Shown here: piece after piece, positions 1-36,935 of the stretch
How the letters are laid out: every line of letters starts with the position of its first letter
Numbering within the stretch: position 1 is the first letter of the stretch
Virus record (IMG/VR): IMGVR_UViG_3300037479_000063
Span: 1-36,935 of that record
From: a virus
Strand: one strand, 5' to 3'
DNA length: 36,935 nt
Translations under genes and position numbers: made by a program
Notes under the pieces: model-generated
The model's database searches: none
What the model was told of the DNA's origin: nothing
The model's input: only the letters and a program-made list of their open reading frames with translations

Positions 1-127
1 CCGAACTCGCCGCCCTCGTCGAGACCGCCCGCGCCCCCAACACCCGCCGCGCCTACCAGTCCGGCTGGCGCGACTTCGCCGCCTACTGCGAGCAGGCTGT
101 GCAAGCCAATGGCTTGCCTGTCCGCCC
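1..127. repeat. Terminal direct repeat, left copy (identical to 36809-36935); overlap of a circular contig
   Basis: Base-by-base comparison: ccgaactcgccgccctcgtc...ggcttgcctgtccgccc occurs at both ends of the window, 127 nt with no mismatch. Confidence 0.97.
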
Positions 128-938
128 ACTTCCCGCTCAGCCCGCCGACGTGGCCGGCTACCTCCACAACCTGGCCGAAAGCGGCGTCAAGCCCTCCTCG
201 ATGACGGTGCGACTCGCCGCCATCGCCTATGCCCACAAGCTCGCCGGCCAGCCCGACCCCACCCGGCACGAGGCCGTGCGCGCCGTGCTCGCCGCGCTGC
301 GCCGCACCGTCGGCGTCGCCCCGGTGAAAAAATCTCCCCTGACCCGTGACCGGCTCGAGCGCCTCATCGCCGCCTGCCCCGACTCCCTCGCCGGTCTGCG
401 CGACCGCGCTTTGCTGTTAGTGGGCTTCGCCGGCGCCTTCCGCCGCAGTGAGCTGGCCTCGATCACCGTCGCCGATCTTCGCGCCGAGCCTGGGCGAGTC
501 GTGCTCACTCTCCGCCGCTCCAAGACCGATCAGGAAGCCGCCGGCGCCACGCTCGTGCTGCCCGCTCTGGAAGACGCCACGCTCTGCCCAGTGCGTGCGA
601 TGGTCGCCTGGCTCAACGCCGCCCACATCCAGTCCGGCCCTCTGTTCAGAAAAGTAGATCGTTGGGGGAAGGTTGGGAAGAAGTGCCTGAGCGACCACGC
701 CATTGCCCGCCTGGTGCAGCAGGCCTGCGCCCGTGCCGGCCTCGCGGCCGCCGACTTCGGCGGCCACTCGCTGCGCAGCGGCTTCGTCACCCAGGGCGCT
801 CTCGATCACCTGCCAGAGTACGACATCCAGCAGGTCTCGCGCCACAAGAGCACGACCACGCTGCGCGGCTACATTCAATCCGCCGGCGCGTTGCAGGAGC
901 GCGCCGCGCGTATGGTGTTGGGGGAAGGCGAACGCTAA
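1..938 (+). CDS. Cre-like tyrosine recombinase, 3-prime part (the gene starts at 36712 and continues across the circular junction)
   Basis: Same reading frame as 36712-36935 through the 127-bp overlap. The joined ORF is 1035 nt, 344 aa. Motifs: NTRRAYQSGWRDFAAYC (N-terminal domain), RDRALLLVGFAGAFRRSEL (Arg), RRSKTD (Lys), GHSLRSGF (His-x-x-Arg), LRGYI (Tyr). Stop TAA at 936-938. Confidence 0.9.
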   Translation, partial: ELAALVETARAPNTRRAYQSGWRDFAAYCEQAVQANGLPVRPLPAQPADVAGYLHNLAESGVKPSSMTVRLAAIAYAHKLAGQPDPTRHEAVRAVLAALRRTVGVAPVKKSPLTRDRLERLIAACPDSLAGLRDRALLLVGFAGAFRRSELASITVADLRAEPGRVVLTLRRSKTDQEAAGATLVLPALEDATLCPVRAMVAWLNAAHIQSGPLFRKVDRWGKVGKKCLSDHAIARLVQQACARAGLAAADFGGHSLRSGFVTQGALDHLPEYDIQQVSRHKSTTTLRGYIQSAGALQERAARMVLGEGER

Positions 939-1840
939 ACGTAGTAACCCCCGTTCGCGCCCAGCACACCCGGAACCGGAGTGCCAGCCACCGAGCCGGG
1001 GAACTTGTTCGCATTGCCATCGCCGTATATCGCCCCGAGAATTTGCGCCGTGTAGCGCGTGCCGGTAATCGTTCCGCCGGTGAAGGTTGACCCATCCGCG
1101 CGTATCGTGCCGCGACTCGACACCGCGAAAATGGTAAATGCCAACGTGCCTGACAGTGTGCACGTATTGTTTAGGAAGTAGATTATCCCATTCGAGTCGG
1201 CATAGTAGTGATAGTTGGCCGCTCCGCTGATAGTGTAGGCATCGGAGAGGTAAATCAATCCGCCGCCGAGCACGTAAAGGTGGATATTTTGACAAACACC
1301 AAAGTCAACCCCTTTCAAGGATAGCCGCGAGCCGTACTCGCTCACAACTCCGACTCCCCCGCTCACGTTGGCCTGAATGCGAACATACTGCAAGCCGACC
1401 CAATGTGAAACAGAGCGCACCGAAAACACTGCGCTGTCCGCCGTTGTGGTTTGCAATACCACATTGCTCGGCGTGGTTTGGTTGCCGCGAATTATGAGCG
1501 GTGGCGTGTTGCCGATCGATGCGGCGACGACTGGCCGCACCATAGTGAGTCCGGTGTACGTGCCATCGGCTATTTGAATCGTTACCTGATAGCTGCCAAA
1601 GTCCAGTTTATCCGAGACAACATCCAGCGCGCGCTGCGGAGTCAGAAACGCGCCGCTCGCCGTGTTGCTCAATCCATTATTCGAGTCGTTGCCGTCGGTG
1701 CGCACGTAATAGGTGCGCGCCGCCGTCAATTTCTCGCGCGGCCCCGCCGGCCGCGTCCTCAGGTCGCGCAACTCCGCCTGCGCGCCCTCCAACTGCCGCT
1801 GCAACCGCTGCATGTCCTCCCAGGTGGCGGTCTCGATCAC
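935..1840 (-). CDS. Tail fibre/tailspike-like protein (N-terminal coiled coil, beta-helix-like body)
   Basis: GGAGG lies 7 nt upstream of GTG 1840, which overlaps the upstream stop (GTGA). Heptad-like MQRLQRQLEGAQAELRDL is followed by YYVRTDGNDSNNG...AFLTPQRAL, a motif typical of pectate-lyase-fold N-caps. The body is rich in G/N/T/V repeats. Last gene of the tail module, and locally lower GC. Confidence 0.6.
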   Translation of the reverse strand: MIETATWEDMQRLQRQLEGAQAELRDLRTRPAGPREKLTAARTYYVRTDGNDSNNGLSNTASGAFLTPQRALDVVSDKLDFGSYQVTIQIADGTYTGLTMVRPVVAASIGNTPPLIIRGNQTTPSNVVLQTTTADSAVFSVRSVSHWVGLQYVRIQANVSGGVGVVSEYGSRLSLKGVDFGVCQNIHLYVLGGGLIYLSDAYTISGAANYHYYADSNGIIYFLNNTCTLSGTLAFTIFAVSSRGTIRADGSTFTGGTITGTRYTAQILGAIYGDGNANKFPGSVAGTPVPGVLGANGGYYV

Positions 1841-2955
1841 AGATACGCCTCCGCCAGGCTCGTCACCAACTCTTTCCCCTGCTCGGTGACGTTGCACGTC
1901 ACCGAGCGCGCCATGATCGTGAATTGCTGATCATCATAGCTGGCCGTCAGCCGGTCTCCAAAACCCCAGTCCTTACCATAGATTGATCCCGGCACGCTTT
2001 GCAGCGTCCCGCTAAAACGAGTCTGCGGCCTGCCCTCGATCACCTTGCCCTGCGCCTTGGCCAGCGCGCCCGCGCTGCTCTCCGTCGCCGCCTCAACCGT
2101 GTCTTCGCGCCGCGCAAACAGGCTGGCCGTCATGCGCGCCGTGTCCTGCGCCGACTGCACGTCGCGCGCCGTGCCCTCCCCGGCGCCCAGGCCGTACACG
2201 TTGGTCGCCTCGTTCATCGCGTCGTACTCCAGCTTGGGTCGCAGCAGGTTGCCGTTCTCCAGCCCGAACACCAGGCCCCCCACCCCGCTCCGATCCTGCC
2301 CGCGCTGCCCGGTGTACGTGCGCAGCTCGAAGCTGACGTCGCCCGTCGGCACAATATCAAAGTAAAGTTCCGTCCCCAACTGCCGCGCCGTGTTGCAGAT
2401 CTCCCGCCACACGTCCAGCAAATTTCGGTAGCTCATGCCCTTGGTGATCGACGGCCCGAGCGACACGTCGGAGCTGATGGTGAAGTAGCTCGAGGAGAGA
2501 GCGCGATCCGTGCCCGCGCTCGCGCCCAGGTTCTCCAGCGCGATGGCCTTGAGTATGTCGTCGGCCTGGTCAGTCTTGAGCGCCTGGCTGGTCGTCGCTC
2601 GGTAAGCGATCACCCGCCCGCTGATCAGATAGTTGAGCGCCGCCCCGCCGATCACCCGCGTGATCGCGCCCTCGTCGTCGGCGGAGTACATCCACCGCCG
2701 CAGGAAGCCCTGAAACTCCTGATACATCGCCCCGCCCTCGGGCTTGCGCCAGAACTTGATGCGGCGATCCTTGGCGATCAGGGATTTGTCGAATGACCCG
2801 GGCAGCACGATCTGCCACCCGCCGATGTTGTTCACCGTGCTCGTGCACCAGAACGAGATCGGGTTGTCCACAATCATCAGCCGCTGCCCATTGTCCTGGC
2901 ACAGCTCGATCTGCCACTGCGTTCCATTCTGAAGCGGCTTCGAAAGGTCTAACAT
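1837..2955 (-). CDS. Tail tip/baseplate structural protein (function by position only)
   Basis: 372-aa ORF with ATG 2955 abutting the upstream stop (TGAATG). Lies between the large tail protein and the fibre gene. Codon usage is typical of this genome. Confidence 0.6.
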   Translation of the reverse strand: MLDLSKPLQNGTQWQIELCQDNGQRLMIVDNPISFWCTSTVNNIGGWQIVLPGSFDKSLIAKDRRIKFWRKPEGGAMYQEFQGFLRRWMYSADDEGAITRVIGGAALNYLISGRVIAYRATTSQALKTDQADDILKAIALENLGASAGTDRALSSSYFTISSDVSLGPSITKGMSYRNLLDVWREICNTARQLGTELYFDIVPTGDVSFELRTYTGQRGQDRSGVGGLVFGLENGNLLRPKLEYDAMNEATNVYGLGAGEGTARDVQSAQDTARMTASLFARREDTVEAATESSAGALAKAQGKVIEGRPQTRFSGTLQSVPGSIYGKDWGFGDRLTASYDDQQFTIMARSVTCNVTEQGKELVTSLAEAYL

Positions 2956-5406
2956 TCACGCCACCCCATCCACGCTCAAATGCGTCGGCTGCTGGTGCAG
3001 CAGCAGCTCCGCGCCTGTCAGCGTGCCGGTCGCGAACGCCGCCAGCACGTTCGCGTCGGGCAGCAGCTCGAAATTGGCGAAATCTGATCCTGACAGCGGC
3101 TGGTCCCTAATCACCCCGCGCCAGTTGCTGGTCACCTGCCGCCGCCCGGGCCGCAGGTCAATGGTGATCGTCTCGCCGGCGTTGACCGTCAGATTGAAGT
3201 ACAGCCGGTCGCCGCTGCTCTGGTTCTCCAGCCAATGCAGCGTTAAGTTTCCGCTCGTCGGCCCAATCAGGTACAGCACTGGATAGACCTCGGTCGTCGA
3301 GATCGGCGCGAGTGTGGTCCGCGCCGCGGCCAGGGCAGTAATGTTGGTTTGATACCCGATATAGAGGTCTTGGCCCTGTGCAATGCTAGTGACGATCGTA
3401 TCCAAAGGCAAAACGATGTCGTCGGGCAAACTAATATCCATTCGGCTCCATGCCGAACCGTTCCAGTAAACCAATTTCTCATTGGTAATGGGCGCATTGG
3501 CATCCTCAAAGATTCCACCCATGACAAATGCTTCACCTGCGATAAATTCACCCGAATAAACAAGCCCGGTCGCCCCTAATCCAGATCCTAACGGCGTGAC
3601 AGTACCATTGGGCGCAACCCAAGCCACACTCGCCGCAGTGACACCCCCCAAAGTCGAGAATGAACCGGCGGCCAGTATCCGGCCTGTTTCAGCCAATCTC
3701 ACGAGTGCTACCCCTCGGCCAACATTGGCATCGCTTGTTGCCAGCGCCGTCCAGGTCGAGCCATTCCAAACCCATAAATTGCCGGCCACCCCCACCAGAG
3801 TGGACTGTGACCCAACATAGACATTCCCTTGAGCGTCCACCGCTATTCCATAGGAGCCTTGAGGGTAATTGTTGGCTGAGAAGGGTGATGTTCCCATTGC
3901 CACCCAACTCGTGCCATTATAAGAGGTGATGTAATCCTGTGCGGCATCCCCATTCCAGTTGGTGAAATTTCCAGCCGCATACAAAACGCCAGTGCTGCTC
4001 ATCCCCAAACTCCGAAACACTGCCCCTGCACCGAGGGCAAAGACCGTCCATGTATTTGCACCGGAATTCCAGCGCGCAATCCCATGAGTCGTTGTGCCGC
4101 CCGCTGCCGTGAAATCCCCTCCGACCCACACATCACCATTGGGGGCGATGGCAATTGACCGCACATCCCCGCCAGATACGCCAACCGTGCCGCTGCCCAG
4201 CGCCACGAAAGTTGTGCCATTCCAATAGCAAATCCGGTTGACTGTTACACCATTGGCCGTCGTAAATTGGCCTCCATAGAAAACGCGATTACGCGCCTTG
4301 TCCACCGCCACGACAAAGACGGGATTGTTGAATCCGCTCCCAAATCCCTGCCACAGCCCATTCACCCGCCGCAACCCATACGCCGCCGTGCTGATGCTCT
4401 GCTGCATCGTCAACGCCGTCACCTGGTTATCGTCCTCGCGCCAGAACGGGTCTTCGGCGATCAGCCGCGCCGTCGGCTCCTCCACAAACCCCTTCGGCGG
4501 CCCGAACTTCAGCCCGTCCGCATAGCGGAACGGCGCATATACCGGCTTTCCCACGTTCGCCCCCGTGTAGCGCAGCAGCACCGGCTGCCGCCCGCGCTTG
4601 GCGTTCCCCTTCACAATATCAATGAAGTCCTGGCGCTTCTGTTGCAGGTTCTGATACGTCGTTCCCTGCAACGTCGTCTTCAGGTTCAGCATCCGCAACC
4701 CGATCTTCTCCGACTGAAACAGCGCCCCCGGCTGGAGCGCCTGCTCGAAGAAGTTGAGCGCAATGTCCGGCATTCCAATGCCATCGCTGTCCGGGGACAC
4801 GTAGATGCCGAAGTCGTCGACCAGGTCGTGCTCGCGCCCGCCCCAGCGCTCCTGCGCGTCGCGCGTGCTCGTCGAGCCGTTGCGCAGCCCGTTCCACCGG
4901 TACAGCGGCCCGCGGTCGCCGTCCATGTAGGTCGTGTAATAGCTCTGCTGCTCCACCTGCACCGCGTCCACGTAGAAATTCTCGTTGACCGTGTTGCGGA
5001 TGATCAGCGCCGTCGAGCCGTTCGCCTGGCTGGCCGCGATCTGCACCCCGTAGCGGATCCAGCGCGCATTCGAGTCGGCCAGCGCGCCGGAGATGATGGC
5101 CGCCGCGTTGTAATTCGTGCCGCCATTGAGCGACACCTCCAGCGTGCCGGTGATCGCCGTTGTATCCTTGCGCACGTAGAAGGTCACATAGTGGATGGCG
5201 TTGGCCAGCGCCTGCATGGTCAGGTTGATGCCCCGGTTCACCGCCCCCGTCGTCACCAGATAGCAATACAGCCCCCAGCGCGCGTGCTTGGTCACCCGCG
5301 TCACCGTCGCCGAGTTGTGGTTGGCAAAGTTGCCCGCGTCCTCGGCGCTCGGGTTGAGCACCAGGTTGATGCCGGCTTCACCGATGATCGCGGCCCAGAA
5401 ACTCAT
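2956..5406 (-). CDS. Large tail-tip protein with beta-propeller-like repeats (receptor-binding candidate)
   Basis: ATG 5406 sits 1 nt after the tape measure stop (TGATATG). Central repeats of the form GG(D/Q/N)FT..(A/N)GG....(I/V)A.WNG..W..(L/M)G occur at least 5 times. The C-terminal segment (LYLIGPTSGNLTLHW...ETITIDLRPG...FELLPDANVL) resembles siphovirus distal-tail-type domains. Immediately downstream of the tape measure gene. Confidence 0.65.
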   Translation of the reverse strand: MSFWAAIIGEAGINLVLNPSAEDAGNFANHNSATVTRVTKHARWGLYCYLVTTGAVNRGINLTMQALANAIHYVTFYVRKDTTAITGTLEVSLNGGTNYNAAAIISGALADSNARWIRYGVQIAASQANGSTALIIRNTVNENFYVDAVQVEQQSYYTTYMDGDRGPLYRWNGLRNGSTSTRDAQERWGGREHDLVDDFGIYVSPDSDGIGMPDIALNFFEQALQPGALFQSEKIGLRMLNLKTTLQGTTYQNLQQKRQDFIDIVKGNAKRGRQPVLLRYTGANVGKPVYAPFRYADGLKFGPPKGFVEEPTARLIAEDPFWREDDNQVTALTMQQSISTAAYGLRRVNGLWQGFGSGFNNPVFVVAVDKARNRVFYGGQFTTANGVTVNRICYWNGTTFVALGSGTVGVSGGDVRSIAIAPNGDVWVGGDFTAAGGTTTHGIARWNSGANTWTVFALGAGAVFRSLGMSSTGVLYAAGNFTNWNGDAAQDYITSYNGTSWVAMGTSPFSANNYPQGSYGIAVDAQGNVYVGSQSTLVGVAGNLWVWNGSTWTALATSDANVGRGVALVRLAETGRILAAGSFSTLGGVTAASVAWVAPNGTVTPLGSGLGATGLVYSGEFIAGEAFVMGGIFEDANAPITNEKLVYWNGSAWSRMDISLPDDIVLPLDTIVTSIAQGQDLYIGYQTNITALAAARTTLAPISTTEVYPVLYLIGPTSGNLTLHWLENQSSGDRLYFNLTVNAGETITIDLRPGRRQVTSNWRGVIRDQPLSGSDFANFELLPDANVLAAFATGTLTGAELLLHQQPTHLSVDGVA

Positions 5407-5407
5407 A

Positions 5408-7162
5408 TCAGAACGCTCCCGCCGCGGCCGACGCCCGATAGAACTCGCTCGGCACATTGGGCGCCGTCGGCGTATTGATATTCATCGTGTAATAGTTGTA
5501 CTGGTGGCGCGCCGCCGCCACGCTCTGCCCGGCCGCGTACGCCGTTGCCCGCGCCGGCAAACTCGCGTTGGCCAGGATCGCGTTCGACCAGCCCTGCATG
5601 CTCGGCACACCCACCTCCTCGAAGAAGCGCGAACTCGGCGAACTGATGCCCAGGAAGCCCTTGGCCGCCGCCAGCGCCGCGGCCGCCGCGTTCTGCGCCG
5701 CGCTCACAATGAAATGCGTCGCCGCCGTGATCCCGGTGGCGATGCCCTGAATGATCCCCATCCCCACCGCCCCCCAATCCACGTTCTTGAACCAGTCAAT
5801 CGCGTTGGTCGCCAACAGTTGGACGTTCTTCCACAGCTCGTCCCAGTTCTTGCGCATCTCCTGCCCGAGCTGGTACCAGTCCCCGTTCACCGCCAGCGTC
5901 AGCAGCTTAATCGTCTTCTCGATGTTGCCCCGGAAGAAGTCGGCGATGCCCATCACGGCATTGAACACCGTCGTCGTCACCGCCTGGATCGTCGGCCAGT
6001 TGGCCTGCACCCATTGCACCGCCACGGTGAGAGTCGGGATCAGGATCGTGGTGATGAAGCCGGCCACCATCTGGATGCCCGTTCCGATCACCCGCATCCC
6101 AGTCTCGAACACCTGCTGCGCGTTTGGGATCTGGATGCCCGTCTGCCCGGCGATGTCCTGAATAGCCGGAAGCAGCACTGTATTCACGAAGCCGCTCACC
6201 GACTCCATCACCTGCCGCGCGGCCCCAAAGGCCGTCTCGGTCGTCGCCTGGATAATCGGCCAGTTCTGCTGAATGAACCCAGTCAGAGCCTGTGCCGCGT
6301 TGATCCCCGTCTGTACCGCCCAGCCGAGGAACTCGCCAACCTTCCCCAGCCCGGTCTGTACCTCCGGTGAGCCGAGGTACGTCAGCAGCCCACCCAGGTG
6401 GCCCTTCACCACATCGAAGATTGGTTCCCCGAGCGTCCGGATGGTGTTGCCTTTCCAGTCCTCGAGGTTCGACAGCATTCCCTCGAAGGTCCCGGACTGG
6501 GCCTTCATCATCCCGCCGAACTTGTCCTCCATCGCCCCCAGCACCTTCGCCATCGCCTCGGGCAACGGCGATAGCAGTTCGCCGCTCTTGCTGAACTCCA
6601 GCCCCATGCCCGTGAGCTGCTCGCGAGTGACGATCCCCATCTCCTGGAAGCGGCTGATCGCCTCCCCCGTCGCCCCGCTGCTGAACTTGCCCAGCAGCAG
6701 CGCCATGTCCTGGAATGACGCACCGGTGCCGGCGGCCACGTCGCCGGCGATGGTGCGGATCTGAGCGGCGTTGAATCCGAATCGCTTGGCCGCCTCGTCG
6801 CTCGTCAGCCCGAAGCCGGTGAGGATCTTGTCCGCCTGCACAACCTGGGGAAGTTCAAACGGGGTGGACGCCGAGAACGTCGTCAGCTCGCTCAGGCGCG
6901 TCTTGGCCGCCTCGGCGCTGCCCAGCAGCACCCCGAACTGAGTGTTGTATCGCTCGAACTCGGCGTTGCCGGCAATCGCCCCCTCGGCCAGCCCGAAGAT
7001 CGCATCCTTCGCCAGGCTCAGCCCGCCCACCAACGCCCCGCCCAGCGCCGTTCCGATGCCGACGTTGAGCACCTGGCCGAAATCAAAGAGATTCTGCTTC
7101 GCCCCGCCCACTACCGGGGAAAGCTCATCCTTGCCTTTGAGTACGAAGACCAGTTCAGCCAT
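5408..7162 (-). CDS. Tail tape measure protein
   Basis: 584 aa from ATG 7162 (the longer ORF begins at an upstream TTG). G/A/L-rich with predicted membrane-like helices. The segment TRLSELTTFSASTPFELPQVVQADKILTGFGL...IRTIAGDVAAGTGASF is typical of tape measure cores. Lies directly downstream of the G/GT chaperone pair. Confidence 0.85.
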   Translation of the reverse strand: MAELVFVLKGKDELSPVVGGAKQNLFDFGQVLNVGIGTALGGALVGGLSLAKDAIFGLAEGAIAGNAEFERYNTQFGVLLGSAEAAKTRLSELTTFSASTPFELPQVVQADKILTGFGLTSDEAAKRFGFNAAQIRTIAGDVAAGTGASFQDMALLLGKFSSGATGEAISRFQEMGIVTREQLTGMGLEFSKSGELLSPLPEAMAKVLGAMEDKFGGMMKAQSGTFEGMLSNLEDWKGNTIRTLGEPIFDVVKGHLGGLLTYLGSPEVQTGLGKVGEFLGWAVQTGINAAQALTGFIQQNWPIIQATTETAFGAARQVMESVSGFVNTVLLPAIQDIAGQTGIQIPNAQQVFETGMRVIGTGIQMVAGFITTILIPTLTVAVQWVQANWPTIQAVTTTVFNAVMGIADFFRGNIEKTIKLLTLAVNGDWYQLGQEMRKNWDELWKNVQLLATNAIDWFKNVDWGAVGMGIIQGIATGITAATHFIVSAAQNAAAAALAAAKGFLGISSPSSRFFEEVGVPSMQGWSNAILANASLPARATAYAAGQSVAAARHQYNYYTMNINTPTAPNVPSEFYRASAAAGAF

Positions 7163-7175
7163 TGGGGACTTAAAC

Positions 7176-7215
7176 AAAAAAGGCAAGCACCGACCCGCAA
7201 GGTCTATGCTTGCCT
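7176..7215 (-). terminator. Intrinsic terminator-like hairpin plus U-tract upstream of the tape measure gene
   Basis: Minus strand reads AGGCAAGCA-TA-GACC-TTGCG-GGTC-GG-TGCTTGCCT followed by TTTTTTG. The inner stem-loop GACC/GGTC is shared with the element at 13334-13378. Confidence 0.65.
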
Positions 7216-7235
7216 CGTGAGGCGTTCCTATTGAC

Positions 7236-7260
7236 GCCCCTCTCCCGCTGGGAGAGGGGC
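7236..7260 (-). other. GC-rich hairpin just downstream of the GT stop
   Basis: gcccctctccc-gct-gggagaggggc: perfect 11-bp stem and 3-nt loop. First of a tandem hairpin pair with 7176-7215. Confidence 0.7.
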
Positions 7261-7273
7261 CGGGGGCTACTGG

Positions 7274-7701
7274 TTATTCGTCATCCACCAGTAGTGGTGA
7301 AGCTCGCTGCGCCAACTCCGCGCGCCGCGCCCGGAGCCGCGCCCAGCGCGGCAGCCACCACTCCGGCCCGTGTCCGGGGACAACCTCCCACGGCTGCGCG
7401 CCGTAGGCCTCGCACATATCGCTGATCGCCGCCCACAGCGGTAGCGGCCCGCCATACTCCAGCACTGCTAAGAGCCGCTCATCGCTTTTGGGAGCGCCTG
7501 GCGCTCTTTGATCTCCGCCATGATCTGCGCGTTGATCGCCGGCAGATCCTCCCACGGGATGGTGCGTACATCCTCCGGCGCCACGCCGCAATGGACGATC
7601 AGCCAATTGGCCGTGGCCTTCGGCGATTTGCCGGCCTCCTCCAGATCCATCAGGTCGCCGAGTGTCAGATGCTCGGTCTTGATTGAAACTTGCAACGCCA
7701 T
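7274..7701 (-). CDS. Tail assembly chaperone GT-like fusion product (needs a -1 frameshift at 7492-7486)
   Basis: ORF 7274-7606 is in the -1 frame relative to ORF 7468-7701, overlaps its 3-prime end and has no convincing start of its own. The in-phase slippery heptamer is C_CCA_AAA. Predicted fusion is 72 + 70 aa. Confidence 0.75.
7468..7701 (-). CDS. Tail assembly chaperone G-like protein
   Basis: ATG 7701 with AAGGA 7 nt upstream; 77 aa; acidic. Sits between the major tail and tape measure genes, the canonical position. Confidence 0.8.
   Translation of the reverse strand: MALQVSIKTEHLTLGDLMDLEEAGKSPKATANWLIVHCGVAPEDVRTIPWEDLPAINAQIMAEIKERQALPKAMSGS
7486..7492 (-). other. Programmed -1 ribosomal frameshift slippery heptamer C_CCA_AAA
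   Basis: Minus strand reads ctC CCA AAA gcg in the G frame. After a -1 slip it reads CCC AAA AGC GAT GAG..., which is the PKSDERLLAVLEYGG... frame of ORF 7274-7606. Confidence 0.75.
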
Positions 7702-7759
7702 GTGAGTGTCCTTGGGCAGTTGGCCGTCTGCCGACTGCTCGCCGCCTACTGTACCCTGA

Positions 7760-8782
7760 TTACGGCAGCGGCGATACTTCATGCACGCAGATGATCGTGC
7801 CGGCGTTGCCCGCCGTGGTGTTGTAGCGGCTGCGAAACTGGGCCTTCACGATGTCGTTGCCTTCTTTGTCCTCCAGAGGGCCGACCGTCTTCCACTTGAT
7901 CGGCAGGTTAAGGATCAATCGCTTGGCGCTGTAGGTCGTCCCGGCCGAGGCCAGGTTATTGCCCTGGAAGTTCACCTGCAGGAGTCGCGCCGTCTGGGCG
8001 CGCCAGTCGGCCTTCGCGCCGGTGTTGCCCTGCGCCGCTACGTCGTGCTCGAAGGTCACCTCACCGGTGATCACGTGGTTGACGTACATCGGGAAGCTGT
8101 AATACAGGTTCCCGTCCATCGTGAATTTGGGGATGATCTTGATGTCACCGGTGATCTTGATCCCCAGGATCTGGTTGGCGATCGGGGTCGTGCCGTACGC
8201 GCCGCCGATGGCATCCAGGTACAGGCGGCCTCGCCCGACCAAAATGTCTTCAATGATCGGGATCGTCGCCGCCGCGAAGCCGCCGGCCAGCCGCTGCACC
8301 TGCCGGCCCATGAGCGAGGCCGAAAGCTTGAGCGTCTCGCCCGCCATTCCGCTCAACTCCCACTTGAGACACACCACGTACTCCATCTGTTCCACTTCCG
8401 AGTCGTCGCCGCCCTCGAAGGTGTACGGCTGGAGAGTCGGCGCCGTCGTGGTGGGGATGGTGGTGGTGTAAATGCGGCCGCTACCGGCGCCGTCGTTTGT
8501 CCCCGTTGTCGGGCCGCCCAGAGACATGGCCATGAAATACTGGAATTGCTCGAAGCTGATCGGCTGCGAGGGCACGTCCAGCATCCCCAGCAGTTTTATG
8601 ATCGCGGTGCGGTCCGCGCCGTCGCCGAGGATGCCAATCTGCTCGAGGATCTCTTCGACCTCGCGCTGATCCTTGAGCACCGCATCCTTCACGCGCAGCC
8701 GGGTGGTGGCCGCCACCGCCGTCCCGCCCGTGGTCTCGCGCCCAATCTGTACGCGCCGCAGTGATTTTCTTCCGAGTGCCAT
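7760..8782 (-). CDS. Major tail (tube) protein
   Basis: 340 aa. GGAGG lies 5 nt upstream of ATG 8782. Lies directly upstream of the G/GT chaperones. T/G-rich, beta-rich sequence. No sheath gene is present. Confidence 0.7.
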   Translation of the reverse strand: MALGRKSLRRVQIGRETTGGTAVAATTRLRVKDAVLKDQREVEEILEQIGILGDGADRTAIIKLLGMLDVPSQPISFEQFQYFMAMSLGGPTTGTNDGAGSGRIYTTTIPTTTAPTLQPYTFEGGDDSEVEQMEYVVCLKWELSGMAGETLKLSASLMGRQVQRLAGGFAAATIPIIEDILVGRGRLYLDAIGGAYGTTPIANQILGIKITGDIKIIPKFTMDGNLYYSFPMYVNHVITGEVTFEHDVAAQGNTGAKADWRAQTARLLQVNFQGNNLASAGTTYSAKRLILNLPIKWKTVGPLEDKEGNDIVKAQFRSRYNTTAGNAGTIICVHEVSPLP

Positions 8783-8791
8783 GCTGGCCTC

Positions 8792-8980
8792 CTATGCTTC
8801 GACGTACAGCGCGCTGGCCAGCAACCGCGCCACGTCGCGCACCAATAACTCGTCCAGATCACGCTGCGTCAGGTCGCGCGCCGGAACATCCGGCAGCGCC
8901 TCCCCCCGCCCCACATAGCGGAGCACAATCGGCTCAGCCGGTTTCGATGACTCTTCACCGGGAAATGTCTGATCGCTCAT
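8792..8980 (-). CDS. Small hypothetical virion-module protein
   Basis: 62-aa ORF with a GAAGG RBS 7 nt upstream of ATG 8980. Its stop overlaps the RBS of the major tail gene. Confidence 0.55.
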   Translation of the reverse strand: MSDQTFPGEESSKPAEPIVLRYVGRGEALPDVPARDLTQRDLDELLVRDVARLLASALYVEA

Positions 8981-9024
8981 CGCTCTGCCTTCCGCTTTCT
9001 GCCTACTGCCTTCTTCCTTCTGCT

Positions 9025-9507
9025 TTACCCCATCGCCATCACCGGCTTCTCGGTCACCGGCAGCAGCGCCTTGATGACCCAGTAGACGCCGTCACCCCAG
9101 GGGATTGGCTGCACGCGATAGGTGAAGAACGGCTGCGAGTCGTTTCCCTGGTCGCCGTGCCCCAGGAACATCACCGCCCCGCCCAGCGTGATGTCGGCCA
9201 GCAGCGCCCCGGCCAACAGTGCCGGCCACGGCTCCGCGCGCGCGTGCAGCTCGTTCAGCGGCATCTGGCGTGGCCCCAGAAACAAGAACAGCGCCACCTG
9301 ATAATCGTGCCGCCCCAGCCCCAACGCCTCGATGCGCCAGGCGTGATCCACTTGTGGAGCGAGCGCCAGCACGATGCTGGGGAAATTCCCCACGCTCACC
9401 GCCTCACGCGGCTTGTCGTATACGAACAGCGCCCCGCCGGGCGGGTTGGGCGGCGTGATCGTCTCCAGCCGCGCCTTGAGTCGGGTGAAGGTGAGTTGGA
9501 CGGTCAT
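9025..9507 (-). CDS. Neck/tail completion protein (tail terminator-like by position)
   Basis: 160-aa ORF between the head-tail connector candidate and the major tail gene. ATG 9507 lies 3 nt after the upstream stop. Confidence 0.55.
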   Translation of the reverse strand: MTVQLTFTRLKARLETITPPNPPGGALFVYDKPREAVSVGNFPSIVLALAPQVDHAWRIEALGLGRHDYQVALFLFLGPRQMPLNELHARAEPWPALLAGALLADITLGGAVMFLGHGDQGNDSQPFFTYRVQPIPWGDGVYWVIKALLPVTEKPVMAMG

Positions 9508-9510
9508 TGG

Positions 9511-10092
9511 TCACCACGGCCTGCGGTACTCGCCCAGCCCGCGCAGTACATCGGGCGGCCACGCGCTCGGGATCACCACCACGCCGACCTCCGGGTAGGC
9601 CGTCTTCTCCATCGGCGCGTCGCGCTTCTTGTATGCCCACCACACCAGCCGCCGCACCAACATCTCGAAATCGGCTGGCACATCAGCCAAAGTCGCCCAA
9701 CCGCCGGTATAGCTCAGCCGTGCCTGCACCCGGCTCCCGCGATAGGCGCTCAGGTCGCTGCCCAGCGCGCGGATCACCGTTCCGTGGCCCCGGTTGTCAA
9801 TCTCCGCGTTGGCTGCTGTCAGGTCGATCCAGGTCAGACTCTTGCCCGTCTTCCAGCTCAGCGCGGTCAGCGCCGTCGCCTCCGGTACCGCGAGGAAGAC
9901 TGTCAGCAAGCCATCGATGTCAATCTGCGCCCGGTTCACCTGGTTGGTGTACGTCGCGCCGCTGAACGTCACGCGCAGCTCGCTCTCCACCACCCGCGAG
10001 TAGGCAGAGATCATCTCCGCCAGCAGCGTATCGTCGGACACGCCGTCGAGCGGGCCGTATTGCTTGAGCGCCGGCAGGCTGGTGAAATCCAT
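9511..10092 (-). CDS. Head-tail connector/adaptor candidate
   Basis: The start is trimmed to ATG 10092 (MDFTSLPALKQYG...) because the upstream part of the long ORF is R/G-rich and looks out of frame. The N-terminal segment VSDDTLLAEMISAYSRVVESEL resembles gp6-like connector proteins. Position follows the capsid gene. Confidence 0.55.
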   Translation of the reverse strand: MDFTSLPALKQYGPLDGVSDDTLLAEMISAYSRVVESELRVTFSGATYTNQVNRAQIDIDGLLTVFLAVPEATALTALSWKTGKSLTWIDLTAANAEIDNRGHGTVIRALGSDLSAYRGSRVQARLSYTGGWATLADVPADFEMLVRRLVWWAYKKRDAPMEKTAYPEVGVVVIPSAWPPDVLRGLGEYRRPW

Positions 10093-10112
10093 GTCGGTAG
10101 GGGCAGGGCTGC

Positions 10113-10298
10113 CTACGCTGTCCGGAACCCTGCCTGCAGAGCCGCCGCCACATGCTCGACGACCACATCCACCTCTCCGTCGGTCACCGTGTACTCGATC
10201 TCTCCGACGGTGAACGTCCCGGACCACTGCTCCGGGTGTCGCAGGCGAACCGTCTCCGGCGCGCCGCTGTCGGTCGTCTCGGTCTTCGCTTTTGCCAT
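10113..10298 (-). CDS. Small hypothetical protein downstream of the capsid gene
   Basis: 61 aa from ATG 10298, preceded by GAAGGAGAGTCGGAG. MAKAKTETTDSG...GEIEYTVTDGEVDVVVEHV. Confidence 0.55.
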   Translation of the reverse strand: MAKAKTETTDSGAPETVRLRHPEQWSGTFTVGEIEYTVTDGEVDVVVEHVAAALQAGFRTA

Positions 10299-10340
10299 CT
10301 CCGACTCTCCTTCGGGCGGCGCGGGCGCGCCGCTGTCTGC

Positions 10341-10381
10341 GGACAAAATGGCGGGTGGCCATGTCAGACACGCCACCCGCC
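10341..10381 (-). terminator. Stem-loop with short U-tract after the major capsid gene
   Basis: ggcgggtggc-N12-gccacccgcc (10-bp stem), followed on the minus strand by ATTTTGT. Lies between the capsid stop (10401) and the next start (10298). Confidence 0.5.
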
Positions 10382-10400
10382 ACTCGCTACTCGCTACTCA

Positions 10401-11951
10401 TTACCCATTCGCGATGTTGGTGATCACGCCCAGCGCAAAGGTCGCATAGCACTTCAGCACCTCTTCGCTGTACACGCCCACCTCATTCGCGCGCGTCACC
10501 ACCGGCCAGGGGATCTGGTAATAGTCGCGCCGGCACTGCACCTCCGCCGTCTGCGGCACGTTGGCGCTCACGTACTGCGCCGGCAGGTTCTGCGCCCAGG
10601 CCAAGAGCGTCCCCGGCGTCGCGTACGGGTGCACCTTCACCGGGATCACCGGCTGGCCCTGCCCGAACGGATTCGGGTAGAGCAGGCTGCCAACGCCCGC
10701 GATCAGTTGCGGCGCGTCGCCATTGAGCTGGATGTTGTAGCGCAGCGTGCCGTTGGCCGTGCCGCCGAAGATCTTGGTCAGGATGTTGTTCATCTCCTGG
10801 GCGTGCACCCAGATCTCCTCCGGGGCGAGCAGGTAGTTGTCCCAGAAGCTGCGCAGCATCGTGTCGATCTGCGTGATGCCGCCTCGCCCGGAGGCCGTCA
10901 GCGGCGTGCCCGTGCCGGCCGTGCCGGTGGCCAGCGCCGCGTAATACGCCAGGCTGCCGCTCTTGAAAGCGTGATACAGCAAGCCGTCGAAGGCCTCGGC
11001 GTTTTTGCTGCGGTCGGTCGCTGGGTCGCTGATCGCCGACAGCAACTGCCCGGTGCCCAGCAAGGGCGCCGAGATCGCGTGCGAGTTGATGGTCGTGATC
11101 GCCTCCAGCCGTTCCGCCGCGGCCGCGCCCACGAACCAGGCGTAGGCCACTGCGCCCTTGATGGCCGTGGTGGACATGAACAGCGTCTGACCCAGCGTCA
11201 CCGCCTGCGTCGCCTGCGCGCTGCGGATGGACGAACCGCCATTCAACTGGAATGTCTTGTTGTCCAGCCCCGTTTGCGTCACCGAGCGTTTGATCCCGCC
11301 GGCGACGCTGGCCATGCGCCAGCCCTCATAGGTGAGCGCGAACACGTACACGCTGTACGTCAGCGTCGGCAGCGTCGCGCCCGAGCCGGAGGCCGAGAGC
11401 GTCGGCGTGGCCGGCGTGCCCAGGTCTACGCTCGCATTCGCGCCCATGAGCGCGTACTCCTCGAGGATCATGGTCTGATGCAGCAACCGCATCGTGGTCG
11501 CGCCCATCTCATCCTCAAAGCCCTGCGCCGCCGATTGCGCCTCGAAGGTCACATCGGCCTCAAGGCCCAGCGTCTTGTACGAGGCACTGCGATTGGCGGT
11601 CGTGATGGACATGCGCGCGGCCCGCTGGCCCTCCGGCACCCACGGCATCGCCGGCAACCCGGTCGCGCCCGCAATCGCCGACACTTCCTTCCAGTTCGCG
11701 GCGTCGCCCGCGCCGACCGCCTTGGTCTTGCGCGGCACCCGATTGCGGATCGGCGTCATCACCGGATACAAGTTTTTGGCCGGGGCCTCGAGGTCATAGG
11801 CCACTAGCCCGTTTGCCACCGTTACCGTGCCCGTGGCCTTGCGCAGGTCGTCCATCGTTCCATTGGGGCCGACCTGCCCCACGATCTTGCCGAGCGTCGC
11901 AATCGTCTCTTGCGTGATGTCGCGGCCATCGGCGTTCAATAATCGAGTCAT
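10401..11951 (-). CDS. Major capsid protein (HK97-fold type)
   Basis: 516 aa from ATG 11951, with AAGGAG 7 nt upstream. DLEAPAKNLYPVMTPIRNRVPR and the overall A/G/T-rich composition are typical of HK97-like capsid proteins. Follows the protease-scaffold gene. Confidence 0.85.
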   Translation of the reverse strand: MTRLLNADGRDITQETIATLGKIVGQVGPNGTMDDLRKATGTVTVANGLVAYDLEAPAKNLYPVMTPIRNRVPRKTKAVGAGDAANWKEVSAIAGATGLPAMPWVPEGQRAARMSITTANRSASYKTLGLEADVTFEAQSAAQGFEDEMGATTMRLLHQTMILEEYALMGANASVDLGTPATPTLSASGSGATLPTLTYSVYVFALTYEGWRMASVAGGIKRSVTQTGLDNKTFQLNGGSSIRSAQATQAVTLGQTLFMSTTAIKGAVAYAWFVGAAAAERLEAITTINSHAISAPLLGTGQLLSAISDPATDRSKNAEAFDGLLYHAFKSGSLAYYAALATGTAGTGTPLTASGRGGITQIDTMLRSFWDNYLLAPEEIWVHAQEMNNILTKIFGGTANGTLRYNIQLNGDAPQLIAGVGSLLYPNPFGQGQPVIPVKVHPYATPGTLLAWAQNLPAQYVSANVPQTAEVQCRRDYYQIPWPVVTRANEVGVYSEEVLKCYATFALGVITNIANG

Positions 11952-11980
11952 GGTGTATCTCCTTTGTGAATGACTGCTTG

Positions 11981-12025
11981 GCAAACGGATCCGCCGTTTG
12001 CTTAAGCGCAGCGCAACGCGCTGCG
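11981..12025 (-). other. Tandem hairpins between the protease-scaffold and capsid genes
   Basis: gcaaacgg-atccg-ccgtttgc (11981-12001) and cgcagcgc-aac-gcgctgcg (about 12007-12025). Confidence 0.6.
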
Positions 12026-12026
12026 T

Positions 12027-13331
12027 CTATTTCAAGGCCGCGAGATCGGCCTCGGCTTGCTCCAGATCGCGCCGGTATTGCTGGCGCACCACATCGTTCG
12101 GCTCCGTGCTGGCCTGCCGGCGAAGCTCAGCTACCCGCATCTCGGCCTTCTTCAGCGCCGCCGCGCGTTGATCCACGTTAAGGTTTTGCCCCACCGCCAC
12201 GATTTTCTCGATCGCGCGCAGCACCGGCCCGCCCGGCGCCGGCTGCTTCTCAATCACTGCCACGCGCCTGTCGAGATTGGCCAGCGTGTCGGCCAGGCCC
12301 TTGAACGACGGCTCCAGCGCCTTGACGAGTGTGGTACTCCACGCCGCCATCTCCACGCCATCTTCCTGTCCACCACCGTCATACACCGCCACAATCTTGG
12401 CCGCCTGCGCGTCGCCGGCGTTCGCCAGCATCGCCGCCAGCGCCTTGATCACCGTGTGCATGCTCGACTGATTGCTCATGCTGAACATGCGCCCGGCCTT
12501 GAGCACCCACTGCCAGCGGTGGCCATCCCACTTCACCACCGCCCCGGCGCGTTTGGCCAGGTCGCCGATCCTGGCCGCCTGCGCCATCTCAGCCGTGGCT
12601 TCCGGCATCTCCTCCGGCGCGGCCTCGGCCTCGGCCGGCTTGTCCTTCGACTCGCCCGCCGCCTGCTGCACCAGCCGGATCGCGTTCGTGAATAGCTCAG
12701 CATCATCCAACTCGCCGGCTACCTCGGCGTCGTTGCGCAGTTGCTGCAACATCGCCACTACCTTGCTGGCGTCTGCCGCCTTCATAAGTTCGGCCAACTG
12801 GGTCGGGTCCATAGGTGCCTCCATCTTGAACACAAGAATTCTTGCGTCCGGGTTGGCCGGACGGTCAACGAGCGAGATCTCGGTCAGTTTCAGCGCCGTG
12901 ATCACCCGGCACATTACGCCGTTGATCTCACGCACCACGGCCTTGATGACCCTGCCGCCGATGCTGAAGCCCTTGTAGACGCCGGCCTTGACCTTCTGCC
13001 AGGCCACGTCGTCCACGACTCTCACTTTGATGTACAGGGGGTGCTCGACGAGCTTGTCGTCGATCTCAATGGCCTTATCCAGCACGCGCGCTTCGAGCGC
13101 CACGCCCACCGCGCTCGGCGCGTGCATTTCGCGGATGTTCGCCCAGGCCATGTAATCGGCCAGCGCCGCCTCGATGGCCTGCGGCTCGATCACGTCGCCA
13201 GAGTATAACTTCCCATCCAGTTCCCCCGGTTGTGAGTCGAATGTCGGCGACGAGGCGATGCCCTCGACGATGCGCTGATCTGCATCGGCCTTGGTCAGGG
13301 GCAGATAGAGAGGGAAGAGTCCGTGCGTCAT
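12027..13331 (-). CDS. Prohead protease fused to a coiled-coil scaffolding-like C-terminal domain
   Basis: N-terminal 170 aa carry HK97-family prohead protease motifs: REMH...VG, GFSIGG, LTEISLVDRPANPDA. The C-terminal 260 aa are A/E/K/Q-rich and helical (LRRQASTEPNDVVRQQYRRDLEQAEADLAALK). Lies immediately upstream of the capsid gene. Confidence 0.8.
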   Translation of the reverse strand: MTHGLFPLYLPLTKADADQRIVEGIASSPTFDSQPGELDGKLYSGDVIEPQAIEAALADYMAWANIREMHAPSAVGVALEARVLDKAIEIDDKLVEHPLYIKVRVVDDVAWQKVKAGVYKGFSIGGRVIKAVVREINGVMCRVITALKLTEISLVDRPANPDARILVFKMEAPMDPTQLAELMKAADASKVVAMLQQLRNDAEVAGELDDAELFTNAIRLVQQAAGESKDKPAEAEAAPEEMPEATAEMAQAARIGDLAKRAGAVVKWDGHRWQWVLKAGRMFSMSNQSSMHTVIKALAAMLANAGDAQAAKIVAVYDGGGQEDGVEMAAWSTTLVKALEPSFKGLADTLANLDRRVAVIEKQPAPGGPVLRAIEKIVAVGQNLNVDQRAAALKKAEMRVAELRRQASTEPNDVVRQQYRRDLEQAEADLAALK

Positions 13332-13333
13332 TG

Positions 13334-13378
13334 AAAATAAAAAAGCCCCTCACCGACCCGTAAGGTCTGTGAGGGGCT
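13334..13378 (-). terminator. Intrinsic terminator-like hairpin plus U-tract directly upstream of the protease-scaffold gene
   Basis: Minus strand reads AGCCCCTCAC-A-GACC-TTACG-GGTC-G-GTGAGGGGCT followed by TTTTTATTTTCA and then ATG 13331. Confidence 0.65.
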
Positions 13379-13409
13379 GTAGGGGCAGGCCTTGTGCCTG
13401 CCCGCCCAT

Positions 13410-13631
13410 TTACGTTTCCAGTTTCCCGTTGACTGGCGGGTGCGTCCTGCGCACCTCCCACGCCAGATCATCCAGGCTCACGACGATCATACAACGTTTG
13501 TCTCCCCCCCGCAATTGGATGGCGGTTAGAGCTAGTTCATAAGCCCAACGCGGCAAAGCCTGCTGTTTCGGCCCACTTTGCGCAATCCGTTGGAACGCGC
13601 TGCGTCCTGTGTTCGCAGTGGAGCTGCTCAC
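13410..13631 (-). CDS. Small hypothetical protein (GTG start coupled to the upstream stop)
   Basis: GTG 13631 overlaps TGA 13630-13628 (GTGA); 73 aa. Locally lower GC. Followed by hairpin 13383-13403 and the terminator. Confidence 0.4.
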   Translation of the reverse strand: MSSSTANTGRSAFQRIAQSGPKQQALPRWAYELALTAIQLRGGDKRCMIVVSLDDLAWEVRRTHPPVNGKLET

Positions 13632-14053
13632 CGCGCGATCCCGTCCAGCTTTCTGGCGATCTGAACCAGAGCGCGCTCGAAGTTTTCCGCAATCTGCGGC
13701 TCCGCGTCGCGCAGGATGTCGTCCGCTGTCCGCCATCGCCCCACGTGCATCCAGGCCTGCTCCTCTTCGTCCATCACATACGGCCCGTATGGCGTCGGGT
13801 TGCCGATGCTGGCTTCAAAGTGCGCCTTGTCCGCTTCCCACTCCGGCAGCGCCTCCGCCCACGTGCGGCCCAGCGTCAGCGTCCGCGTGTACGTGCTCCC
13901 CGCCGGCTCGGGCGGGTACTCCATCGCCGGACGCCGCACCCCCATTAGGCTGGCCTCGGCGGCGTCGTGCAGCTCGGGCTCGACGATCTGCGGCTGGAAT
14001 GCCAGCATCTCCAGCGCCGCCTCCAGCCCGTAGATTGCGATCGTAGCTTCCAT
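13628..14053 (-). CDS. Hypothetical head-module protein
   Basis: ATG 14053 with AGGAG 8 nt upstream; 141 aa. MEATIAIYGLEAALEMLAF...NPTPYGPYVMDEEEQAWMHVGRW. Lies between the portal and protease genes. Confidence 0.65.
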   Translation of the reverse strand: MEATIAIYGLEAALEMLAFQPQIVEPELHDAAEASLMGVRRPAMEYPPEPAGSTYTRTLTLGRTWAEALPEWEADKAHFEASIGNPTPYGPYVMDEEEQAWMHVGRWRTADDILRDAEPQIAENFERALVQIARKLDGIAR

Positions 14054-14201
14054 CGGCGACACTCCTTCGAATAGCGGCCTGCATCACCTGACGCGCCCGC
14101 GCCAGGTTGCCGCGCGCCAGCAGCCGCTGCACCCGTGCGTGCTCGTCAGGCGTGTAGCGGATGCCGTCAATCATCACATCGCGCAAGTTCATCAATCTCC
14201 G

Positions 14202-14249
14202 GCCAAGCGCGCAGCGCTTGGCTTAAGCTAACCGGCTTTGCCGGTTAGC
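14202..14249 (-). other. Tandem hairpins at the 3-prime end of the portal gene
   Basis: gccaagcgc-gca-gcgcttggc (14202-14222) and gctaaccgg-ctttg-ccggttagc (14227-14249). The latter overlaps the portal stop TAA at 14245-14247. Confidence 0.65.
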
Positions 14250-16404
14250 CAACCACCGGGCTGATCGCGCACCGGCAGCGCGCGTGCAGCGCCGGTCGGT
14301 GTCCGCTATCGTCCAGTGCGAACGTCTGCCCATCCAGCGGCGCGCAGATCGGGCAGACCTTGCTATCGCGCGCTGTGTGAAAGCGATAGCCCTTCACCAC
14401 CCGGCTGGCGCGCCAGGCCGCGAGGTTGCCCTCGGCGAACAGGTTGGTCACCTCGGTCACCGCCGCCACGTCCGCGCGCGGCCCGCTCCACACATGCCGC
14501 ACACGCCGGATCAGGTCCGGCAACGTGCCGCCGGTCTTGATCCAGTCTTTGATGATCCCAGCCGCCAATTGCTGGCTGGTGCCCGTGCTCTCCAGCGCGA
14601 ACCGCGCCGCGCGTTCGCTCGCCAATTTCAGCGCGGCCTCGTTGACTATATCCCACTCGACCCCGATCGCCAATTGCCCCAGACCTTCAACGGCCGCCTG
14701 GCGCGTCACTGCGTCGAAGAATGGCAGCACCGCCTGAGTGAGCGCGGCGGCCTCGGCGGCCATGATCGTCGTCAGCGCGCCCTCGAGCGCGCCCGGTTCG
14801 GCCTGCTCCAGCGCATCGGTCACCCGCCCGGCCTGCGCTTCGTACGCATCCCCGAAGACTTTTTTGGCCTGGCGCTCGCGCTTCTCGCGCGCCTCCCAGT
14901 CAGGCTCCGGGGCTGCGGCTTTTTTTTTCAATTGCTCGACCGCCGACAGCGGAAGAGTCGAAGGCTTTCCGGGCGCTGGCCCGGTCAGTACGTTGCCATA
15001 CTTCAGCGTGCGCACCTCGTCCGCGCTGATCACCCCCTCCTGCAGGTCAATCTGATATTCCTGCGCCTTGCTCAGCGCGTCATCCGTCTCGCCAAACTCC
15101 CATTGCCAGGTCAGCCCGTCAAACTGGCCGCGCACCGGCCGCGTTGGTGCGCCGGGCACAGAGATCGCCGGCGCATTGACCTGGTCTGGACTCTGCCCGA
15201 GCCGCCACGAGATCGGGTTGAAAATGCTGGCGGTGAGGAAGCGCGTCAGCGGCTTCAACCCGCGCCGCTCGTTGATCGCCTCCTGCATCTCGCTCGTCGA
15301 GCGGTTGGCGTTGTCGGTAAACCCGATTTCGGTCGGCGGCGTCCCGTACGCCGCGCACGCAATCCGCAGCAGCCAATAGTCGAGCTCCGTCTGATAACTG
15401 AAGGAGCGGAACTCCTTCACATCCATCCGCCACGGCAGGAAGTGCACGCGCCGATGCGCCTGCACGTTGCCCTGCAGGATCGCGTTGAAGTTCTCCTCGA
15501 AGCTCAGCACCTGGTCGGGGTTGAGCATCCCCTCCGGAGGCGAGGCGAAGGCCTCGGGGATATTGCCGTCGGTGAAATAGGCCAGGTCAAACGCCTGCTT
15601 GCGCAGCGCCTGGTTGACCCGCAAAATGATCCACTCGCTCGGCGGGAAGCCGTACGGCGTCCAGCTGCGCGTCCAGCGCGGCAGATAGAGCAGCTCCTCG
15701 CGCCCAAAGGTCGGAAAATCCTCGTCCGGCTGGTCGGTCCCGGGCCTCCGGTACTCGCTGTAGGGATAACCGTACAAAATCTGTTGATAGGCCAGCGTCC
15801 GCCCGCGGTCGTCCAGCAGCGGCTTGATCGTTGCCCCGTCCACCAGCTCGGCCAGGCTCAGCCGCCCGCCCCGGTCCGGGTGCAGGTAGAGAGTCATGGC
15901 GTCGATGCTGAACATGTCGTACAGCAGTGACCCCAGCCAGGCATCAAAGTGGTTGAGGCCGTCGGGGAACTGCCACCAGTCCATCAGCGCGTCGCAGTCG
16001 CCCTGGCGCGCCGCCTGCTGGCGCTTGTCCACGGACACCACGCTGCGCGTCATCCCCTGCAACTCCTCGATCCGCACCGCGATGGCGATGGCCGCCACGT
16101 CGTACAGCCCGGCCAGGTTGCGCAGCTGCTCGAACGGCGTCAGCCCGGGCTGCTCGCGCCGCGGGGTGGTGATCGTGTTCTGGCCCAGCCAGTATTGCCA
16201 CTGCCTCGGCCCCTGCGTCTGCTCGGGAGAGCCGGGCGCGCTGCGCGGGGTCAGCGGCACGCCCGGCCCGAAGTCGCGGTCCACCAGGATGCCCAGGTTG
16301 CCGCGCCGATCGCGCGACGTGGGCGCCGCCGAGGCCGGGGCCGTCGATCGCTGCGCCTCCTGGGTCAAATCTCGCACGCGCGTGCCTGCCGGGATCTTCG
16401 GCAT
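14245..16404 (-). CDS. Portal protein fused to a Mu-F / SPP1-gp7-like head morphogenesis domain
   Basis: 719 aa from ATG 16404 (GGAGG 7 nt upstream, TGATG overlap). The large N-terminal part has portal-like size and position. The C-terminal 200 aa carry ...RADVAAVTEVTNLFAEGNLAAW...GYRFHTARDSKVCPICAPLDGQTF...PALHARCRCAI, the characteristic minor-head-protein motif (C-x2-C ... H-x-x-C-R-C). Confidence 0.8.
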   Translation of the reverse strand: MPKIPAGTRVRDLTQEAQRSTAPASAAPTSRDRRGNLGILVDRDFGPGVPLTPRSAPGSPEQTQGPRQWQYWLGQNTITTPRREQPGLTPFEQLRNLAGLYDVAAIAIAVRIEELQGMTRSVVSVDKRQQAARQGDCDALMDWWQFPDGLNHFDAWLGSLLYDMFSIDAMTLYLHPDRGGRLSLAELVDGATIKPLLDDRGRTLAYQQILYGYPYSEYRRPGTDQPDEDFPTFGREELLYLPRWTRSWTPYGFPPSEWIILRVNQALRKQAFDLAYFTDGNIPEAFASPPEGMLNPDQVLSFEENFNAILQGNVQAHRRVHFLPWRMDVKEFRSFSYQTELDYWLLRIACAAYGTPPTEIGFTDNANRSTSEMQEAINERRGLKPLTRFLTASIFNPISWRLGQSPDQVNAPAISVPGAPTRPVRGQFDGLTWQWEFGETDDALSKAQEYQIDLQEGVISADEVRTLKYGNVLTGPAPGKPSTLPLSAVEQLKKKAAAPEPDWEAREKRERQAKKVFGDAYEAQAGRVTDALEQAEPGALEGALTTIMAAEAAALTQAVLPFFDAVTRQAAVEGLGQLAIGVEWDIVNEAALKLASERAARFALESTGTSQQLAAGIIKDWIKTGGTLPDLIRRVRHVWSGPRADVAAVTEVTNLFAEGNLAAWRASRVVKGYRFHTARDSKVCPICAPLDGQTFALDDSGHRPALHARCRCAISPVVG

Positions 16405-16733
16405 CAGATCGCCTCCAGCACCGACCACTGCTCGAGGATCGAGCGCTCCACGCTGCCGTCCAGGAACGTGACAATGAACTGCACCAGGTAACGATTGCCC
16501 GCCGTGGCCACCTCTGCGGCGCCGTAAGCCCAATCGAATTGCCCGCCCGTCAGCGGCGACGCCGGCGTATAAGAGCCGTCGCCGTTCATCGTCGCGCCCG
16601 TGCTCTCGTTACGAATGCGGCAGGTGATGGTCTGCACATTCGTCAGATCCACCACCCCCGAGCCATCCTCGCGCTCGAAGGTCACCCGCTGGCCGGTGTG
16701 CCGGCTGTTCTGGATCGCTCTCGCCAATGGCAT
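16404..16733 (-). CDS. Small beta-sandwich-like virion protein candidate
   Basis: 109 aa from ATG 16733 (TAATG overlap). The pattern VTFEREDGSGVVDLTNVQTITCRIRN...GGQFDWAYGAAEVATAGNRYLVQFIVTFLDG resembles Ig-like phage structural domains. Confidence 0.6.
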   Translation of the reverse strand: MPLARAIQNSRHTGQRVTFEREDGSGVVDLTNVQTITCRIRNESTGATMNGDGSYTPASPLTGGQFDWAYGAAEVATAGNRYLVQFIVTFLDGSVERSILEQWSVLEAI

Positions 16734-18058
16734 TATGGACTCCGAATGATGCTGCCGCTGCTGCCCGGCGCGTTCATGTCTCCGCTCGCGCCCGGCGTCC
16801 TGGCCTGGCCCCTCGCCGCCGGCGCGCACATCCGCCCGAGGGCGGCCACGGCGCGGGCAAACCCGTTACGTCCTGCCGCGAAGATCGTGCCCGTCGTCAG
16901 CGCGATTTGGATGGCCGCCGGCTCCAACCACGCGCCGACGAAATACAGTGCGGCCAGGTCGGGCTCGTCGTCGGACGGTGCTTCCACCCACGCCGACACC
17001 GGAGACTCTTCTACCGGTGGCTCTTCCACTGCCGGCGCGAAGAAGGCCAGCACCAGCGCATCGCCCTCCTCGCCGGCATCGGGCACATCCGCCCACAGGC
17101 TGGCCGGCGACTCTGCTTCACTCAGGGCCGCCGCATGCCACTGCGCCAGCAGCGAGTCGTCGTCGGCAGCGTCATCGGATTCGGCAACCGCCAGCCTGAA
17201 GATCGTCTCAGGCTCTTCCAGCGCGCCGAACTGGTAGAACGTCAGAGCCTGTCCGTCATCGTCATCATCGGGCAGGTCAGCCGCCAGAGAAACCGGCTGT
17301 TCCTCCGCCACCACATCGGCCTGCGCCGGAGTCCACGCCCAGCCAGTGATCGAGATGTCGTCATCCGCATCGAAGATCGGCGTGGCATCCACCACCCCAG
17401 CCGGCTCGTCGGCGGCCGGCTCCTCCGCCGGCCCATGCGCCCAATCGGCGGCCGCTTCAATGTCTTCGGCGGAGAGTTCAATCGCCGCCACCGCCGCCGG
17501 CAGTTCCTCGAGCGCGGGCAGCGCCACGTCCACCCACACCGGCGCGTCATCGTCATCCGCTACATCCGCTACCGCATCCGCTGCCGCCGCGCCGATCTGA
17601 TCTTCTTCGACGAGCGCAAACGCCCAGGTCGGCTCATCGCCTTCCAGCGCATCGGCCAGGTCCCAGGCCGGCCCGAATGCCGGCGACTCTTCCGCCGCCG
17701 GCTCATCGACGAGCGCAAACGCCCAGGTCGGCTCATCGCCTTCCAGCGCATCGGCCAGGTCCCAGGCCGGCCCGAATGCCGGCGACTCTTCCGCCGCCGG
17801 CTCATCGACGAGGAAATGAGTCCAGTCGGCGAGCTGCTCGATCTCCAACTCCTGATCGAACAGCGCCGCCGGCAGCGCCAGATCATCCGCCAGCGCCTCC
17901 CCTGCCCCGCCGACCCAGAATGCCAGCAGCGACGTGGGGCCGCCCTGCGCCGTGTCGCCGATCGGCAGCGGCGGCGACGGGTCGTGCGCACCGATAGCCG
18001 GTTGCCATTGACTCTGGCTCGGTAATCGCCCGCCCGCACCGCCGAAGATCAGCCGCAT
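16733..18058 (-). CDS. Highly acidic D/E/A/P/W-rich repeat protein (441 aa), function unknown
   Basis: ATG 18058. Contains an exact 33-aa tandem duplication, FALVDEPAAEESPAFGPAWDLADALEGDEPTWA twice. Many acidic-Trp motifs and almost no basic residues after the first 12 aa. Confidence 0.7.
   Translation of the reverse strand: MRLIFGGAGGRLPSQSQWQPAIGAHDPSPPLPIGDTAQGGPTSLLAFWVGGAGEALADDLALPAALFDQELEIEQLADWTHFLVDEPAAEESPAFGPAWDLADALEGDEPTWAFALVDEPAAEESPAFGPAWDLADALEGDEPTWAFALVEEDQIGAAAADAVADVADDDDAPVWVDVALPALEELPAAVAAIELSAEDIEAAADWAHGPAEEPAADEPAGVVDATPIFDADDDISITGWAWTPAQADVVAEEQPVSLAADLPDDDDDGQALTFYQFGALEEPETIFRLAVAESDDAADDDSLLAQWHAAALSEAESPASLWADVPDAGEEGDALVLAFFAPAVEEPPVEESPVSAWVEAPSDDEPDLAALYFVGAWLEPAAIQIALTTGTIFAAGRNGFARAVAALGRMCAPAARGQARTPGASGDMNAPGSSGSIIRSP
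17606..17803. repeat. Perfect 99-bp tandem duplication (2 copies, with a few further bases at 17804)
   Basis: tcgacgagcgcaaacgcccaggtcggctcatcgccttccagcgcatcggccaggtcccaggccggcccgaatgccggcgactcttccgccgccggctca appears at 17606 and again at 17705. In frame within the acidic protein gene. Confidence 0.95.
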
Positions 18059-18061
18059 GGC

Positions 18062-19087
18062 CTAACCTCGCACCGTAGTGAATGAGCCGTTGTACGTCGT
18101 GGCCGATGTAGAGGGCTTCGATACTTCCAGAAACGCCAGACAGGCATCGTCGAACACGCGCGCCAGGTTGAATGCGCTGTTGATCCCGTCGAACACACAC
18201 ACCAGATTGGCCACCGGGCACGGCATCCAGGCCAGCGGGTGCCCGATCACGAAGTCCACCGCTCCGGTGGCCACCGCCGCCGAGCACTGCATCTGGGTCA
18301 GCGTGCGGATGCCTCTATCGCCGCTCGCCAACGGCGCGAACCACTGGCTGGTCGGGTGATCTAGGCGGTTGACGATCGCGCCCGAGTTGCCCGTCAGCGA
18401 CGGCAACGTGGAGGCGTTGCCAGCCTCATCCGTGTACAGGCATGTCGTCCAATTGTGCGCGGTCGAGGCCAGCGCCGTGCCCACCTCGACGAACAAGAAA
18501 TTTCCCTCGGCGCTGTTCTCCTGCCCCTGCGTCGTGCTCTGATAGCGGCTAGGCGTGCCCGTCACCGCCTCGGTGGCCGTCGAGTTCATGGTCTTGGAAA
18601 CTGCAAAGAGTCGGTCGTAGAGCAGTAGCGTATTGCCCGCCACGCTCGCCAGCGGGAAACCACTCACCAGGTGCTGTGTATCGCCTGAGGCGGGATTGTC
18701 AAAATTGAAGGCCCCGGTGGTCGAATCTGTGGGCGCAGTGCCCCCCGGCGCGGCCGCGGCGGCCGCGCCCGCCACAGGCTGATTGCCCACCCGCCATAGG
18801 CTGTTGGTGCCCGCCGCCACTCCCGTCGTGCCGATCTTCTGAAACGGGAACTCGCGCCGCCCACCCTGTGTGGCGGACGCAATCAGGTCGCTGAGGTTGG
18901 CAAACGACCCGCCCCGGATCGCGCCAAAGAAATCTCCCTTGTAGGCATAGACCTTTCCCGGCACGTTCCCGATCGGGATGTGCCAGTAGAAGTCGCGCAT
19001 GGCCGCGCTCAGGGCCGTCACCTGATCGGCGCCCAGCCAGCGCTCCAGCCGGGCAGCGTGCGTTGAAGGCTTGCGTAACAGGTTCAT
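18062..19087 (-). CDS. Hypothetical protein (341 aa), structural candidate
   Basis: ATG 19087 overlaps the upstream stop (ATGA). A/G/T/S-rich and beta-rich. I recognise no motif. Confidence 0.65.
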   Translation of the reverse strand: MNLLRKPSTHAARLERWLGADQVTALSAAMRDFYWHIPIGNVPGKVYAYKGDFFGAIRGGSFANLSDLIASATQGGRREFPFQKIGTTGVAAGTNSLWRVGNQPVAGAAAAAAPGGTAPTDSTTGAFNFDNPASGDTQHLVSGFPLASVAGNTLLLYDRLFAVSKTMNSTATEAVTGTPSRYQSTTQGQENSAEGNFLFVEVGTALASTAHNWTTCLYTDEAGNASTLPSLTGNSGAIVNRLDHPTSQWFAPLASGDRGIRTLTQMQCSAAVATGAVDFVIGHPLAWMPCPVANLVCVFDGINSAFNLARVFDDACLAFLEVSKPSTSATTYNGSFTTVRG

Positions 19088-19626
19088 GAGGGATCGCTCT
19101 GCGTGATCGGATTGGCTCCGGCGGTGTTGGTCAGCTCGCTGGTCCAGGCGGTTGTCGTATCGTTCTCGGCATACACCGTCAGGCTGCCCGCGCTGATGTT
19201 CCAGCGGTTGCGCAGGAAGCGCAGCGCGTTGAGTACGCTGCGCCCCGCCTCACCGGTCAGGCCCGTCCAGTCCAGCTTGAGCAGGCCCATCCAGTTCCCC
19301 CTCTGGAACTCCATTGTGAAGTGGGCGATCACATAGCCCACCACGCTGTTGCCGCCCACTGTGCCGGCCGTGATCACCACCTGGTACTTCCGCCCGGCCT
19401 GGTAATTGCTATCGGCCGAGGTGTCGATGCGCACATGGTTGAGACCGGTGACAGAGTCGAAGTCCACCGTCAGCGTCACGCCGGCGGTGATCTGCGCGGT
19501 GTTGTTGTCGTAATAGACCGCCACCGCTGGCGATCCGGCCAGCTGCGTCGGGACGCCGCTCCCGTTCACCGTCGTGAACTTCAGGTCGATGAGATCATTC
19601 TTGGCGTAGTCGCCCAGTTGCGTCAT
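19084..19626 (-). CDS. Hypothetical protein (180 aa) with Ig-like N-terminal pattern
   Basis: ATG 19626 (ATGA overlap). DLIDLKFTTVNGSGVPTQLAG...YQAGRKYQVVITAGTVGG, then LDWTGLTGEAGRSVLNALRFLRNRWNISAGSLTVYAENDTT, a pattern I associate with phage fibre or virion accessory proteins. Confidence 0.65.
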   Translation of the reverse strand: MTQLGDYAKNDLIDLKFTTVNGSGVPTQLAGSPAVAVYYDNNTAQITAGVTLTVDFDSVTGLNHVRIDTSADSNYQAGRKYQVVITAGTVGGNSVVGYVIAHFTMEFQRGNWMGLLKLDWTGLTGEAGRSVLNALRFLRNRWNISAGSLTVYAENDTTTAWTSELTNTAGANPITQSDPS

Positions 19627-20294
19627 GCCTGCACCATCTGATTGCGCCTGCCGGCCAGCAGCATCCCCCAGCCCGACGCCGAGATCAAGTCATCAACGCT
19701 CAGGTTATCGACCCAGGCCGAACGGCTGGTCTCGCCGCCTTCGCAATACGCGCCCAGGCCCGGCACACCGCTCGTCAGCCGGCTCGCGTCAGTGTCGGAG
19801 TAAGTGAGTGTTGTGGTGGCCGCCACCTGAAACTCAAGATCCACCTGCGCGCCGGTTCCTGTCGCGCGCAACCGGAATGCTCGCGTTCCCGCGCCCGTCA
19901 GGCCGCGGTCTGCGCTGGCCAGCAAAATGCCCGATCCGGCCACGCGCCGATATAGAGTCACCTCGTTGGCCGATCCCATCTCCAGCCAGCCTTCGTAGTC
20001 GGTGTCGGCGCCGCTCGCCATCCGCACACACGCCAGCCCGGTCGAAAATCCGCTGCCGTTCGGCTGGGCGCTGTCGAGCGTGATCTCCTGATCTCCGTTC
20101 GGTACTGCCGCATCAATGATCCGTGCGCGGTGCTCGGCATTATCATTGGCCGCGCCTACGCGGTCGTCGGCGGCCACCACCAGCAGCATGCTGCCGCTGC
20201 CGGCGTTGTAGGCGTAGTCGGGGCTGCCCGATGGGTAAGCGTCGATATTGATGTCCGACGCCACCGTGAAGCTATCGGTGAAGACCACTGTCAT
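19623..20294 (-). CDS. Hypothetical protein (223 aa), lectin/jelly-roll-like composition
   Basis: ATG 20294 (ATGA overlap). Beta-rich, with FTDSFT...DAYP near the N-terminus and WVDNLSVDDL near the C-terminus, reminiscent of concanavalin-like folds. Weak call. Confidence 0.6.
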   Translation of the reverse strand: MTVVFTDSFTVASDINIDAYPSGSPDYAYNAGSGSMLLVVAADDRVGAANDNAEHRARIIDAAVPNGDQEITLDSAQPNGSGFSTGLACVRMASGADTDYEGWLEMGSANEVTLYRRVAGSGILLASADRGLTGAGTRAFRLRATGTGAQVDLEFQVAATTTLTYSDTDASRLTSGVPGLGAYCEGGETSRSAWVDNLSVDDLISASGWGMLLAGRRNQMVQA

Positions 20295-20695
20295 AGCCCG
20301 AAGCTCCGCGCCAGTTGATGCTGCCAGTCATCAGTTCGCCCGCCGCCCACCGGCTGCGCCGCCCGCTCGAAGAGTGTGCGCACCGTGTCATCCGCACGCA
20401 CCGGCACGTCCAGCGCGATCATATAGTCATCGATGACCGCGCGCAGACCCGCGCCGATGGTGGCTAGGCGCTGGTCCGCTTCGGACTCCGGCACTGCCAG
20501 CAGGCCCGGCTCGGCATTGAGCGCCACGACCTGCGCCGCGCTCGCCTCACAGACGCCCACGGCGCGCTCGCCGCCGATGATCCACGTCGCTGGGAAGCTG
20601 CCCGCCGGCCCGTTGCGCACCAGCTCGATTACCGGGATGCGATAGCCCGGCCGGCGCGGATGCGGCACGACCGCGCATACGAACAGCAGCCGCAT
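20291..20695 (-). CDS. Hypothetical protein (134 aa)
   Basis: ATG 20695 (TAATG overlap with the upstream gene). Confidence 0.6.
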   Translation of the reverse strand: MRLLFVCAVVPHPRRPGYRIPVIELVRNGPAGSFPATWIIGGERAVGVCEASAAQVVALNAEPGLLAVPESEADQRLATIGAGLRAVIDDYMIALDVPVRADDTVRTLFERAAQPVGGGRTDDWQHQLARSFGL

Positions 20696-21135
20696 TAGAA
20701 GTCTTCTTCGGTCTCGACCGTGATCGTCGCGTTGCCCGTGCCGATGCTGGGCCGGATGGAGATCTGCTCCGCGTTGCGGAACTCGAGCTCGTCGCCTCGG
20801 ATCGCCGCCCAGCGGTAGATCGAGCCGTTCTGGTTGAAGCCTAGCCGCACCGGTGTGCCGGTGTCCAGCGTCGGCTGCGCCGCCCAGGTCGTATTGGCCG
20901 TGACGGCCGCCGCCGGCGCATCGCTGCTCTTGCGCTGCGGAGTCAGTGCGCCGCCGCCCGTGGTGCCGCCCGTCGAGCGGCTGGCCACGATCTCCATCGC
21001 CTGGCCGGTCGTGCCCATGCCCTGAATCTCGATGCTCAGGATGCGCGCCCGCCGGTTGGCCGCGGCGATGAATGTGATCAAGTCGTTGGCTGTGTTCAAC
21101 GCAACGTTTGACCGTGAGTACGTGTACTTGCCCAT
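20695..21135 (-). CDS. Hypothetical protein (146 aa), beta-rich
   Basis: GAGGAG lies 6 nt upstream of ATG 21135. MGKYTYSRSNVALNTANDLITF...ITVETEEDF. Confidence 0.65.
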   Translation of the reverse strand: MGKYTYSRSNVALNTANDLITFIAAANRRARILSIEIQGMGTTGQAMEIVASRSTGGTTGGGALTPQRKSSDAPAAAVTANTTWAAQPTLDTGTPVRLGFNQNGSIYRWAAIRGDELEFRNAEQISIRPSIGTGNATITVETEEDF

Positions 21136-21168
21136 TGGGTTCTCCTCTGTGAATGACTCACGCGCCGG

Positions 21169-21384
21169 CTATTCCGCCGGCGCGGTGACCGACTTGCGCA
21201 TCTCCAGGCTGCACGCCCGGCAGTTGTGCGCGCGGGCCTCGGCGTTGTACGTGCCGGCCTCGATCTGCGCCACCACCTCAGCCTCGAACGACGCGCCGGC
21301 ATGGTAAGCCGCTCCGGCTACGTTCTTCGGCTTCTCAAATTCCGGGCAGCCCTTGTTCGTGCAGTGGAAGTAAACGGATTTCAT
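21169..21384 (-). CDS. Small zinc-ribbon-like protein (71 aa)
   Basis: ATG 21384 overlaps the terL stop (ATGA). Cys pairs C-x4-C (CTNKGC) and C-x2-C (CRAC). Confidence 0.6.
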   Translation of the reverse strand: MKSVYFHCTNKGCPEFEKPKNVAGAAYHAGASFEAEVVAQIEAGTYNAEARAHNCRACSLEMRKSVTAPAE

Positions 21385-22829
21385 TGCGGTTGTCCTTTCT
21401 GACTCTTCATCGCCTCCGCCCGTTGGCGGTAGTGCTTCATAATGCCCGCCGCCGGCGTGCGGCTCGCCGCCAGCGCCAGCGCGTAACTATCGGCCCGGTC
21501 ATCGTGCTGCCCCTCCGGCGCGCGCAACGTCGAGCCATCAATACTCGCCAGTTGCGTGTACGTCTCGAAGCTGTGCAGCACCGTCGCCCCATCGCGGAAG
21601 CTCTCCGCCGCTCCGTCGTAGAGCAGCGCCTTGCCCTTCGCGTTGCTCAACCAGCCGGGCTTGCCATCCCAGCCCGGCAAGAGAGTCAGCGGCGAATTGC
21701 CGCCCAGCCACAGCAGCACCGCGTGTCCATGATTGTTGCGTTCGCACATCACCGCCGCGTTGTTGTAGTGGCGGCCAATCGCGTCGGCGTGCGCGCCCAG
21801 CGTCGCCGGCTGGAACTTCCCCGCCAGCGCCGCCACTTCCTCGTCTGTTTCGGCGTCGAGCATGGTCAACGCGCTGTCGTCGCTGCCCGGGTTGCCCTCC
21901 GCCGGGTCTGCGCCAATCACATACGTGCGCCCCGGCTCGGGCGCTTTATAGATCTTCAGCCCGGCAATCGCCGGCACACCCTCGGGTGTGATCGCCGGGA
22001 CAACTTGATAGCACCGCTCCAGCCAGTCCGGGGCGATGCGCTTGTCCAGCGTGCGTGGGCTGAGCGCCTCCGTGTCGGTCGCCGGATACTGCTCATGCAG
22101 CTCATCCTCGCTGCCCGTGCGCGCCATGATCTCGCGCCGCAGCGCCGCATACCAGTCCGGAGTGCGACCCGGCCGGGAATGCCAGGGCAGGAAGACCGGC
22201 TCCCAGCCCGTTTGGCCGCTCCTGGCTGCCCGGTACACGCGCTTGAACTCGCTCTCCGGCTGGCCCTTGTCCGCGCGGCTGAGTAGCAGCAACTGCCCGC
22301 CGGCGTCAATCGTCGGTTTCACGGCCGCCAACAGCCGCCCGAGGTCGGGTACCAGGTCGGCCTCATCCACCACCGCCACCGTGCCCGTGTACGTGTCGCC
22401 GCCCGTCGTCGGGAAGGCCAGCGCCATCGAGCCGTTGCTCAACCGCCACTCATGCTTGCTGTCAGCCAGTTCGGCCTGCGCTTGCAGCCAGACCGGCAGC
22501 CGCCGATACATGCCTTTCAGCCGGAAGTCCAGCAGATGCACCGACTCATCGTCGCGCTTGCTGAATAGCAGCGCCGTCGCCGCCGGGCGAAAGACCATCA
22601 GCCACAGCACATAGCCCAGCAGCAGCCAGGTCAGCCCAAGCTGCCGGGCCTTCAACATAATGACCCACCGATTGTTAAGGATCGTGCGCAACGTGGCCGC
22701 CTGCGCCGGCCACAACTCGAATGCCAGCCAGGCCCGCGTCGTCGCGTCATACACCTGCCCGTAGCGGTCCAGAAAGTACAGCGGACTCTCCGCGCAGGTC
22801 AGCCACTCAAGTTCCTGTTCCGGCGTCAT
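21381..22829 (-). CDS. terL: Terminase large subunit
   Basis: 482 aa. N-terminal ATPase region with Walker-A-like KARQLGLT and Walker-B-like AVVDEAD. C-terminal nuclease-like half (YVIGADPAEG...). Preceded by an overlapping small-terminase-like gene. Confidence 0.9.
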   Translation of the reverse strand: MTPEQELEWLTCAESPLYFLDRYGQVYDATTRAWLAFELWPAQAATLRTILNNRWVIMLKARQLGLTWLLLGYVLWLMVFRPAATALLFSKRDDESVHLLDFRLKGMYRRLPVWLQAQAELADSKHEWRLSNGSMALAFPTTGGDTYTGTVAVVDEADLVPDLGRLLAAVKPTIDAGGQLLLLSRADKGQPESEFKRVYRAARSGQTGWEPVFLPWHSRPGRTPDWYAALRREIMARTGSEDELHEQYPATDTEALSPRTLDKRIAPDWLERCYQVVPAITPEGVPAIAGLKIYKAPEPGRTYVIGADPAEGNPGSDDSALTMLDAETDEEVAALAGKFQPATLGAHADAIGRHYNNAAVMCERNNHGHAVLLWLGGNSPLTLLPGWDGKPGWLSNAKGKALLYDGAAESFRDGATVLHSFETYTQLASIDGSTLRAPEGQHDDRADSYALALAASRTPAAGIMKHYRQRAEAMKSQKGQPQ

Positions 22830-23262
22830 TGGCCGCGAACCGTTGTTGCTCGTACTCCGCCGCGCGCTCGCGCGCCCGCGCCAGGTCGTCGCCGTTCACC
22901 TCGTGCAGCCGCAGCGTCTGCTCCGGCGCGCCCTCGGTGCGGTCGGCGATCACGCCCAGCGCCTCCAGGTCGCCATCGGCCGCGCGCAGGCTCACCGTCC
23001 AGCCGATGATCTGCCCGATTCTCGCCCCGCTATCGATGAGATCGAGCAGCGCCTGTTTCCTGTCCGGCGGCATCGGCTGGCTCATCGCCTCGCGCAGCAG
23101 GTCGCTCAGCTTAGGCCCCGGTTTGGCCCCGCTTGGGTTGCCGCTCTGCCCCGGCTTCCAGCGGTACGGGTTGCCCTTCCTAAACGACGTTGCATTTGGG
23201 CCGCGCTGCTTGCCGCTGCCAGCCCGCTGCTTGCCTGCGGCGCGCTTGCTGTCTGCGGACAT
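22807..23262 (-). CDS. terS: Terminase small subunit candidate
   Basis: 151 aa from ATG 23262 (TAATG overlap). Basic N-terminus with FRKGNPYRWKPGQSGNPSGAKPG, a motif common in phage small-terminase-like proteins. Its 3-prime end overlaps terL by 23 nt. Confidence 0.65.
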   Translation of the reverse strand: MSADSKRAAGKQRAGSGKQRGPNATSFRKGNPYRWKPGQSGNPSGAKPGPKLSDLLREAMSQPMPPDRKQALLDLIDSGARIGQIIGWTVSLRAADGDLEALGVIADRTEGAPEQTLRLHEVNGDDLARARERAAEYEQQRFAANDAGTGT

Positions 23263-23447
23263 TACCTGGCCACCTTCAGCCGCCAGTAACGCCGCTCGAG
23301 GCGCTGCGCGTGCGCCAGCGCCTGGCTGGCCGTCTTGAGCGGCGTGCGCAGCCGGATCGAGCCGCGCACAATCGGGAAGTACAGCTTGCGCCCGTGCTCC
23401 TTCCACTTCGCATAATTGGCTGTCGGGAGAAAAGAGTCGTCGACCAT
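23262..23447 (-). CDS. Small basic hypothetical protein (61 aa)
   Basis: ORF tightly packed between flanking genes. MVDDSFLPTANYAKWKEHGRKLYFPIVRG... Confidence 0.5.
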   Translation of the reverse strand: MVDDSFLPTANYAKWKEHGRKLYFPIVRGSIRLRTPLKTASQALAHAQRLERRYWRLKVAR

Positions 23448-23448
23448 A

Positions 23449-23679
23449 TCACTCCGCCGCCCAATGGCTCTCGAGCCGTTGTTTGAAAAACTCCGCCGCC
23501 GCCTTCAACTCGCGGTAGCGGTCGTGCCGGCGCTTCATCGCCACGCCGCCGCCGTACTGCTTGTAGACATTGTGGTCGAAGGCCATCTCCTGCGCCTGCG
23601 TGTCCAGCGCCTCGATGGCCAGTTGCAGCGCCTTCTGCTCCGAGATCGCAGTGGCAGCCGCCCTCTGCCTTCCGGTCAT
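23449..23679 (-). CDS. Small hypothetical protein (76 aa)
   Basis: ATG 23679 overlaps the upstream stop (ATGA). Helical composition. Confidence 0.55.
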   Translation of the reverse strand: MTGRQRAAATAISEQKALQLAIEALDTQAQEMAFDHNVYKQYGGGVAMKRRHDRYRELKAAAEFFKQRLESHWAAE

Positions 23680-24764
23680 GTCCCCGCCTGCATCCAGAAT
23701 GCCGGCGTGCGGTCGCGGCGCGTCAGCCGCCACCAGCCGTCGCGCATCTCGAACACATCGATCATCCACGTCACCCGCCGCTGCATCGCATAGCGTTGCC
23801 GGTCGGGCGCGAAGTACAGCGAAAACATCTTATTGTTGCCGTGGAAGCTGAACAGCGGCTCCTCGAACTGAGGCAGCGGGCGCGTGCCGGCCGTCGCCTG
23901 GCCGTGGGCGATCAACGGGGGGAGAAAATCTCGCTCGCCATCCACGTTGAACGGTTGCCAGTCGTGGTTGCCGCCGGTGCCGAAGGTATAAATCGCCGCG
24001 CATTCCACGCGCGGGTACGAGTGCAGCACCTGATCCCATTGAATGAGATCGAGCGCATACGCCGCCGCCGTCAGACCCGGGCGCGAGCGCCATGGCGGCA
24101 GGTCATAACCCGCTTCCGTGATCCAGATCGGAACGGGCATATTATGCTCGTTCTGCACTTCGATGAGTGTGTTGAGGGGATGCTCCCAGCCGGCCACCGA
24201 GTGATAGGCGTGGAGGTGCACGCGGCCACCGGTCTCGCGCAGCGCCCGCAGCACCGGCACGTAGACGCGCCAGGCCGCGCACTGCTGCTCACGGCTGCCG
24301 CTCGGGTTGCCCACCCCCATCCCACCGGCCATCGGCAGGAAGCCGGCCTGATGGATCTTCCAGATCTGATAGACCTCGAAGGCTGCACGCTGGCGCAGAT
24401 CATCCAGATCAGCCGGCTGCAGATCGTCGGGCACGCCGGGCAGGTTTTGTTTTTGGGTGTCCTCGTTCAAGCCGGTCGTCCAGAAGCGCACCTGCCGGTT
24501 GCCCGGATGCAGCACGTGCGGGGCCAGGTGAGTGAGCCAATACGTATCCGGGTCGTGCACATACGCCCGCCATTTGTTGTCGTGATGCGGGGCGCTGTCG
24601 CCGTTGAGGAAGACCCGGCCCGCAATCATCGGCTTCGGGGTCAGCTCGGCATAGGCCGCCGACTCTCCGTACGCGGCCACCAGGAACACACCCGGCGCCT
24701 TGCCCTCGCGGGTGAACTCGAACGCCGATTGGCTCTGCCCCATGTGGTGGGCGATAAGCTTCAT
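23676..24764 (-). CDS. Clan GH-A (TIM-barrel) glycoside hydrolase; lysin or depolymerase candidate
   Basis: 362 aa from ATG 24764 (ATGA overlap). TTGLNED (Asn-Glu acid/base type motif) and PIWITEAGYD (nucleophile-Glu type motif) are spaced about 135 aa apart, consistent with beta-4/beta-7 placement. Follows two membrane protein genes. Confidence 0.65.
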   Translation of the reverse strand: MKLIAHHMGQSQSAFEFTREGKAPGVFLVAAYGESAAYAELTPKPMIAGRVFLNGDSAPHHDNKWRAYVHDPDTYWLTHLAPHVLHPGNRQVRFWTTGLNEDTQKQNLPGVPDDLQPADLDDLRQRAAFEVYQIWKIHQAGFLPMAGGMGVGNPSGSREQQCAAWRVYVPVLRALRETGGRVHLHAYHSVAGWEHPLNTLIEVQNEHNMPVPIWITEAGYDLPPWRSRPGLTAAAYALDLIQWDQVLHSYPRVECAAIYTFGTGGNHDWQPFNVDGERDFLPPLIAHGQATAGTRPLPQFEEPLFSFHGNNKMFSLYFAPDRQRYAMQRRVTWMIDVFEMRDGWWRLTRRDRTPAFWMQAGT

Positions 24765-25300
24765 GTCAGCGTCCCCGTTCCCTCCGGCCTCCAGACCGGC
24801 TTCACGTTGAGATCTGTCTCCAACTGATTGATCAGCAGTCCAATTCCGGCGTTGAGTTTCAACCGCTGCTCGGTCAGGTAGTCGATGCGGCGCTGAGATT
24901 CGACCCACTTCAAGCGCAAATCGTCGCGTTCGGCTGTCAGGCGACGCTCGGCCGTTTCCAAGTCCTCGATGCGCCGCACATTGTTGCGCTGCGTCTGCTC
25001 CACCATCTGGCGCGCCCGGCGTTCATGCTCCAGTTCCCTGCTCAAGTTCTCGCGCGCCATGCGTTCGCTGATCAAGTCGGCCCGCACCTCCGCCAGCTCC
25101 GTGTCGCTCTCGTCGAGCCGGCGTCGGTACTCGGTCAAAATCTGCGTTGTGCTTTCCGTGGCGCTATTGAGAGCGGCGGCAATGTCCACCAGAGTCTGCG
25201 ACCGGGTGCGACGCGCCTGGATCCATGCGCCGCCCCACGCCGAGACCAGCGCGATCACAGAGATGAGGACGCCTTCGGGGATCGTCACCGGGATGCCCAC
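24761..25300 (-). CDS. N-terminally membrane-anchored coiled-coil protein (lysis accessory candidate)
   Basis: GTG 25300 (alternative GTG 25288). The TM segment VLISVIALVSAWGGAWI is followed by about 140 aa of E/R/L-rich heptads. Lies between the holin-like and hydrolase genes. Confidence 0.55.
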   Translation of the reverse strand: MGIPVTIPEGVLISVIALVSAWGGAWIQARRTRSQTLVDIAAALNSATESTTQILTEYRRRLDESDTELAEVRADLISERMARENLSRELEHERRARQMVEQTQRNNVRRIEDLETAERRLTAERDDLRLKWVESQRRIDYLTEQRLKLNAGIGLLINQLETDLNVKPVWRPEGTGTLT

Positions 25301-25308
25301 CCGACTCT

Positions 25309-25833
25309 TTACGCCTGCGGCCCACGCGGTCGGGAGCCAAAGCTGAAGGTGGCCCCGGCCTTCGACGTGATCCAATAGAACAGCTTCGTCGCCCCGATCT
25401 GTCCCACCAGGCCGACGATAGCTGTGCCCACCAGAGCGATCTCCTTGAAGGCCGTATCCACATCGGCCGGGTTGACATCGGGCGCGAAACGCCTGAGTGC
25501 GTACAGGCCGGCCGCGCCCAGCAGGTTGATCACTGCCTGGGCATCACCTGCCTGGCCGTCCTGGATGCGCCCGGTACGCTTCAGCACGTCCACGGAAAAC
25601 AGCGCGAAGGCCGCCCACCCGGCATAGGGCAATAGCGCCGAACCCAGGCCGCCGATGAAATCGAGCACCACAGCCAGCGGGTTGGCCGGCTCGGCCTGGA
25701 GCATCGGCGCCGCCAGCGCAACGCCCACGCCCAGAGCCAGGCTGCCCACCAGAGTCAGCACAATCAGCGCCCCGCGCCAGTAGGAGCGCGTTGCACGCGC
25801 GAGGGTATCAGAGATTCGGCTGAAGAGTTTCAT
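25309..25833 (-). CDS. Multi-pass membrane protein, holin-like by position
   Basis: GGAGG lies 6 nt upstream of ATG 25833; 174 aa. About four hydrophobic spans (ALIVLTLVGSLALGVGVALAA, GGLGSALLPYAGWAAFALFSV, AVINLLGAAGLYAL, ALVGTAIVGLVGQIG). First gene of the late operon. Confidence 0.6.
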   Translation of the reverse strand: MKLFSRISDTLARATRSYWRGALIVLTLVGSLALGVGVALAAPMLQAEPANPLAVVLDFIGGLGSALLPYAGWAAFALFSVDVLKRTGRIQDGQAGDAQAVINLLGAAGLYALRRFAPDVNPADVDTAFKEIALVGTAIVGLVGQIGATKLFYWITSKAGATFSFGSRPRGPQA

Positions 25834-25844
25834 GGGGGTCCTCC

Positions 25845-25886
25845 AAATAAAAAGGGCCACCCATCTCCGTAAGAGATGCGTGGCCC
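25845..25886 (-). terminator. Intrinsic terminator immediately upstream of the first late gene
   Basis: Minus strand reads GGGCCAC-G-CATCTC-TTACG-GAGATG-G-GTGGCCC followed by TTTTTATTT, then GGAGG and ATG 25833. Confidence 0.7.
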
Positions 25887-26116
25887 GGGTGGCCGCGGGC
25901 GCTCCAAGCCAAGCTGTGCTTGGCCCGTGAGCGCCCTTGTAGGCGTTGTTGCAGTCAGTCTAGCACGATCACCCGCCCCCTGCAATTGGTGGACGGTTTG
26001 GGACCGTAGGGGTTCCCCTTGTGGGTGCCCGCTCTGGTTGGCGTGCAAAGCGAAGCTTTGCCACAAATAACGGCCCCGCCGGGTGAGGGGGGCACCCGGC
26101 GCAGGCCGTTGAGGGG

Positions 26117-26144
26117 ATTATAATCTGAATGGATTGCGATACAA
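26117..26144 (-). promoter_or_regulatory. Candidate sigma-70-type late promoter (TTGTAT-16 nt-TATAAT)
   Basis: Minus strand reads TTGTATcgcaatccattcagatTATAAT. This is the only perfect TATAAT I noticed in this intergenic region. The -35 overlaps palindrome 26142-26178. Confidence 0.4.
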
Positions 26145-26178
26145 GTGCCCACCCGAGTGTGAGTCGGGTGGGCACTTG
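26142..26178. repeat. Palindrome 1 of the GCCCACCCGA family (15-bp arms, 7-bp spacer), intergenic
   Basis: caagtgcccacccga-gtgtgag-tcgggtgggcacttg. Lies 14 nt downstream of the stop of CDS 26192-26713. Confidence 0.95.
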
Positions 26179-26191
26179 ATTGACGTGACGA

Positions 26192-26713
26192 TCACCCATC
26201 CGCTGTGTAGTCGCAATACTCACCCCCCGCGATCTTCTTCGGACAGAACCACTTCCCACCCTTCCCCATCTTCATCGGCCCGCCGTGATATTTGCAGTGC
26301 GGGGCCTGCCCACCCGAGTTAGGAGTCGGGTGGGCAATCAACGTCACCGGATGCATCCCGGCCTTCACCAGGAACTCGCTCACCTGCTGCTGCATCTGCA
26401 CCGCCCCGCCGGCCGTGTCGGCCTCGAAGGTCAGGTGGCAGGTGAAGCCGTTCTTATCCACGTAATCCACCGCCATCTGCGGGTTGCGCTTCGGAGCATT
26501 TGCAGGATGCTGCCCACCCGACTCTCCACTCGGGTGGGCAGATTGTGGCGCCGCCTTCGGATCCGGGCTGGCGTTCGGGTAGGCTGTTTGCGGTGCCGGC
26601 TGCAGTGCCGGCTTGGCCACAGGCGCGGTTGTGGGGCTGCTCTGACTCGGGTGGGCATTCGGCGAGCCCACTCGGGTGGGCGCGGGTTGGGGTTGTCGCA
26701 ATGGGGCCGTCAT
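26192..26713 (-). CDS. P/A/Q-rich protein with C-terminal zinc-ribbon-like motif; hosts the palindrome array
   Basis: 173 aa from ATG 26713 (ATGA overlap). C-terminus reads HCKYHGGPMKMGKGGKWFCPKKIAGGEYC. The low-complexity N-terminal half is encoded by DNA carrying the 12-mer repeats (AHPS, AHPT, APTRVG). Confidence 0.65.
   Translation of the reverse strand: MTAPLRQPQPAPTRVGSPNAHPSQSSPTTAPVAKPALQPAPQTAYPNASPDPKAAPQSAHPSGESGGQHPANAPKRNPQMAVDYVDKNGFTCHLTFEADTAGGAVQMQQQVSEFLVKAGMHPVTLIAHPTPNSGGQAPHCKYHGGPMKMGKGGKWFCPKKIAGGEYCDYTADG
26307..26336. repeat. Palindrome 2 (11-bp arms, 8-bp spacer), inside the CDS
   Basis: tgcccacccga-gttaggag-tcgggtgggca. Translated on the minus strand as IAHPTPNSGGQ. 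Confidence 0.95.
26510..26541. repeat. Palindrome 3 (12-bp arms, 8-bp spacer), inside the CDS
   Basis: ctgcccacccga-ctctccac-tcgggtgggcag. Translated as SAHPSGESGGQ. Confidence 0.95.
26645..26681. repeat. Two direct copies of the half-site ACTCGGGTGGGC, 25 bp apart, inside the CDS
   Basis: actcgggtgggc at 26645-26656 and 26670-26681. On the coding strand one copy is read as A-H-P-S and the other, in a different frame, as (A)-P-T-R-V. Confidence 0.95.
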
Positions 26714-27111
26714 TCCGCCACCTCCGCCACATGCCGCCAGCGGCCAGACTCTTTGTCGTATTGCAGCCACGCGGCGCATCCCTCCAGCCACACCATCCCC
26801 TGCGGCGCCGTCACCATCAACTCATCGGCCCGCGCCATCGCATTCAGCAGATCGATGCTGTGGGCGTCCGAGACGTGGAAGGTCCAGGTCCAGGTCTCTA
26901 CATCAACTGGCGCTGCCTTGAATTCGATCCCCAGGTTGATCAGCGACGCGGCCAGGAGCTTCACCCGCAGGATGCCTCGGATAGTGTTAACGGCCATCGT
27001 CATCCTCCGGCGGTCGTCAGCTTCTGGGGAGTCGTCGTCTTCGTGACCATTGTCGTCGTCGGCATCCTGCAATGGCTGAAGATCACGATGCTCGGTCAGT
27101 GGGCCTGCCAT
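26710..27111 (-). CDS. Hypothetical protein with acidic N-terminus (133 aa)
   Basis: ATG 27111. N-terminal DADDDNGHEDDDSPEADD, then a globular-looking domain (TWTWTFHVSDAHSIDLLNAMARADELMV). An internal start at MTMAV is possible. Confidence 0.6.
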   Translation of the reverse strand: MAGPLTEHRDLQPLQDADDDNGHEDDDSPEADDRRRMTMAVNTIRGILRVKLLAASLINLGIEFKAAPVDVETWTWTFHVSDAHSIDLLNAMARADELMVTAPQGMVWLEGCAAWLQYDKESGRWRHVAEVAE

Positions 27112-27115
27112 GGTC

Positions 27116-27295
27116 TTATCCCTTTCCCAATTGGTCGATCAGCGCCGTGATTTCTTTTTCAATCTGCCTGCGCTTCGCCGGGTCGCTCTCCGCCAGCAGT
27201 TCACGGCGCTTGGCGTCAATGGATTCGGAGAGTTTTACTACGCGGCGCATGTCGCGCGCCACCCGGCGCAGACCGTCGAGGGGCTTAGTGCTCAT
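27116..27295 (-). CDS. Small helical hypothetical protein (59 aa)
   Basis: ATG 27295 overlaps the upstream stop (ATGA). K/R/E-rich. Confidence 0.5.
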   Translation of the reverse strand: MSTKPLDGLRRVARDMRRVVKLSESIDAKRRELLAESDPAKRRQIEKEITALIDQLGKG

Positions 27296-27399
27296 CGTGG
27301 CCTCCCCGTCTGCCCACGCGATAACGCGGTCAGCCACATGCCCAACATGCCGGCGGCCATCCCGAAAGCAAAGCTGATCAGGTCCGTGAGGGTCAACAT
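27292..27399 (-). CDS. Very small hydrophobic peptide (35 aa), tentative
   Basis: ATG 27399 lies 1 nt after the upstream stop. MLTLTDLISFAFGMAAGMLGMWLTAL is a single TM-like span. Its stop overlaps the next start. Confidence 0.35.
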   Translation of the reverse strand: MLTLTDLISFAFGMAAGMLGMWLTALSRGQTGRPR

Positions 27400-27400
27400 G

Positions 27401-27718
27401 TCACACCCCCAGACCAATCGCCCACATCTCGGGCCGTAGCAGCACCGCGGCTTCATGCGCGTCGGCGATGTCGGCGGGCATGCTCGCCGCATCATGGCCG
27501 CGCACGTCCTGATCACGATAGAAGTCGGAGCTGGCGATAGGGAACGAGACCCCGCGCCGGGTGCGGCGTCCGCCCTGGGCCGCCCGGCTCGCCCGGGCCT
27601 TGGCCGCGTTCTCCTTGCGGTGCGCGCGGCAAAACTTGAACGCGCCCGAGGGCTGGCCGCATTTGCGGCACTTGTTGTGGCGTCCCTTGATCGGGGCAGG
27701 GGAGGAAGTTAAAGACAT
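27401..27718 (-). CDS. Basic zinc-finger protein (105 aa); first gene of the leftward early operon; regulator candidate
   Basis: AAGGA lies 7 nt upstream of ATG 27718. Contains KCRKCGQPSGAFKFCRAH (C-x2-C-x10-C-x2-H) with flanking K/R-rich segments. Confidence 0.65.
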   Translation of the reverse strand: MSLTSSPAPIKGRHNKCRKCGQPSGAFKFCRAHRKENAAKARASRAAQGGRRTRRGVSFPIASSDFYRDQDVRGHDAASMPADIADAHEAAVLLRPEMWAIGLGV

Positions 27719-27760
27719 TCGGCCATCCTTTCCAGCATTGGAAGGGATGGCCGAATGTCT
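27713..27760. promoter_or_regulatory. 48-bp near-perfect palindrome covering the SD and start codon of CDS 27401-27718
   Basis: agacattcggccatcc-tttcca-gcat-tggaag-ggatggccgaatgtct. Outer arms are 16 bp, perfect. Inner arms are 6 bp including one G-T pair. Confidence 0.85.
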
Positions 27761-27774
27761 GAGGTACAATCGTG

Positions 27775-27851
27775 CCACCCCGTCCACTACTCACACTAGT
27801 GGGTGGGTCAGGCCTCGGTGAGTGCTTCTAACACTCTCCGGGGCCGTTTTT
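27775..27851 (+). ncRNA. Candidate small antisense RNA (two hairpins, the second a terminator); 5-prime end unknown
   Basis: Hairpin ccc-gt-ccacta / tagtgg-gt-ggg (27778-27807) is followed by terminator 27811-27851 on the plus strand. No plus-strand CDS ends here. The region is antisense to the leader of the leftward early operon. A weak -10-like TACAAT lies at 27765-27770. Confidence 0.3.
27811..27851 (+). terminator. Plus-strand intrinsic terminator
   Basis: ggcctcgg-t-gagtg-cttctaa-cactc-t-ccggggcc, then g and TTTTT. Stem is 8 + 5 bp with one G-T pair. The U-tract exists only in the plus orientation. Confidence 0.6.
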
Positions 27852-27863
27852 CTATCCGCGTCG

Positions 27864-27893
27864 AGTATATTCCATCAATGGAACGTCTGTCAA
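27864..27893 (-). promoter_or_regulatory. Strong sigma-70-type promoter with embedded operator-like palindrome (leftward early promoter)
   Basis: Minus strand reads TTGACA-gacg-TTCCATtgATGGAA-TATACT, with an 18-nt spacer. The palindrome is at 27870-27883. Confidence 0.6.
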
Positions 27894-27921
27894 GTGGGAA
27901 TTTTCAACCCTCGCCAACTGA

Positions 27922-28497
27922 TCATTGAATCACGATCGGCAGGCTCTCGGTGTAGCCGTCCACGGACACGATTAGCGTGCCGGTGCCGGGCGTGGTGCTG
28001 CGCCCGATCTGCCACGTCCACGCGCATAGGCCTTCGGCATCGGTGGTCTGGTTCTCCAGGCCCTGGGCATCGCTGACGTTGCCGGCCGGCGTGCGATAAG
28101 TGATGAAGCAATTCGCGCCCGGCGTGGTGCGGATCACCAGCCGCGCCTCACCATTGACCGGCACCGGCGAACGTAGCTCCACCACGGTGAATGTCGGCGC
28201 CTGCGTCGGGATCGGCGTGCGCGTCGGTTCGGTGGTCGGGGTGGGCGGCACGCTGGTGCTGGTCGGATCAGAGATGGATGTCGGCGGGCGAGTTGCTATA
28301 TTCAGCGGCGCGGCCGTGTCGGTGGGCAGCGCCAGAGTCGCCAGCCGGGCCGGCGTCGCGGTCGGCGGGCGCGGCGTCGACGGGAACAGCGCCGTCATGC
28401 AGATCACGCTCGCACAGCACAGCGCCAGCAGCGCCGCGCCGCCGGCGAAGATCGCCTGCAGGCGATGGGCCTTGGCCCAAGCGAGGATACGTTGCAT
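27922..28497 (-). CDS. Secreted or lipid-anchored protein with P/T-rich linker and beta-sandwich-like C-terminal domain
   Basis: GGAGG lies 5 nt upstream of ATG 28497. Signal-peptide-like AIFAGGAALLALCCASVIC is followed by a PT-rich linker (PTSTSVPPTPTTEPTRTPIPTQAPT) and an about 90-aa beta-rich domain. Flanked by the two operator-bearing promoters. Confidence 0.7.
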   Translation of the reverse strand: MQRILAWAKAHRLQAIFAGGAALLALCCASVICMTALFPSTPRPPTATPARLATLALPTDTAAPLNIATRPPTSISDPTSTSVPPTPTTEPTRTPIPTQAPTFTVVELRSPVPVNGEARLVIRTTPGANCFITYRTPAGNVSDAQGLENQTTDAEGLCAWTWQIGRSTTPGTGTLIVSVDGYTESLPIVIQ

Positions 28498-28517
28498 GTG
28501 TCCCTCCAAATTCGCTC

Positions 28518-28547
28518 TTGACAATCGTTCCATGAATGGAATATGAT
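28518..28547 (+). promoter_or_regulatory. Strong sigma-70-type promoter with the same operator-like palindrome (rightward, toward the Xis-like gene)
   Basis: TTGACA-atcg-TTCCATgaATGGAA-TATGAT, with an 18-nt spacer. The palindrome is at 28528-28541. Same architecture as 27864-27893. Confidence 0.6.
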
Positions 28548-28601
28548 GCGCGCGTGCCCAGGAAATCAACCCCCATCTACCACGACGACGATGAACTCAG
28601 C

Positions 28602-28781
28602 ATGACCCAGCTCTCCGAATACCTTGGCGTTAGTTTGCGCGCTGCCAATGGCCTGGTGGCTCGGGGCAATTTTCCCGGCGCACGAAAGCTGAACCCGAAC
28701 CAGGTGAAAAGCCCCTGGCTGATCCCGTTCAGAGATGTCAAGGACTATAAAAAGAAGCGCGCCCAGGCCTCATCAGCCTGA
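28602..28781 (+). CDS. Excisionase/MerR-type helix-turn-helix protein (Xis or small regulator)
   Basis: MTQLSEYLGVSLRAANGLVARGNFPGARKL...WLIPFRDVKDY matches the Xis/AlpA-type HTH pattern. ATG 28602 is chosen because ATG 28536 lies inside the predicted promoter. GTG 28554 is an alternative start. Confidence 0.65.
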   Translation: MTQLSEYLGVSLRAANGLVARGNFPGARKLNPNQVKSPWLIPFRDVKDYKKKRAQASSA

Positions 28782-28928
28782 GCGCGCTTACCGCACTATC
28801 CAGCCGTCTCCGGCTGGACCGCGCCTTGAACTTTCCGCCACGATTGTGCAGGCGCCGGTCAGCACTTTACAAACTGAATAGCACGGATTTCGAAGGCAGG
28901 CAAGTTGCCTGACCTACCTGCCTTCTTG

Positions 28929-28953
28929 TGACCCCGGGGGGACTCGAACCCTC
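28929..28953 (-). other. tRNA 3-prime-end-like segment; candidate attP core
   Basis: Minus strand reads GAGGG-TTCGAGT-CCCCC-CGGGGTC-A: T-arm with canonical TTCGAGT loop, 7-nt acceptor strand and discriminator. No intact D or anticodon arm lies upstream. Lies 88 nt from the integrase stop. Confidence 0.5.
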
Positions 28954-29040
28954 AACCAATTGTTTAAGCACCAACTCACTGCTGCGCTGCGACGTGACGC
29001 GGACGGGACCTCGCTAGACGCCTGGACGCCAGCGCGGCAG

Positions 29041-29946
29041 TCACTTCGATCCTCCCATCAGCCTCCGCATTGGGCTGTAGCGCCTGACCTCAGCGCCGGC
29101 AATGTCGCCGATGTACCCTCGGTACACGCCGGCACTCTGCCAGCCACCAGCCTGCATCCCAACGCTCTCGGGCGCGCCGCCCTCGTTCATCGCCCGCGCC
29201 ATCGCCCGCCGCATATCGTGCGGGCTGAACTTCTCCGTCAGCCCTGCCCGCCGGGCCATGTGCCGGAAGATCGAGCGCAGCCCGCCAGGCGTCAGCGGAT
29301 GGCCCGCGTGGCGGTTATGAAACACCGAGCAGAACAGCGTCTCGCACTCCGGCCTCGCCACCTTTTCCCGCACCGCCATCCAGTGACGCAGATAGGCCGA
29401 GGTCTCCTCCACGAAGTAGCGGCGACTCTCCCCGCCGCCCTTCACGTGCGTGACCAGGGTGAGGCGGTCCAGATCAATCTCTGCGATCCTGAGCCGGCAG
29501 ACCTCCGCGTTGCGCAGCCCCGTGTCGTACATCAATGCGATCAACGCCAGGTCGCGCGCCCCGCGCGGCGTGGTCGTATCGCACACTGCCAGAACCTGCA
29601 TGATCTGATCCGCACTCGGGTGCCGCTGCTTGCGCCGCTTCACCTTTGGGAAGGGGAGCGCCGCCGCCGGGCTTTTCCTGCCCATCGCGTACGCGAAGAA
29701 CGAGCGGATTGCCCCCGTCGCCTGCTTGATGGCCATGTCGCCGTTGCCATCGTGCAGCCGGCGCTCGGCCAGGAAGCGCGTCAGATCGCGTAGTTTGTAA
29801 TCCTGCGGCTGTGTCAGGGTGCGGGCCTGCCCCATACCCCAACTCGCCAGACGCCCAAGATGATAGGCATACTGGCCGCACGTGCTCTCTGCCTTCCCGC
29901 TCTGCCTCAGGTAGTTCAACCAATCTCGGATCGTGTCATCCATCAT
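29041..29946 (-). CDS. int: Tyrosine integrase (XerC/D-phage integrase family)
   Basis: GGGGAG lies 6 nt upstream of ATG 29946; 301 aa. N-terminal SAM-like domain (IRDWLNYLRQSGKAESTCGQYAYHL). ARDLALIALMYDTGLRNAEV (Arg), SPHDMRRAMA (His-x-x-Arg), MQAGGWQS, VYRGYIG (Tyr). Confidence 0.9.
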   Translation of the reverse strand: MMDDTIRDWLNYLRQSGKAESTCGQYAYHLGRLASWGMGQARTLTQPQDYKLRDLTRFLAERRLHDGNGDMAIKQATGAIRSFFAYAMGRKSPAAALPFPKVKRRKQRHPSADQIMQVLAVCDTTTPRGARDLALIALMYDTGLRNAEVCRLRIAEIDLDRLTLVTHVKGGGESRRYFVEETSAYLRHWMAVREKVARPECETLFCSVFHNRHAGHPLTPGGLRSIFRHMARRAGLTEKFSPHDMRRAMARAMNEGGAPESVGMQAGGWQSAGVYRGYIGDIAGAEVRRYSPMRRLMGGSK

Positions 29947-30112
29947 CACGCGCTCCCCGCCGCGCAATGCAAAGCGCGGCGCGCCTCCACCGGAAGCAAC
30001 GCCGCGCGGCGTTTGGCACTGTCACAGTGCCGCTTCACCCCCCGGCCCGGTTCGAGCGGGCCGGGGGAAATCTCAACCGACTCTACGACACCCCACCGAA
30101 AGGAGTCAAGCC

Positions 30113-30325
30113 ATGCCCGTTACTCAAACCATCCACGCTGAGACAGTCGATTTTGTCTGTGCGCCCAGCGGAGCCATCACCGCCCAGATCACCACACCCC
30201 AGGGCGAGACGATCAACATCGTGCTGCGCCGGCCAATCCCGGCCGCGCGCTCCTTTTCCGAGGCCATCCACAAACGCCGCCGCCTGACCGCCGCGCCACT
30301 GCGGCAGGCAGGAGGACACGCATGA
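30113..30325 (+). CDS. Small hypothetical protein (70 aa), first gene of the rightward early operon
   Basis: AAAGGAG lies 7 nt upstream of ATG 30113. Its stop overlaps the next start (ATGA). Confidence 0.6.
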   Translation: MPVTQTIHAETVDFVCAPSGAITAQITTPQGETINIVLRRPIPAARSFSEAIHKRRRLTAAPLRQAGGHA

Positions 30326-30618
30326 AGTTATCCGACCTGCTGAGTTCCATGCTATCCAATTGCCGGAACGCTCTGGGCGAGGAACGTGTCGCGCGCCAAC
30401 TCGGCGGCGGCTTGCAGCTCGCGCTGCGCGTGGACCCGGGCGGTCAATACACTCTCAAGCTCATCCGCCTGCGCACGGCGCCCTCCGATCGCGAGTTGGA
30501 GACCGTGCTCAGACACTGGCCCGACGGCTCGCCCGCGTACCGACCCGACTTAAAAGTGCACACCAAGGTCGTCGGCGAATATCACCTGCTCGTCGCCACC
30601 TGGGGAGCGGCAGAATAA
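30322..30618 (+). CDS. Hypothetical protein (98 aa)
   Basis: ATGA coupling. Protein-like composition (MKLSDLLSSMLSNCRNALGEERVARQLG...). Confidence 0.65.
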   Translation: MKLSDLLSSMLSNCRNALGEERVARQLGGGLQLALRVDPGGQYTLKLIRLRTAPSDRELETVLRHWPDGSPAYRPDLKVHTKVVGEYHLLVATWGAAE

Positions 30619-30632
30619 CTGACACTGATCGA

Positions 30633-30797
30633 ATGAACCACAAGCCAAAACACGATCACGATCTGTTCACCCTCACGCCGCAGGGCCGGAGCTTCGCCCT
30701 GTGGTTGATCCGCTGGTTGGTGGTCGTCGTCGTCATTGCCCTGCTGGTGATGTGCGCGGCCGGCATCGCCATTGGGGGGAGGATCCAACTTCACTAA
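30633..30797 (+). CDS. Small membrane protein (54 aa)
   Basis: ATG 30633. TM segment FALWLIRWLVVVVVIALLVMCAAGIAIG. Its stop lies 1 nt before the next ATG. Confidence 0.5.
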   Translation: MNHKPKHDHDLFTLTPQGRSFALWLIRWLVVVVVIALLVMCAAGIAIGGRIQLH

Positions 30798-30798
30798 C

Positions 30799-31587
30799 AT
30801 GCTCAGCCAAGACGATAAGGTGCGCTGGATCGCGCGCCTCAAAGGCGGCCCGCTGACCGCCCTCATCCTGTTGTTGGTCTATCAGCGGCCAGTGCACCGC
30901 AAGGCTATCATGCAGCAGATGCAATGGGACAAGACCACGGCCAGGAAGTACCTCGCCACCCTGGAGCAGGAGAGGCTCGCCGTCCAGGTGGAGGATGTCT
31001 GGCAATTGCCACAGGCCGGCTACCAGCTGGCCCTCACGCTCGTCGCGGTGGACGCGCCCGACCAGGGTGCCGGGGAAATAGCCCCCGCGTTCACCGGCGA
31101 GCTGTCACGCCGGGGAGAAATTTCCTCGCCCAGTATTATTAGTGTTGAGTCTTCTGATTCAATTGAGTCTCTAAATAAGACTACTAATACTGGCGGGAGA
31201 AAATTTCTCGCCCCGCCGAAGGGGCGCCACAGTAGTGGCGGCCAGCACATCGCCGCCGTCCTCGCGTCACTGGCACGCAAGGGCGCGCCGGCTCCCGCCG
31301 ACGATGACCCCTTCCCCGCCGATCTGAGGCAATGCATCGAGCAGCTCGTGCATCTCGGCGCGCCCCGCCGTAAAGCCGAGCTGGCCGTCGCCGCCTCGCC
31401 CTTCGACAGCGCCACCCTCGCCGGCGAGATCGTCGCCTGGCAGCGCCACTACCAGTCGCCGGCAGGGAGGGGCATCAAAGCCGACGGCTTCCCGTTCCTG
31501 GTCTGCCGGCGTCTGGCCGATGGCGAGCGCTGCCCGACCCAACTCGCCGCCGTCGATCCGTACGGCGGCTATCTCTCGAATGACTAG
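30799..31587 (+). CDS. Winged-helix protein; replication initiator/organiser candidate with an internal origin-like region
   Basis: 262 aa. The N-terminal wHTH-like segment is LKGGPLTALILLLVYQRPVHRKAIMQQMQWDKTTARKYLATLEQERLA. The gene contains the AT-rich repeat-flanked segment at 31113-31213, an arrangement like lambda O and ori-lambda. Confidence 0.6.
   Translation: MLSQDDKVRWIARLKGGPLTALILLLVYQRPVHRKAIMQQMQWDKTTARKYLATLEQERLAVQVEDVWQLPQAGYQLALTLVAVDAPDQGAGEIAPAFTGELSRRGEISSPSIISVESSDSIESLNKTTNTGGRKFLAPPKGRHSSGGQHIAAVLASLARKGAPAPADDDPFPADLRQCIEQLVHLGAPRRKAELAVAASPFDSATLAGEIVAWQRHYQSPAGRGIKADGFPFLVCRRLADGERCPTQLAAVDPYGGYLSND
31113..31213. other. Candidate replication origin: about 59-bp AT-rich core flanked by direct repeats that each contain a near-palindrome
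   Basis: gggagaaatttcctcgccc (31113-31131) and gggagaaaatttctcgccc (31195-31213) flank agtattattagtgttgagtcttctgattcaattgagtctctaaataagactactaatac. The core is about 29 percent GC by count and contains ttgagtct twice. Confidence 0.55.
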
Positions 31588-31595
31588 GAGAACTC

Positions 31596-31889
31596 ATGCA
31601 CATCCAAACCAGCACTAAGACCATGCTGGAACTGACCATCATCCTCGACGAGGTCCAGGCCCGCGCCGCGATCGACGACGCCAGCGATCTGCAAGCGCAA
31701 ATCAAACAGGCGCTCAACGGTCGCGCCGTAGCGCCGCGCACCAGTCGGGAACGCGTGATGCGCCCAAAAGGAAAGCGCCGCGCACCAGTCGGGAACGGCG
31801 GCGAACTCAAGTGCCCGCACTGCGACAAGGACTTCAAGACGCAAGGCTGGCTGGACAAACATCTGTCGGCTGCCCACGCTGCGGCCTGA
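31596..31889 (+). CDS. Classical C2H2 zinc-finger protein (97 aa)
   Basis: AGGAG lies 5 nt upstream of ATG 31596. The C-terminus CPHCDKDFKTQGWLDKHLSAAH fits C-x2-C-x3-F-x5-L-x2-H-x4-H and is preceded by the basic stretch RPKGKRRAP. Confidence 0.75.
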   Translation: MHIQTSTKTMLELTIILDEVQARAAIDDASDLQAQIKQALNGRAVAPRTSRERVMRPKGKRRAPVGNGGELKCPHCDKDFKTQGWLDKHLSAAHAAA

Positions 31890-31999
31890 GAGTCCCGGCG
31901 CTGACGCCCGGTGGCGTGTGTGAGCTCTGCGATTACGAACTGACCACCACCCCCACCGAGCGCGCCCGCCATCTCATTGACCTGGAGAACACCCCATGA
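31811..31999 (+). CDS. Small zinc-ribbon protein (start uncertain)
   Basis: CPRCGLRVPALTPGGVCELC (C-x2-C-x12-C-x2-C). Its stop overlaps the next ATG (ATGA). The only in-frame start is GTG 31811, giving a 79-nt overlap with the previous gene in the -1 frame. Confidence 0.45.
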   Translation: MPALRQGLQDARLAGQTSVGCPRCGLRVPALTPGGVCELCDYELTTTPTERARHLIDLENTP

Positions 32000-33831
32000 C
32001 TCTCAAATCGTTGCCCCTCGACCACATCCACCTCAACCCCTTCCAGATGTGGTCACTCGACCACAACCACGTCGCCGAACTGTCTGCGGACATCGCCGCC
32101 AACGGCCTGCTCCAACTGCCGAAAGCGCGCCCCCACCCGGAGAAGACCGGCCACGTGCAGCTCGCCTTCGGCCATCACCGCCGCGCCGCCGTCCACCAGC
32201 TCGGCTGGGTGGAGATGCCCATCGAAGTCGAGCCGCTGACCGACGTGCAGATGGCCACCTTTGCCGCCGTCGAGAACTTCCGCCGCCGCGAGGTCACCGC
32301 GCTGGACAAAGCCCGCGTGCTCCAATCCCTCACCCAGCCGCCGCTGGCCATGACCCACGCCCAGGCCGCGGCGGTCGTGGGCCTCAAAGACCCGGCCAGC
32401 GTCTCCAACCTGATCAAGCTGCTCAAGCTCCCCCCGGCGGTGCAGGAGTCGGTGGGGCGGGGCGATCTGCCCGAGCGCGTCGCCCGCCAGCTCGTCTCGC
32501 TCGCGCCGCTGGCGAAAAAGAGAATCGAGACCGTCGCCAAGGCCGTCGCTAAAGCCAAACCCGCCGAGCGCGAGGCCGTGCTAGAGGAGCAGGTGGATGC
32601 GCTGATGCGCCGCGCCGCGAAATCGCTCCACAAGGCGGAATGGGACGCGCACTGGCTGCGCACACCCATCCCCGTCGAGCACCCCGCCGACGGCCAGCCC
32701 GCCGAACTGCGCGCGTGCGCCGGCTGCCCGCACGTCTACCGGCGCGGCGGCAACGAGTTCTGCACGTTGCTGGCCTGCTACGAACTCAAAGAACAGCGAT
32801 TCATCAGTGAGCAGCTCGCCCGCGCCGCTGAGCGCCTGGGCGTGCCCGTCGTCGCCGAGGGCGAAAAGACCCAGCCCGTCTTCCGCGAGCACAACTGGAG
32901 CGCCTATGAGGACACGCAGACCCTGCTCAAGCTCTGGCCGAATGACGAGTCGCTCGGGCTGCGACTGGGCATTCTTAAGGAAGCCGCCTACTACAATGGC
33001 CGCACCTTCGGGGCCACGCGCATCGGGCTGTTCACGCTCGATAAGGCCGCCTGCGAGCGCGCCATCACGGCCGCCTCGCGACGCAGTTCTGCCCCGGCGG
33101 CCCCGTCACCGGCCGCGCTGGAAAAGGAACGCGCTGCCCGTCGGGCCGAGCGCGCCGCCGCGCTGCGCCTCGAGCATGACCTCGCCTGGCTGCTGCGCAC
33201 TGCCAGCGAGTGGATCGGCGACGCGCTCACCATCTCCGGCCGGGCGCTGCACTACGTGGTCGAGCTTCTCGTGTGCGACGATGACATGAACGCCCGCCAC
33301 TATCCGGCCGTCTGGGCCTGGTACGAGGCGATGAAGGAGCAGGCCGCCAAGGTGCAGGGATACGATGGCGCTGCCAACGAGATTCGCCGCCGCCGGCTGG
33401 TGGCCGCTCAACTCGTCAGCGATTGCATTGACGCCTACACCAAAGACTCGCCGGCGAAGGTCTGGCATGACGCGCTGGACCAGCTGGCGGCGCGGGCCGA
33501 GAGACGGCATGAAGACGGCTTGGTCGTCTTCGGCGTCAATCCCCCCAAAGGCTGGGACCATCCGCCCGTCCATAAGACCGACTACAACTGCTGGACCTGC
33601 GGCGTCTTCCACGGCGGCGCGCGGCGCAAGTTGAGCAAAGCCGACTTCGAGCGCGGCTGGCGCATCGTCGAGCAGGGCCAGACCGTCCTCTCCGTCGCCT
33701 GCCCCGACTGCGCGGCTACAACCCAACCCGCGTCCGCGCCCGGCAAACCCAAGCCCGTAGGGGCACCCCTTATGGGTGCCCGCCCCGTGACGGCCCCCAA
33801 GCCCAAGAAGAAAGGAGCGCGCCGCCGATGA
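31996..33831 (+). CDS. ParB/Srx-like N-terminal domain protein with HTH and C-terminal Cys clusters (611 aa)
   Basis: LDHIHLNPFQ...GLLQLPKARP...VQLAFGHHRRAAV (ParB box-II-like G-x-x-R-R-x-A). HTH-like MTHAQAAAVVGLKDPASVSNLIKL. Later CAGCPH...CTLLAC and CWTCG...CPDC pairs. Basic tail PKPKKKGARRR. Confidence 0.75.
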   Translation: MTLKSLPLDHIHLNPFQMWSLDHNHVAELSADIAANGLLQLPKARPHPEKTGHVQLAFGHHRRAAVHQLGWVEMPIEVEPLTDVQMATFAAVENFRRREVTALDKARVLQSLTQPPLAMTHAQAAAVVGLKDPASVSNLIKLLKLPPAVQESVGRGDLPERVARQLVSLAPLAKKRIETVAKAVAKAKPAEREAVLEEQVDALMRRAAKSLHKAEWDAHWLRTPIPVEHPADGQPAELRACAGCPHVYRRGGNEFCTLLACYELKEQRFISEQLARAAERLGVPVVAEGEKTQPVFREHNWSAYEDTQTLLKLWPNDESLGLRLGILKEAAYYNGRTFGATRIGLFTLDKAACERAITAASRRSSAPAAPSPAALEKERAARRAERAAALRLEHDLAWLLRTASEWIGDALTISGRALHYVVELLVCDDDMNARHYPAVWAWYEAMKEQAAKVQGYDGAANEIRRRRLVAAQLVSDCIDAYTKDSPAKVWHDALDQLAARAERRHEDGLVVFGVNPPKGWDHPPVHKTDYNCWTCGVFHGGARRKLSKADFERGWRIVEQGQTVLSVACPDCAATTQPASAPGKPKPVGAPLMGARPVTAPKPKKKGARRR

Positions 33832-34139
33832 GCGATCAGCAGCATTCGCAGAATGCCGTCCACGGACAAGGACGCCCGACTCAACTGCACCTGATGGACG
33901 TGCTCGATCAGCAGCACGTGCAGCAGGTCATGGACCTGGCCCGGCTCCTCCAGGCCGCGCACGAAGTGGCCGCCGCCGGGGACGCGGTGAGTCTCACGGC
34001 GCGGACACAGCGCAGCCTGAAGCAAGGCCTATCCACGTTTCAAGACTTGCTGCGCGCGGTGGACGCCCTCGCCGAAACGCTCGCCGTCGCTCAGAAGGCC
34101 TATGAGCTGGCCCTGCTGGAGAAGGGCGTCACCCCATGA
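33828..34139 (+). CDS. Hypothetical helical protein (103 aa)
   Basis: ATGA coupling at both ends. Confidence 0.6.
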   Translation: MSDQQHSQNAVHGQGRPTQLHLMDVLDQQHVQQVMDLARLLQAAHEVAAAGDAVSLTARTQRSLKQGLSTFQDLLRAVDALAETLAVAQKAYELALLEKGVTP

Positions 34140-34480
34140 CCGGCCACATTGACCTCGGCCCGTGCTGCGCCTGTGAGGCGACCGCCGGCGTGCGCAACAT
34201 CATCATGCTCCACAAACTCGCGCCGATCCTGGGTACCGGCTGGGGTTGTGTTGTGTGCGGTCTGCCCTGCGACGGCGCCATCGCCGTCCTGTGCGACGGC
34301 TGCGTCGGAGCCAAGCGCCCGGCCCGTTTCGCCGTCTTCGGCCTGGCCAGCGAACGCCGGCGCATCCCGGTCGCCGATCTCGCCGACGACTTCGATCACG
34401 ACCTAGCCAAACACCGAGCGCATGAGGCCCTGCAGTCCGTGCACGATCGTTATTGGAACCGCCCGATCCGGGCTAACTAA
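34136..34480 (+). CDS. Cys-rich hypothetical protein (114 aa)
   Basis: Eight Cys in the first 56 aa (CCAC, CVVCGLPC, CDGC), suggesting metal binding. Confidence 0.6.
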   Translation: MTGHIDLGPCCACEATAGVRNIIMLHKLAPILGTGWGCVVCGLPCDGAIAVLCDGCVGAKRPARFAVFGLASERRRIPVADLADDFDHDLAKHRAHEALQSVHDRYWNRPIRAN

Positions 34481-34493
34481 AGAAAGGCATCCA

Positions 34494-35213
34494 ATGTATC
34501 GCAAGATCGCTTCCTTCCTCGTCACCACCGTCATCATCGCCGGCGGCCTGTTCTCCGCCTACAACAATTTCCTGCTCTTCGCCTCCATTCTCGGCGCCGA
34601 CCTGGCCGGCGTGCTCTGGTCGGTCGCAGGTCTGGCCCTCTTCGACCTGGGCGCGCTCGGTTGGCTCATGTACTTCGCCCACAGCGCAAAAGGGAATGCA
34701 CAGCGCGCGGTGGCCGCGCTCGCCGGCGTCGCCTGCCTGCTCCTCACCCTGGTGGCCGCCGGCACCCACATCATCCTCGCCCAGACGTTTATTGACGTGC
34801 CCGAGTGGGCCGGACAGGTCGTAATCGGCGCCATCCTGGCCGCGCTGGCCATCAACCTCATCGCCGCGGCCGCCAGCCATATGGCCGACCCGGAGACTCT
34901 CCGCGCCATGCGCGAGCAGGGCCTGAACGATGAGAAACAGGAAGCCCTCGACCGCGCGCAGATGTCCGTTTTCCGCGAGGCCCTGCGCCAGACCGAGGCC
35001 CGCGTGGCCGCCAACGCCGCCACCGTCAGCGCCCAGCTCAGCGCCGAGTTCGCCGACGACGCCACCCGCGAGATGCTTTCCATGACCGCCGGCGGAGCCA
35101 GTACGAGCGCCTTGCCGGCGCGCCCGGCGCAAACGCCGGACCCTACCCCCGCCGCCGGGCTGAACGGCCACGGGAACGGCCGCAAACCAATCCGGCAGAC
35201 CAATGGCTCGTAG
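34494..35213 (+). CDS. Multi-pass membrane protein with helical C-terminal tail (239 aa)
   Basis: ATG 34494 preceded by AAAGAAAGG. About four to five hydrophobic spans, then an E/R/A/Q-rich segment. Confidence 0.65.
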   Translation: MYRKIASFLVTTVIIAGGLFSAYNNFLLFASILGADLAGVLWSVAGLALFDLGALGWLMYFAHSAKGNAQRAVAALAGVACLLLTLVAAGTHIILAQTFIDVPEWAGQVVIGAILAALAINLIAAAASHMADPETLRAMREQGLNDEKQEALDRAQMSVFREALRQTEARVAANAATVSAQLSAEFADDATREMLSMTAGGASTSALPARPAQTPDPTPAAGLNGHGNGRKPIRQTNGS

Positions 35214-35222
35214 GGGCAACGA

Positions 35223-35675
35223 ATGGACATCACCTCCCGCCCGGAAAAGTCTGGCGCGAATACGTCCGCAAAGGCGGCGCGAAGTTCTACCCCCGTGACC
35301 GCTGGCGCGACCCACACGGGCGAAAGCGAGTCCGCAACCGGCCAGACCTCGCGCCGATCCCGGACTCGGTCTCCTACGCCGAATGGAAGACCGCCCGCGC
35401 CGCCGTCCGCGCCGCGCGACAACGCGCCACTCGCGGCCCCCAAACCGGTTACCGCCCCCGAGAGCGTGTTGCAACTCTGCCGTCTCTTGGGGCAGGGTGG
35501 GGCGGTGGAAATCCTGTACCTGCGTGGGGCCGCTGACATCGTCAGCGCCCTGCACGACCTCGCGCTCGATCCGGGCCTGTGGGTGTTGGCCCGTTTGCCC
35601 GCCGGCAGCGAGCCGCTGGACGGCCACATCGCCGTCTATGGCTCCCTGCCGGCCGGGCAGGGAGACGCTGAATGA
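35223..35675 (+). CDS. Hypothetical protein; annotated frame is open, but codon usage suggests the middle (about 35249-35440) is read in the -1 frame
   Basis: The frame of ATG 35223 gives S/T/R-rich text with rare codons (tct, agt, aga, aat) until about 35440. The -1 frame gives GKVWREYVRKGGAKFYPRDRWRDPHGRKRVRNRPDLAPIPDSVSYAEWKTARAAV with typical codons but no start codon. After about 35440 the annotated frame looks coding again (VLQLCRLLGQGGAVEILYLRG...). An alternative is two overlapping genes, with the second starting at GTG 35466. Confidence 0.4.
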   Translation: MDITSRPEKSGANTSAKAARSSTPVTAGATHTGESESATGQTSRRSRTRSPTPNGRPPAPPSAPRDNAPLAAPKPVTAPESVLQLCRLLGQGGAVEILYLRGAADIVSALHDLALDPGLWVLARLPAGSEPLDGHIAVYGSLPAGQGDAE

Positions 35676-35848
35676 AGATCAATAAGCCGGTCTCGCCCGA
35701 ACCCGATCAATCCGCAGGCATGACCATCGCCGACTGGTCACGCCTGCTGGCTGTGCTCATCACCATCATCCTGATCCTGCTGGCCGTGGCCAGCGTCGCC
35801 GGCCTGTGGTACCGGTTCTTTTGGGTGCCGGTCATCCTGGGAGGCTGA
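35672..35848 (+). CDS. Small membrane protein (58 aa; below the ORF-track cutoff)
   Basis: ATG 35672 overlaps the upstream stop (ATGA). TM segment LLAVLITIILILLAVASVAGLWY. Stop at 35846-35848 lies 1 nt before the next ATG. Confidence 0.55.
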   Translation: MKINKPVSPEPDQSAGMTIADWSRLLAVLITIILILLAVASVAGLWYRFFWVPVILGG

Positions 35849-35849
35849 C

Positions 35850-36215
35850 ATGGCCCACACCCGCGATCAACTATTCGATTTCATCGTCGCCTACAAGCGT
35901 CTGTACGATGGCAACAGCCCCAGCCTCCGCGAAATGAGCGCGGCGCTGGAGGGACTCAGCATCAGCGTTGTCAACTACCATCTGAAAGGCCTGGAGCGCG
36001 CCGGGCGCATCGTGCTCGGTGGTTTTGGGAGGAGTCGCAGCATCGGCGTGGTCGGCGGCCAATGGCGCTTCGAGCCGGAGACTCTTGAGCCACAATATCG
36101 TAGCCTCGAAATCGCCCCCGGTGTCATCGCCCATCTCGGGCCAGACGCATCCCAACGAACCATCGACGCCCTGCGCGAACTGGCGAGCGTCTTTATCGGG
36201 GACGGTGAGCCATGA
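35850..36215 (+). CDS. LexA-type winged-helix DNA-binding domain protein without a peptidase domain; repressor/regulator candidate
   Basis: GGAGG lies 5 nt upstream of ATG 35850. RDQLFDFIVAYKRLYDGNSPSLREMSAALEGLSISVVNYHLKGLERAGRIVL matches the LexA N-terminal domain pattern. At 121 aa it has no Ser-Lys protease module. Confidence 0.7.
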   Translation: MAHTRDQLFDFIVAYKRLYDGNSPSLREMSAALEGLSISVVNYHLKGLERAGRIVLGGFGRSRSIGVVGGQWRFEPETLEPQYRSLEIAPGVIAHLGPDASQRTIDALRELASVFIGDGEP

Positions 36216-36439
36216 GCGGCGGTCTGGCCGGCCTGGCCGTCGCCGTCTTCGTGGCGGTGGTGGTGATCGTCTTCGTCATCTCCATGTTCGTGCCCGAGCG
36301 CTCCGAAGAGCCTGGCAATCGCGGCGACGCCATCCTGGTGCTCATCGTCACGTTCACGCCGCTGGCCATCCTGTTCAGCGGAGGCTGCGCCGTCATCTCA
36401 ATGGCGCTGTGGATCGCCGGGCCGATAGAGACCTGGTGA
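36212..36439 (+). CDS. Small membrane protein (75 aa, about 2-3 TM)
   Basis: ATGA coupling. LAGLAVAVFVAVVVIVFVISMFV and ILVLIVTFTPLAILFSGGCAVISMALWIAG. Confidence 0.6.
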   Translation: MSGGLAGLAVAVFVAVVVIVFVISMFVPERSEEPGNRGDAILVLIVTFTPLAILFSGGCAVISMALWIAGPIETW

Positions 36440-36475
36440 CTATTTGTAACATCCGATAAGGAACATTATCGGAGG

Positions 36476-36703
36476 ATGACCAGCATGAGCGACCTCGACC
36501 GCCTACGCGCCCTCCTCGAGCACCTGGACGCCGCGCAACAGCTGCGCACCAGCGAGGCGCAGCGCTGGCAGACCCGCGCTGAAAATCAGGTGTTGTCGTT
36601 AAGTCGATGGGCCACGGGTCTGCTGCACGCCGCCGAGGTGGAGCTTGCCACACGCTGCCATCCGCAATTCATTCAGATCGTCAGGCAGCGCGAGCAACGC
36701 TAG
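36476..36703 (+). CDS. Small helical hypothetical protein (75 aa)
   Basis: GGAGG just upstream of ATG 36476. Ends 8 nt before the recombinase start. Confidence 0.55.
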   Translation: MTSMSDLDRLRALLEHLDAAQQLRTSEAQRWQTRAENQVLSLSRWATGLLHAAEVELATRCHPQFIQIVRQREQR

Positions 36704-36711
36704 TGACACGT

Positions 36712-36935
36712 ATGGCGCACCCGCCATTCTGTGACACAGAAATCAGAATGCCCGCGATGCAAGCACCGGCCCTCACCCTCCACCCTCCACCCTCCACACC
36801 GCTCGCCCCCGAACTCGCCGCCCTCGTCGAGACCGCCCGCGCCCCCAACACCCGCCGCGCCTACCAGTCCGGCTGGCGCGACTTCGCCGCCTACTGCGAG
36901 CAGGCTGTGCAAGCCAATGGCTTGCCTGTCCGCCC
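36712..36935 (+). CDS. Cre-like tyrosine recombinase, 5-prime part (continues at position 128 of the window via the circular junction)
   Basis: ATG 36712 (alternatives ATG 36748 and 36757) is in frame with ...APELAALVETARAPNTRRAYQSGWRDFAAYCEQAVQANGLPVRP, which reads straight into ORF 99-938. No stop before the window end. Confidence 0.85.
   Translation, partial: MAHPPFCDTEIRMPAMQAPALTLHPPPSTPLAPELAALVETARAPNTRRAYQSGWRDFAAYCEQAVQANGLPVR
36774..36794 (+). repeat. Heptanucleotide tandem repeat (CACCCTC x3 with partial flanking copies) in the 5-prime part of the recombinase gene
   Basis: cct-caccctc-caccctc-caccctc-cacacc. The unit length is not a multiple of 3. Confidence 0.9.
36809..36935. 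repeat. Terminal direct repeat, right copy (identical to 1-127)
   Basis: See the left copy. Exact 127-nt identity. Confidence 0.97.

What the first reader, a model, noticed from the sequence alone, without database searches (positions are those of the whole stretch)
16404..21384. Eight translationally coupled genes of unknown function between terminase and portal
TerL (21381-22829) is normally followed directly by the portal gene. Here about 5 kb and eight ORFs lie between them.

- **Content.** A 71-aa zinc-ribbon protein, 146-, 134-, 223-, 180- and 341-aa beta-rich proteins, a 441-aa hyper-acidic repeat protein and a 109-aa Ig-like protein.
- **Coupling.** Seven of the nine junctions overlap as ATGA or TAATG/TGATG, and the 18058-18062 junction leaves a 3-nt gap. 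Only the 20695-21135 gene has a 33-nt gap with its own GAGGAG RBS. The cassette is therefore co-expressed with packaging and head genes rather than being an independently expressed moron.
- **Recognition.** I recognise none of them as a standard head or packaging component.
- **Possible roles.** Head fibres or decoration, ejection or pilot proteins packaged with DNA, a second receptor-binding module, or a virion-delivered counter-defence set.
Basis: partly seen in the sequence, partly recalled or inferred. Interest (0 to 1): 0.68.

Follow-up and report, generated by a model that had tools for sequence, protein, structure and literature searches.

The report
Accessory virion-fibre cassette before portal
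The eight unknown genes wedged between the terminase and portal genes of this phage are real. They most likely encode an extra set of fibres on the virus particle, of the recently described "collar, rope and beads" kind, built partly from two protein families nobody has characterised.

Summary
Eight coding ORFs (16404-21384, minus strand) lie between TerL and a portal-MuF fusion, with seven of nine junctions overlapping. In nine of ten TerL relatives the portal gene follows TerL directly, so this is an insertion.

None of the eight proteins hits Pfam, PHROGs, NCBIfam or PDB sequences. Synteny gives the lead.

- **Core trio.** The 341-aa protein belongs to a family of more than 2,500 unannotated proteins. 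Its model is a jelly-roll (pLDDT 85). In unrelated phage backbones it is nearly always followed by a repeat protein with a conserved N-terminal W-x-P…DPxxPxLPLE motif (here the acidic 441-aa protein), then by a small Ig-like protein (here 109 aa).
- **Link to GP4.** In other phages the flanking genes are Pfam Gp80 and Gp77, the bead and Ig-like collar of Ralstonia podophage GP4 fibre I. That fibre is bead dimers strung on a "rope" protein anchored to a collar.
- **Second sub-module.** The 146/134/223/180-aa genes recur elsewhere beside rope-plus-Ig pairs: after the capsid gene, after the tail tip genes, or next to terminase or portal.

Best reading: a mobile accessory fibre or adhesin module, probably at the neck. 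The window's own proteins fail the Gp80 and Gp77 sequence tests, so this is a new variant of a known kind, not a member. The location on the virion is inferred, not shown.

The parts
21169..21384 (-). g71, a 71-aa putative zinc-ribbon protein whose start overlaps the TerL stop (ATGA). Its role is unknown and it may not belong to the fibre module.
   Evidence: ORF; junction; two Cys pairs (HCTNKGC...NCRAC) read from the sequence. There is no family hit and no homologue in the fetched loci. Small ORFs between TerL and portal are common in the other loci examined.
20695..21135 (-). g146, a compact eight-stranded jelly-roll protein. It is the only gene in the cassette with its own spacer (33 nt) and a GAGGAG ribosome-binding site.
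   Evidence: The AF2 model has pLDDT 92.1 and is all-beta. Foldseek against the PDB gives only generic jelly-roll matches at E 6e-4 to 7e-3: picornavirus VP2, nucleoplasmin, TNF-like proteins, exosporium BxpB/ExsFA and the phage KHP40 trimeric cement protein. GP4 gp80 is not among them. It has 59 homologues, all unannotated. A homologue lies within 4 kb upstream of g341 in 8 of 51 loci. Homologues also lie beside rope-plus-Ig pairs in L046 and L047.
20291..20695 (-). g134, a small protein of unknown fold that travels with g223.
   Evidence: g134-like and g223-like genes are adjacent in L043: phmmer E 1.2e-5 and tblastn E 1.2e-7. Genes of the same size and N-terminal pattern occupy this position in L046 and L048, judged by reading the sequences.
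19623..20294 (-). g223, a protein with a conserved C-terminal tail (…DDL-x-A-x-G…RN…). Its fold was not determined.
   Evidence: It is 51 % identical to L043 3283-3942. A profile search against the PDB found nothing. My impression of a concanavalin/LamG-like domain is untested.
19084..19626 (-). g180, a fibre-type protein. It has a conserved N-terminal domain of about 105 aa and a conserved C-terminal segment of about 50 aa. Relatives carry a middle insert of variable length.
   Evidence: It has 402 homologues of 180-314 aa. Many match only the N-terminal ~58 % of the query, at 55-67 % identity. The C-terminal motif (…R-x-x-L-N-A-L-R-x-L-R-N…TVY-x-E-D/N-D…W…) is shared by the L048, L049 and L050 proteins. 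Relatives sit next to a Pfam Gp80 gene and a repeat protein in L050, and next to bead, rope and Ig-like genes directly upstream of the portal gene in L049.
18062..19087 (-). g341, a jelly-roll protein from a very large uncharacterised phage family. I infer that it is the partner of the N-terminal peptide of the rope protein.
   Evidence: It has 2,524 homologues at E<=1e-5, typically 60-70 % identical, none with a Pfam domain or a name. The AF2 model has pLDDT 85.2 and pTM 0.77. PDB matches are weak: tetravirus, birnavirus and nodavirus capsid jelly-rolls at E 5e-4 to 1e-2 and probability <=0.28. BFVD matches are strong but only to uncharacterised 'uncultured Caudovirales' proteins. The gene occurs in unrelated head modules.
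16733..18058 (-). g441, the 'rope' candidate. It has a conserved 40-aa N-terminal motif (…QWQPAIGAHDPSPPLPIGD…) followed by acidic repeats, each containing a Trp.
   Evidence: D+E is 20.4 % and pI 4.05. The best internal period is 33 aa, with self-identity 0.23 against <=0.154 in shuffles. The gene after g341 carries the same N-terminal motif in 24 of 51 loci, 12 of them not used to build the motif model. Among 5,610 ORFs searched the motif model hit only genes next to g341. The rest of the protein varies freely in the family: length 234-1530 aa and pI 4-11.7, usually with repeats of 20-23 aa.
17607..17812 (.). A perfect 99-bp tandem duplication (2.1 copies) inside g441, giving two identical 33-aa repeat units.
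   Evidence: Tandem Repeats Finder reports 100 % matches and score 412.
16404..16733 (-). g109, an Ig-like protein and the candidate collar or anchor subunit. It overlaps the rope stop (TAATG) and the portal start (TGATG).
   Evidence: It has 143 representatives at E<=1e-3. Most are stand-alone proteins of about 105 aa. Some form the N-terminal domain of 230-300-aa proteins. 13 of 90 relatives hit Pfam BppU_N, and others hit Rib, Invasin_D3 or Big domains. The profile hits an Ig-like surface-protein domain in the PDB at E 3e-4. hhalign against the Gp77 family gives probability 0.4, so they are not detectably homologous. g109-like proteins follow the rope gene in L019, L041 and L055, and weakly in L046 and L047.
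21381..22829 (-). Large terminase subunit, the upstream flank.
   Evidence: PHROG phrog_2 at E 1.6e-25; 12 relatives at 55-69 % identity.
14245..16404 (-). Portal protein fused to a C-terminal MuF-like domain, the downstream flank.
   Evidence: Pfam Phage_portal at E 3.8e-11 and Phage_Mu_F at E 2.3e-10; PHROG phrog_2662 at E 3.3e-58. The start at the TGATG overlap was read.

Best explanation
The cassette is a mobile accessory virion-fibre module of the 'collar, rope and bead' kind known from Ralstonia podophage GP4 fibre I and the collar/whisker complex of the Escherichia myophage Bas63 (genus Felixounavirus). It is inserted into the packaging/head operon of a siphophage.

**Core trio: g341, g441, g109.**
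- g109 is a small Ig-like protein. I infer that it forms or joins a ring or anchor on the particle, most likely around the neck next to the portal and adaptor.
- g441 is an extended 'rope'. I infer that its C-terminal end is held by the Ig-like protein, and that its repeats act as docking segments or a flexible stalk.
- g341 is a jelly-roll protein. I infer that it binds the conserved N-terminal peptide of the rope. It would act either as the distal head of the fibre or as a short trimeric base like GP4 fibre II.

**Second sub-module: g146, g134, g223, g180.** This supplies further fibre parts:
- a compact jelly-roll;
- two proteins of unknown fold;
- a fibre protein with conserved ends and a variable middle.

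The likely function is reversible adhesion to host-surface or environmental polysaccharide, in addition to the tail-tip receptor-binding proteins.

**Shown:** the genes are real and co-transcribed. The g341, rope and Ig-like gene order is conserved across unrelated phages. GP4 fibre I components flank the homologous modules. The fold classes of g146, g341 and g109 are established.

**Inferred:** all physical interactions, stoichiometry, position on the virion and the adhesion function.
For: 1. **Insertion.** The portal gene follows TerL directly in nine of ten TerL relatives, and none of them carries cassette homologues.

2. **The g341 family is large and mobile.** It has more than 2,500 members and sits in unrelated head modules: portal PHROGs 156, 145 and 2662, and capsid PHROGs 334, 283 and 13692. 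It is usually between the portal and the scaffold or capsid genes. It lies upstream of TerL in L017 and between TerL and the portal here.

3. **The gene after g341 is a repeat protein.** It carries a conserved N-terminal motif in 24 of 51 loci, 12 of them independent of the motif model, and in the search of 5,610 ORFs the model hit no ORF that is not next to g341. The rest of the protein is hypervariable and usually has a 20-23-aa period. GP4 gp79 lies between gp80 and gp77, is repetitive and has a best period of 20 aa.

4. **GP4 components flank the homologous modules.** In 14 of 51 g341 loci the neighbours are Pfam PF23140 (GP4 fibre I protein gp80, upstream) and/or PF23148 (GP4 fibre-tail adaptor gp77, after the repeat protein). 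Pfam E-values reach 1e-16 and 6e-25. PDB 8JOU holds ten gp80 chains and three gp77 chains.

5. **Published structure.** The GP4 collar is Ig-like. The rope is a separate protein that interlocks with the collar, and bead dimers wrap around it. In Bas63 the rope is the N-terminal extension of the Ig-like collar protein. That matches the rope-then-Ig gene order seen here (PMC12609058).

6. **g109 is Ig-like.** BppU_N is hit in 13 of 90 relatives. g109 is translationally coupled to the rope gene. g109-like proteins follow the rope gene in other loci.

7. **Cassette genes recur beside rope-plus-Ig pairs in other places.** These are after the tail host-specificity protein in L046, after the capsid gene in L047, directly upstream of the portal gene in L049, and next to Gp80 in L050.
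Against: - **No window protein matches the GP4 families by sequence.** There is no Pfam Gp80 or Gp77 hit for any of the eight. hhalign of the g109 family against the Gp77 family gives probability 0.4. BLASTP against GP4 gp74-gp83 finds nothing below E 0.05.
- **g146 is not gp80-like.** It is a complete jelly-roll with no N-terminal helix, unlike the 'incomplete sandwich' bead. Foldseek did not retrieve 8JOU. The window therefore has no identified bead.
- **g341 has no counterpart in GP4.** No solved structure resembles it convincingly.
- **The gp79 assignment is my inference.** That gp79 is the GP4 rope rests on gene order and repetitiveness. The primary paper could not be read, and gp79 and gp78 are not in the PDB by sequence.
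- **Position on the virion is untested.** The same gene sets also occur after capsid genes and after tail-tip genes, so genome position does not tell where they attach.
Confidence: 0.6

Rival explanations
1. Capsid decoration or head fibres. The jelly-roll proteins g146 and g341 would bind the capsid lattice as cement or decoration trimers, and the repeat protein and g180 would project from the head surface.
For: - The cassette sits among head genes and is translationally coupled to them.
- A g146 homologue follows the capsid gene directly in L047, and g134/g223 homologues lie between the capsid and adaptor genes in L043.
- The Foldseek list for g146 includes the trimeric cement protein of phage KHP40 (7dou, E 4.6e-3, probability 0.80).
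- The top PDB hits for g341 are viral capsid jelly-rolls.
- PHROG labels Gp80-type neighbours 'head protein' (phrog_240) and other neighbours 'virion structural protein' (phrog_3758).
Against: - g341 keeps 50-70 % identity across phages whose capsid proteins belong to unrelated PHROGs (334, 283, 13692). That is hard to reconcile with lattice-specific cementing.
- The annotated neighbours of the homologous modules, Gp80 and Gp77, are located at the neck and tail in the solved GP4 structure, not on the capsid.
- The fold matches are generic jelly-roll hits with weak scores.
Confidence: 0.2
2. Side tail fibres or baseplate appendages. The Ig-like g109 would dock on the distal tail ring, as the BppU N-terminal domain does in lactococcal phage TP901-1. 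The other proteins would form lateral receptor-binding fibres at the tail tip.
For: - 13 of 90 g109 relatives hit Pfam BppU_N, best E 2.6e-5.
- In L046 a gene set of Gp80-like, g146-like, g134-like, g223-like, rope and Ig-like genes follows the tail host-specificity protein directly. That is the usual site for side fibres.
- Some database records annotate Gp77-family proteins as 'minor tail protein'.
Against: - In the window the cassette is separated from the tail-tip genes (1837-7186) by the whole head and connector module.
- g109 itself does not reach any BppU_N threshold.
- In the two solved systems cited here that combine a rope with Ig-like subunits, the Ig-like ring is at the neck.
Confidence: 0.12
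3. Packaged internal, ejection or counter-defence proteins. For example, the hyper-acidic g441 would act as a DNA mimic delivered with the genome.
For: - g441 has pI 4.05 and 20 % D+E.
- The cassette is adjacent to the portal-MuF gene, and MuF proteins can carry packaged toxin domains. One example is the MuF protein of L034, which also matches phrog_3895, ADP-ribosyltransferase exoenzyme toxin (E 4.4e-5).
Against: - Acidity is not a family property. Proteins in the same position with the same N-terminal motif have pI from 4 to 11.7, and include Ser/Pro-rich and basic versions.
- The folds of the partner proteins (jelly-roll, Ig-like) and the Gp80/Gp77 neighbours point to external structures.
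- These proteins were not scanned against the PADLOC defence-protein library, so homology to known defence-system proteins was not tested.
Confidence: 0.05

Closest known systems
Ralstonia podophage GP4 fibre I system: gp80 bead (Pfam PF23140), gp77 Ig-like fibre-tail adaptor (PF23148) and a 'rope' protein. Source: PDB 8JOU; Zheng et al., J Mol Biol 2023, known to me from memory and through citing papers, not read here.
   Same: - Both have a co-directional, tightly coupled gene string containing a small beta-protein, a repetitive 'rope' and a ~100-aa Ig-like protein.
- In other phages, true homologues of gp80 and gp77 flank homologues of the window's g341 and g441.
- The rope gene lies upstream of the Ig-like gene in both; they are adjacent in the window, with gp78 between them in GP4.
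   Different: - No window protein is detectably homologous to gp77-gp80.
- GP4 has no g341, g146, g180, g223 or g134 homologue.
- GP4 has a 568-aa gp78 between the rope candidate and the collar.
- GP4 is a podophage and its module lies among tail genes. The window is a siphophage with the module between TerL and the portal.
Collar/whisker complex of the Escherichia myophage Bas63 (genus Felixounavirus) (PMC12609058)
   Same: - An Ig-like collar ring sits around the connector.
- A rope segment carries bead-like dimers.
- The rope lies N-terminal to the Ig domain in one polypeptide, which matches the rope-then-Ig gene order here.
- The authors suggest that the whiskers anchor the head-tail junction and may transiently anchor virions to host LPS.
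   Different: - In Bas63 the rope is a short extension of the collar protein carrying two whisker dimers. Here it is a separate 441-aa acidic repeat protein.
Anabaena myophage A-1(L) neck fibres: a gp5 pentadecamer plus gp82, gp81 and gp80 bead chains (PMC10966104)
   Same: These are accessory fibres attached at the neck. They are built from several small beta-rich proteins encoded in one operon, with a distal carbohydrate-binding module. The distal carbohydrate-binding module showed no binding to the host, so the authors doubt a role in primary host recognition.
   Different: The beads are trimers stacked head to tail without a rope. No homology to the window proteins was detected or tested. 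g146 gave only a weak match to the CBD of the A-1(L) short tail fibre (8ke9, E 5e-3).
BppU N-terminal Ig-like domain of lactococcal phage TP901-1 (Pfam PF10651)
   Same: The g109 family is Ig-like, and 13 of 90 members hit BppU_N. From general knowledge of TP901-1, this domain anchors peripheral receptor-binding assemblies onto a ring-shaped core structure.
   Different: g109 is a stand-alone 109-aa protein, is not at the tail-tip locus, and does not itself reach significance against BppU_N.

Membership tests
GP4-type fibre I system (collar, rope and bead) | A bead protein of Pfam family PF23140 (Gp80) | tested here: not met
   None of the eight window proteins hits PF23140 at E<=0.1. A local Gp80-family HMM run with --max gives E>=0.23. 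The g146 model is a complete jelly-roll and Foldseek did not retrieve 8JOU.
GP4-type fibre I system (collar, rope and bead) | An Ig-like collar or fibre-tail adaptor of Pfam family PF23148 (Gp77) | tested here: not met
   g109 does not hit PF23148. None of 90 g109 relatives hits it. hhalign of the g109 family against the Gp77 family gives probability 0.4 and E 0.13. g109 is nevertheless Ig-like.
GP4-type fibre I system (collar, rope and bead) | A separate, elongated, repetitive 'rope' protein encoded next to the collar gene | tested here: met
   g441 is repetitive: period 33 aa, self-identity 0.23 against <=0.154 in shuffles, and a perfect 99-bp duplication. Its stop overlaps the g109 start. 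This is a resemblance in architecture. No sequence homology to GP4 gp79 was found.
GP4-type fibre I system (collar, rope and bead) | Homologous modules elsewhere contain bona fide Gp80 and Gp77 genes | tested here: met
   14 of 51 independent g341 loci carry Gp80 and/or Gp77 family genes in the neighbourhood of g341 (within 4 kb upstream to 5 kb downstream), usually in the order Gp80, g341, rope, Gp77.
GP4-type fibre I system (collar, rope and bead) | A ring assembled around the adaptor at the portal vertex, with beads threaded on the rope | not testable with these tools
   This needs cryo-EM of particles, or at least multimer structure prediction. Only monomer predictions were available, and both were used.
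g341 family (unnamed, uncharacterised phage jelly-roll proteins) | Full-length homology, including the invariant HNWTTC-x-Y, RLDHP-x-x-x-W-F-A-P-L and GHP-x-x-W-M-P-C-P blocks | tested here: met
   There are 2,524 hits at E<=1e-5. The top hits are 60-72 % identical over at least 94 % of the query. The invariant columns are listed.
g341-associated rope proteins | The N-terminal W-x-P…D-P-x-x-P-x-L-P-L-E motif, in a gene immediately downstream of g341 | tested here: met
   Residues 1-40 of g441 match the motif model at E 9e-14, but g441 was one of the 12 seeds. Twelve non-seed proteins in the MAG contig loci L057-L071 match, each immediately after g341.
BppU_N (PF10651) Ig-like anchoring domain | A significant match to the Pfam model | tested here: inconclusive
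   g109 itself has no hit at E<=0.05. 13 of 90 family members hit, best E 2.6e-5.
Phage capsid cement or decoration jelly-roll proteins (e.g. KHP40 cement) | Specific structural similarity beyond the generic jelly-roll, and capsid binding | tested here: inconclusive
   g146 against 7dou_4 gives E 4.6e-3 and TM 0.30-0.34, ranked 23rd among generic jelly-roll hits. Capsid binding cannot be tested here.

The most novel reading that the evidence does not exclude
The g341 family, with its dedicated N-terminal rope peptide, may define a previously unrecognised and very widespread type of virion appendage. It has thousands of members, found so far only in uncultured phages and in MAG contigs labelled mostly Pseudomonadota.

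In this reading a rope-tethered jelly-roll head is exchanged as a cassette among sipho- and podophage head modules. The g341 fold would be genuinely related to the capsid jelly-rolls of nodaviruses, tetraviruses and birnaviruses, so a capsid-type protein would have been exapted as a fibre head. The window would then be the first case of such a collar-and-rope apparatus on a siphophage, encoded between TerL and the portal.
Probability: 0.15. Interest if true: 0.75.

Novelty: new variant of a known kind. Interest (0 to 1): 0.5.

Why it matters
- **A working hypothesis for unannotated families.** The result links four sizeable protein families with no annotation to a structurally defined apparatus, the collar, rope and bead fibres. 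The g341 family has more than 2,500 members, g180 about 400, g109 about 140 representatives and g146 about 60. Thousands of metagenomic phage genes gain a testable function.
- **Modular exchange.** The accessory fibre cassettes move between unrelated head, neck and tail contexts. They are found after TerL, after the portal, after the capsid gene and after the tail tip genes. This matters for predicting host range and for phage engineering.
- **A sharp, testable prediction.** The conserved 40-residue N-terminus of the rope should bind g341. The hypervariable repeats should set fibre length or bead number.
- **Limits.** This is not a new category of biology, and the function (adhesion) is inferred.

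Tried and rejected
- **Family searches.** Pfam, PHROGs and NCBIfam found nothing for any of the eight proteins. The PADLOC library was not searched.
- **DNA similarity.** The cassette plus TerL has no match in 50,697 phage genomes.
- **PDB sequence and profile searches.** g341, g223, g180, the g223 family and the g341 family gave nothing meaningful.
- **Viral-contig scans.** Scans for g146 and g180 found no relatives, and the g223 scan found one.
- **g341 as a second major capsid protein.** I considered this because it sits where the capsid gene is expected in some loci. I rejected it because those loci have their own HK97-type capsid genes downstream and g341 is a jelly-roll.
- **g341 as an enzyme.** It has many invariant His, Cys and Asp residues. 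Foldseek gave no enzyme match, so this is not excluded but has no support.
- **g146 as the Gp80-type bead.** Rejected by the structure model and by the HMM. L056 also carries both a g146-type and a Gp80-type gene.
- **g109 as a diverged Gp77.** Not supported by hhalign.
- **g441 as a DNA mimic.** Disfavoured because acidity is not conserved in its family.
- **GP4 primary paper.** It could not be retrieved. GP4 gp78 and gp79 are not in the PDB by sequence. Which GP4 gene encodes the rope and which encodes fibre II is therefore my inference.

Full report
**1. The observation**

The window is a complete 36,935-bp metagenomic contig (one search lists it as the longest contig carrying g146). It has high G+C. 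Its late genes read on the minus strand in this order:
- a possible small terminase;
- TerL (21381-22829);
- eight ORFs;
- a portal fused to a MuF domain (14245-16404);
- a protease/scaffold fusion;
- a 527-aa capsid candidate;
- an adaptor, a tape measure protein and minor tail proteins.

It is therefore a siphophage.

Seven junctions overlap (ATGA, TAATG or TGATG). One leaves a 3-nt gap. One leaves a 33-nt gap preceded by GAGGAG.

GC3 is 0.78-0.89 for every ORF, the same as the flanking head genes. No promoter-like site falls between TerL and the portal gene, and the one terminator-like match (22781-22793) lies inside the TerL coding sequence. Six of the eight ORFs have homologues elsewhere. 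The genes are real and are expressed as part of the packaging/head operon.

**2. The placement is unusual**

Twelve viral contigs encode TerL at 55-69 % identity. In the ten with downstream sequence examined, a portal-sized gene follows TerL directly. Nine of those genes hit portal PHROGs, three of them the same PHROG as the window's portal. None carries a homologue of any cassette gene. The cassette is an insertion relative to the nearest relatives.

**3. No direct annotation**

Pfam, PHROGs and NCBIfam give nothing for the eight proteins. PDB sequence and profile searches give nothing either. The DNA has no match among 50,697 phage genomes.

**4. The g341, g441, g109 core**

g341 belongs to a very large unannotated family: 2,524 hits at E<=1e-5, commonly 60-70 % identical, with no Pfam domain and no name.
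- Its AlphaFold model (pLDDT 85) is a jelly-roll with a short N-terminal helical region.
- The PDB offers only weak matches to tetravirus, birnavirus and nodavirus capsid jelly-rolls (E 5e-4 and above, probability <=0.28).
- BFVD gives strong matches only to uncharacterised proteins of uncultured tailed phages.

The family is mobile. It occurs in contigs whose terminase, portal and capsid genes belong to unrelated PHROGs. It usually lies between the portal (or MuF) gene and the scaffold or capsid genes. In L017 it lies upstream of TerL, and in the window it lies between TerL and the portal. In the species-representative genome collection it was found only on MAG contigs labelled mostly Pseudomonadota, one of them a 447-kb contig of a Burkholderiales MAG (L063), so probably a prophage.

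The gene after g341 is nearly always a protein with two features.
- It has a conserved N-terminal segment of about 40 residues, consensus W-x-P…(H)D-P-x-x-P-x-L-P-L-E.
- The remainder is hypervariable and repetitive: 234-1530 aa, pI from 4 to 11.7, and acidic, Ser/Pro-rich or basic in composition. It often has a 20-23-residue period.

A motif model built from 12 of these proteins then found 12 further cases in independently fetched genome loci. Each lay 40-130 nt downstream of g341. In the search of 5,610 ORFs the model hit only genes next to g341. The window's g441 has the motif, acidic Trp-containing repeats and a perfect 99-bp duplication.

The repeat protein is in turn followed by a small beta-protein of about 90-130 aa. 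In the window this is g109. Its family is Ig-like: 13 of 90 relatives hit BppU_N, and others hit Rib, Invasin_D3 or Big domains. A PDB profile search hits an Ig-like surface-protein domain.

**5. The link to a known apparatus**

In other phages, the small protein upstream of g341 is often a member of Pfam PF23140, 'Podophage GP4 fiber I protein gp80'. The small protein after the repeat protein is often PF23148, 'Podophage GP4 fiber-tail adaptor protein gp77'. With local HMMs, 14 of 51 independent g341 loci carry one or both near g341. Many loci are truncated, so this is a lower bound.

In the GP4 genome, gp80 (140 aa), gp79 (325 aa, repetitive, best period 20), gp78 (568 aa) and gp77 (93 aa) are consecutive and overlapping. 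PDB 8JOU contains ten gp80 chains and three gp77 chains.

According to a paper that analyses the GP4 structure, GP4 has an Ig-like collar and an independent 'rope' protein that interlocks with it. Five fibre-I dimers are strung on the rope. In the myophage Bas63 the rope is the N-terminal extension of the Ig-like collar protein, and whisker dimers wrap around it 'like beads on a string' (PMC12609058). The rope-then-Ig order in that polypeptide matches the rope-then-Ig gene order here.

Accessory neck fibres built from several small proteins are also documented for the myophage A-1(L) (PMC10966104).

**6. The g146, g134, g223, g180 sub-module**

g146 is a compact eight-stranded jelly-roll (pLDDT 92). 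Its fold matches are generic: picornavirus VP2, nucleoplasmin, TNF-like proteins, exosporium proteins and the KHP40 cement protein. It is not Gp80-like.

g180 has a conserved N-terminal domain and a conserved C-terminal segment. Its 402 relatives carry a middle insert of variable length, which is the pattern of a fibre with fixed attachment ends.

These genes recur with rope-plus-Ig pairs at different genomic sites:

| Locus | Position | Gene order |
|---|---|---|
| L046 | After the tail host-specificity protein | Gp80-like, g146-like, g134-like, g223-like, an 11-aa-repeat rope, g109-like Ig |
| L047 | After the capsid gene | g146-like, a 794-aa protein with acidic Trp repeats much like g441, a protein with a g109-like N-terminus |
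| L048 | Just upstream of the terminase genes | g134-like, g223-like, g180-like |
| L049 | Directly upstream of the portal gene | g180-like, a small protein, an 877-aa repeat protein, a 105-aa protein |
| L050 | Among the late structural genes, downstream of the portal and adaptor genes | g180-like, Pfam Gp80, an 828-aa repeat protein |

L049 is the closest parallel to the window.

**7. Interpretation**

The best-supported reading is a mobile accessory fibre module of the collar, rope and bead kind.
- g109 would be the Ig-like anchoring subunit.
- g441 would be the rope.
- g341 would be the jelly-roll partner of the rope's conserved N-terminal peptide.
- g146, g134, g223 and g180 would be additional fibre parts.

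The strict pairing of g341 with the motif is my basis for predicting a direct g341-peptide interaction. The motif was not seen in the N-termini of the ropes that lack a neighbouring g341 (GP4 gp79 and the L046, L047, L049 and L050 proteins).

Whether g341 is the distal head of the fibre or a proximal base like GP4 fibre II cannot be decided here. Attachment at the neck is favoured by analogy and by the adjacency to the portal gene. It is not shown.

**8. Membership versus resemblance**

The window's own proteins fail the sequence tests for Gp80 and Gp77. g341 and g146 have no counterpart in GP4. I therefore do not file the cassette as a member of the GP4 families. It works like them by architecture and by the company its homologues keep.

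**9. Rival explanations**

- **Capsid decoration.** The position among head genes and the weak cement-protein match support it. The high conservation of g341 across unrelated capsid lineages argues against it.
- **Side tail fibres.** The BppU_N signal and the context of L046 support it. The distance from the tail-tip genes in the window argues against it.
- **Packaged counter-defence proteins.** The acidity of g441 supports it. That acidity is not conserved in the family.

**10. Verdict**

Of its four candidate roles, the 'second receptor-binding or fibre module' fits best.
- Novelty: a new variant of a known kind.
- Interest is moderate. The cassette gives a testable functional hypothesis for several large unannotated phage protein families and illustrates cassette-like exchange of virion appendages. 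It is not a new category of system, and every physical interaction remains to be demonstrated.

Noticed in passing
window 14245-16404 (-): The portal protein carries a C-terminal Phage_Mu_F domain in the same ORF (Pfam Phage_portal at residues 256-509 and Phage_Mu_F at 665-757 of the 762-aa ORF). In most phages these are two separate genes. L008 has the same fusion.
   Followed up: partly
window 17607-17812: A perfect 99-bp tandem duplication (2.1 copies, 100 % identity) lies inside the acidic repeat gene. It implies a very recent change in repeat number, consistent with rapid length evolution of the rope.
   Followed up: partly
window 12027-13331 (-) and 10401-11984 (-): A 434-aa head-maturation protease appears fused to a scaffold-like C-terminal half (phrog_80, phrog_21715). 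The 527-aa protein after it is the presumed major capsid protein, but it hits only a PHROG of 'unknown function' (phrog_13692, E 2e-84).
   Followed up: no
window 23676-24908 (-): A 410-aa ORF upstream of the putative small terminase has no PHROG hit. It has a 31 %-identical relative upstream of TerL in L005. Its function was not examined.
   Followed up: no
L018 6360-8648, L030 10001-12226, L028 7534-11074: Some phages carry two g341 paralogues, tandem in L018 and L030 and about 1.6 kb apart in L028 (37-51 % identical to the query). This suggests diversification of this component.
   Followed up: no
L034 4069-6030: The MuF-like head morphogenesis protein (653 aa) also matches phrog_3895, ADP-ribosyltransferase exoenzyme toxin (E 4.4e-5), at residues 550-647. 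It lies a few genes upstream of the g341 module.
   Followed up: no
L049 8327-10000: A 557-aa protein with a weak Lipase_GDSL_2 match lies immediately upstream of the g180-like fibre gene in the module that precedes the portal gene. It may be a virion-associated esterase or deacetylase of the kind found on some phage fibres.
   Followed up: no
window 19623-20294 (-) and homologues (alignment A5): g223 and the genes in the same position elsewhere share a conserved C-terminal tail (…DDL-x-A-x-G-x-x-x-L…RN…). It looks like a docking peptide.
   Followed up: no
L051-L073: In a collection of one genome per bacterial species, g341 relatives were found only on MAG contigs, labelled mostly Pseudomonadota (Burkholderiales, several alphaproteobacterial families, Lysobacterales/Rhodanobacteraceae) but also Planctomycetota, Actinomycetota, Verrucomicrobiota and Chloroflexota. 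None came from a cultured isolate, which may explain why the family is unannotated.
   Followed up: partly

What the first reader, a model, noticed from the sequence alone, without database searches (positions are those of the whole stretch)
26142..26681. Array of eight GCCCACCCGA(G/C)T half-sites, arranged as lox-like palindromes, inside and beside a CDS
- **What is there.** Within 540 bp the 12-mer A(C/G)TCGGGTGGGC occurs eight times.
  - Six copies form three inverted pairs: 15-7-15 at 26142-26178, 11-8-11 at 26307-26336 and 12-8-12 at 26510-26541.
  - Two copies are direct, at 26645 and 26670.
  - I saw no exact copy elsewhere in the genome. A one-base-longer near-copy, gtcggggtgggc, lies at 28235-28246.
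- **Selection looks nucleotide-level.** The in-CDS copies are translated in different frames (AHPS versus PTRV).
- **Spacers.** They are asymmetric and differ between copies, but share a GT...GAG polarity. Copy 3 is inverted relative to copies 1 and 2.
- **Why it matters.** Perfect arms of 11-15 bp around a 7-8 bp asymmetric spacer are the layout of tyrosine-recombinase core sites (loxP and FRT are 13-8-13). This genome encodes two tyrosine recombinases.
- **Alternatives.**
  - An operator or centromere array for the ParB-like or wHTH proteins; copy 1 overlaps the -35 of the putative late promoter.
  - An in-frame invading palindromic element, like Rickettsia RPEs.
  - Stable mRNA hairpins.
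Basis: partly seen in the sequence, partly recalled or inferred. Interest (0 to 1): 0.78.

Follow-up and report, generated by a model that had tools for sequence, protein, structure and literature searches.

The report
Binding-site array inside phage late-regulator gene
About ten copies of one 13-base DNA word are written into the flexible-linker codons of a small zinc-ribbon gene and the gap before the phage's late (lysis and packaging) genes; five related uncultivated phages have the same layout, so it is most likely a protein-binding array at the early-to-late switch, not a set of lox-like recombination sites.

Summary
**Observation.** It is real and slightly larger than reported.
- The eight 12-mers are confirmed, and a ninth exact copy lies at 25295-25306. 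Observed 9 against about 0.2-0.8 expected.
- Codon choice is rare in every copy, and copies occur in different frames, on both strands and in non-coding DNA. Selection therefore acts on the nucleotides.

**Relatives.**
- The host gene ("X", 26192-26713, minus strand) has a disordered N-terminus, a small beta-beta-alpha-beta domain and a basic C-x2-H…C…C zinc ribbon. It matches no known family.
- In five of six genomes where context is visible, X is the last gene before the late operon.
- Four relatives carry 7-10 copies of a sister motif (TGCCCCCTC[G/A]) at matching places in X, plus a hairpin pair just after its stop codon. A fifth carries the array elsewhere. Two have X and no array.

**Lox-like reading: not supported.**
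- Spacers differ in sequence and length.
- Relatives use mostly single direct copies, and pairs with 2-, 3-, 7- or 8-nt gaps in both orientations.
- Neither recombinase tracks the array.

**Best reading (about 0.45).** A cluster of monomer-type binding sites for a phage regulator, possibly X itself, controlling transcription into the late operon. The binder is untested.

**Rivals.** An RNA hairpin or terminator role, a centromere or a pac site remain possible.

The parts
26146..26174 (.). Pair 1. TGCCCACCCGA-GTGTGAG-TCGGGTGGGCA; arms extend to 15 nt (26142-26178). Non-coding, between the gene X stop codon (26192) and the putative late promoter. Its centre lies 38 bp upstream of the -10 hexamer.
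   Evidence: - (repeat I9).
- Folds as a hairpin of -33.4 kcal/mol, z -7.2.
- Equivalent pairs follow the stop codon of X in L006, L195, L197 and L217.
26307..26336 (.). Pair 2 (11-8-11). Lies in the linker between the central domain and the zinc ribbon of X, and encodes AHPTPNSGGQ.
   Evidence: -.
- The linker has low model confidence (pLDDT 77-81).
- It is no longer than in homologues.
26510..26541 (.). Pair 3 (12-8-12). Lies in the disordered region before the central domain of X, and encodes AHPSGESGGQ.
   Evidence: - (repeat I24).
- pLDDT is 59-68 in this region.
26645..26682 (-). Two single copies in sense orientation at the 5' end of X: 26645-26657 in the AHPS frame and 26670-26682 in the PTRV frame. 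The second begins with C instead of T.
25294..25306 (+). It sits at the junction of the first two late genes, antisense to transcription.
25425..25753 (+). Two degenerate copies, TGCCCACCAGA, at 25425-25435 and 25743-25753, inside the first late gene. Their membership in the array is uncertain.
   Evidence: -.
- They could be chance matches to the codons of Leu-Val-Gly.
26192..26713 (-). Gene X, 173 aa. Residues 1-78 are disordered, 79-122 form a beta-beta-alpha-beta domain, and 140-172 form a basic C-x2-H…C…C zinc ribbon. It is the last gene before the late operon.
   Evidence: - Sequence and coding signal.
- Relatives: 217 found.
- Model.
- No Pfam, PHROG, NCBIfam or structural match.
26117..26144 (-). 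Putative late promoter, inferred: -35 TTGTAT at 26144-26139, a 16-nt spacer, and -10 TATAAT at 26122-26117.
   Evidence: - Read from the sequence.
- Equivalent -10 boxes occur in L006 (TATAAT), L003 (TATAAT), L217 (TACACT), L192 (TAGAAT) and L216 (TAGACT).
- Not called by the consensus scan.
26061..26110 (-). Leader hairpin starting at about the predicted transcription start, followed by AUUUGUGG. This is a promoter-then-terminator layout like lambda PR'-tR'.
   Evidence: -: -32.9 kcal/mol.
- The core GCGCCGGGTGCCCCCCTCACCCGGCG is identical in L192 and similar in L216.
23676..25833 (-). First late genes: a 174-aa multi-pass membrane protein, a 179-aa membrane-anchor plus coiled-coil protein, and a 362-aa glycosidase-like protein. 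Together they look like a lysis cassette. A TerS-like gene (22807-23262) and TerL (21381-22829) follow.
   Evidence: -, by inspection of the translations.
- (TerL).
- (weak DUF5681 match for the TerS-like protein).

Best explanation
**What it is.** The 12-mers are this phage's version of a clade-specific recognition word.
- Core: T-G-C-C-C-[A/C]-C-[C/T]-C-[G/A].
- Here it is extended to TGCCCACCCGA-S-T.

**Layout.** About ten copies are packed into and just beyond gene X, the last gene before the late (lysis, packaging, structural) operon.
- The copies sit only where the protein is disordered.
- The array ends in an inverted pair between the X stop codon and the late promoter.

**Proposed mechanism.**
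- Each copy is a binding site for one subunit of a sequence-specific phage-encoded protein.
- Gene X's own product, with its basic zinc ribbon, is the prime candidate.
- The loaded array controls whether transcription enters the late operon, in one of two ways:
  - activation or antiterminator loading at the promoter-proximal pair;
  - a roadblock or titration effect from the copies inside the gene.
- The "palindromes" are two abutting half-sites that double the number of sites per stretch of linker. As hairpins they may also act as terminators.

**Shown.**
- The enrichment of the motif.
- The nucleotide-level constraint.
- The conserved architecture and gene order.
- The concerted change of the motif in all copies.

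**Inferred.**
- That a protein binds the motif.
- Which protein it is.
- The regulatory outcome.
For: **1. Enrichment.** 9 exact copies against 0.2-0.8 expected, all within 1.4 kb.

**2. Nucleotide-level constraint.** Every copy uses rare codons. Copies occur in three frames, both orientations and non-coding DNA.

**3. Sharp motif edges.** Position 0 and positions 1-9 are fixed or nearly so, position 11 is degenerate (G or C), and T at position 12 is conserved. That pattern fits protein contacts, not stem pairing.

**4. Five other phages carry sister arrays.**

| Locus | Observed copies | Expected |
|---|---|---|
| L006 | 7 | 0.39 |
| L195 | 8 | 0.05 |
| L197 | 10 | 0.03 |
| L217 | 11 | 0.24 |
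| L003 | 11 | 2.5 |

- In four of them the copies fall in the same three places in X: the N-terminal tail, the linker before the central domain, and the linker between domains.
- Those four also have a pair just after the stop codon.

**5. Concerted change.** All copies in the window carry A at position 5 and C at position 7. All 47 copies in the relatives carry C and T there. This is as expected for sites that co-evolve with one binder.

**6. Gene order.** X is the last gene before the late operon in the window, L006, L003, L216 and L217. After it come a good -10 box and a hairpin with a T-run, then lysis-like genes. This is the position that Q holds in lambda.

**7. Position relative to the promoter.** The promoter-proximal half-site is centred about 29-30 bp upstream of the -10 in the window and L006, and about 50 bp upstream in L217. 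The difference is about two helical turns.

**8. Charge.** The C-terminal zinc ribbon is lysine-rich: net about +4 by my count of the sequence.
Against: - Nothing here shows binding.
- X matches no known DNA-binding fold.
- Two phages have X but no array: L192 (the same phage as L001) and L216.
- The zinc-ribbon subtype does not track whether an array is present.
- L003 has the array 5.5 kb away from X, after the portal gene and mostly antisense. A strictly promoter-linked role does not predict that.
- In four relatives nearly all copies inside the gene are in sense orientation. This could point to recognition on RNA or on the non-template strand rather than on duplex DNA.
- The late promoter and its start site are predicted, not mapped.
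- The near-identity of the core across phages whose X proteins are only about 40% identical would also fit a conserved host factor.
Confidence: 0.45

Rival explanations
1. **RNA-level element.**
- The inverted pairs are transcription terminators, attenuators or stabilising hairpins of the early operon.
- The sense copies on the X mRNA are sites for an RNA-binding antiterminator (like lambda N and its nut sites), or pairing partners that compete with the terminator stem.
For: - All pairs fold strongly (-27 to -33 kcal/mol, z -3.3 to -7.2).
- Every array-bearing X gene is followed within 10-55 nt by such a hairpin.
- In L006 the hairpin is followed by UUUGUUUUU.
- Both arm orders, with gaps of 2-8 nt, make a hairpin. 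They would present very differently to a dimeric DNA binder.
- Nearly all copies inside the gene in L006, L195, L197 and L217 are in sense orientation.
- The late leader hairpin displays a near-copy of the sister motif, UGCCCCCCUCA, in its loop.
Against: - Pair 1 in the window has no U-tract.
- Copies inside the gene in the window are paired, so the motif would be buried in stems.
- The L003 array is mostly antisense to transcription, and so are the downstream copies in the window.
- Stems do not explain the conserved T at position 12 next to a degenerate position, or the sharp 5' edge of single copies.
Confidence: 0.17
2. **Centromere-like or silencing site for the ParB-like protein (31996-33831).** The protein would load on the array, as dispersed SopB or KorB sites do in plasmid prophages.
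For: - A 611-aa protein with ParB_N and HTH_ParB domains is conserved in the window, L001 and L003.
- An array that can move, as in L003, fits a site that works anywhere in cis.
- A copy number of about 10 is typical of centromeres (general knowledge).
Against: - No ParA-type ATPase was found among the proteins scanned.
- The sites are asymmetric 13-mers at irregular spacing, not 14-16-bp parS palindromes.
- L192 encodes a ParB-like protein but has no copy of either motif.
- The array sits in the same places within X in four phages, which a free-floating centromere does not require.
Confidence: 0.08
3. **Packaging recognition site (pac or cosB-like).** The small terminase would bind the array, with cleavage near its centre.
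For: - The motif arrows converge on a centre in the window, L006 and L003.
- The array lies upstream of the terminase genes.
- About 10 copies would match a ring-shaped small terminase (general knowledge).
- L003 and L006 share both the motif and the TerS-like, TerL and portal genes.
Against: - The window uses a different TerS and TerL family (a DUF5681-type TerS, shared with L192), yet its motif differs from the sister motif at only 2 of 13 positions.
- L192, with that same TerS family, has no array in the 29 kb seen.
- The array is 2-3.4 kb from the TerS-like gene.
- TerL relatives in IMG/VR show no such arrays.
Confidence: 0.06
4. **Tyrosine-recombinase core sites (lox, FRT or dif-like).** These would mediate inversion or deletion.
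For: - Three 11-7/8-11 inverted pairs.
- Two XerC/D-sized recombinases are encoded.
Against: - Spacers differ in length and sequence.
- Relatives have single direct copies, and pairs with 2-3-nt gaps in both arm orders.
- The second recombinase is absent from relatives, and the integrase is present where there is no array.
- The inverted segment would not remain an open reading frame.
- The only other assembly of this phage is 100% identical.
Confidence: 0.03
5. **No dedicated function.** A short repeat is homogenised by gene conversion or slippage in tolerant linker DNA, or a peptide motif (A-P-S or A-H-P-S) is selected at the protein level, or a mobile palindromic element has invaded.
For: - Copies lie in low-complexity Pro/Ala/Ser-rich regions.
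- L195 shows one obvious 24-nt tandem duplication.
- Most copies inside the gene share one frame.
Against: - Flanks diverge immediately outside the 10-13-mer.
- Copies occur in non-coding DNA, other frames, the other strand and other genes.
- The peptides differ between phages while the DNA is kept.
- The three-cluster-plus-hairpin layout persists across phages whose X proteins are about 40% identical.
- The linkers are no longer than in homologues.
- The palindrome is absent from reference genomes and metagenomes, except for one unrelated Terrabacter terminator.
Confidence: 0.08

Closest known systems
Lambda ori iterons inside gene O, and similar origins inside phage initiator genes
   Same: - Several copies of a protein-binding word, some with dyad symmetry, are written into the codons of a flexible linker of a phage gene.
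- The coding sequence tolerates them because that part of the protein is unstructured (textbook knowledge of lambda O/ori).
   Different: - X shows no similarity to initiators.
- A separate wHTH initiator-like gene has its own AT-rich inverted-repeat element at 31112-31213. In the relative L192 the initiator gene carries three palindromic iterons.
- No AT-rich unwinding region flanks the array.
- Spacing is irregular, from 13 to 200 bp.
Stoperators and operators of cluster A mycobacteriophages (L5 gp71-type monomeric repressor; PMC9283540)
   Same: - Many copies of an asymmetric 13-bp site, each thought to bind one monomer.
- Orientation is related to the direction of transcription.
- The role is control of transcription elongation as well as initiation.
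   Different: - Stoperators number more than 20, are spread over the whole genome, lie mainly in short intergenic gaps, and include the early-promoter operator.
- Here all copies lie in one 0.6-1.4 kb cluster, mostly inside one gene, with none at the early promoters.
- No repressor homologue has been identified.
Lambda Q - QBE - PR' - tR' late antitermination module
   Same: - A small zinc-containing regulator gene sits immediately upstream of the late promoter.
- A good -10 box is followed at once by a terminator-like hairpin, then lysis genes, then terminase genes.
- A DNA element abuts the promoter.
   Different: - X has no sequence or fold similarity to the Q families.
- Q needs one binding element, not about ten.
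- No copies inside the gene are known for Q.
- L001-type phages keep X away from the late promoter.
loxP, FRT and dif recombination cores
   Same: 11-13-bp inverted arms around a 7-8-bp asymmetric spacer, at three places in the window.
   Different: - The spacers are not identical.
- The architecture is not conserved in relatives.
- No recombinase co-occurs with the array.
Dispersed ParB, SopB or KorB sites of plasmid prophages and plasmids
   Same: - A ParB-like protein is encoded.
- Multiple cis sites can lie inside genes and near control regions.
   Different: - The sites are not short symmetric palindromes.
- No ParA was found.
- A relative has ParB but no sites.

Membership tests
Tyrosine-recombinase core site (lox/FRT/dif type) | Two inverted recombinase-binding arms flanking a 6-8-bp spacer | tested here: met
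   Three pairs in the window: 11-7-11, 11-8-11 and 11-8-11.
Tyrosine-recombinase core site (lox/FRT/dif type) | Partner sites share an identical spacer (overlap region) | tested here: not met
   The spacers are GTGTGAG, GTTAGGAG and GTGGAGAG. Lengths are 7, 8 and 8 nt, and spacers 2 and 3 match at 5 of 8 positions.
Tyrosine-recombinase core site (lox/FRT/dif type) | The site architecture and a cognate recombinase are conserved together in relatives | tested here: not met
   - Relatives have single direct copies, and pairs with 2-3-nt gaps in both arm orders.
- The second recombinase has no homologue in relatives.
- The integrase is present in L192, which has no array.
Tyrosine-recombinase core site (lox/FRT/dif type) | Rearranged (inverted or deleted) variants exist in populations | not testable with these tools
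   Only one other assembly exists and it is 100% identical.
Origin iterons inside an initiator gene (lambda O/ori type) | Repeated binding words lie within a linker-coding part of a gene | tested here: met
   The copies lie in segments of low model confidence.
Origin iterons inside an initiator gene (lambda O/ori type) | The host gene encodes the replication initiator, and an AT-rich unwinding region adjoins the repeats | tested here: not met
   - X has no initiator signature.
- A separate initiator-like gene carries its own AT-rich inverted-repeat element.
- Only about 35 bp of promoter-like AT-rich DNA flanks the array.
ParB-parS centromere | Presence of ParB predicts presence of the sites; a ParA partner exists; the sites are short symmetric palindromes | tested here: not met
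   - L192 has a ParB-like protein but no motif copy.
- No ParA appeared in the scans.
- The sites are asymmetric 13-mers.
pac/cosB terminase recognition site | The motif co-varies with the small-terminase family | tested here: not met
   The window (DUF5681-type TerS) and L003/L006 (an unrelated 100-aa TerS-like protein) have near-identical motifs. L192, with the window-type TerS, has none.
pac/cosB terminase recognition site | Packaged DNA ends map to the site | not testable with these tools
   No reads are available. The assembly is circular, with a 127-nt terminal overlap.
REP/RPE-like mobile palindromic element | Many copies occur in host or other genomes, and the element appears as an insertion relative to homologues | tested here: not met
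   - One unrelated hit in 185,579 species genomes, three orthologous hits in metagenomes, and none in IMG/VR.
- The linkers are not longer than in homologues.
- Caveat: the host is unknown and may not be in the collection.
Stoperator-type monomer operator set | Asymmetric sites of about 13 bp with a sharp consensus, used singly | tested here: met
   Position table of 11 window copies and 47 relative copies.
Stoperator-type monomer operator set | Sites are dispersed genome-wide in intergenic gaps and at the early promoter; a cognate two-domain repressor exists | tested here: not met
   All copies lie in one cluster, with none elsewhere in 36.8 kb. No repressor homologue was identified.
Q-type late antitermination module | Regulator gene directly upstream of the late promoter, followed by a terminator and then lysis and packaging genes | tested here: met
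   Gene order in the window, L006, L003, L216 and L217, plus promoter and hairpin patterns. These are patterns only; no transcripts were mapped.
Q-type late antitermination module | The regulator is homologous to the Q-lambda, Q21 or Q82 families | tested here: not met
   No Pfam, PHROG or NCBIfam hit, and no significant Foldseek hit.

The most novel reading that the evidence does not exclude
**A self-encoded operator array inside the gene.** A previously undescribed late-switch protein (family X: beta-beta-alpha-beta domain plus a CHCC zinc ribbon) would bind about ten sites written into the disordered-linker codons of its own gene, and a hairpin pair next to the late promoter.

Newly made protein would then load in cis. 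It would both throttle its own transcription and time read-through or activation of the lysis and packaging operon. The disordered linkers would exist partly to carry DNA sites.
Probability: 0.22. Interest if true: 0.75.

Novelty: new variant of a known kind. Interest (0 to 1): 0.6.

Why it matters
**If the array is a binding platform for the late switch**, it would be a clear case where one stretch of DNA is selected both as protein linker and as regulatory site.
- It would introduce a new family of phage late regulators, with 217 relatives and no annotation.
- It would give a design in which site number is raised by using disordered codons.
- It also gives a practical handle. The sites can be recoded synonymously, so the DNA role and the protein role can be separated cleanly.

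**If the array is instead a pac site or a centromere**, it would mark a cis element for an uncultivated phage group. One relative was binned with an Anaerolineales genome, which is only a weak hint about the host.

Tried and rejected
**Shufflon or invertible segment.**
- Pairs 2 and 3 flank the central domain and are 204 bp (68 codons) apart.
- The inverted strand has stop codons, and the spacers differ.

**Host repeat.** Exact pattern scans gave one Terrabacter terminator hairpin among the genomes, three orthologues of it among the metagenomes, and nothing among the viral contigs.

**Origin of replication.** A better candidate lies inside the initiator-like gene.

**Terminase relatives.** 57 IMG/VR loci related to either TerL family show no comparable array.

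**More X loci from IMG/VR.** Only the contig already known was found. One alignment was too diverse to search with.

**Window-type motif pairs in IMG/VR.** There were 18 hits. All were short tandem repeats at regular spacing, and none had an X homologue.

**Identity of X.**
- Pfam, PHROGs, NCBIfam and a PDB sequence search gave nothing significant.
- Foldseek against the PDB and BFVD also gave nothing significant. The weak hits to RbpA, DdrB and protein L had E-values above 0.1.

**Other checks.**
- Rfam finds nothing in 24800-27300.
- No upstream neighbour gene is shared by the array-bearing phages.
- The 133-aa upstream protein is not a split-off N-terminal domain of the long X homologues.
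- Population variants: the second assembly is identical.
Full report
**1. The observation**

One search confirms eight exact copies of ASTCGGGTGGGC between 26147 and 26681.
- It adds a ninth exact copy at 25295-25306, and a one-mismatch copy at 25744.
- With one mismatch allowed there are 10 matches against 0.78 expected, and no shuffle reaches 10.
- The 10-mer core occurs 9 times against 0.19 expected.
- The full word is TGCCCACCCGA-S-T. Its edges are sharp, with a degenerate G/C at position 11 and a conserved T at position 12.
- Seen along the plus strand, the motif arrows run: forward at 25294, 25425 and 25743; then three forward-reverse pairs; then reverse at 26647 and 26672.

**2. Genomic setting**

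The window is a circular assembly of 36,808 bp; its ends overlap by 127 nt. It is a phage with about 65% G+C. It encodes:
- TerL at 21381-22829;
- a portal fused to a Mu F-like domain;
- tail genes;
- two XerC/D-sized recombinases;
- a ParB-like protein;
- a wHTH initiator-like protein

.

The array lies in and beside gene X (26192-26713, minus strand).
- The coding signal is good in the folded parts of X: GC3 is 0.78-0.90.
- The AlphaFold model has mean pLDDT 80. Residues 1-78 are disordered, 79-122 form a beta-beta-alpha-beta unit, and 140-172 form a zinc-ribbon-like module with invariant C140, H143 and C167 and nearly invariant C157.
- All copies inside the gene fall in the disordered tail or in the two linkers.

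Downstream of the stop codon come, in order:
1. Pair 1.
2. A perfect TATAAT at 26122-26117.
3. A hairpin that begins at about the predicted start site and ends in AUUUGUGG.
4. Three genes that by inspection look like a lysis cassette.
5. A TerS-like gene and TerL.

This is the order Q - PR' - tR' - lysis - terminase of lambda. The promoter and its start site are inferred, not mapped.

**3. Nucleotide-level selection**
- The copies use AGT (7.7% of Ser codons), ACT (7.9% of Thr) and GGT (7.8% of Gly) every time.
- One copy is read as PTRV, the others as AHPS or AHPT, and the opposite arms as SGGQ.
- Pair 1 and the copy at 25294 lie outside X.
- The linkers that hold the pairs are not longer than in homologues, so the pairs are not insertions.

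**4. Relatives**

A word-index search found only three homologues of X. A full profile search found 217. None has a Pfam, PHROG or NCBIfam match.

Arrays of a sister motif were found in five other phages:

| Locus | Copies and motif | Where | After the X stop codon |
|---|---|---|---|
| L006 | 7 x TGCCCCCTCG | mostly in X | two hairpin pairs |
| L195 | 8 x TGCCCCCTCGA(C/G)T | in X | tail-to-tail pair, 2-nt gap |
| L197 | 10 x TGCCCCCTCACA | in X | same as L195 |
| L217 | 11 x (T/G)(A/G)CCCCCTCGA(C/G)T | in X | two pairs |
| L003 | about 10 x TGCCCCCTC(G/A) | not in X; just after the portal gene, mostly on the other strand | not applicable |

- In the four "in X" cases the copies occupy the same three places as in the window: the N-terminal tail, the linker before the central domain, and the linker before the zinc ribbon. 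A pair follows the stop codon in each.
- Two phages with X have no copy at all: L192 (the same phage as L001) and L216.
- All copies in the window differ from all 47 copies in the relatives at the same two positions (A5 and C7 against C5 and T7).
- The encoded peptide changes accordingly, from AHPS to APSS, APSQ or TPST. The change is concerted and lies in the DNA.

**5. What this rules out**

*Recombination cores.*
- The spacers differ.
- Relatives use single copies and pairs with 2-, 3-, 7- or 8-nt gaps in both arm orders.
- Neither recombinase tracks the array.
- Inversion between pairs 2 and 3 would hit stop codons.

*Host repeat or mobile palindrome.* Scans of 185,579 genomes, of JGI metagenomes and of IMG/VR found only one unrelated Terrabacter terminator and its orthologues. 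The caveat is that the host is unknown.

*Origin of replication.* A better candidate is the AT-rich inverted-repeat element inside the initiator-like gene at 31112-31213. It is mirrored by palindromic iterons in the initiator gene of L192.

*Small terminase as the binder.* Two unrelated TerS families go with nearly the same motif, and L192 shares the window's TerS family yet has no array.

*ParB as the binder.* L192 has the protein but no sites, no ParA was found, and the sites are not parS-like.

**6. Most likely mechanism**

A sharply bounded, asymmetric word of about 13 nt is used singly, or as abutting pairs in any arrangement. It is kept at about ten copies in one short region, it changes in concert, and it always ends next to the junction between the early operon and the late operon. 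This is best explained as a set of sites, each bound by one subunit of a sequence-specific protein that acts on transcription at that junction.

Position relative to the promoter:
- In the window and L006 the promoter-proximal half-site is centred about 29-30 bp upstream of the -10 box.
- In L217 it is about 50 bp upstream, two helical turns further.

X is the obvious candidate binder.
- The sites live in its gene.
- It sits where a late regulator would sit.
- Its zinc ribbon is basic.

A plausible logic is cis loading. Protein made from the gene would bind the neighbouring sites, limit further transcription through X, and act on the late promoter or terminator.

I put this at about 0.45. Binding, the identity of the binder and the direction of control are all inferred.

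The facts that fit least well:
- The relocated, antisense array in L003.
- Phages with X but no array.
- The strong sense bias of copies inside the gene in four relatives. That bias could be a coding constraint (sense copies read Ala-Pro-Ser) or could mean the word is read on RNA.

**7. RNA-level rival**

All pairs are strong hairpins, and a hairpin after the stop codon is universal in array-bearing X genes. In addition, the leader hairpin of the late transcript carries GGTGCCCCCCTCACCC.
- Its 26-nt core is identical in the window and L192, and similar in L216.
- It resembles the sister motif TGCCCCCTCAC with one extra C.

An N/nut-like or terminator-masking scheme therefore cannot be excluded (about 0.17). 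Against it: the copies inside the gene in the window would be buried in stems, the L003 copies are antisense, and conservation extends beyond the stem.

**8. Comparison with known systems**

The nearest analogies are:
- lambda ori iterons in the linker of gene O (sites inside linker codons);
- the monomer-bound asymmetric stoperators of cluster A mycobacteriophages (PMC9283540);
- the lambda Q/PR'/tR' layout.

The array fails at least one defining feature of each (see the membership table). I therefore rate it a new variant of a known kind, namely clustered protein-binding words, and not a member of any named family.

**9. Limits**
- The host is unknown.
- No reads, transcripts or binding data are available.
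- Three of the relatives are contigs of 1.6-7.3 kb.
- The relatives were found through X, so the link between X and the array is partly a result of how they were found. The placement of the copies inside X is not.

Noticed in passing
window 31112-31213: An AT-rich segment with 16-29-nt inverted repeats (GGGGAGAAATTTCCTC … GAGAAAATTTCTCGCC) lies inside the wHTH initiator-like gene 30772-31587. It is a candidate origin of replication. The relative L192 has three palindromic iterons, CCGATGTACAAAAA..GTACATCGG, at 8725-8815 inside its DnaA_N-domain initiator gene.
   Followed up: partly
window 26110-26061 (minus strand); L192 15909-15934; L216 about 5318-5336: The late-transcript leader hairpin has the core GCGCCGGGTGCCCCCCTCACCCGGCG. 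This core is identical in the window and L192, although their proteins are only about 40-60% identical. A similar box occurs in L216. Its loop resembles the sister array motif with one extra C.
   Followed up: partly
window 31730-31753 and 31774-31797: An exact 24-nt direct repeat, AGCGCCGCGCACCAGTCGGGAACG, lies inside the small C2H2 zinc-finger gene 31596-31889.
   Followed up: no
window 1-127 and 36809-36935: The two ends are identical over 127 nt, so the assembly is circular and the true length is 36,808 bp. The second tyrosine recombinase ORF crosses this junction, and it has no homologue in the relatives fetched.
   Followed up: yes
window 23676-25833 (minus strand): The first three late genes look like a lysis cassette by inspection: a 174-aa multi-pass membrane protein, a 179-aa membrane anchor plus coiled coil, and a 362-aa glycosidase-like protein. 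Homologues occur in the same order in L192. None matches a family.
   Followed up: partly
window 28451-28466, 29998-30013, 30015-30031: Perfect 16-17-bp palindromes (ATCGCCTGCAGGCGAT, AACGCCGCGCGGCGTT, GGCACTGTCACAGTGCC) flank the integrase gene. They are possible operators or attP elements.
   Followed up: no
L136 1471-1520 and 2056-2138: An unrelated IMG/VR phage has two blocks of tandem 12-bp iterons containing TCTATTAGAC, about 2 kb upstream of its TerL.
   Followed up: no
L192 15092-15145: Five copies of AAACGTTCCA lie within 55 bp in an intergenic gap of the relative that lacks an array. This is a possible operator cluster.
   Followed up: no
L216 (contig JADLEU010000374.1, 38,911 bp): A gene X homologue on a phage-sized contig is labelled by NCBI as coming from an 'Anaerolineales bacterium' metagenome-assembled genome. 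This is the only hint about the host (Chloroflexota), and binning of phage contigs is unreliable.
   Followed up: no

What the first reader, a model, noticed from the sequence alone, without database searches (positions are those of the whole stretch)
27864..28547. Two near-identical promoters sharing an operator-like palindrome flank a signal-peptide protein gene
Both TTGACA-gacg-TTCCATtgATGGAA-TATACT (minus strand, 27864-27893) and TTGACA-atcg-TTCCATgaATGGAA-TATGAT (plus strand, 28518-28547) have a consensus -35, an 18-nt spacer and a good -10. In both, the 14-bp palindrome TTCCAT-N2-ATGGAA fills the spacer.

The promoters fire away from each other: one into the leftward early operon, the other toward the Xis-like gene. 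This looks like one repressor controlling two early promoters, in the manner of the lambda OL/OR logic. The rightward copy also overlaps a possible divergent promoter (TTGATT-17/18-CATATT) for the signal-peptide protein gene. Candidate binders are the LexA-type wHTH protein (35850-36215) and the Xis-like HTH protein.
Basis: partly seen in the sequence, partly recalled or inferred. Interest (0 to 1): 0.62.

Follow-up and report, generated by a model that had tools for sequence, protein, structure and literature searches.

The report
Twin operator-gated early promoters in phage
A temperate phage, probably of Anaerolineae (Chloroflexota), has two near-identical strong promoters facing outward, each with the same 14-base palindrome where a repressor would block RNA polymerase; this is an ordinary switch design, and its binding protein is still unidentified.

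Summary
P_left (27893-27864, minus strand) and P_right (28518-28547, plus strand) both match the sigma-70 consensus at 11 of 12 positions with 18-nt spacers. Both carry TTCCAT-N2-ATGGAA centred at about -19.5.

- **Selection on the palindrome.** The two copies differ at 4 of the 6 other spacer positions but at 0 of the 12 palindrome-arm positions (p = 0.005).
- **Promoters are real.** Six related loci (uncultivated phages and one Anaerolineae MAG) have a near-consensus promoter at the P_right position. In each, the HTH_17 (Xis/Cox-like) gene starts 7-8 nt after the -10 box, so its mRNA is leaderless. P_left precedes a structured leader conserved in four related phages.
- **Third site.** A further TTCCA-N4-TGGAA lies at the tip of a 22-bp hairpin that covers the ribosome-binding site and start codon of the first leftward gene.
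- **Host.** The attP core equals the 3' end of an Anaerolineae tRNA-Lys gene. Five candidate host genomes show no regulon with this motif.

The best reading is a shared operator for one phage-encoded repressor. Its identity is unresolved between the HTH_17 protein itself and a separate repressor such as the LexA-like winged-helix protein. The lambda OL/OR analogy holds only loosely. I class this as a new member of a known kind.

The parts
27864..27893 (-). P_left: TTGACA-18-TATACT, inferred transcription start near 27857
   Evidence: Scores 11/12 against consensus. Equivalent promoters lie just downstream of the membrane/lipoprotein gene in L027, L028, L029 and L037.
27870..27883 (.). O_L: palindrome TTCCATCAATGGAA in the P_left spacer, centred at about -19.5
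28518..28547 (+). P_right: TTGACA-18-TATGAT, inferred transcription start at 28554
   Evidence: Scores 11/12 against consensus. The same promoter with a start codon 7-8 nt after the -10 box occurs in L027-29, L034, L037 and L057.
28528..28541 (.). O_R: palindrome TTCCATGAATGGAA in the P_right spacer, centred at about -19.5
28554..28781 (+). HTH_17 (Xis/Cox/AlpA-like) gene, 75 aa, GTG start, leaderless mRNA
   Evidence: Pfam HTH_17 E = 1.3e-5. N-termini of P0008 and P0091 align to MP(R/H)K at the GTG start. A PDB profile search hits Pukovnik Xis at 5e-5 and P2 Cox at 0.017. The model has pLDDT 83 and fold matches to RdfS, Pukovnik Xis, RacA, Cox and BldC.
27922..28497 (-). Membrane-anchored or secreted protein gene (191 aa) between the two promoters; a variable accessory-gene ('moron') slot
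   Evidence: Translation; no family hits. Relatives hold different secreted proteins at the same place: a 226-aa membrane-anchored protein whose C-terminus looks by eye like an Excalibur domain (not scanned) in L028, and a lipoprotein in L037.
27719..27857 (-). Structured leader of about 139 nt downstream of P_left
   Evidence: Minimum free energy -79.4 kcal/mol, z = -8.2. Conserved in sequence in L027-29 and L037, with 13 of 47 predicted pairs showing compensatory changes. No Rfam family matches.
27713..27760 (.). Hairpin with 22-bp arms covering the ribosome-binding site and ATG (27718) of the first leftward gene; its tip (27730-27743) is a third TTCCA-N4-TGGAA (O3?)
   Evidence: It is positionally equivalent to the terminator hairpin in the relatives' leaders.
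27401..27718 (-). First leftward gene: a basic 105-aa protein with a zinc-knuckle-like motif
   Evidence: Translation; no family hits.
28926..28962 (-). attP core, matching the 3' end of tRNA-Lys(CTT) of Anaerolineae
   Evidence: 34-37 nt of identity to tRNA-Lys genes in 9 Anaerolineae-class MAG loci (labelled Anaerolineales, Aggregatilineales or Anaerolineae); other phyla match only 23-27 nt.
29041..29946 (-). Tyrosine integrase, convergent with the HTH_17 gene
   Evidence: Pfam Phage_integrase E = 3.7e-29. 47-54% identical to the integrases in L034 and L037, which lie in the same arrangement.
28755..28789 (-). Intrinsic terminator of the integrase transcript, overlapping the 3' end of the HTH_17 gene
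   Evidence: 15-pair stem followed by CTTTTTATAG on the minus strand only.
35850..36215 (+). LexA-like winged-helix protein (121 aa), a candidate binder acting in trans
   Evidence: Pfam LexA_DNA_bind E = 2.9e-4 and TIGR00498 E = 3.5e-4, both below their cut-offs. The structure model is poor, pLDDT 46. No homologue was found in G001-G003, GenBank phages or IMG/VR.

Best explanation
P_left and P_right are two copies of one early-promoter design: an A/T-rich upstream element, TTGACA, an 18-nt spacer and TAnnnT. Each has a 14-bp palindromic operator filling the part of the spacer next to the -10 box (positions -26 to -13).

**Proposed mechanism.** One phage-encoded DNA-binding protein, bound as a dimer or as two head-to-head monomers, occupies that site and keeps RNA polymerase off. 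This shuts two things together:
- the leaderless xis/cox-like gene beside attP and int;
- the leftward early operon, which leads to the late regulator.

A third copy of the core motif, on top of the leader hairpin, may be an auxiliary site.

**What is shown and what is inferred.** The promoters, the palindromes, their selective conservation and the conserved leaderless architecture are shown. Protein binding, repression and the identity of the binder are inferred.

**Odds on the binder (absolute).**
- About 0.35: the HTH_17 protein itself. It would repress its own promoter and cross-repress P_left, as P2 Cox, 186 Apl and P4 Vis do.
- About 0.30: a separate maintenance repressor, such as the LexA-like winged-helix protein or an unrecognised small protein.
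- Both could use the same site, as lambda CI and Cro do.
For: **The promoters are real**
- Both score 11/12 against consensus.
- At the P_right position, six relatives (L027, L028, L029, L034, L037, L057) have TTGAC[AT]-17/18-TAnnnT, and the start codon of the HTH_17 homologue falls on the 7th or 8th nt after the -10 box.
- The homologues' N-termini align with GTG 28554.
- P_left equivalents precede a leader conserved in five phages counting the window.

**The palindrome is under selection**
- Mismatches between the two copies are 0/12 in the arms against 4/6 in the other spacer positions, p = 0.005.
- L037 repeats the pattern: P_right TTCCAAtaATAGAG against P_left CTCCAAagATAGAA, with conserved arms and a variable centre.

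**The motif is specific to the phage**
- It is restricted to an 812-bp control region.
- Five Anaerolineae genomes of 1.8-4.8 Mb contain no copy of the 6-2-6 form, and only 2-15 copies of the loose core.

**In favour of HTH_17 as the binder**
- HTH_17 and Int are the only proteins shared with L034 and L037. Yet the P_right 14-mers there resemble ours: TTCCAATAATAGAG and CTCCACATTGGGAG.
- In L034 only the HTH_17 promoter carries the motif.
- The recognition helices group the same way as the motifs do.
- The fold matches include RacA (solved as a RacA-DNA complex, 5i44; from memory, on a 14-bp palindrome) and P2 Cox.

**Precedents**
- The Pf4 excisionase XisF4 doubles as a transcription regulator (PMC7379572).
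Against:
- The two copies may share the palindrome partly through common descent.
- No repressor gene is adjacent to the promoters.
- Xis/BldC-type proteins usually bind direct repeats head to tail, and the 75-aa protein has no obvious dimerisation domain.
- Relatives L027-29 share only (C)GGGTG next to the -10 box, with no clear compact palindrome, and L057 shows none. A palindrome in the spacer is therefore not a family-wide feature.
- If HTH_17 is the only binder, what keeps two near-consensus promoters silent in a lysogen remains unexplained.
- Evidence for the LexA-like candidate is below family thresholds, and it has no homologue in the relatives.
Confidence: 0.65

Rival explanations
1. 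A host (Anaerolineae) transcription factor binds the palindrome, for example a stress or SOS-type regulator. This would tie excision and early transcription directly to host physiology, as LexA does at the phage 186 tum promoter or in GIL01.
For: From general knowledge, the 5-4-5 geometry equals that of the Gram-positive/Chloroflexi-type LexA box (CGAAC-N4-GTTCG). No adjacent phage repressor gene is present.
Against: Five candidate host-class genomes hold no TTCCAT-N2-ATGGAA. They hold only 0.6-3 loose cores per Mb, mostly with GC-rich centres inside what look like coding regions, against 3 in 812 bp in the phage. Relatives of similar G+C content carry different spacer motifs. The sequence matches no LexA box known to me.
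Confidence: 0.1
2. There is no dedicated binder. The promoter was simply duplicated, and the palindrome is a passenger, or a spacer feature that tunes RNA polymerase directly through DNA shape.
For: The similarity extends over 37 nt, including the region upstream of the -35 box, as expected for a duplication. Several relatives manage without a palindrome in the spacer.
Against: The other spacer positions have diverged at 4/6 while the arms are 12/12 identical. The palindrome is perfect in both copies. L037 shows the same pattern of conserved arms and a variable centre. A third copy of the core lies 140 bp away.
Confidence: 0.12
3. MerR-style activation. A MerR-like protein (HTH_17 has that fold) binds the palindrome in the spacer and remodels an over-long spacer to switch the promoters on.
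For: A palindrome inside a promoter spacer is the MerR hallmark (general knowledge). HTH_17 has the MerR-like winged-helix fold.
Against: The spacer is 18 nt here and 16-18 nt in the relatives, not 19-20. The hexamers are near consensus, so the promoters should be active unaided. The protein lacks the coiled-coil and effector domains.
Confidence: 0.05
4. The 37-nt inverted repeats are the ends of an invertible or mobile cassette carrying the membrane-protein gene, acted on by one of the two tyrosine recombinases.
For: The inverted repeats flank a 604-bp single-gene segment. Two tyrosine recombinases are encoded, and Int has weak matches to DNA-invertase models. The gene in this slot differs between relatives.
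Against: The repeats are fully explained by promoter and operator elements. There is no recombinase-type core of 11-13-bp arms around a 6-8-bp spacer. The orientation is the same in all relatives seen. In L027-29 the two promoters share little sequence.
Confidence: 0.04

Closest known systems
Mycobacteriophage BPs: gp33 repressor and operator OR at PR (PMC4557955)
   Same: A short palindromic operator lies between the -35 and -10 elements of an early lytic promoter. The same palindrome recurs at several promoters controlled by one repressor. The genome is high in G+C, and the switch lies next to int and attP.
   Different: In BPs the repressor gene is divergent from and adjacent to PR, and attP lies inside it. 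Here the adjacent gene encodes a membrane protein, attP is intergenic, and no repressor is identified. The BPs full operator has two 12-bp half-sites.
Lambda OL/OR with CI and Cro
   Same: Two outward-firing early promoters share one operator specificity, so one protein can shut both. A small protein made from the first rightward gene could use the same sites.
   Different: Each promoter here has a single palindrome, not three cooperative sites. There is no cI/PRM between the promoters. The promoters are 650 bp apart around an accessory gene. P_right expresses only the xis-like gene and not a long operon, as far as can be seen.
P2 Cox, 186 Apl and P4 Vis (from memory), and Pf4 XisF4 (PMC7379572): excisionases that are also transcription regulators
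   Same: A small Xis/Cox-fold protein is encoded by the first gene after an early promoter and beside int/attP. A profile search hits P2 Cox and Pukovnik Xis. Autoregulation plus control of a second promoter is the proposed logic.
   Different: Cox and Apl bind arrays of direct repeats, not a compact 14-bp palindrome in the spacer. No binding has been shown here.
P22 Arc/Mnt at Pant (general knowledge)
   Same: The operator lies between the -35 and -10 boxes of a strong promoter, and repression works by excluding polymerase.
   Different: Arc is a ribbon-helix-helix tetramer on a 21-bp operator. No ribbon-helix-helix protein was detected here.
XRE-family operators with the same arms, found by pattern search
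   Same: L006 has TTGACA-tgag-TTCCATAAATGGAA-cagaat in a cI/cro-like intergenic region. Toxin-antitoxin promoters in L022-24 and L026 have TTGACA-gata-TTCCATATATGGAA-TATA. The palindrome and its position are the same.
   Different: Those loci encode XRE helix-turn-helix proteins next to the site. The window has no detectable homologue of them. The resemblance was forced by the search pattern and is probably convergent.

Membership tests
Sigma-70-type promoter | -35 and -10 hexamers close to TTGACA/TATAAT with a 16-19-nt spacer | tested here: met
   Both score 11/12 with an 18-nt spacer.
Sigma-70-type promoter | Conserved position in related genomes relative to the transcribed gene | tested here: met
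   P_right: six relatives have a start codon 7-8 nt after the -10 box. P_left: four relatives have it ahead of the conserved leader.
Sigma-70-type promoter | Mapped transcription start site | not testable with these tools
Repressor operator inside a promoter spacer (BPs OR, P22 Pant/Arc type) | Palindromic site between the -35 and -10 boxes | tested here: met
   A perfect 6-2-6 palindrome lies at -26 to -13 in both promoters.
Repressor operator inside a promoter spacer (BPs OR, P22 Pant/Arc type) | Site conserved beyond what promoter function requires, and recurring at co-regulated promoters | tested here: met
   0/12 arm mismatches against 4/6 in the rest of the spacer, p = 0.005. L037 shows the same pattern. 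A third core copy is present.
Repressor operator inside a promoter spacer (BPs OR, P22 Pant/Arc type) | Cognate DNA-binding protein identified | tested here: inconclusive
   There are two candidates, HTH_17 and the LexA-like winged-helix protein. Neither could be linked to the site by computation.
Lambda-type OL/OR switch | Tripartite operators at each promoter | tested here: not met
   Each promoter has one palindrome. No further copies lie within 100 bp even with up to 2 mismatches.
Lambda-type OL/OR switch | Repressor gene divergent from the early promoter | tested here: not met
   The gene between the promoters encodes a membrane-anchored protein with no DNA-binding domain.
MerR-type activated promoter | Over-long 19-20-nt spacer and a regulator with coiled-coil and effector domains | tested here: not met
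   Spacers are 16-18 nt. The 75-aa protein is a winged helix plus one C-terminal helix.
Excisionase/Cox-like HTH_17 proteins (for the gene P_right drives) | Sequence and fold of the MerR-like winged helix of Xis proteins | tested here: met
   Pfam HTH_17 scores 25.8 bits, just under the 27-bit cut-off. The PDB profile search hits Pukovnik Xis at 5e-5. Fold matches to RdfS and Pukovnik Xis have rmsd 1.4-3.3 Å.
Excisionase/Cox-like HTH_17 proteins (for the gene P_right drives) | Linked to attP and an integrase | tested here: met
   The order HTH_17, attP gap, convergent int is seen in the window, L028, L034 and L037, and across the contig ends in G001.
Excisionase/Cox-like HTH_17 proteins (for the gene P_right drives) | Stimulates excision or binds attP arm sites | not testable with these tools
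   By eye, no repeats resembling the half-site stand out in 28782-29040; no count was run there. Exact half-sites number only 11 in the whole genome, 4 of them in the two operators and none in the attP arm.

The most novel reading that the evidence does not exclude
The phage may have no CI-type repressor at all. The leaderless Xis/Cox-like HTH_17 protein would be the single switch protein, and it would do two things:
- repress P_left and its own P_right from the palindromes at -19.5;
- act from the third site, centred about 40.5 bp upstream of the inferred start of a conserved antisense promoter. That promoter has a TACAAT -10 box at 27765-27770, no -35 box and a T5 terminator at 27847-27851. 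From this position the protein would activate an antisense RNA against the early-left leader.

In addition, no sigma-70 promoter is visible upstream of the rightward replication operon (30113 onward), and no plus-strand terminator follows the HTH_17 gene. Integration at attP might therefore physically uncouple P_right from that operon, and excision would re-join them.
Probability: 0.1. Interest if true: 0.65.

Novelty: new member of a known kind. Interest (0 to 1): 0.35.

Why it matters
Switches built on an operator in the promoter spacer are textbook, so the design itself is not new. The value lies elsewhere.

- **A defined control region in an unstudied phage.** This is an essentially uncharacterised phage lineage that probably infects Anaerolineae (Chloroflexota), a host group with almost no studied phages. 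Most of its proteins match no family.
- **A portable module.** The comparison shows a conserved unit made of a strong promoter, a leaderless xis/cox-like gene, attP and a convergent int.
- **Testable sites.** It gives two, perhaps three, precise sites and a short list of candidate proteins that can be tested in E. coli.

If the Xis-like protein proves to be the binder, it would add a palindrome-binding, self-repressing member to the group of excisionases that double as regulators.

Tried and rejected
**Searches for relatives that found nothing**
- Close relatives by single proteins: the first leftward protein, HTH_17, Int and the 199-aa late regulator in IMG/VR.
- HTH_17 and the first leftward protein in GenBank phages.
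- Word-based homologue searches returned only the query itself.

**Searches that were uninformative**
- Twelve terminase relatives (55-69% identity) share nothing else with this phage, so they say nothing about the control region.
- The exact promoter-plus-operator pattern in IMG/VR and in metagenomes returned only unrelated loci. These were an XRE-type cI/cro region in L006, toxin-antitoxin promoters, and AT-rich chance hits. No homologue of their XRE proteins exists in the window.

**Candidate binders**
- The LexA-like protein has no homologue in relatives G001-G003, GenBank phages or IMG/VR. Its single-sequence model was too poor to use, pLDDT 46.

**Other checks**
- Rfam has no family for the leader.
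- ARAGORN finds no complete tRNA.
- The alignment-based genome scan with A2 found nothing in GTDB genomes. A class-level search of 401 Anaerolineae genomes found three with homologues, and one of them (L057) has the leaderless architecture.
- The palindrome read as an RNA hairpin would be a 5-bp stem with a 4-nt loop, too weak to act as a terminator for the membrane-protein gene. I rejected that reading by inspection.
Full report
**What the window is.** The window is a complete IMG/VR virus record of 36,935 bp with direct terminal repeats and about 65% G+C. Its layout, from Pfam, PHROGs and coding statistics, is:
- Genes on the minus strand run from about 27.8 kb down to 1.8 kb. They comprise a few early genes, then the late genes, including the large terminase at 21381-22829.
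- Genes on the plus strand run from 30.1 kb across the record end to 938. They include a ParB-like protein, a LexA-like winged-helix protein and a second tyrosine recombinase.
- Between these blocks lie a membrane-protein gene (27922-28497, minus), a small HTH_17 gene (plus), an attP-like gap and an integrase (29041-29946, minus).

Most proteins match no PHROG, so the phage is remote from characterised ones.

Both promoters read exactly as described.
- Both score 11/12 with 18-nt spacers and are the two best promoter-like sites in the right-hand 15 kb.
- TTCCAT-N2-ATGGAA occurs only at these two places in the genome. It is the only one of 15 perfect 6-2-6 palindromes that is repeated.
- The similarity covers 37 nt and includes AAATTCnCnC upstream of the -35 box.
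- Taking the transcription start as the 7th nt after the -10 box, both palindromes are centred at -19.5.

**More than chance and more than shared descent.** Aligning the two copies gives these mismatch counts:
- 0/6 in the -35 box;
- 0/12 in the palindrome arms;
- 2/6 in the -10 box, at its least constrained positions;
- 4/6 in the remaining spacer positions: the four bases after the -35 box and the two central bases.

Fisher's exact test for arms against the rest of the spacer gives p = 0.0049. Spacer sequence is normally free to drift, so the arms are being kept for something beyond promoter function.

The looser core TTCCA-N4-TGGAA has a third exact copy at 27730-27743, and all three lie within 812 bp. 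With up to one mismatch there are 4 hits, against a shuffle mean of 0.52, and no shuffle reached 4. That third copy is the tip of a hairpin with 22-bp arms (27713-27760, 95% complementary). The hairpin contains the ribosome-binding site and the ATG (27718) of the first leftward gene.

**Relatives and what they show about P_right.** Close relatives were hard to find (see Tried and rejected). A full HMMER search with the HTH_17 protein gave an 81-aa protein at 57% identity (P0008). From there I reached these loci:
- L034, L035 and L036;
- L037, through P0091;
- three IMG/VR phages, L027-L029, at about 40% identity;
- one Anaerolineae genome locus, L057.

In all of them the HTH_17 gene sits immediately after TTGAC[AT]-17/18-TAnnnT. 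Its start codon is the 7th nt after the -10 box in the window (GTG), L037 (GTG) and L034 (ATG). It is the 8th nt in L027-29 and L057 (ATG).

The homologues' N-termini (MTKRTP..., MPHKRP...) align with MPRKSTP from GTG 28554. The region upstream of the internal Met is conserved. Two alternative starts are therefore ruled out: the internal ATG at 28602, and the 81-aa call from ATG 28536, which would begin inside the operator. P_right is thus a conserved promoter for a leaderless mRNA. This is the strongest evidence short of start-site mapping that it is real.

**What P_right drives.** The evidence on the protein is:
- **Pfam:** it matches HTH_17 at E = 1.3e-5, just under the cut-off.
- **PDB by sequence:** a family profile hits Pukovnik Xis at 5e-5 and P2 Cox at 0.017.
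- **Fold:** a model with pLDDT 83 has the MerR-like winged helix of RdfS, Pukovnik Xis, RacA, Cox and BldC.
- **Shared genes:** with L034 and L037 the window shares only this protein and the integrase, at 47-54% identity.
- **Gene order:** the order is always HTH_17, gap, convergent int.

It is therefore very probably the recombination directionality factor of a portable int-xis module. A strong terminator for the int transcript, effective on the minus strand only, overlaps its 3' end.

**What P_left drives.** P_left is followed by a leader of about 139 nt that folds far better than shuffled sequence (z = -8.2).
- Four relatives (L027-29 and L037) have a near-consensus promoter just downstream of their own membrane or lipoprotein gene. 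It is followed by a leader alignable with ours. Shared elements are an A-run plus hairpin, GCCTGACC, GGTGG, GATTGTA, a terminal hairpin and TTGCTTCC.
- 13 of 47 predicted pairs in the alignment show compensatory changes.
- The window's 22-bp hairpin corresponds in position to the relatives' terminator hairpin.
- On the opposite strand, GATTGTA reads TACAAT.

The arrangement of P_left, a secreted-protein slot and P_right is thus conserved in at least five phages counting the window, and the gene in the slot varies.

**Is the palindrome conserved?** Only partly. The 14-mers abutting the -10 box of P_right are:
- TTCCATGAATGGAA in the window;
- TTCCAATAATAGAG in L037;
- CTCCACATTGGGAG in L034;
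- ...GGGTG in L027-29, with no compact palindrome;
- nothing obvious in L057.

In L037 the P_left 14-mer is CTCCAAAGATAGAA. It repeats the window's pattern of conserved arms and a variable centre between the two promoters. In L034 only the HTH_17 promoter carries the motif. The motif therefore behaves like a specificity determinant that changes between phages, not like a fixed promoter element.

**Host and the host-factor idea.** The attP core (28926-28962) is identical over 34-37 nt to the 3' end of tRNA-Lys(CTT) genes of Anaerolineae-class (Chloroflexota) MAGs, including Anaerolineales and Aggregatilineales. Other phyla match only the 23-27-nt T-arm and acceptor. L057 places the leaderless module in a genome of that class.

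Five such genomes have no TTCCAT-N2-ATGGAA at all. They have 2-15 loose cores each, against 0-5 for the control pattern. I see no sign of a host regulon, with the caveat that the true host is unknown.

**Who binds?** This remains unresolved.

For the HTH_17 protein:
- it always accompanies the motif-bearing promoter;
- it and Int are the only proteins shared by the three phages with TCCA...TGG-like motifs;
- its recognition helix is similar in those three (S/G-L/R-R-A/S-A-N/S-G-L-V) and different in L027-29 (TTRRVQRMI), whose motif differs;
- RacA shows that this fold can bind DNA directly (solved RacA-DNA complex 5i44; from memory, a 14-bp palindrome);
- excisionases that double as regulators are known, for example XisF4 (PMC7379572) and, from general knowledge, Cox, Apl and Vis.

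Against the HTH_17 protein:
- Xis-type proteins usually bind direct repeats;
- it would not explain how the promoters are kept silent in a lysogen;
- the evidence amounts to only two independent lineages.

For a separate repressor:
- a lysogen must silence two near-consensus promoters;
- the LexA-like protein's family binds 14-bp 5-4-5 palindromes in Gram-positive and Chloroflexi-type bacteria (general knowledge).

Against a separate repressor:
- no repressor gene is adjacent;
- the LexA-like matches are below their thresholds;
- it has no detectable relatives anywhere.

**Comparison with known systems.**
- The nearest documented parallel is mycobacteriophage BPs. [quoted passage not shown]
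- The lambda analogy is only loose, because there are single sites and no cI/PRM.
- MerR-type activation does not fit the spacer lengths.
- The same palindrome arms in the same spacer position occur at an XRE-type cI/cro region (L006) and at toxin-antitoxin promoters (L022-24, L026). This shows the geometry is a common solution for dimeric helix-turn-helix repressors. Those proteins have no homologue here.

**Verdict.** This is a real, well-defined pair of operator-gated early promoters. They coordinate a leaderless xis/cox-like gene with the early-left operon in a novel phage that probably infects Anaerolineae. The design is ordinary and the binder is unknown.

Noticed in passing
window 27719-27857 (minus strand); L027, L028, L029 and L037 leaders: The leader downstream of P_left is conserved in sequence and predicted structure across five phages counting the window, with 13 of 47 pairs showing compensatory changes. 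It matches no Rfam family. On the opposite strand a conserved TACAAT/TAAAAT box, hairpins and a T-run suggest an antisense small RNA of about 75 nt (27777-27851).
   Followed up: partly
window 27713-27760: A hairpin with 22-bp arms sequesters the ribosome-binding site and ATG of the first leftward gene. It corresponds to the terminator hairpin of the relatives' leaders, so it may act as an attenuator or translational block. Its tip carries the third TTCCA-N4-TGGAA.
   Followed up: partly
window 28926-28962: The attP core equals the 3' end of tRNA-Lys(CTT) of Anaerolineae-class (Chloroflexota) MAGs, including Anaerolineales and Aggregatilineales. The host is therefore probably a member of the Anaerolineae, a group with hardly any characterised phages.
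   Followed up: yes
window 30015-30031: A perfect 17-bp palindrome, GGCACTGTCACAGTGCC, lies between the integrase start and the first rightward gene, followed by a GC-rich hairpin (about 30037-30068). No sigma-70-like promoter is visible upstream of the rightward operon here or in L028 and L034.
   Followed up: no
L006 7590-7640: An unrelated 65% G+C phage has TTGACA-tgag-TTCCATAAATGGAA-cagaat, plus an upstream partial copy (TTCCATAAGTGG), in a cI-like/cro-like intergenic region. The operator arms are the same as in the window, but the proteins are different (XRE-type).
   Followed up: partly
L022 2717-2743, L024 2909-2935, L026 3707-3733, L023 939-965: Promoters of toxin-antitoxin pairs carry the 20-bp palindrome ATATTCCATATATGGAATAT in a TTGACA...TATA spacer. 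By eye, the pairs look like a Gp49/HigB-like toxin with an XRE antitoxin; no family scan was run on them.
   Followed up: partly
P0007 (protein): A 1,781-aa protein contains 12 matched stretches of this HTH_17 subfamily (E = 1.8e-23), an unusual tandem array of the domain.
   Followed up: no
L034 6095-6180: In this relative a plus-strand TTGACT-16-TATAGT promoter is followed by a hairpin of about 50 nt and TTTTCTTT. It looks like a small RNA gene sitting between P_left and P_right in place of a membrane-protein gene.
   Followed up: no
window 28536-28781: The source pipeline's gene call (81 aa, starting at ATG 28536) begins inside the operator and promoter spacer. Homologues show the real start is GTG 28554.
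   Followed up: yes
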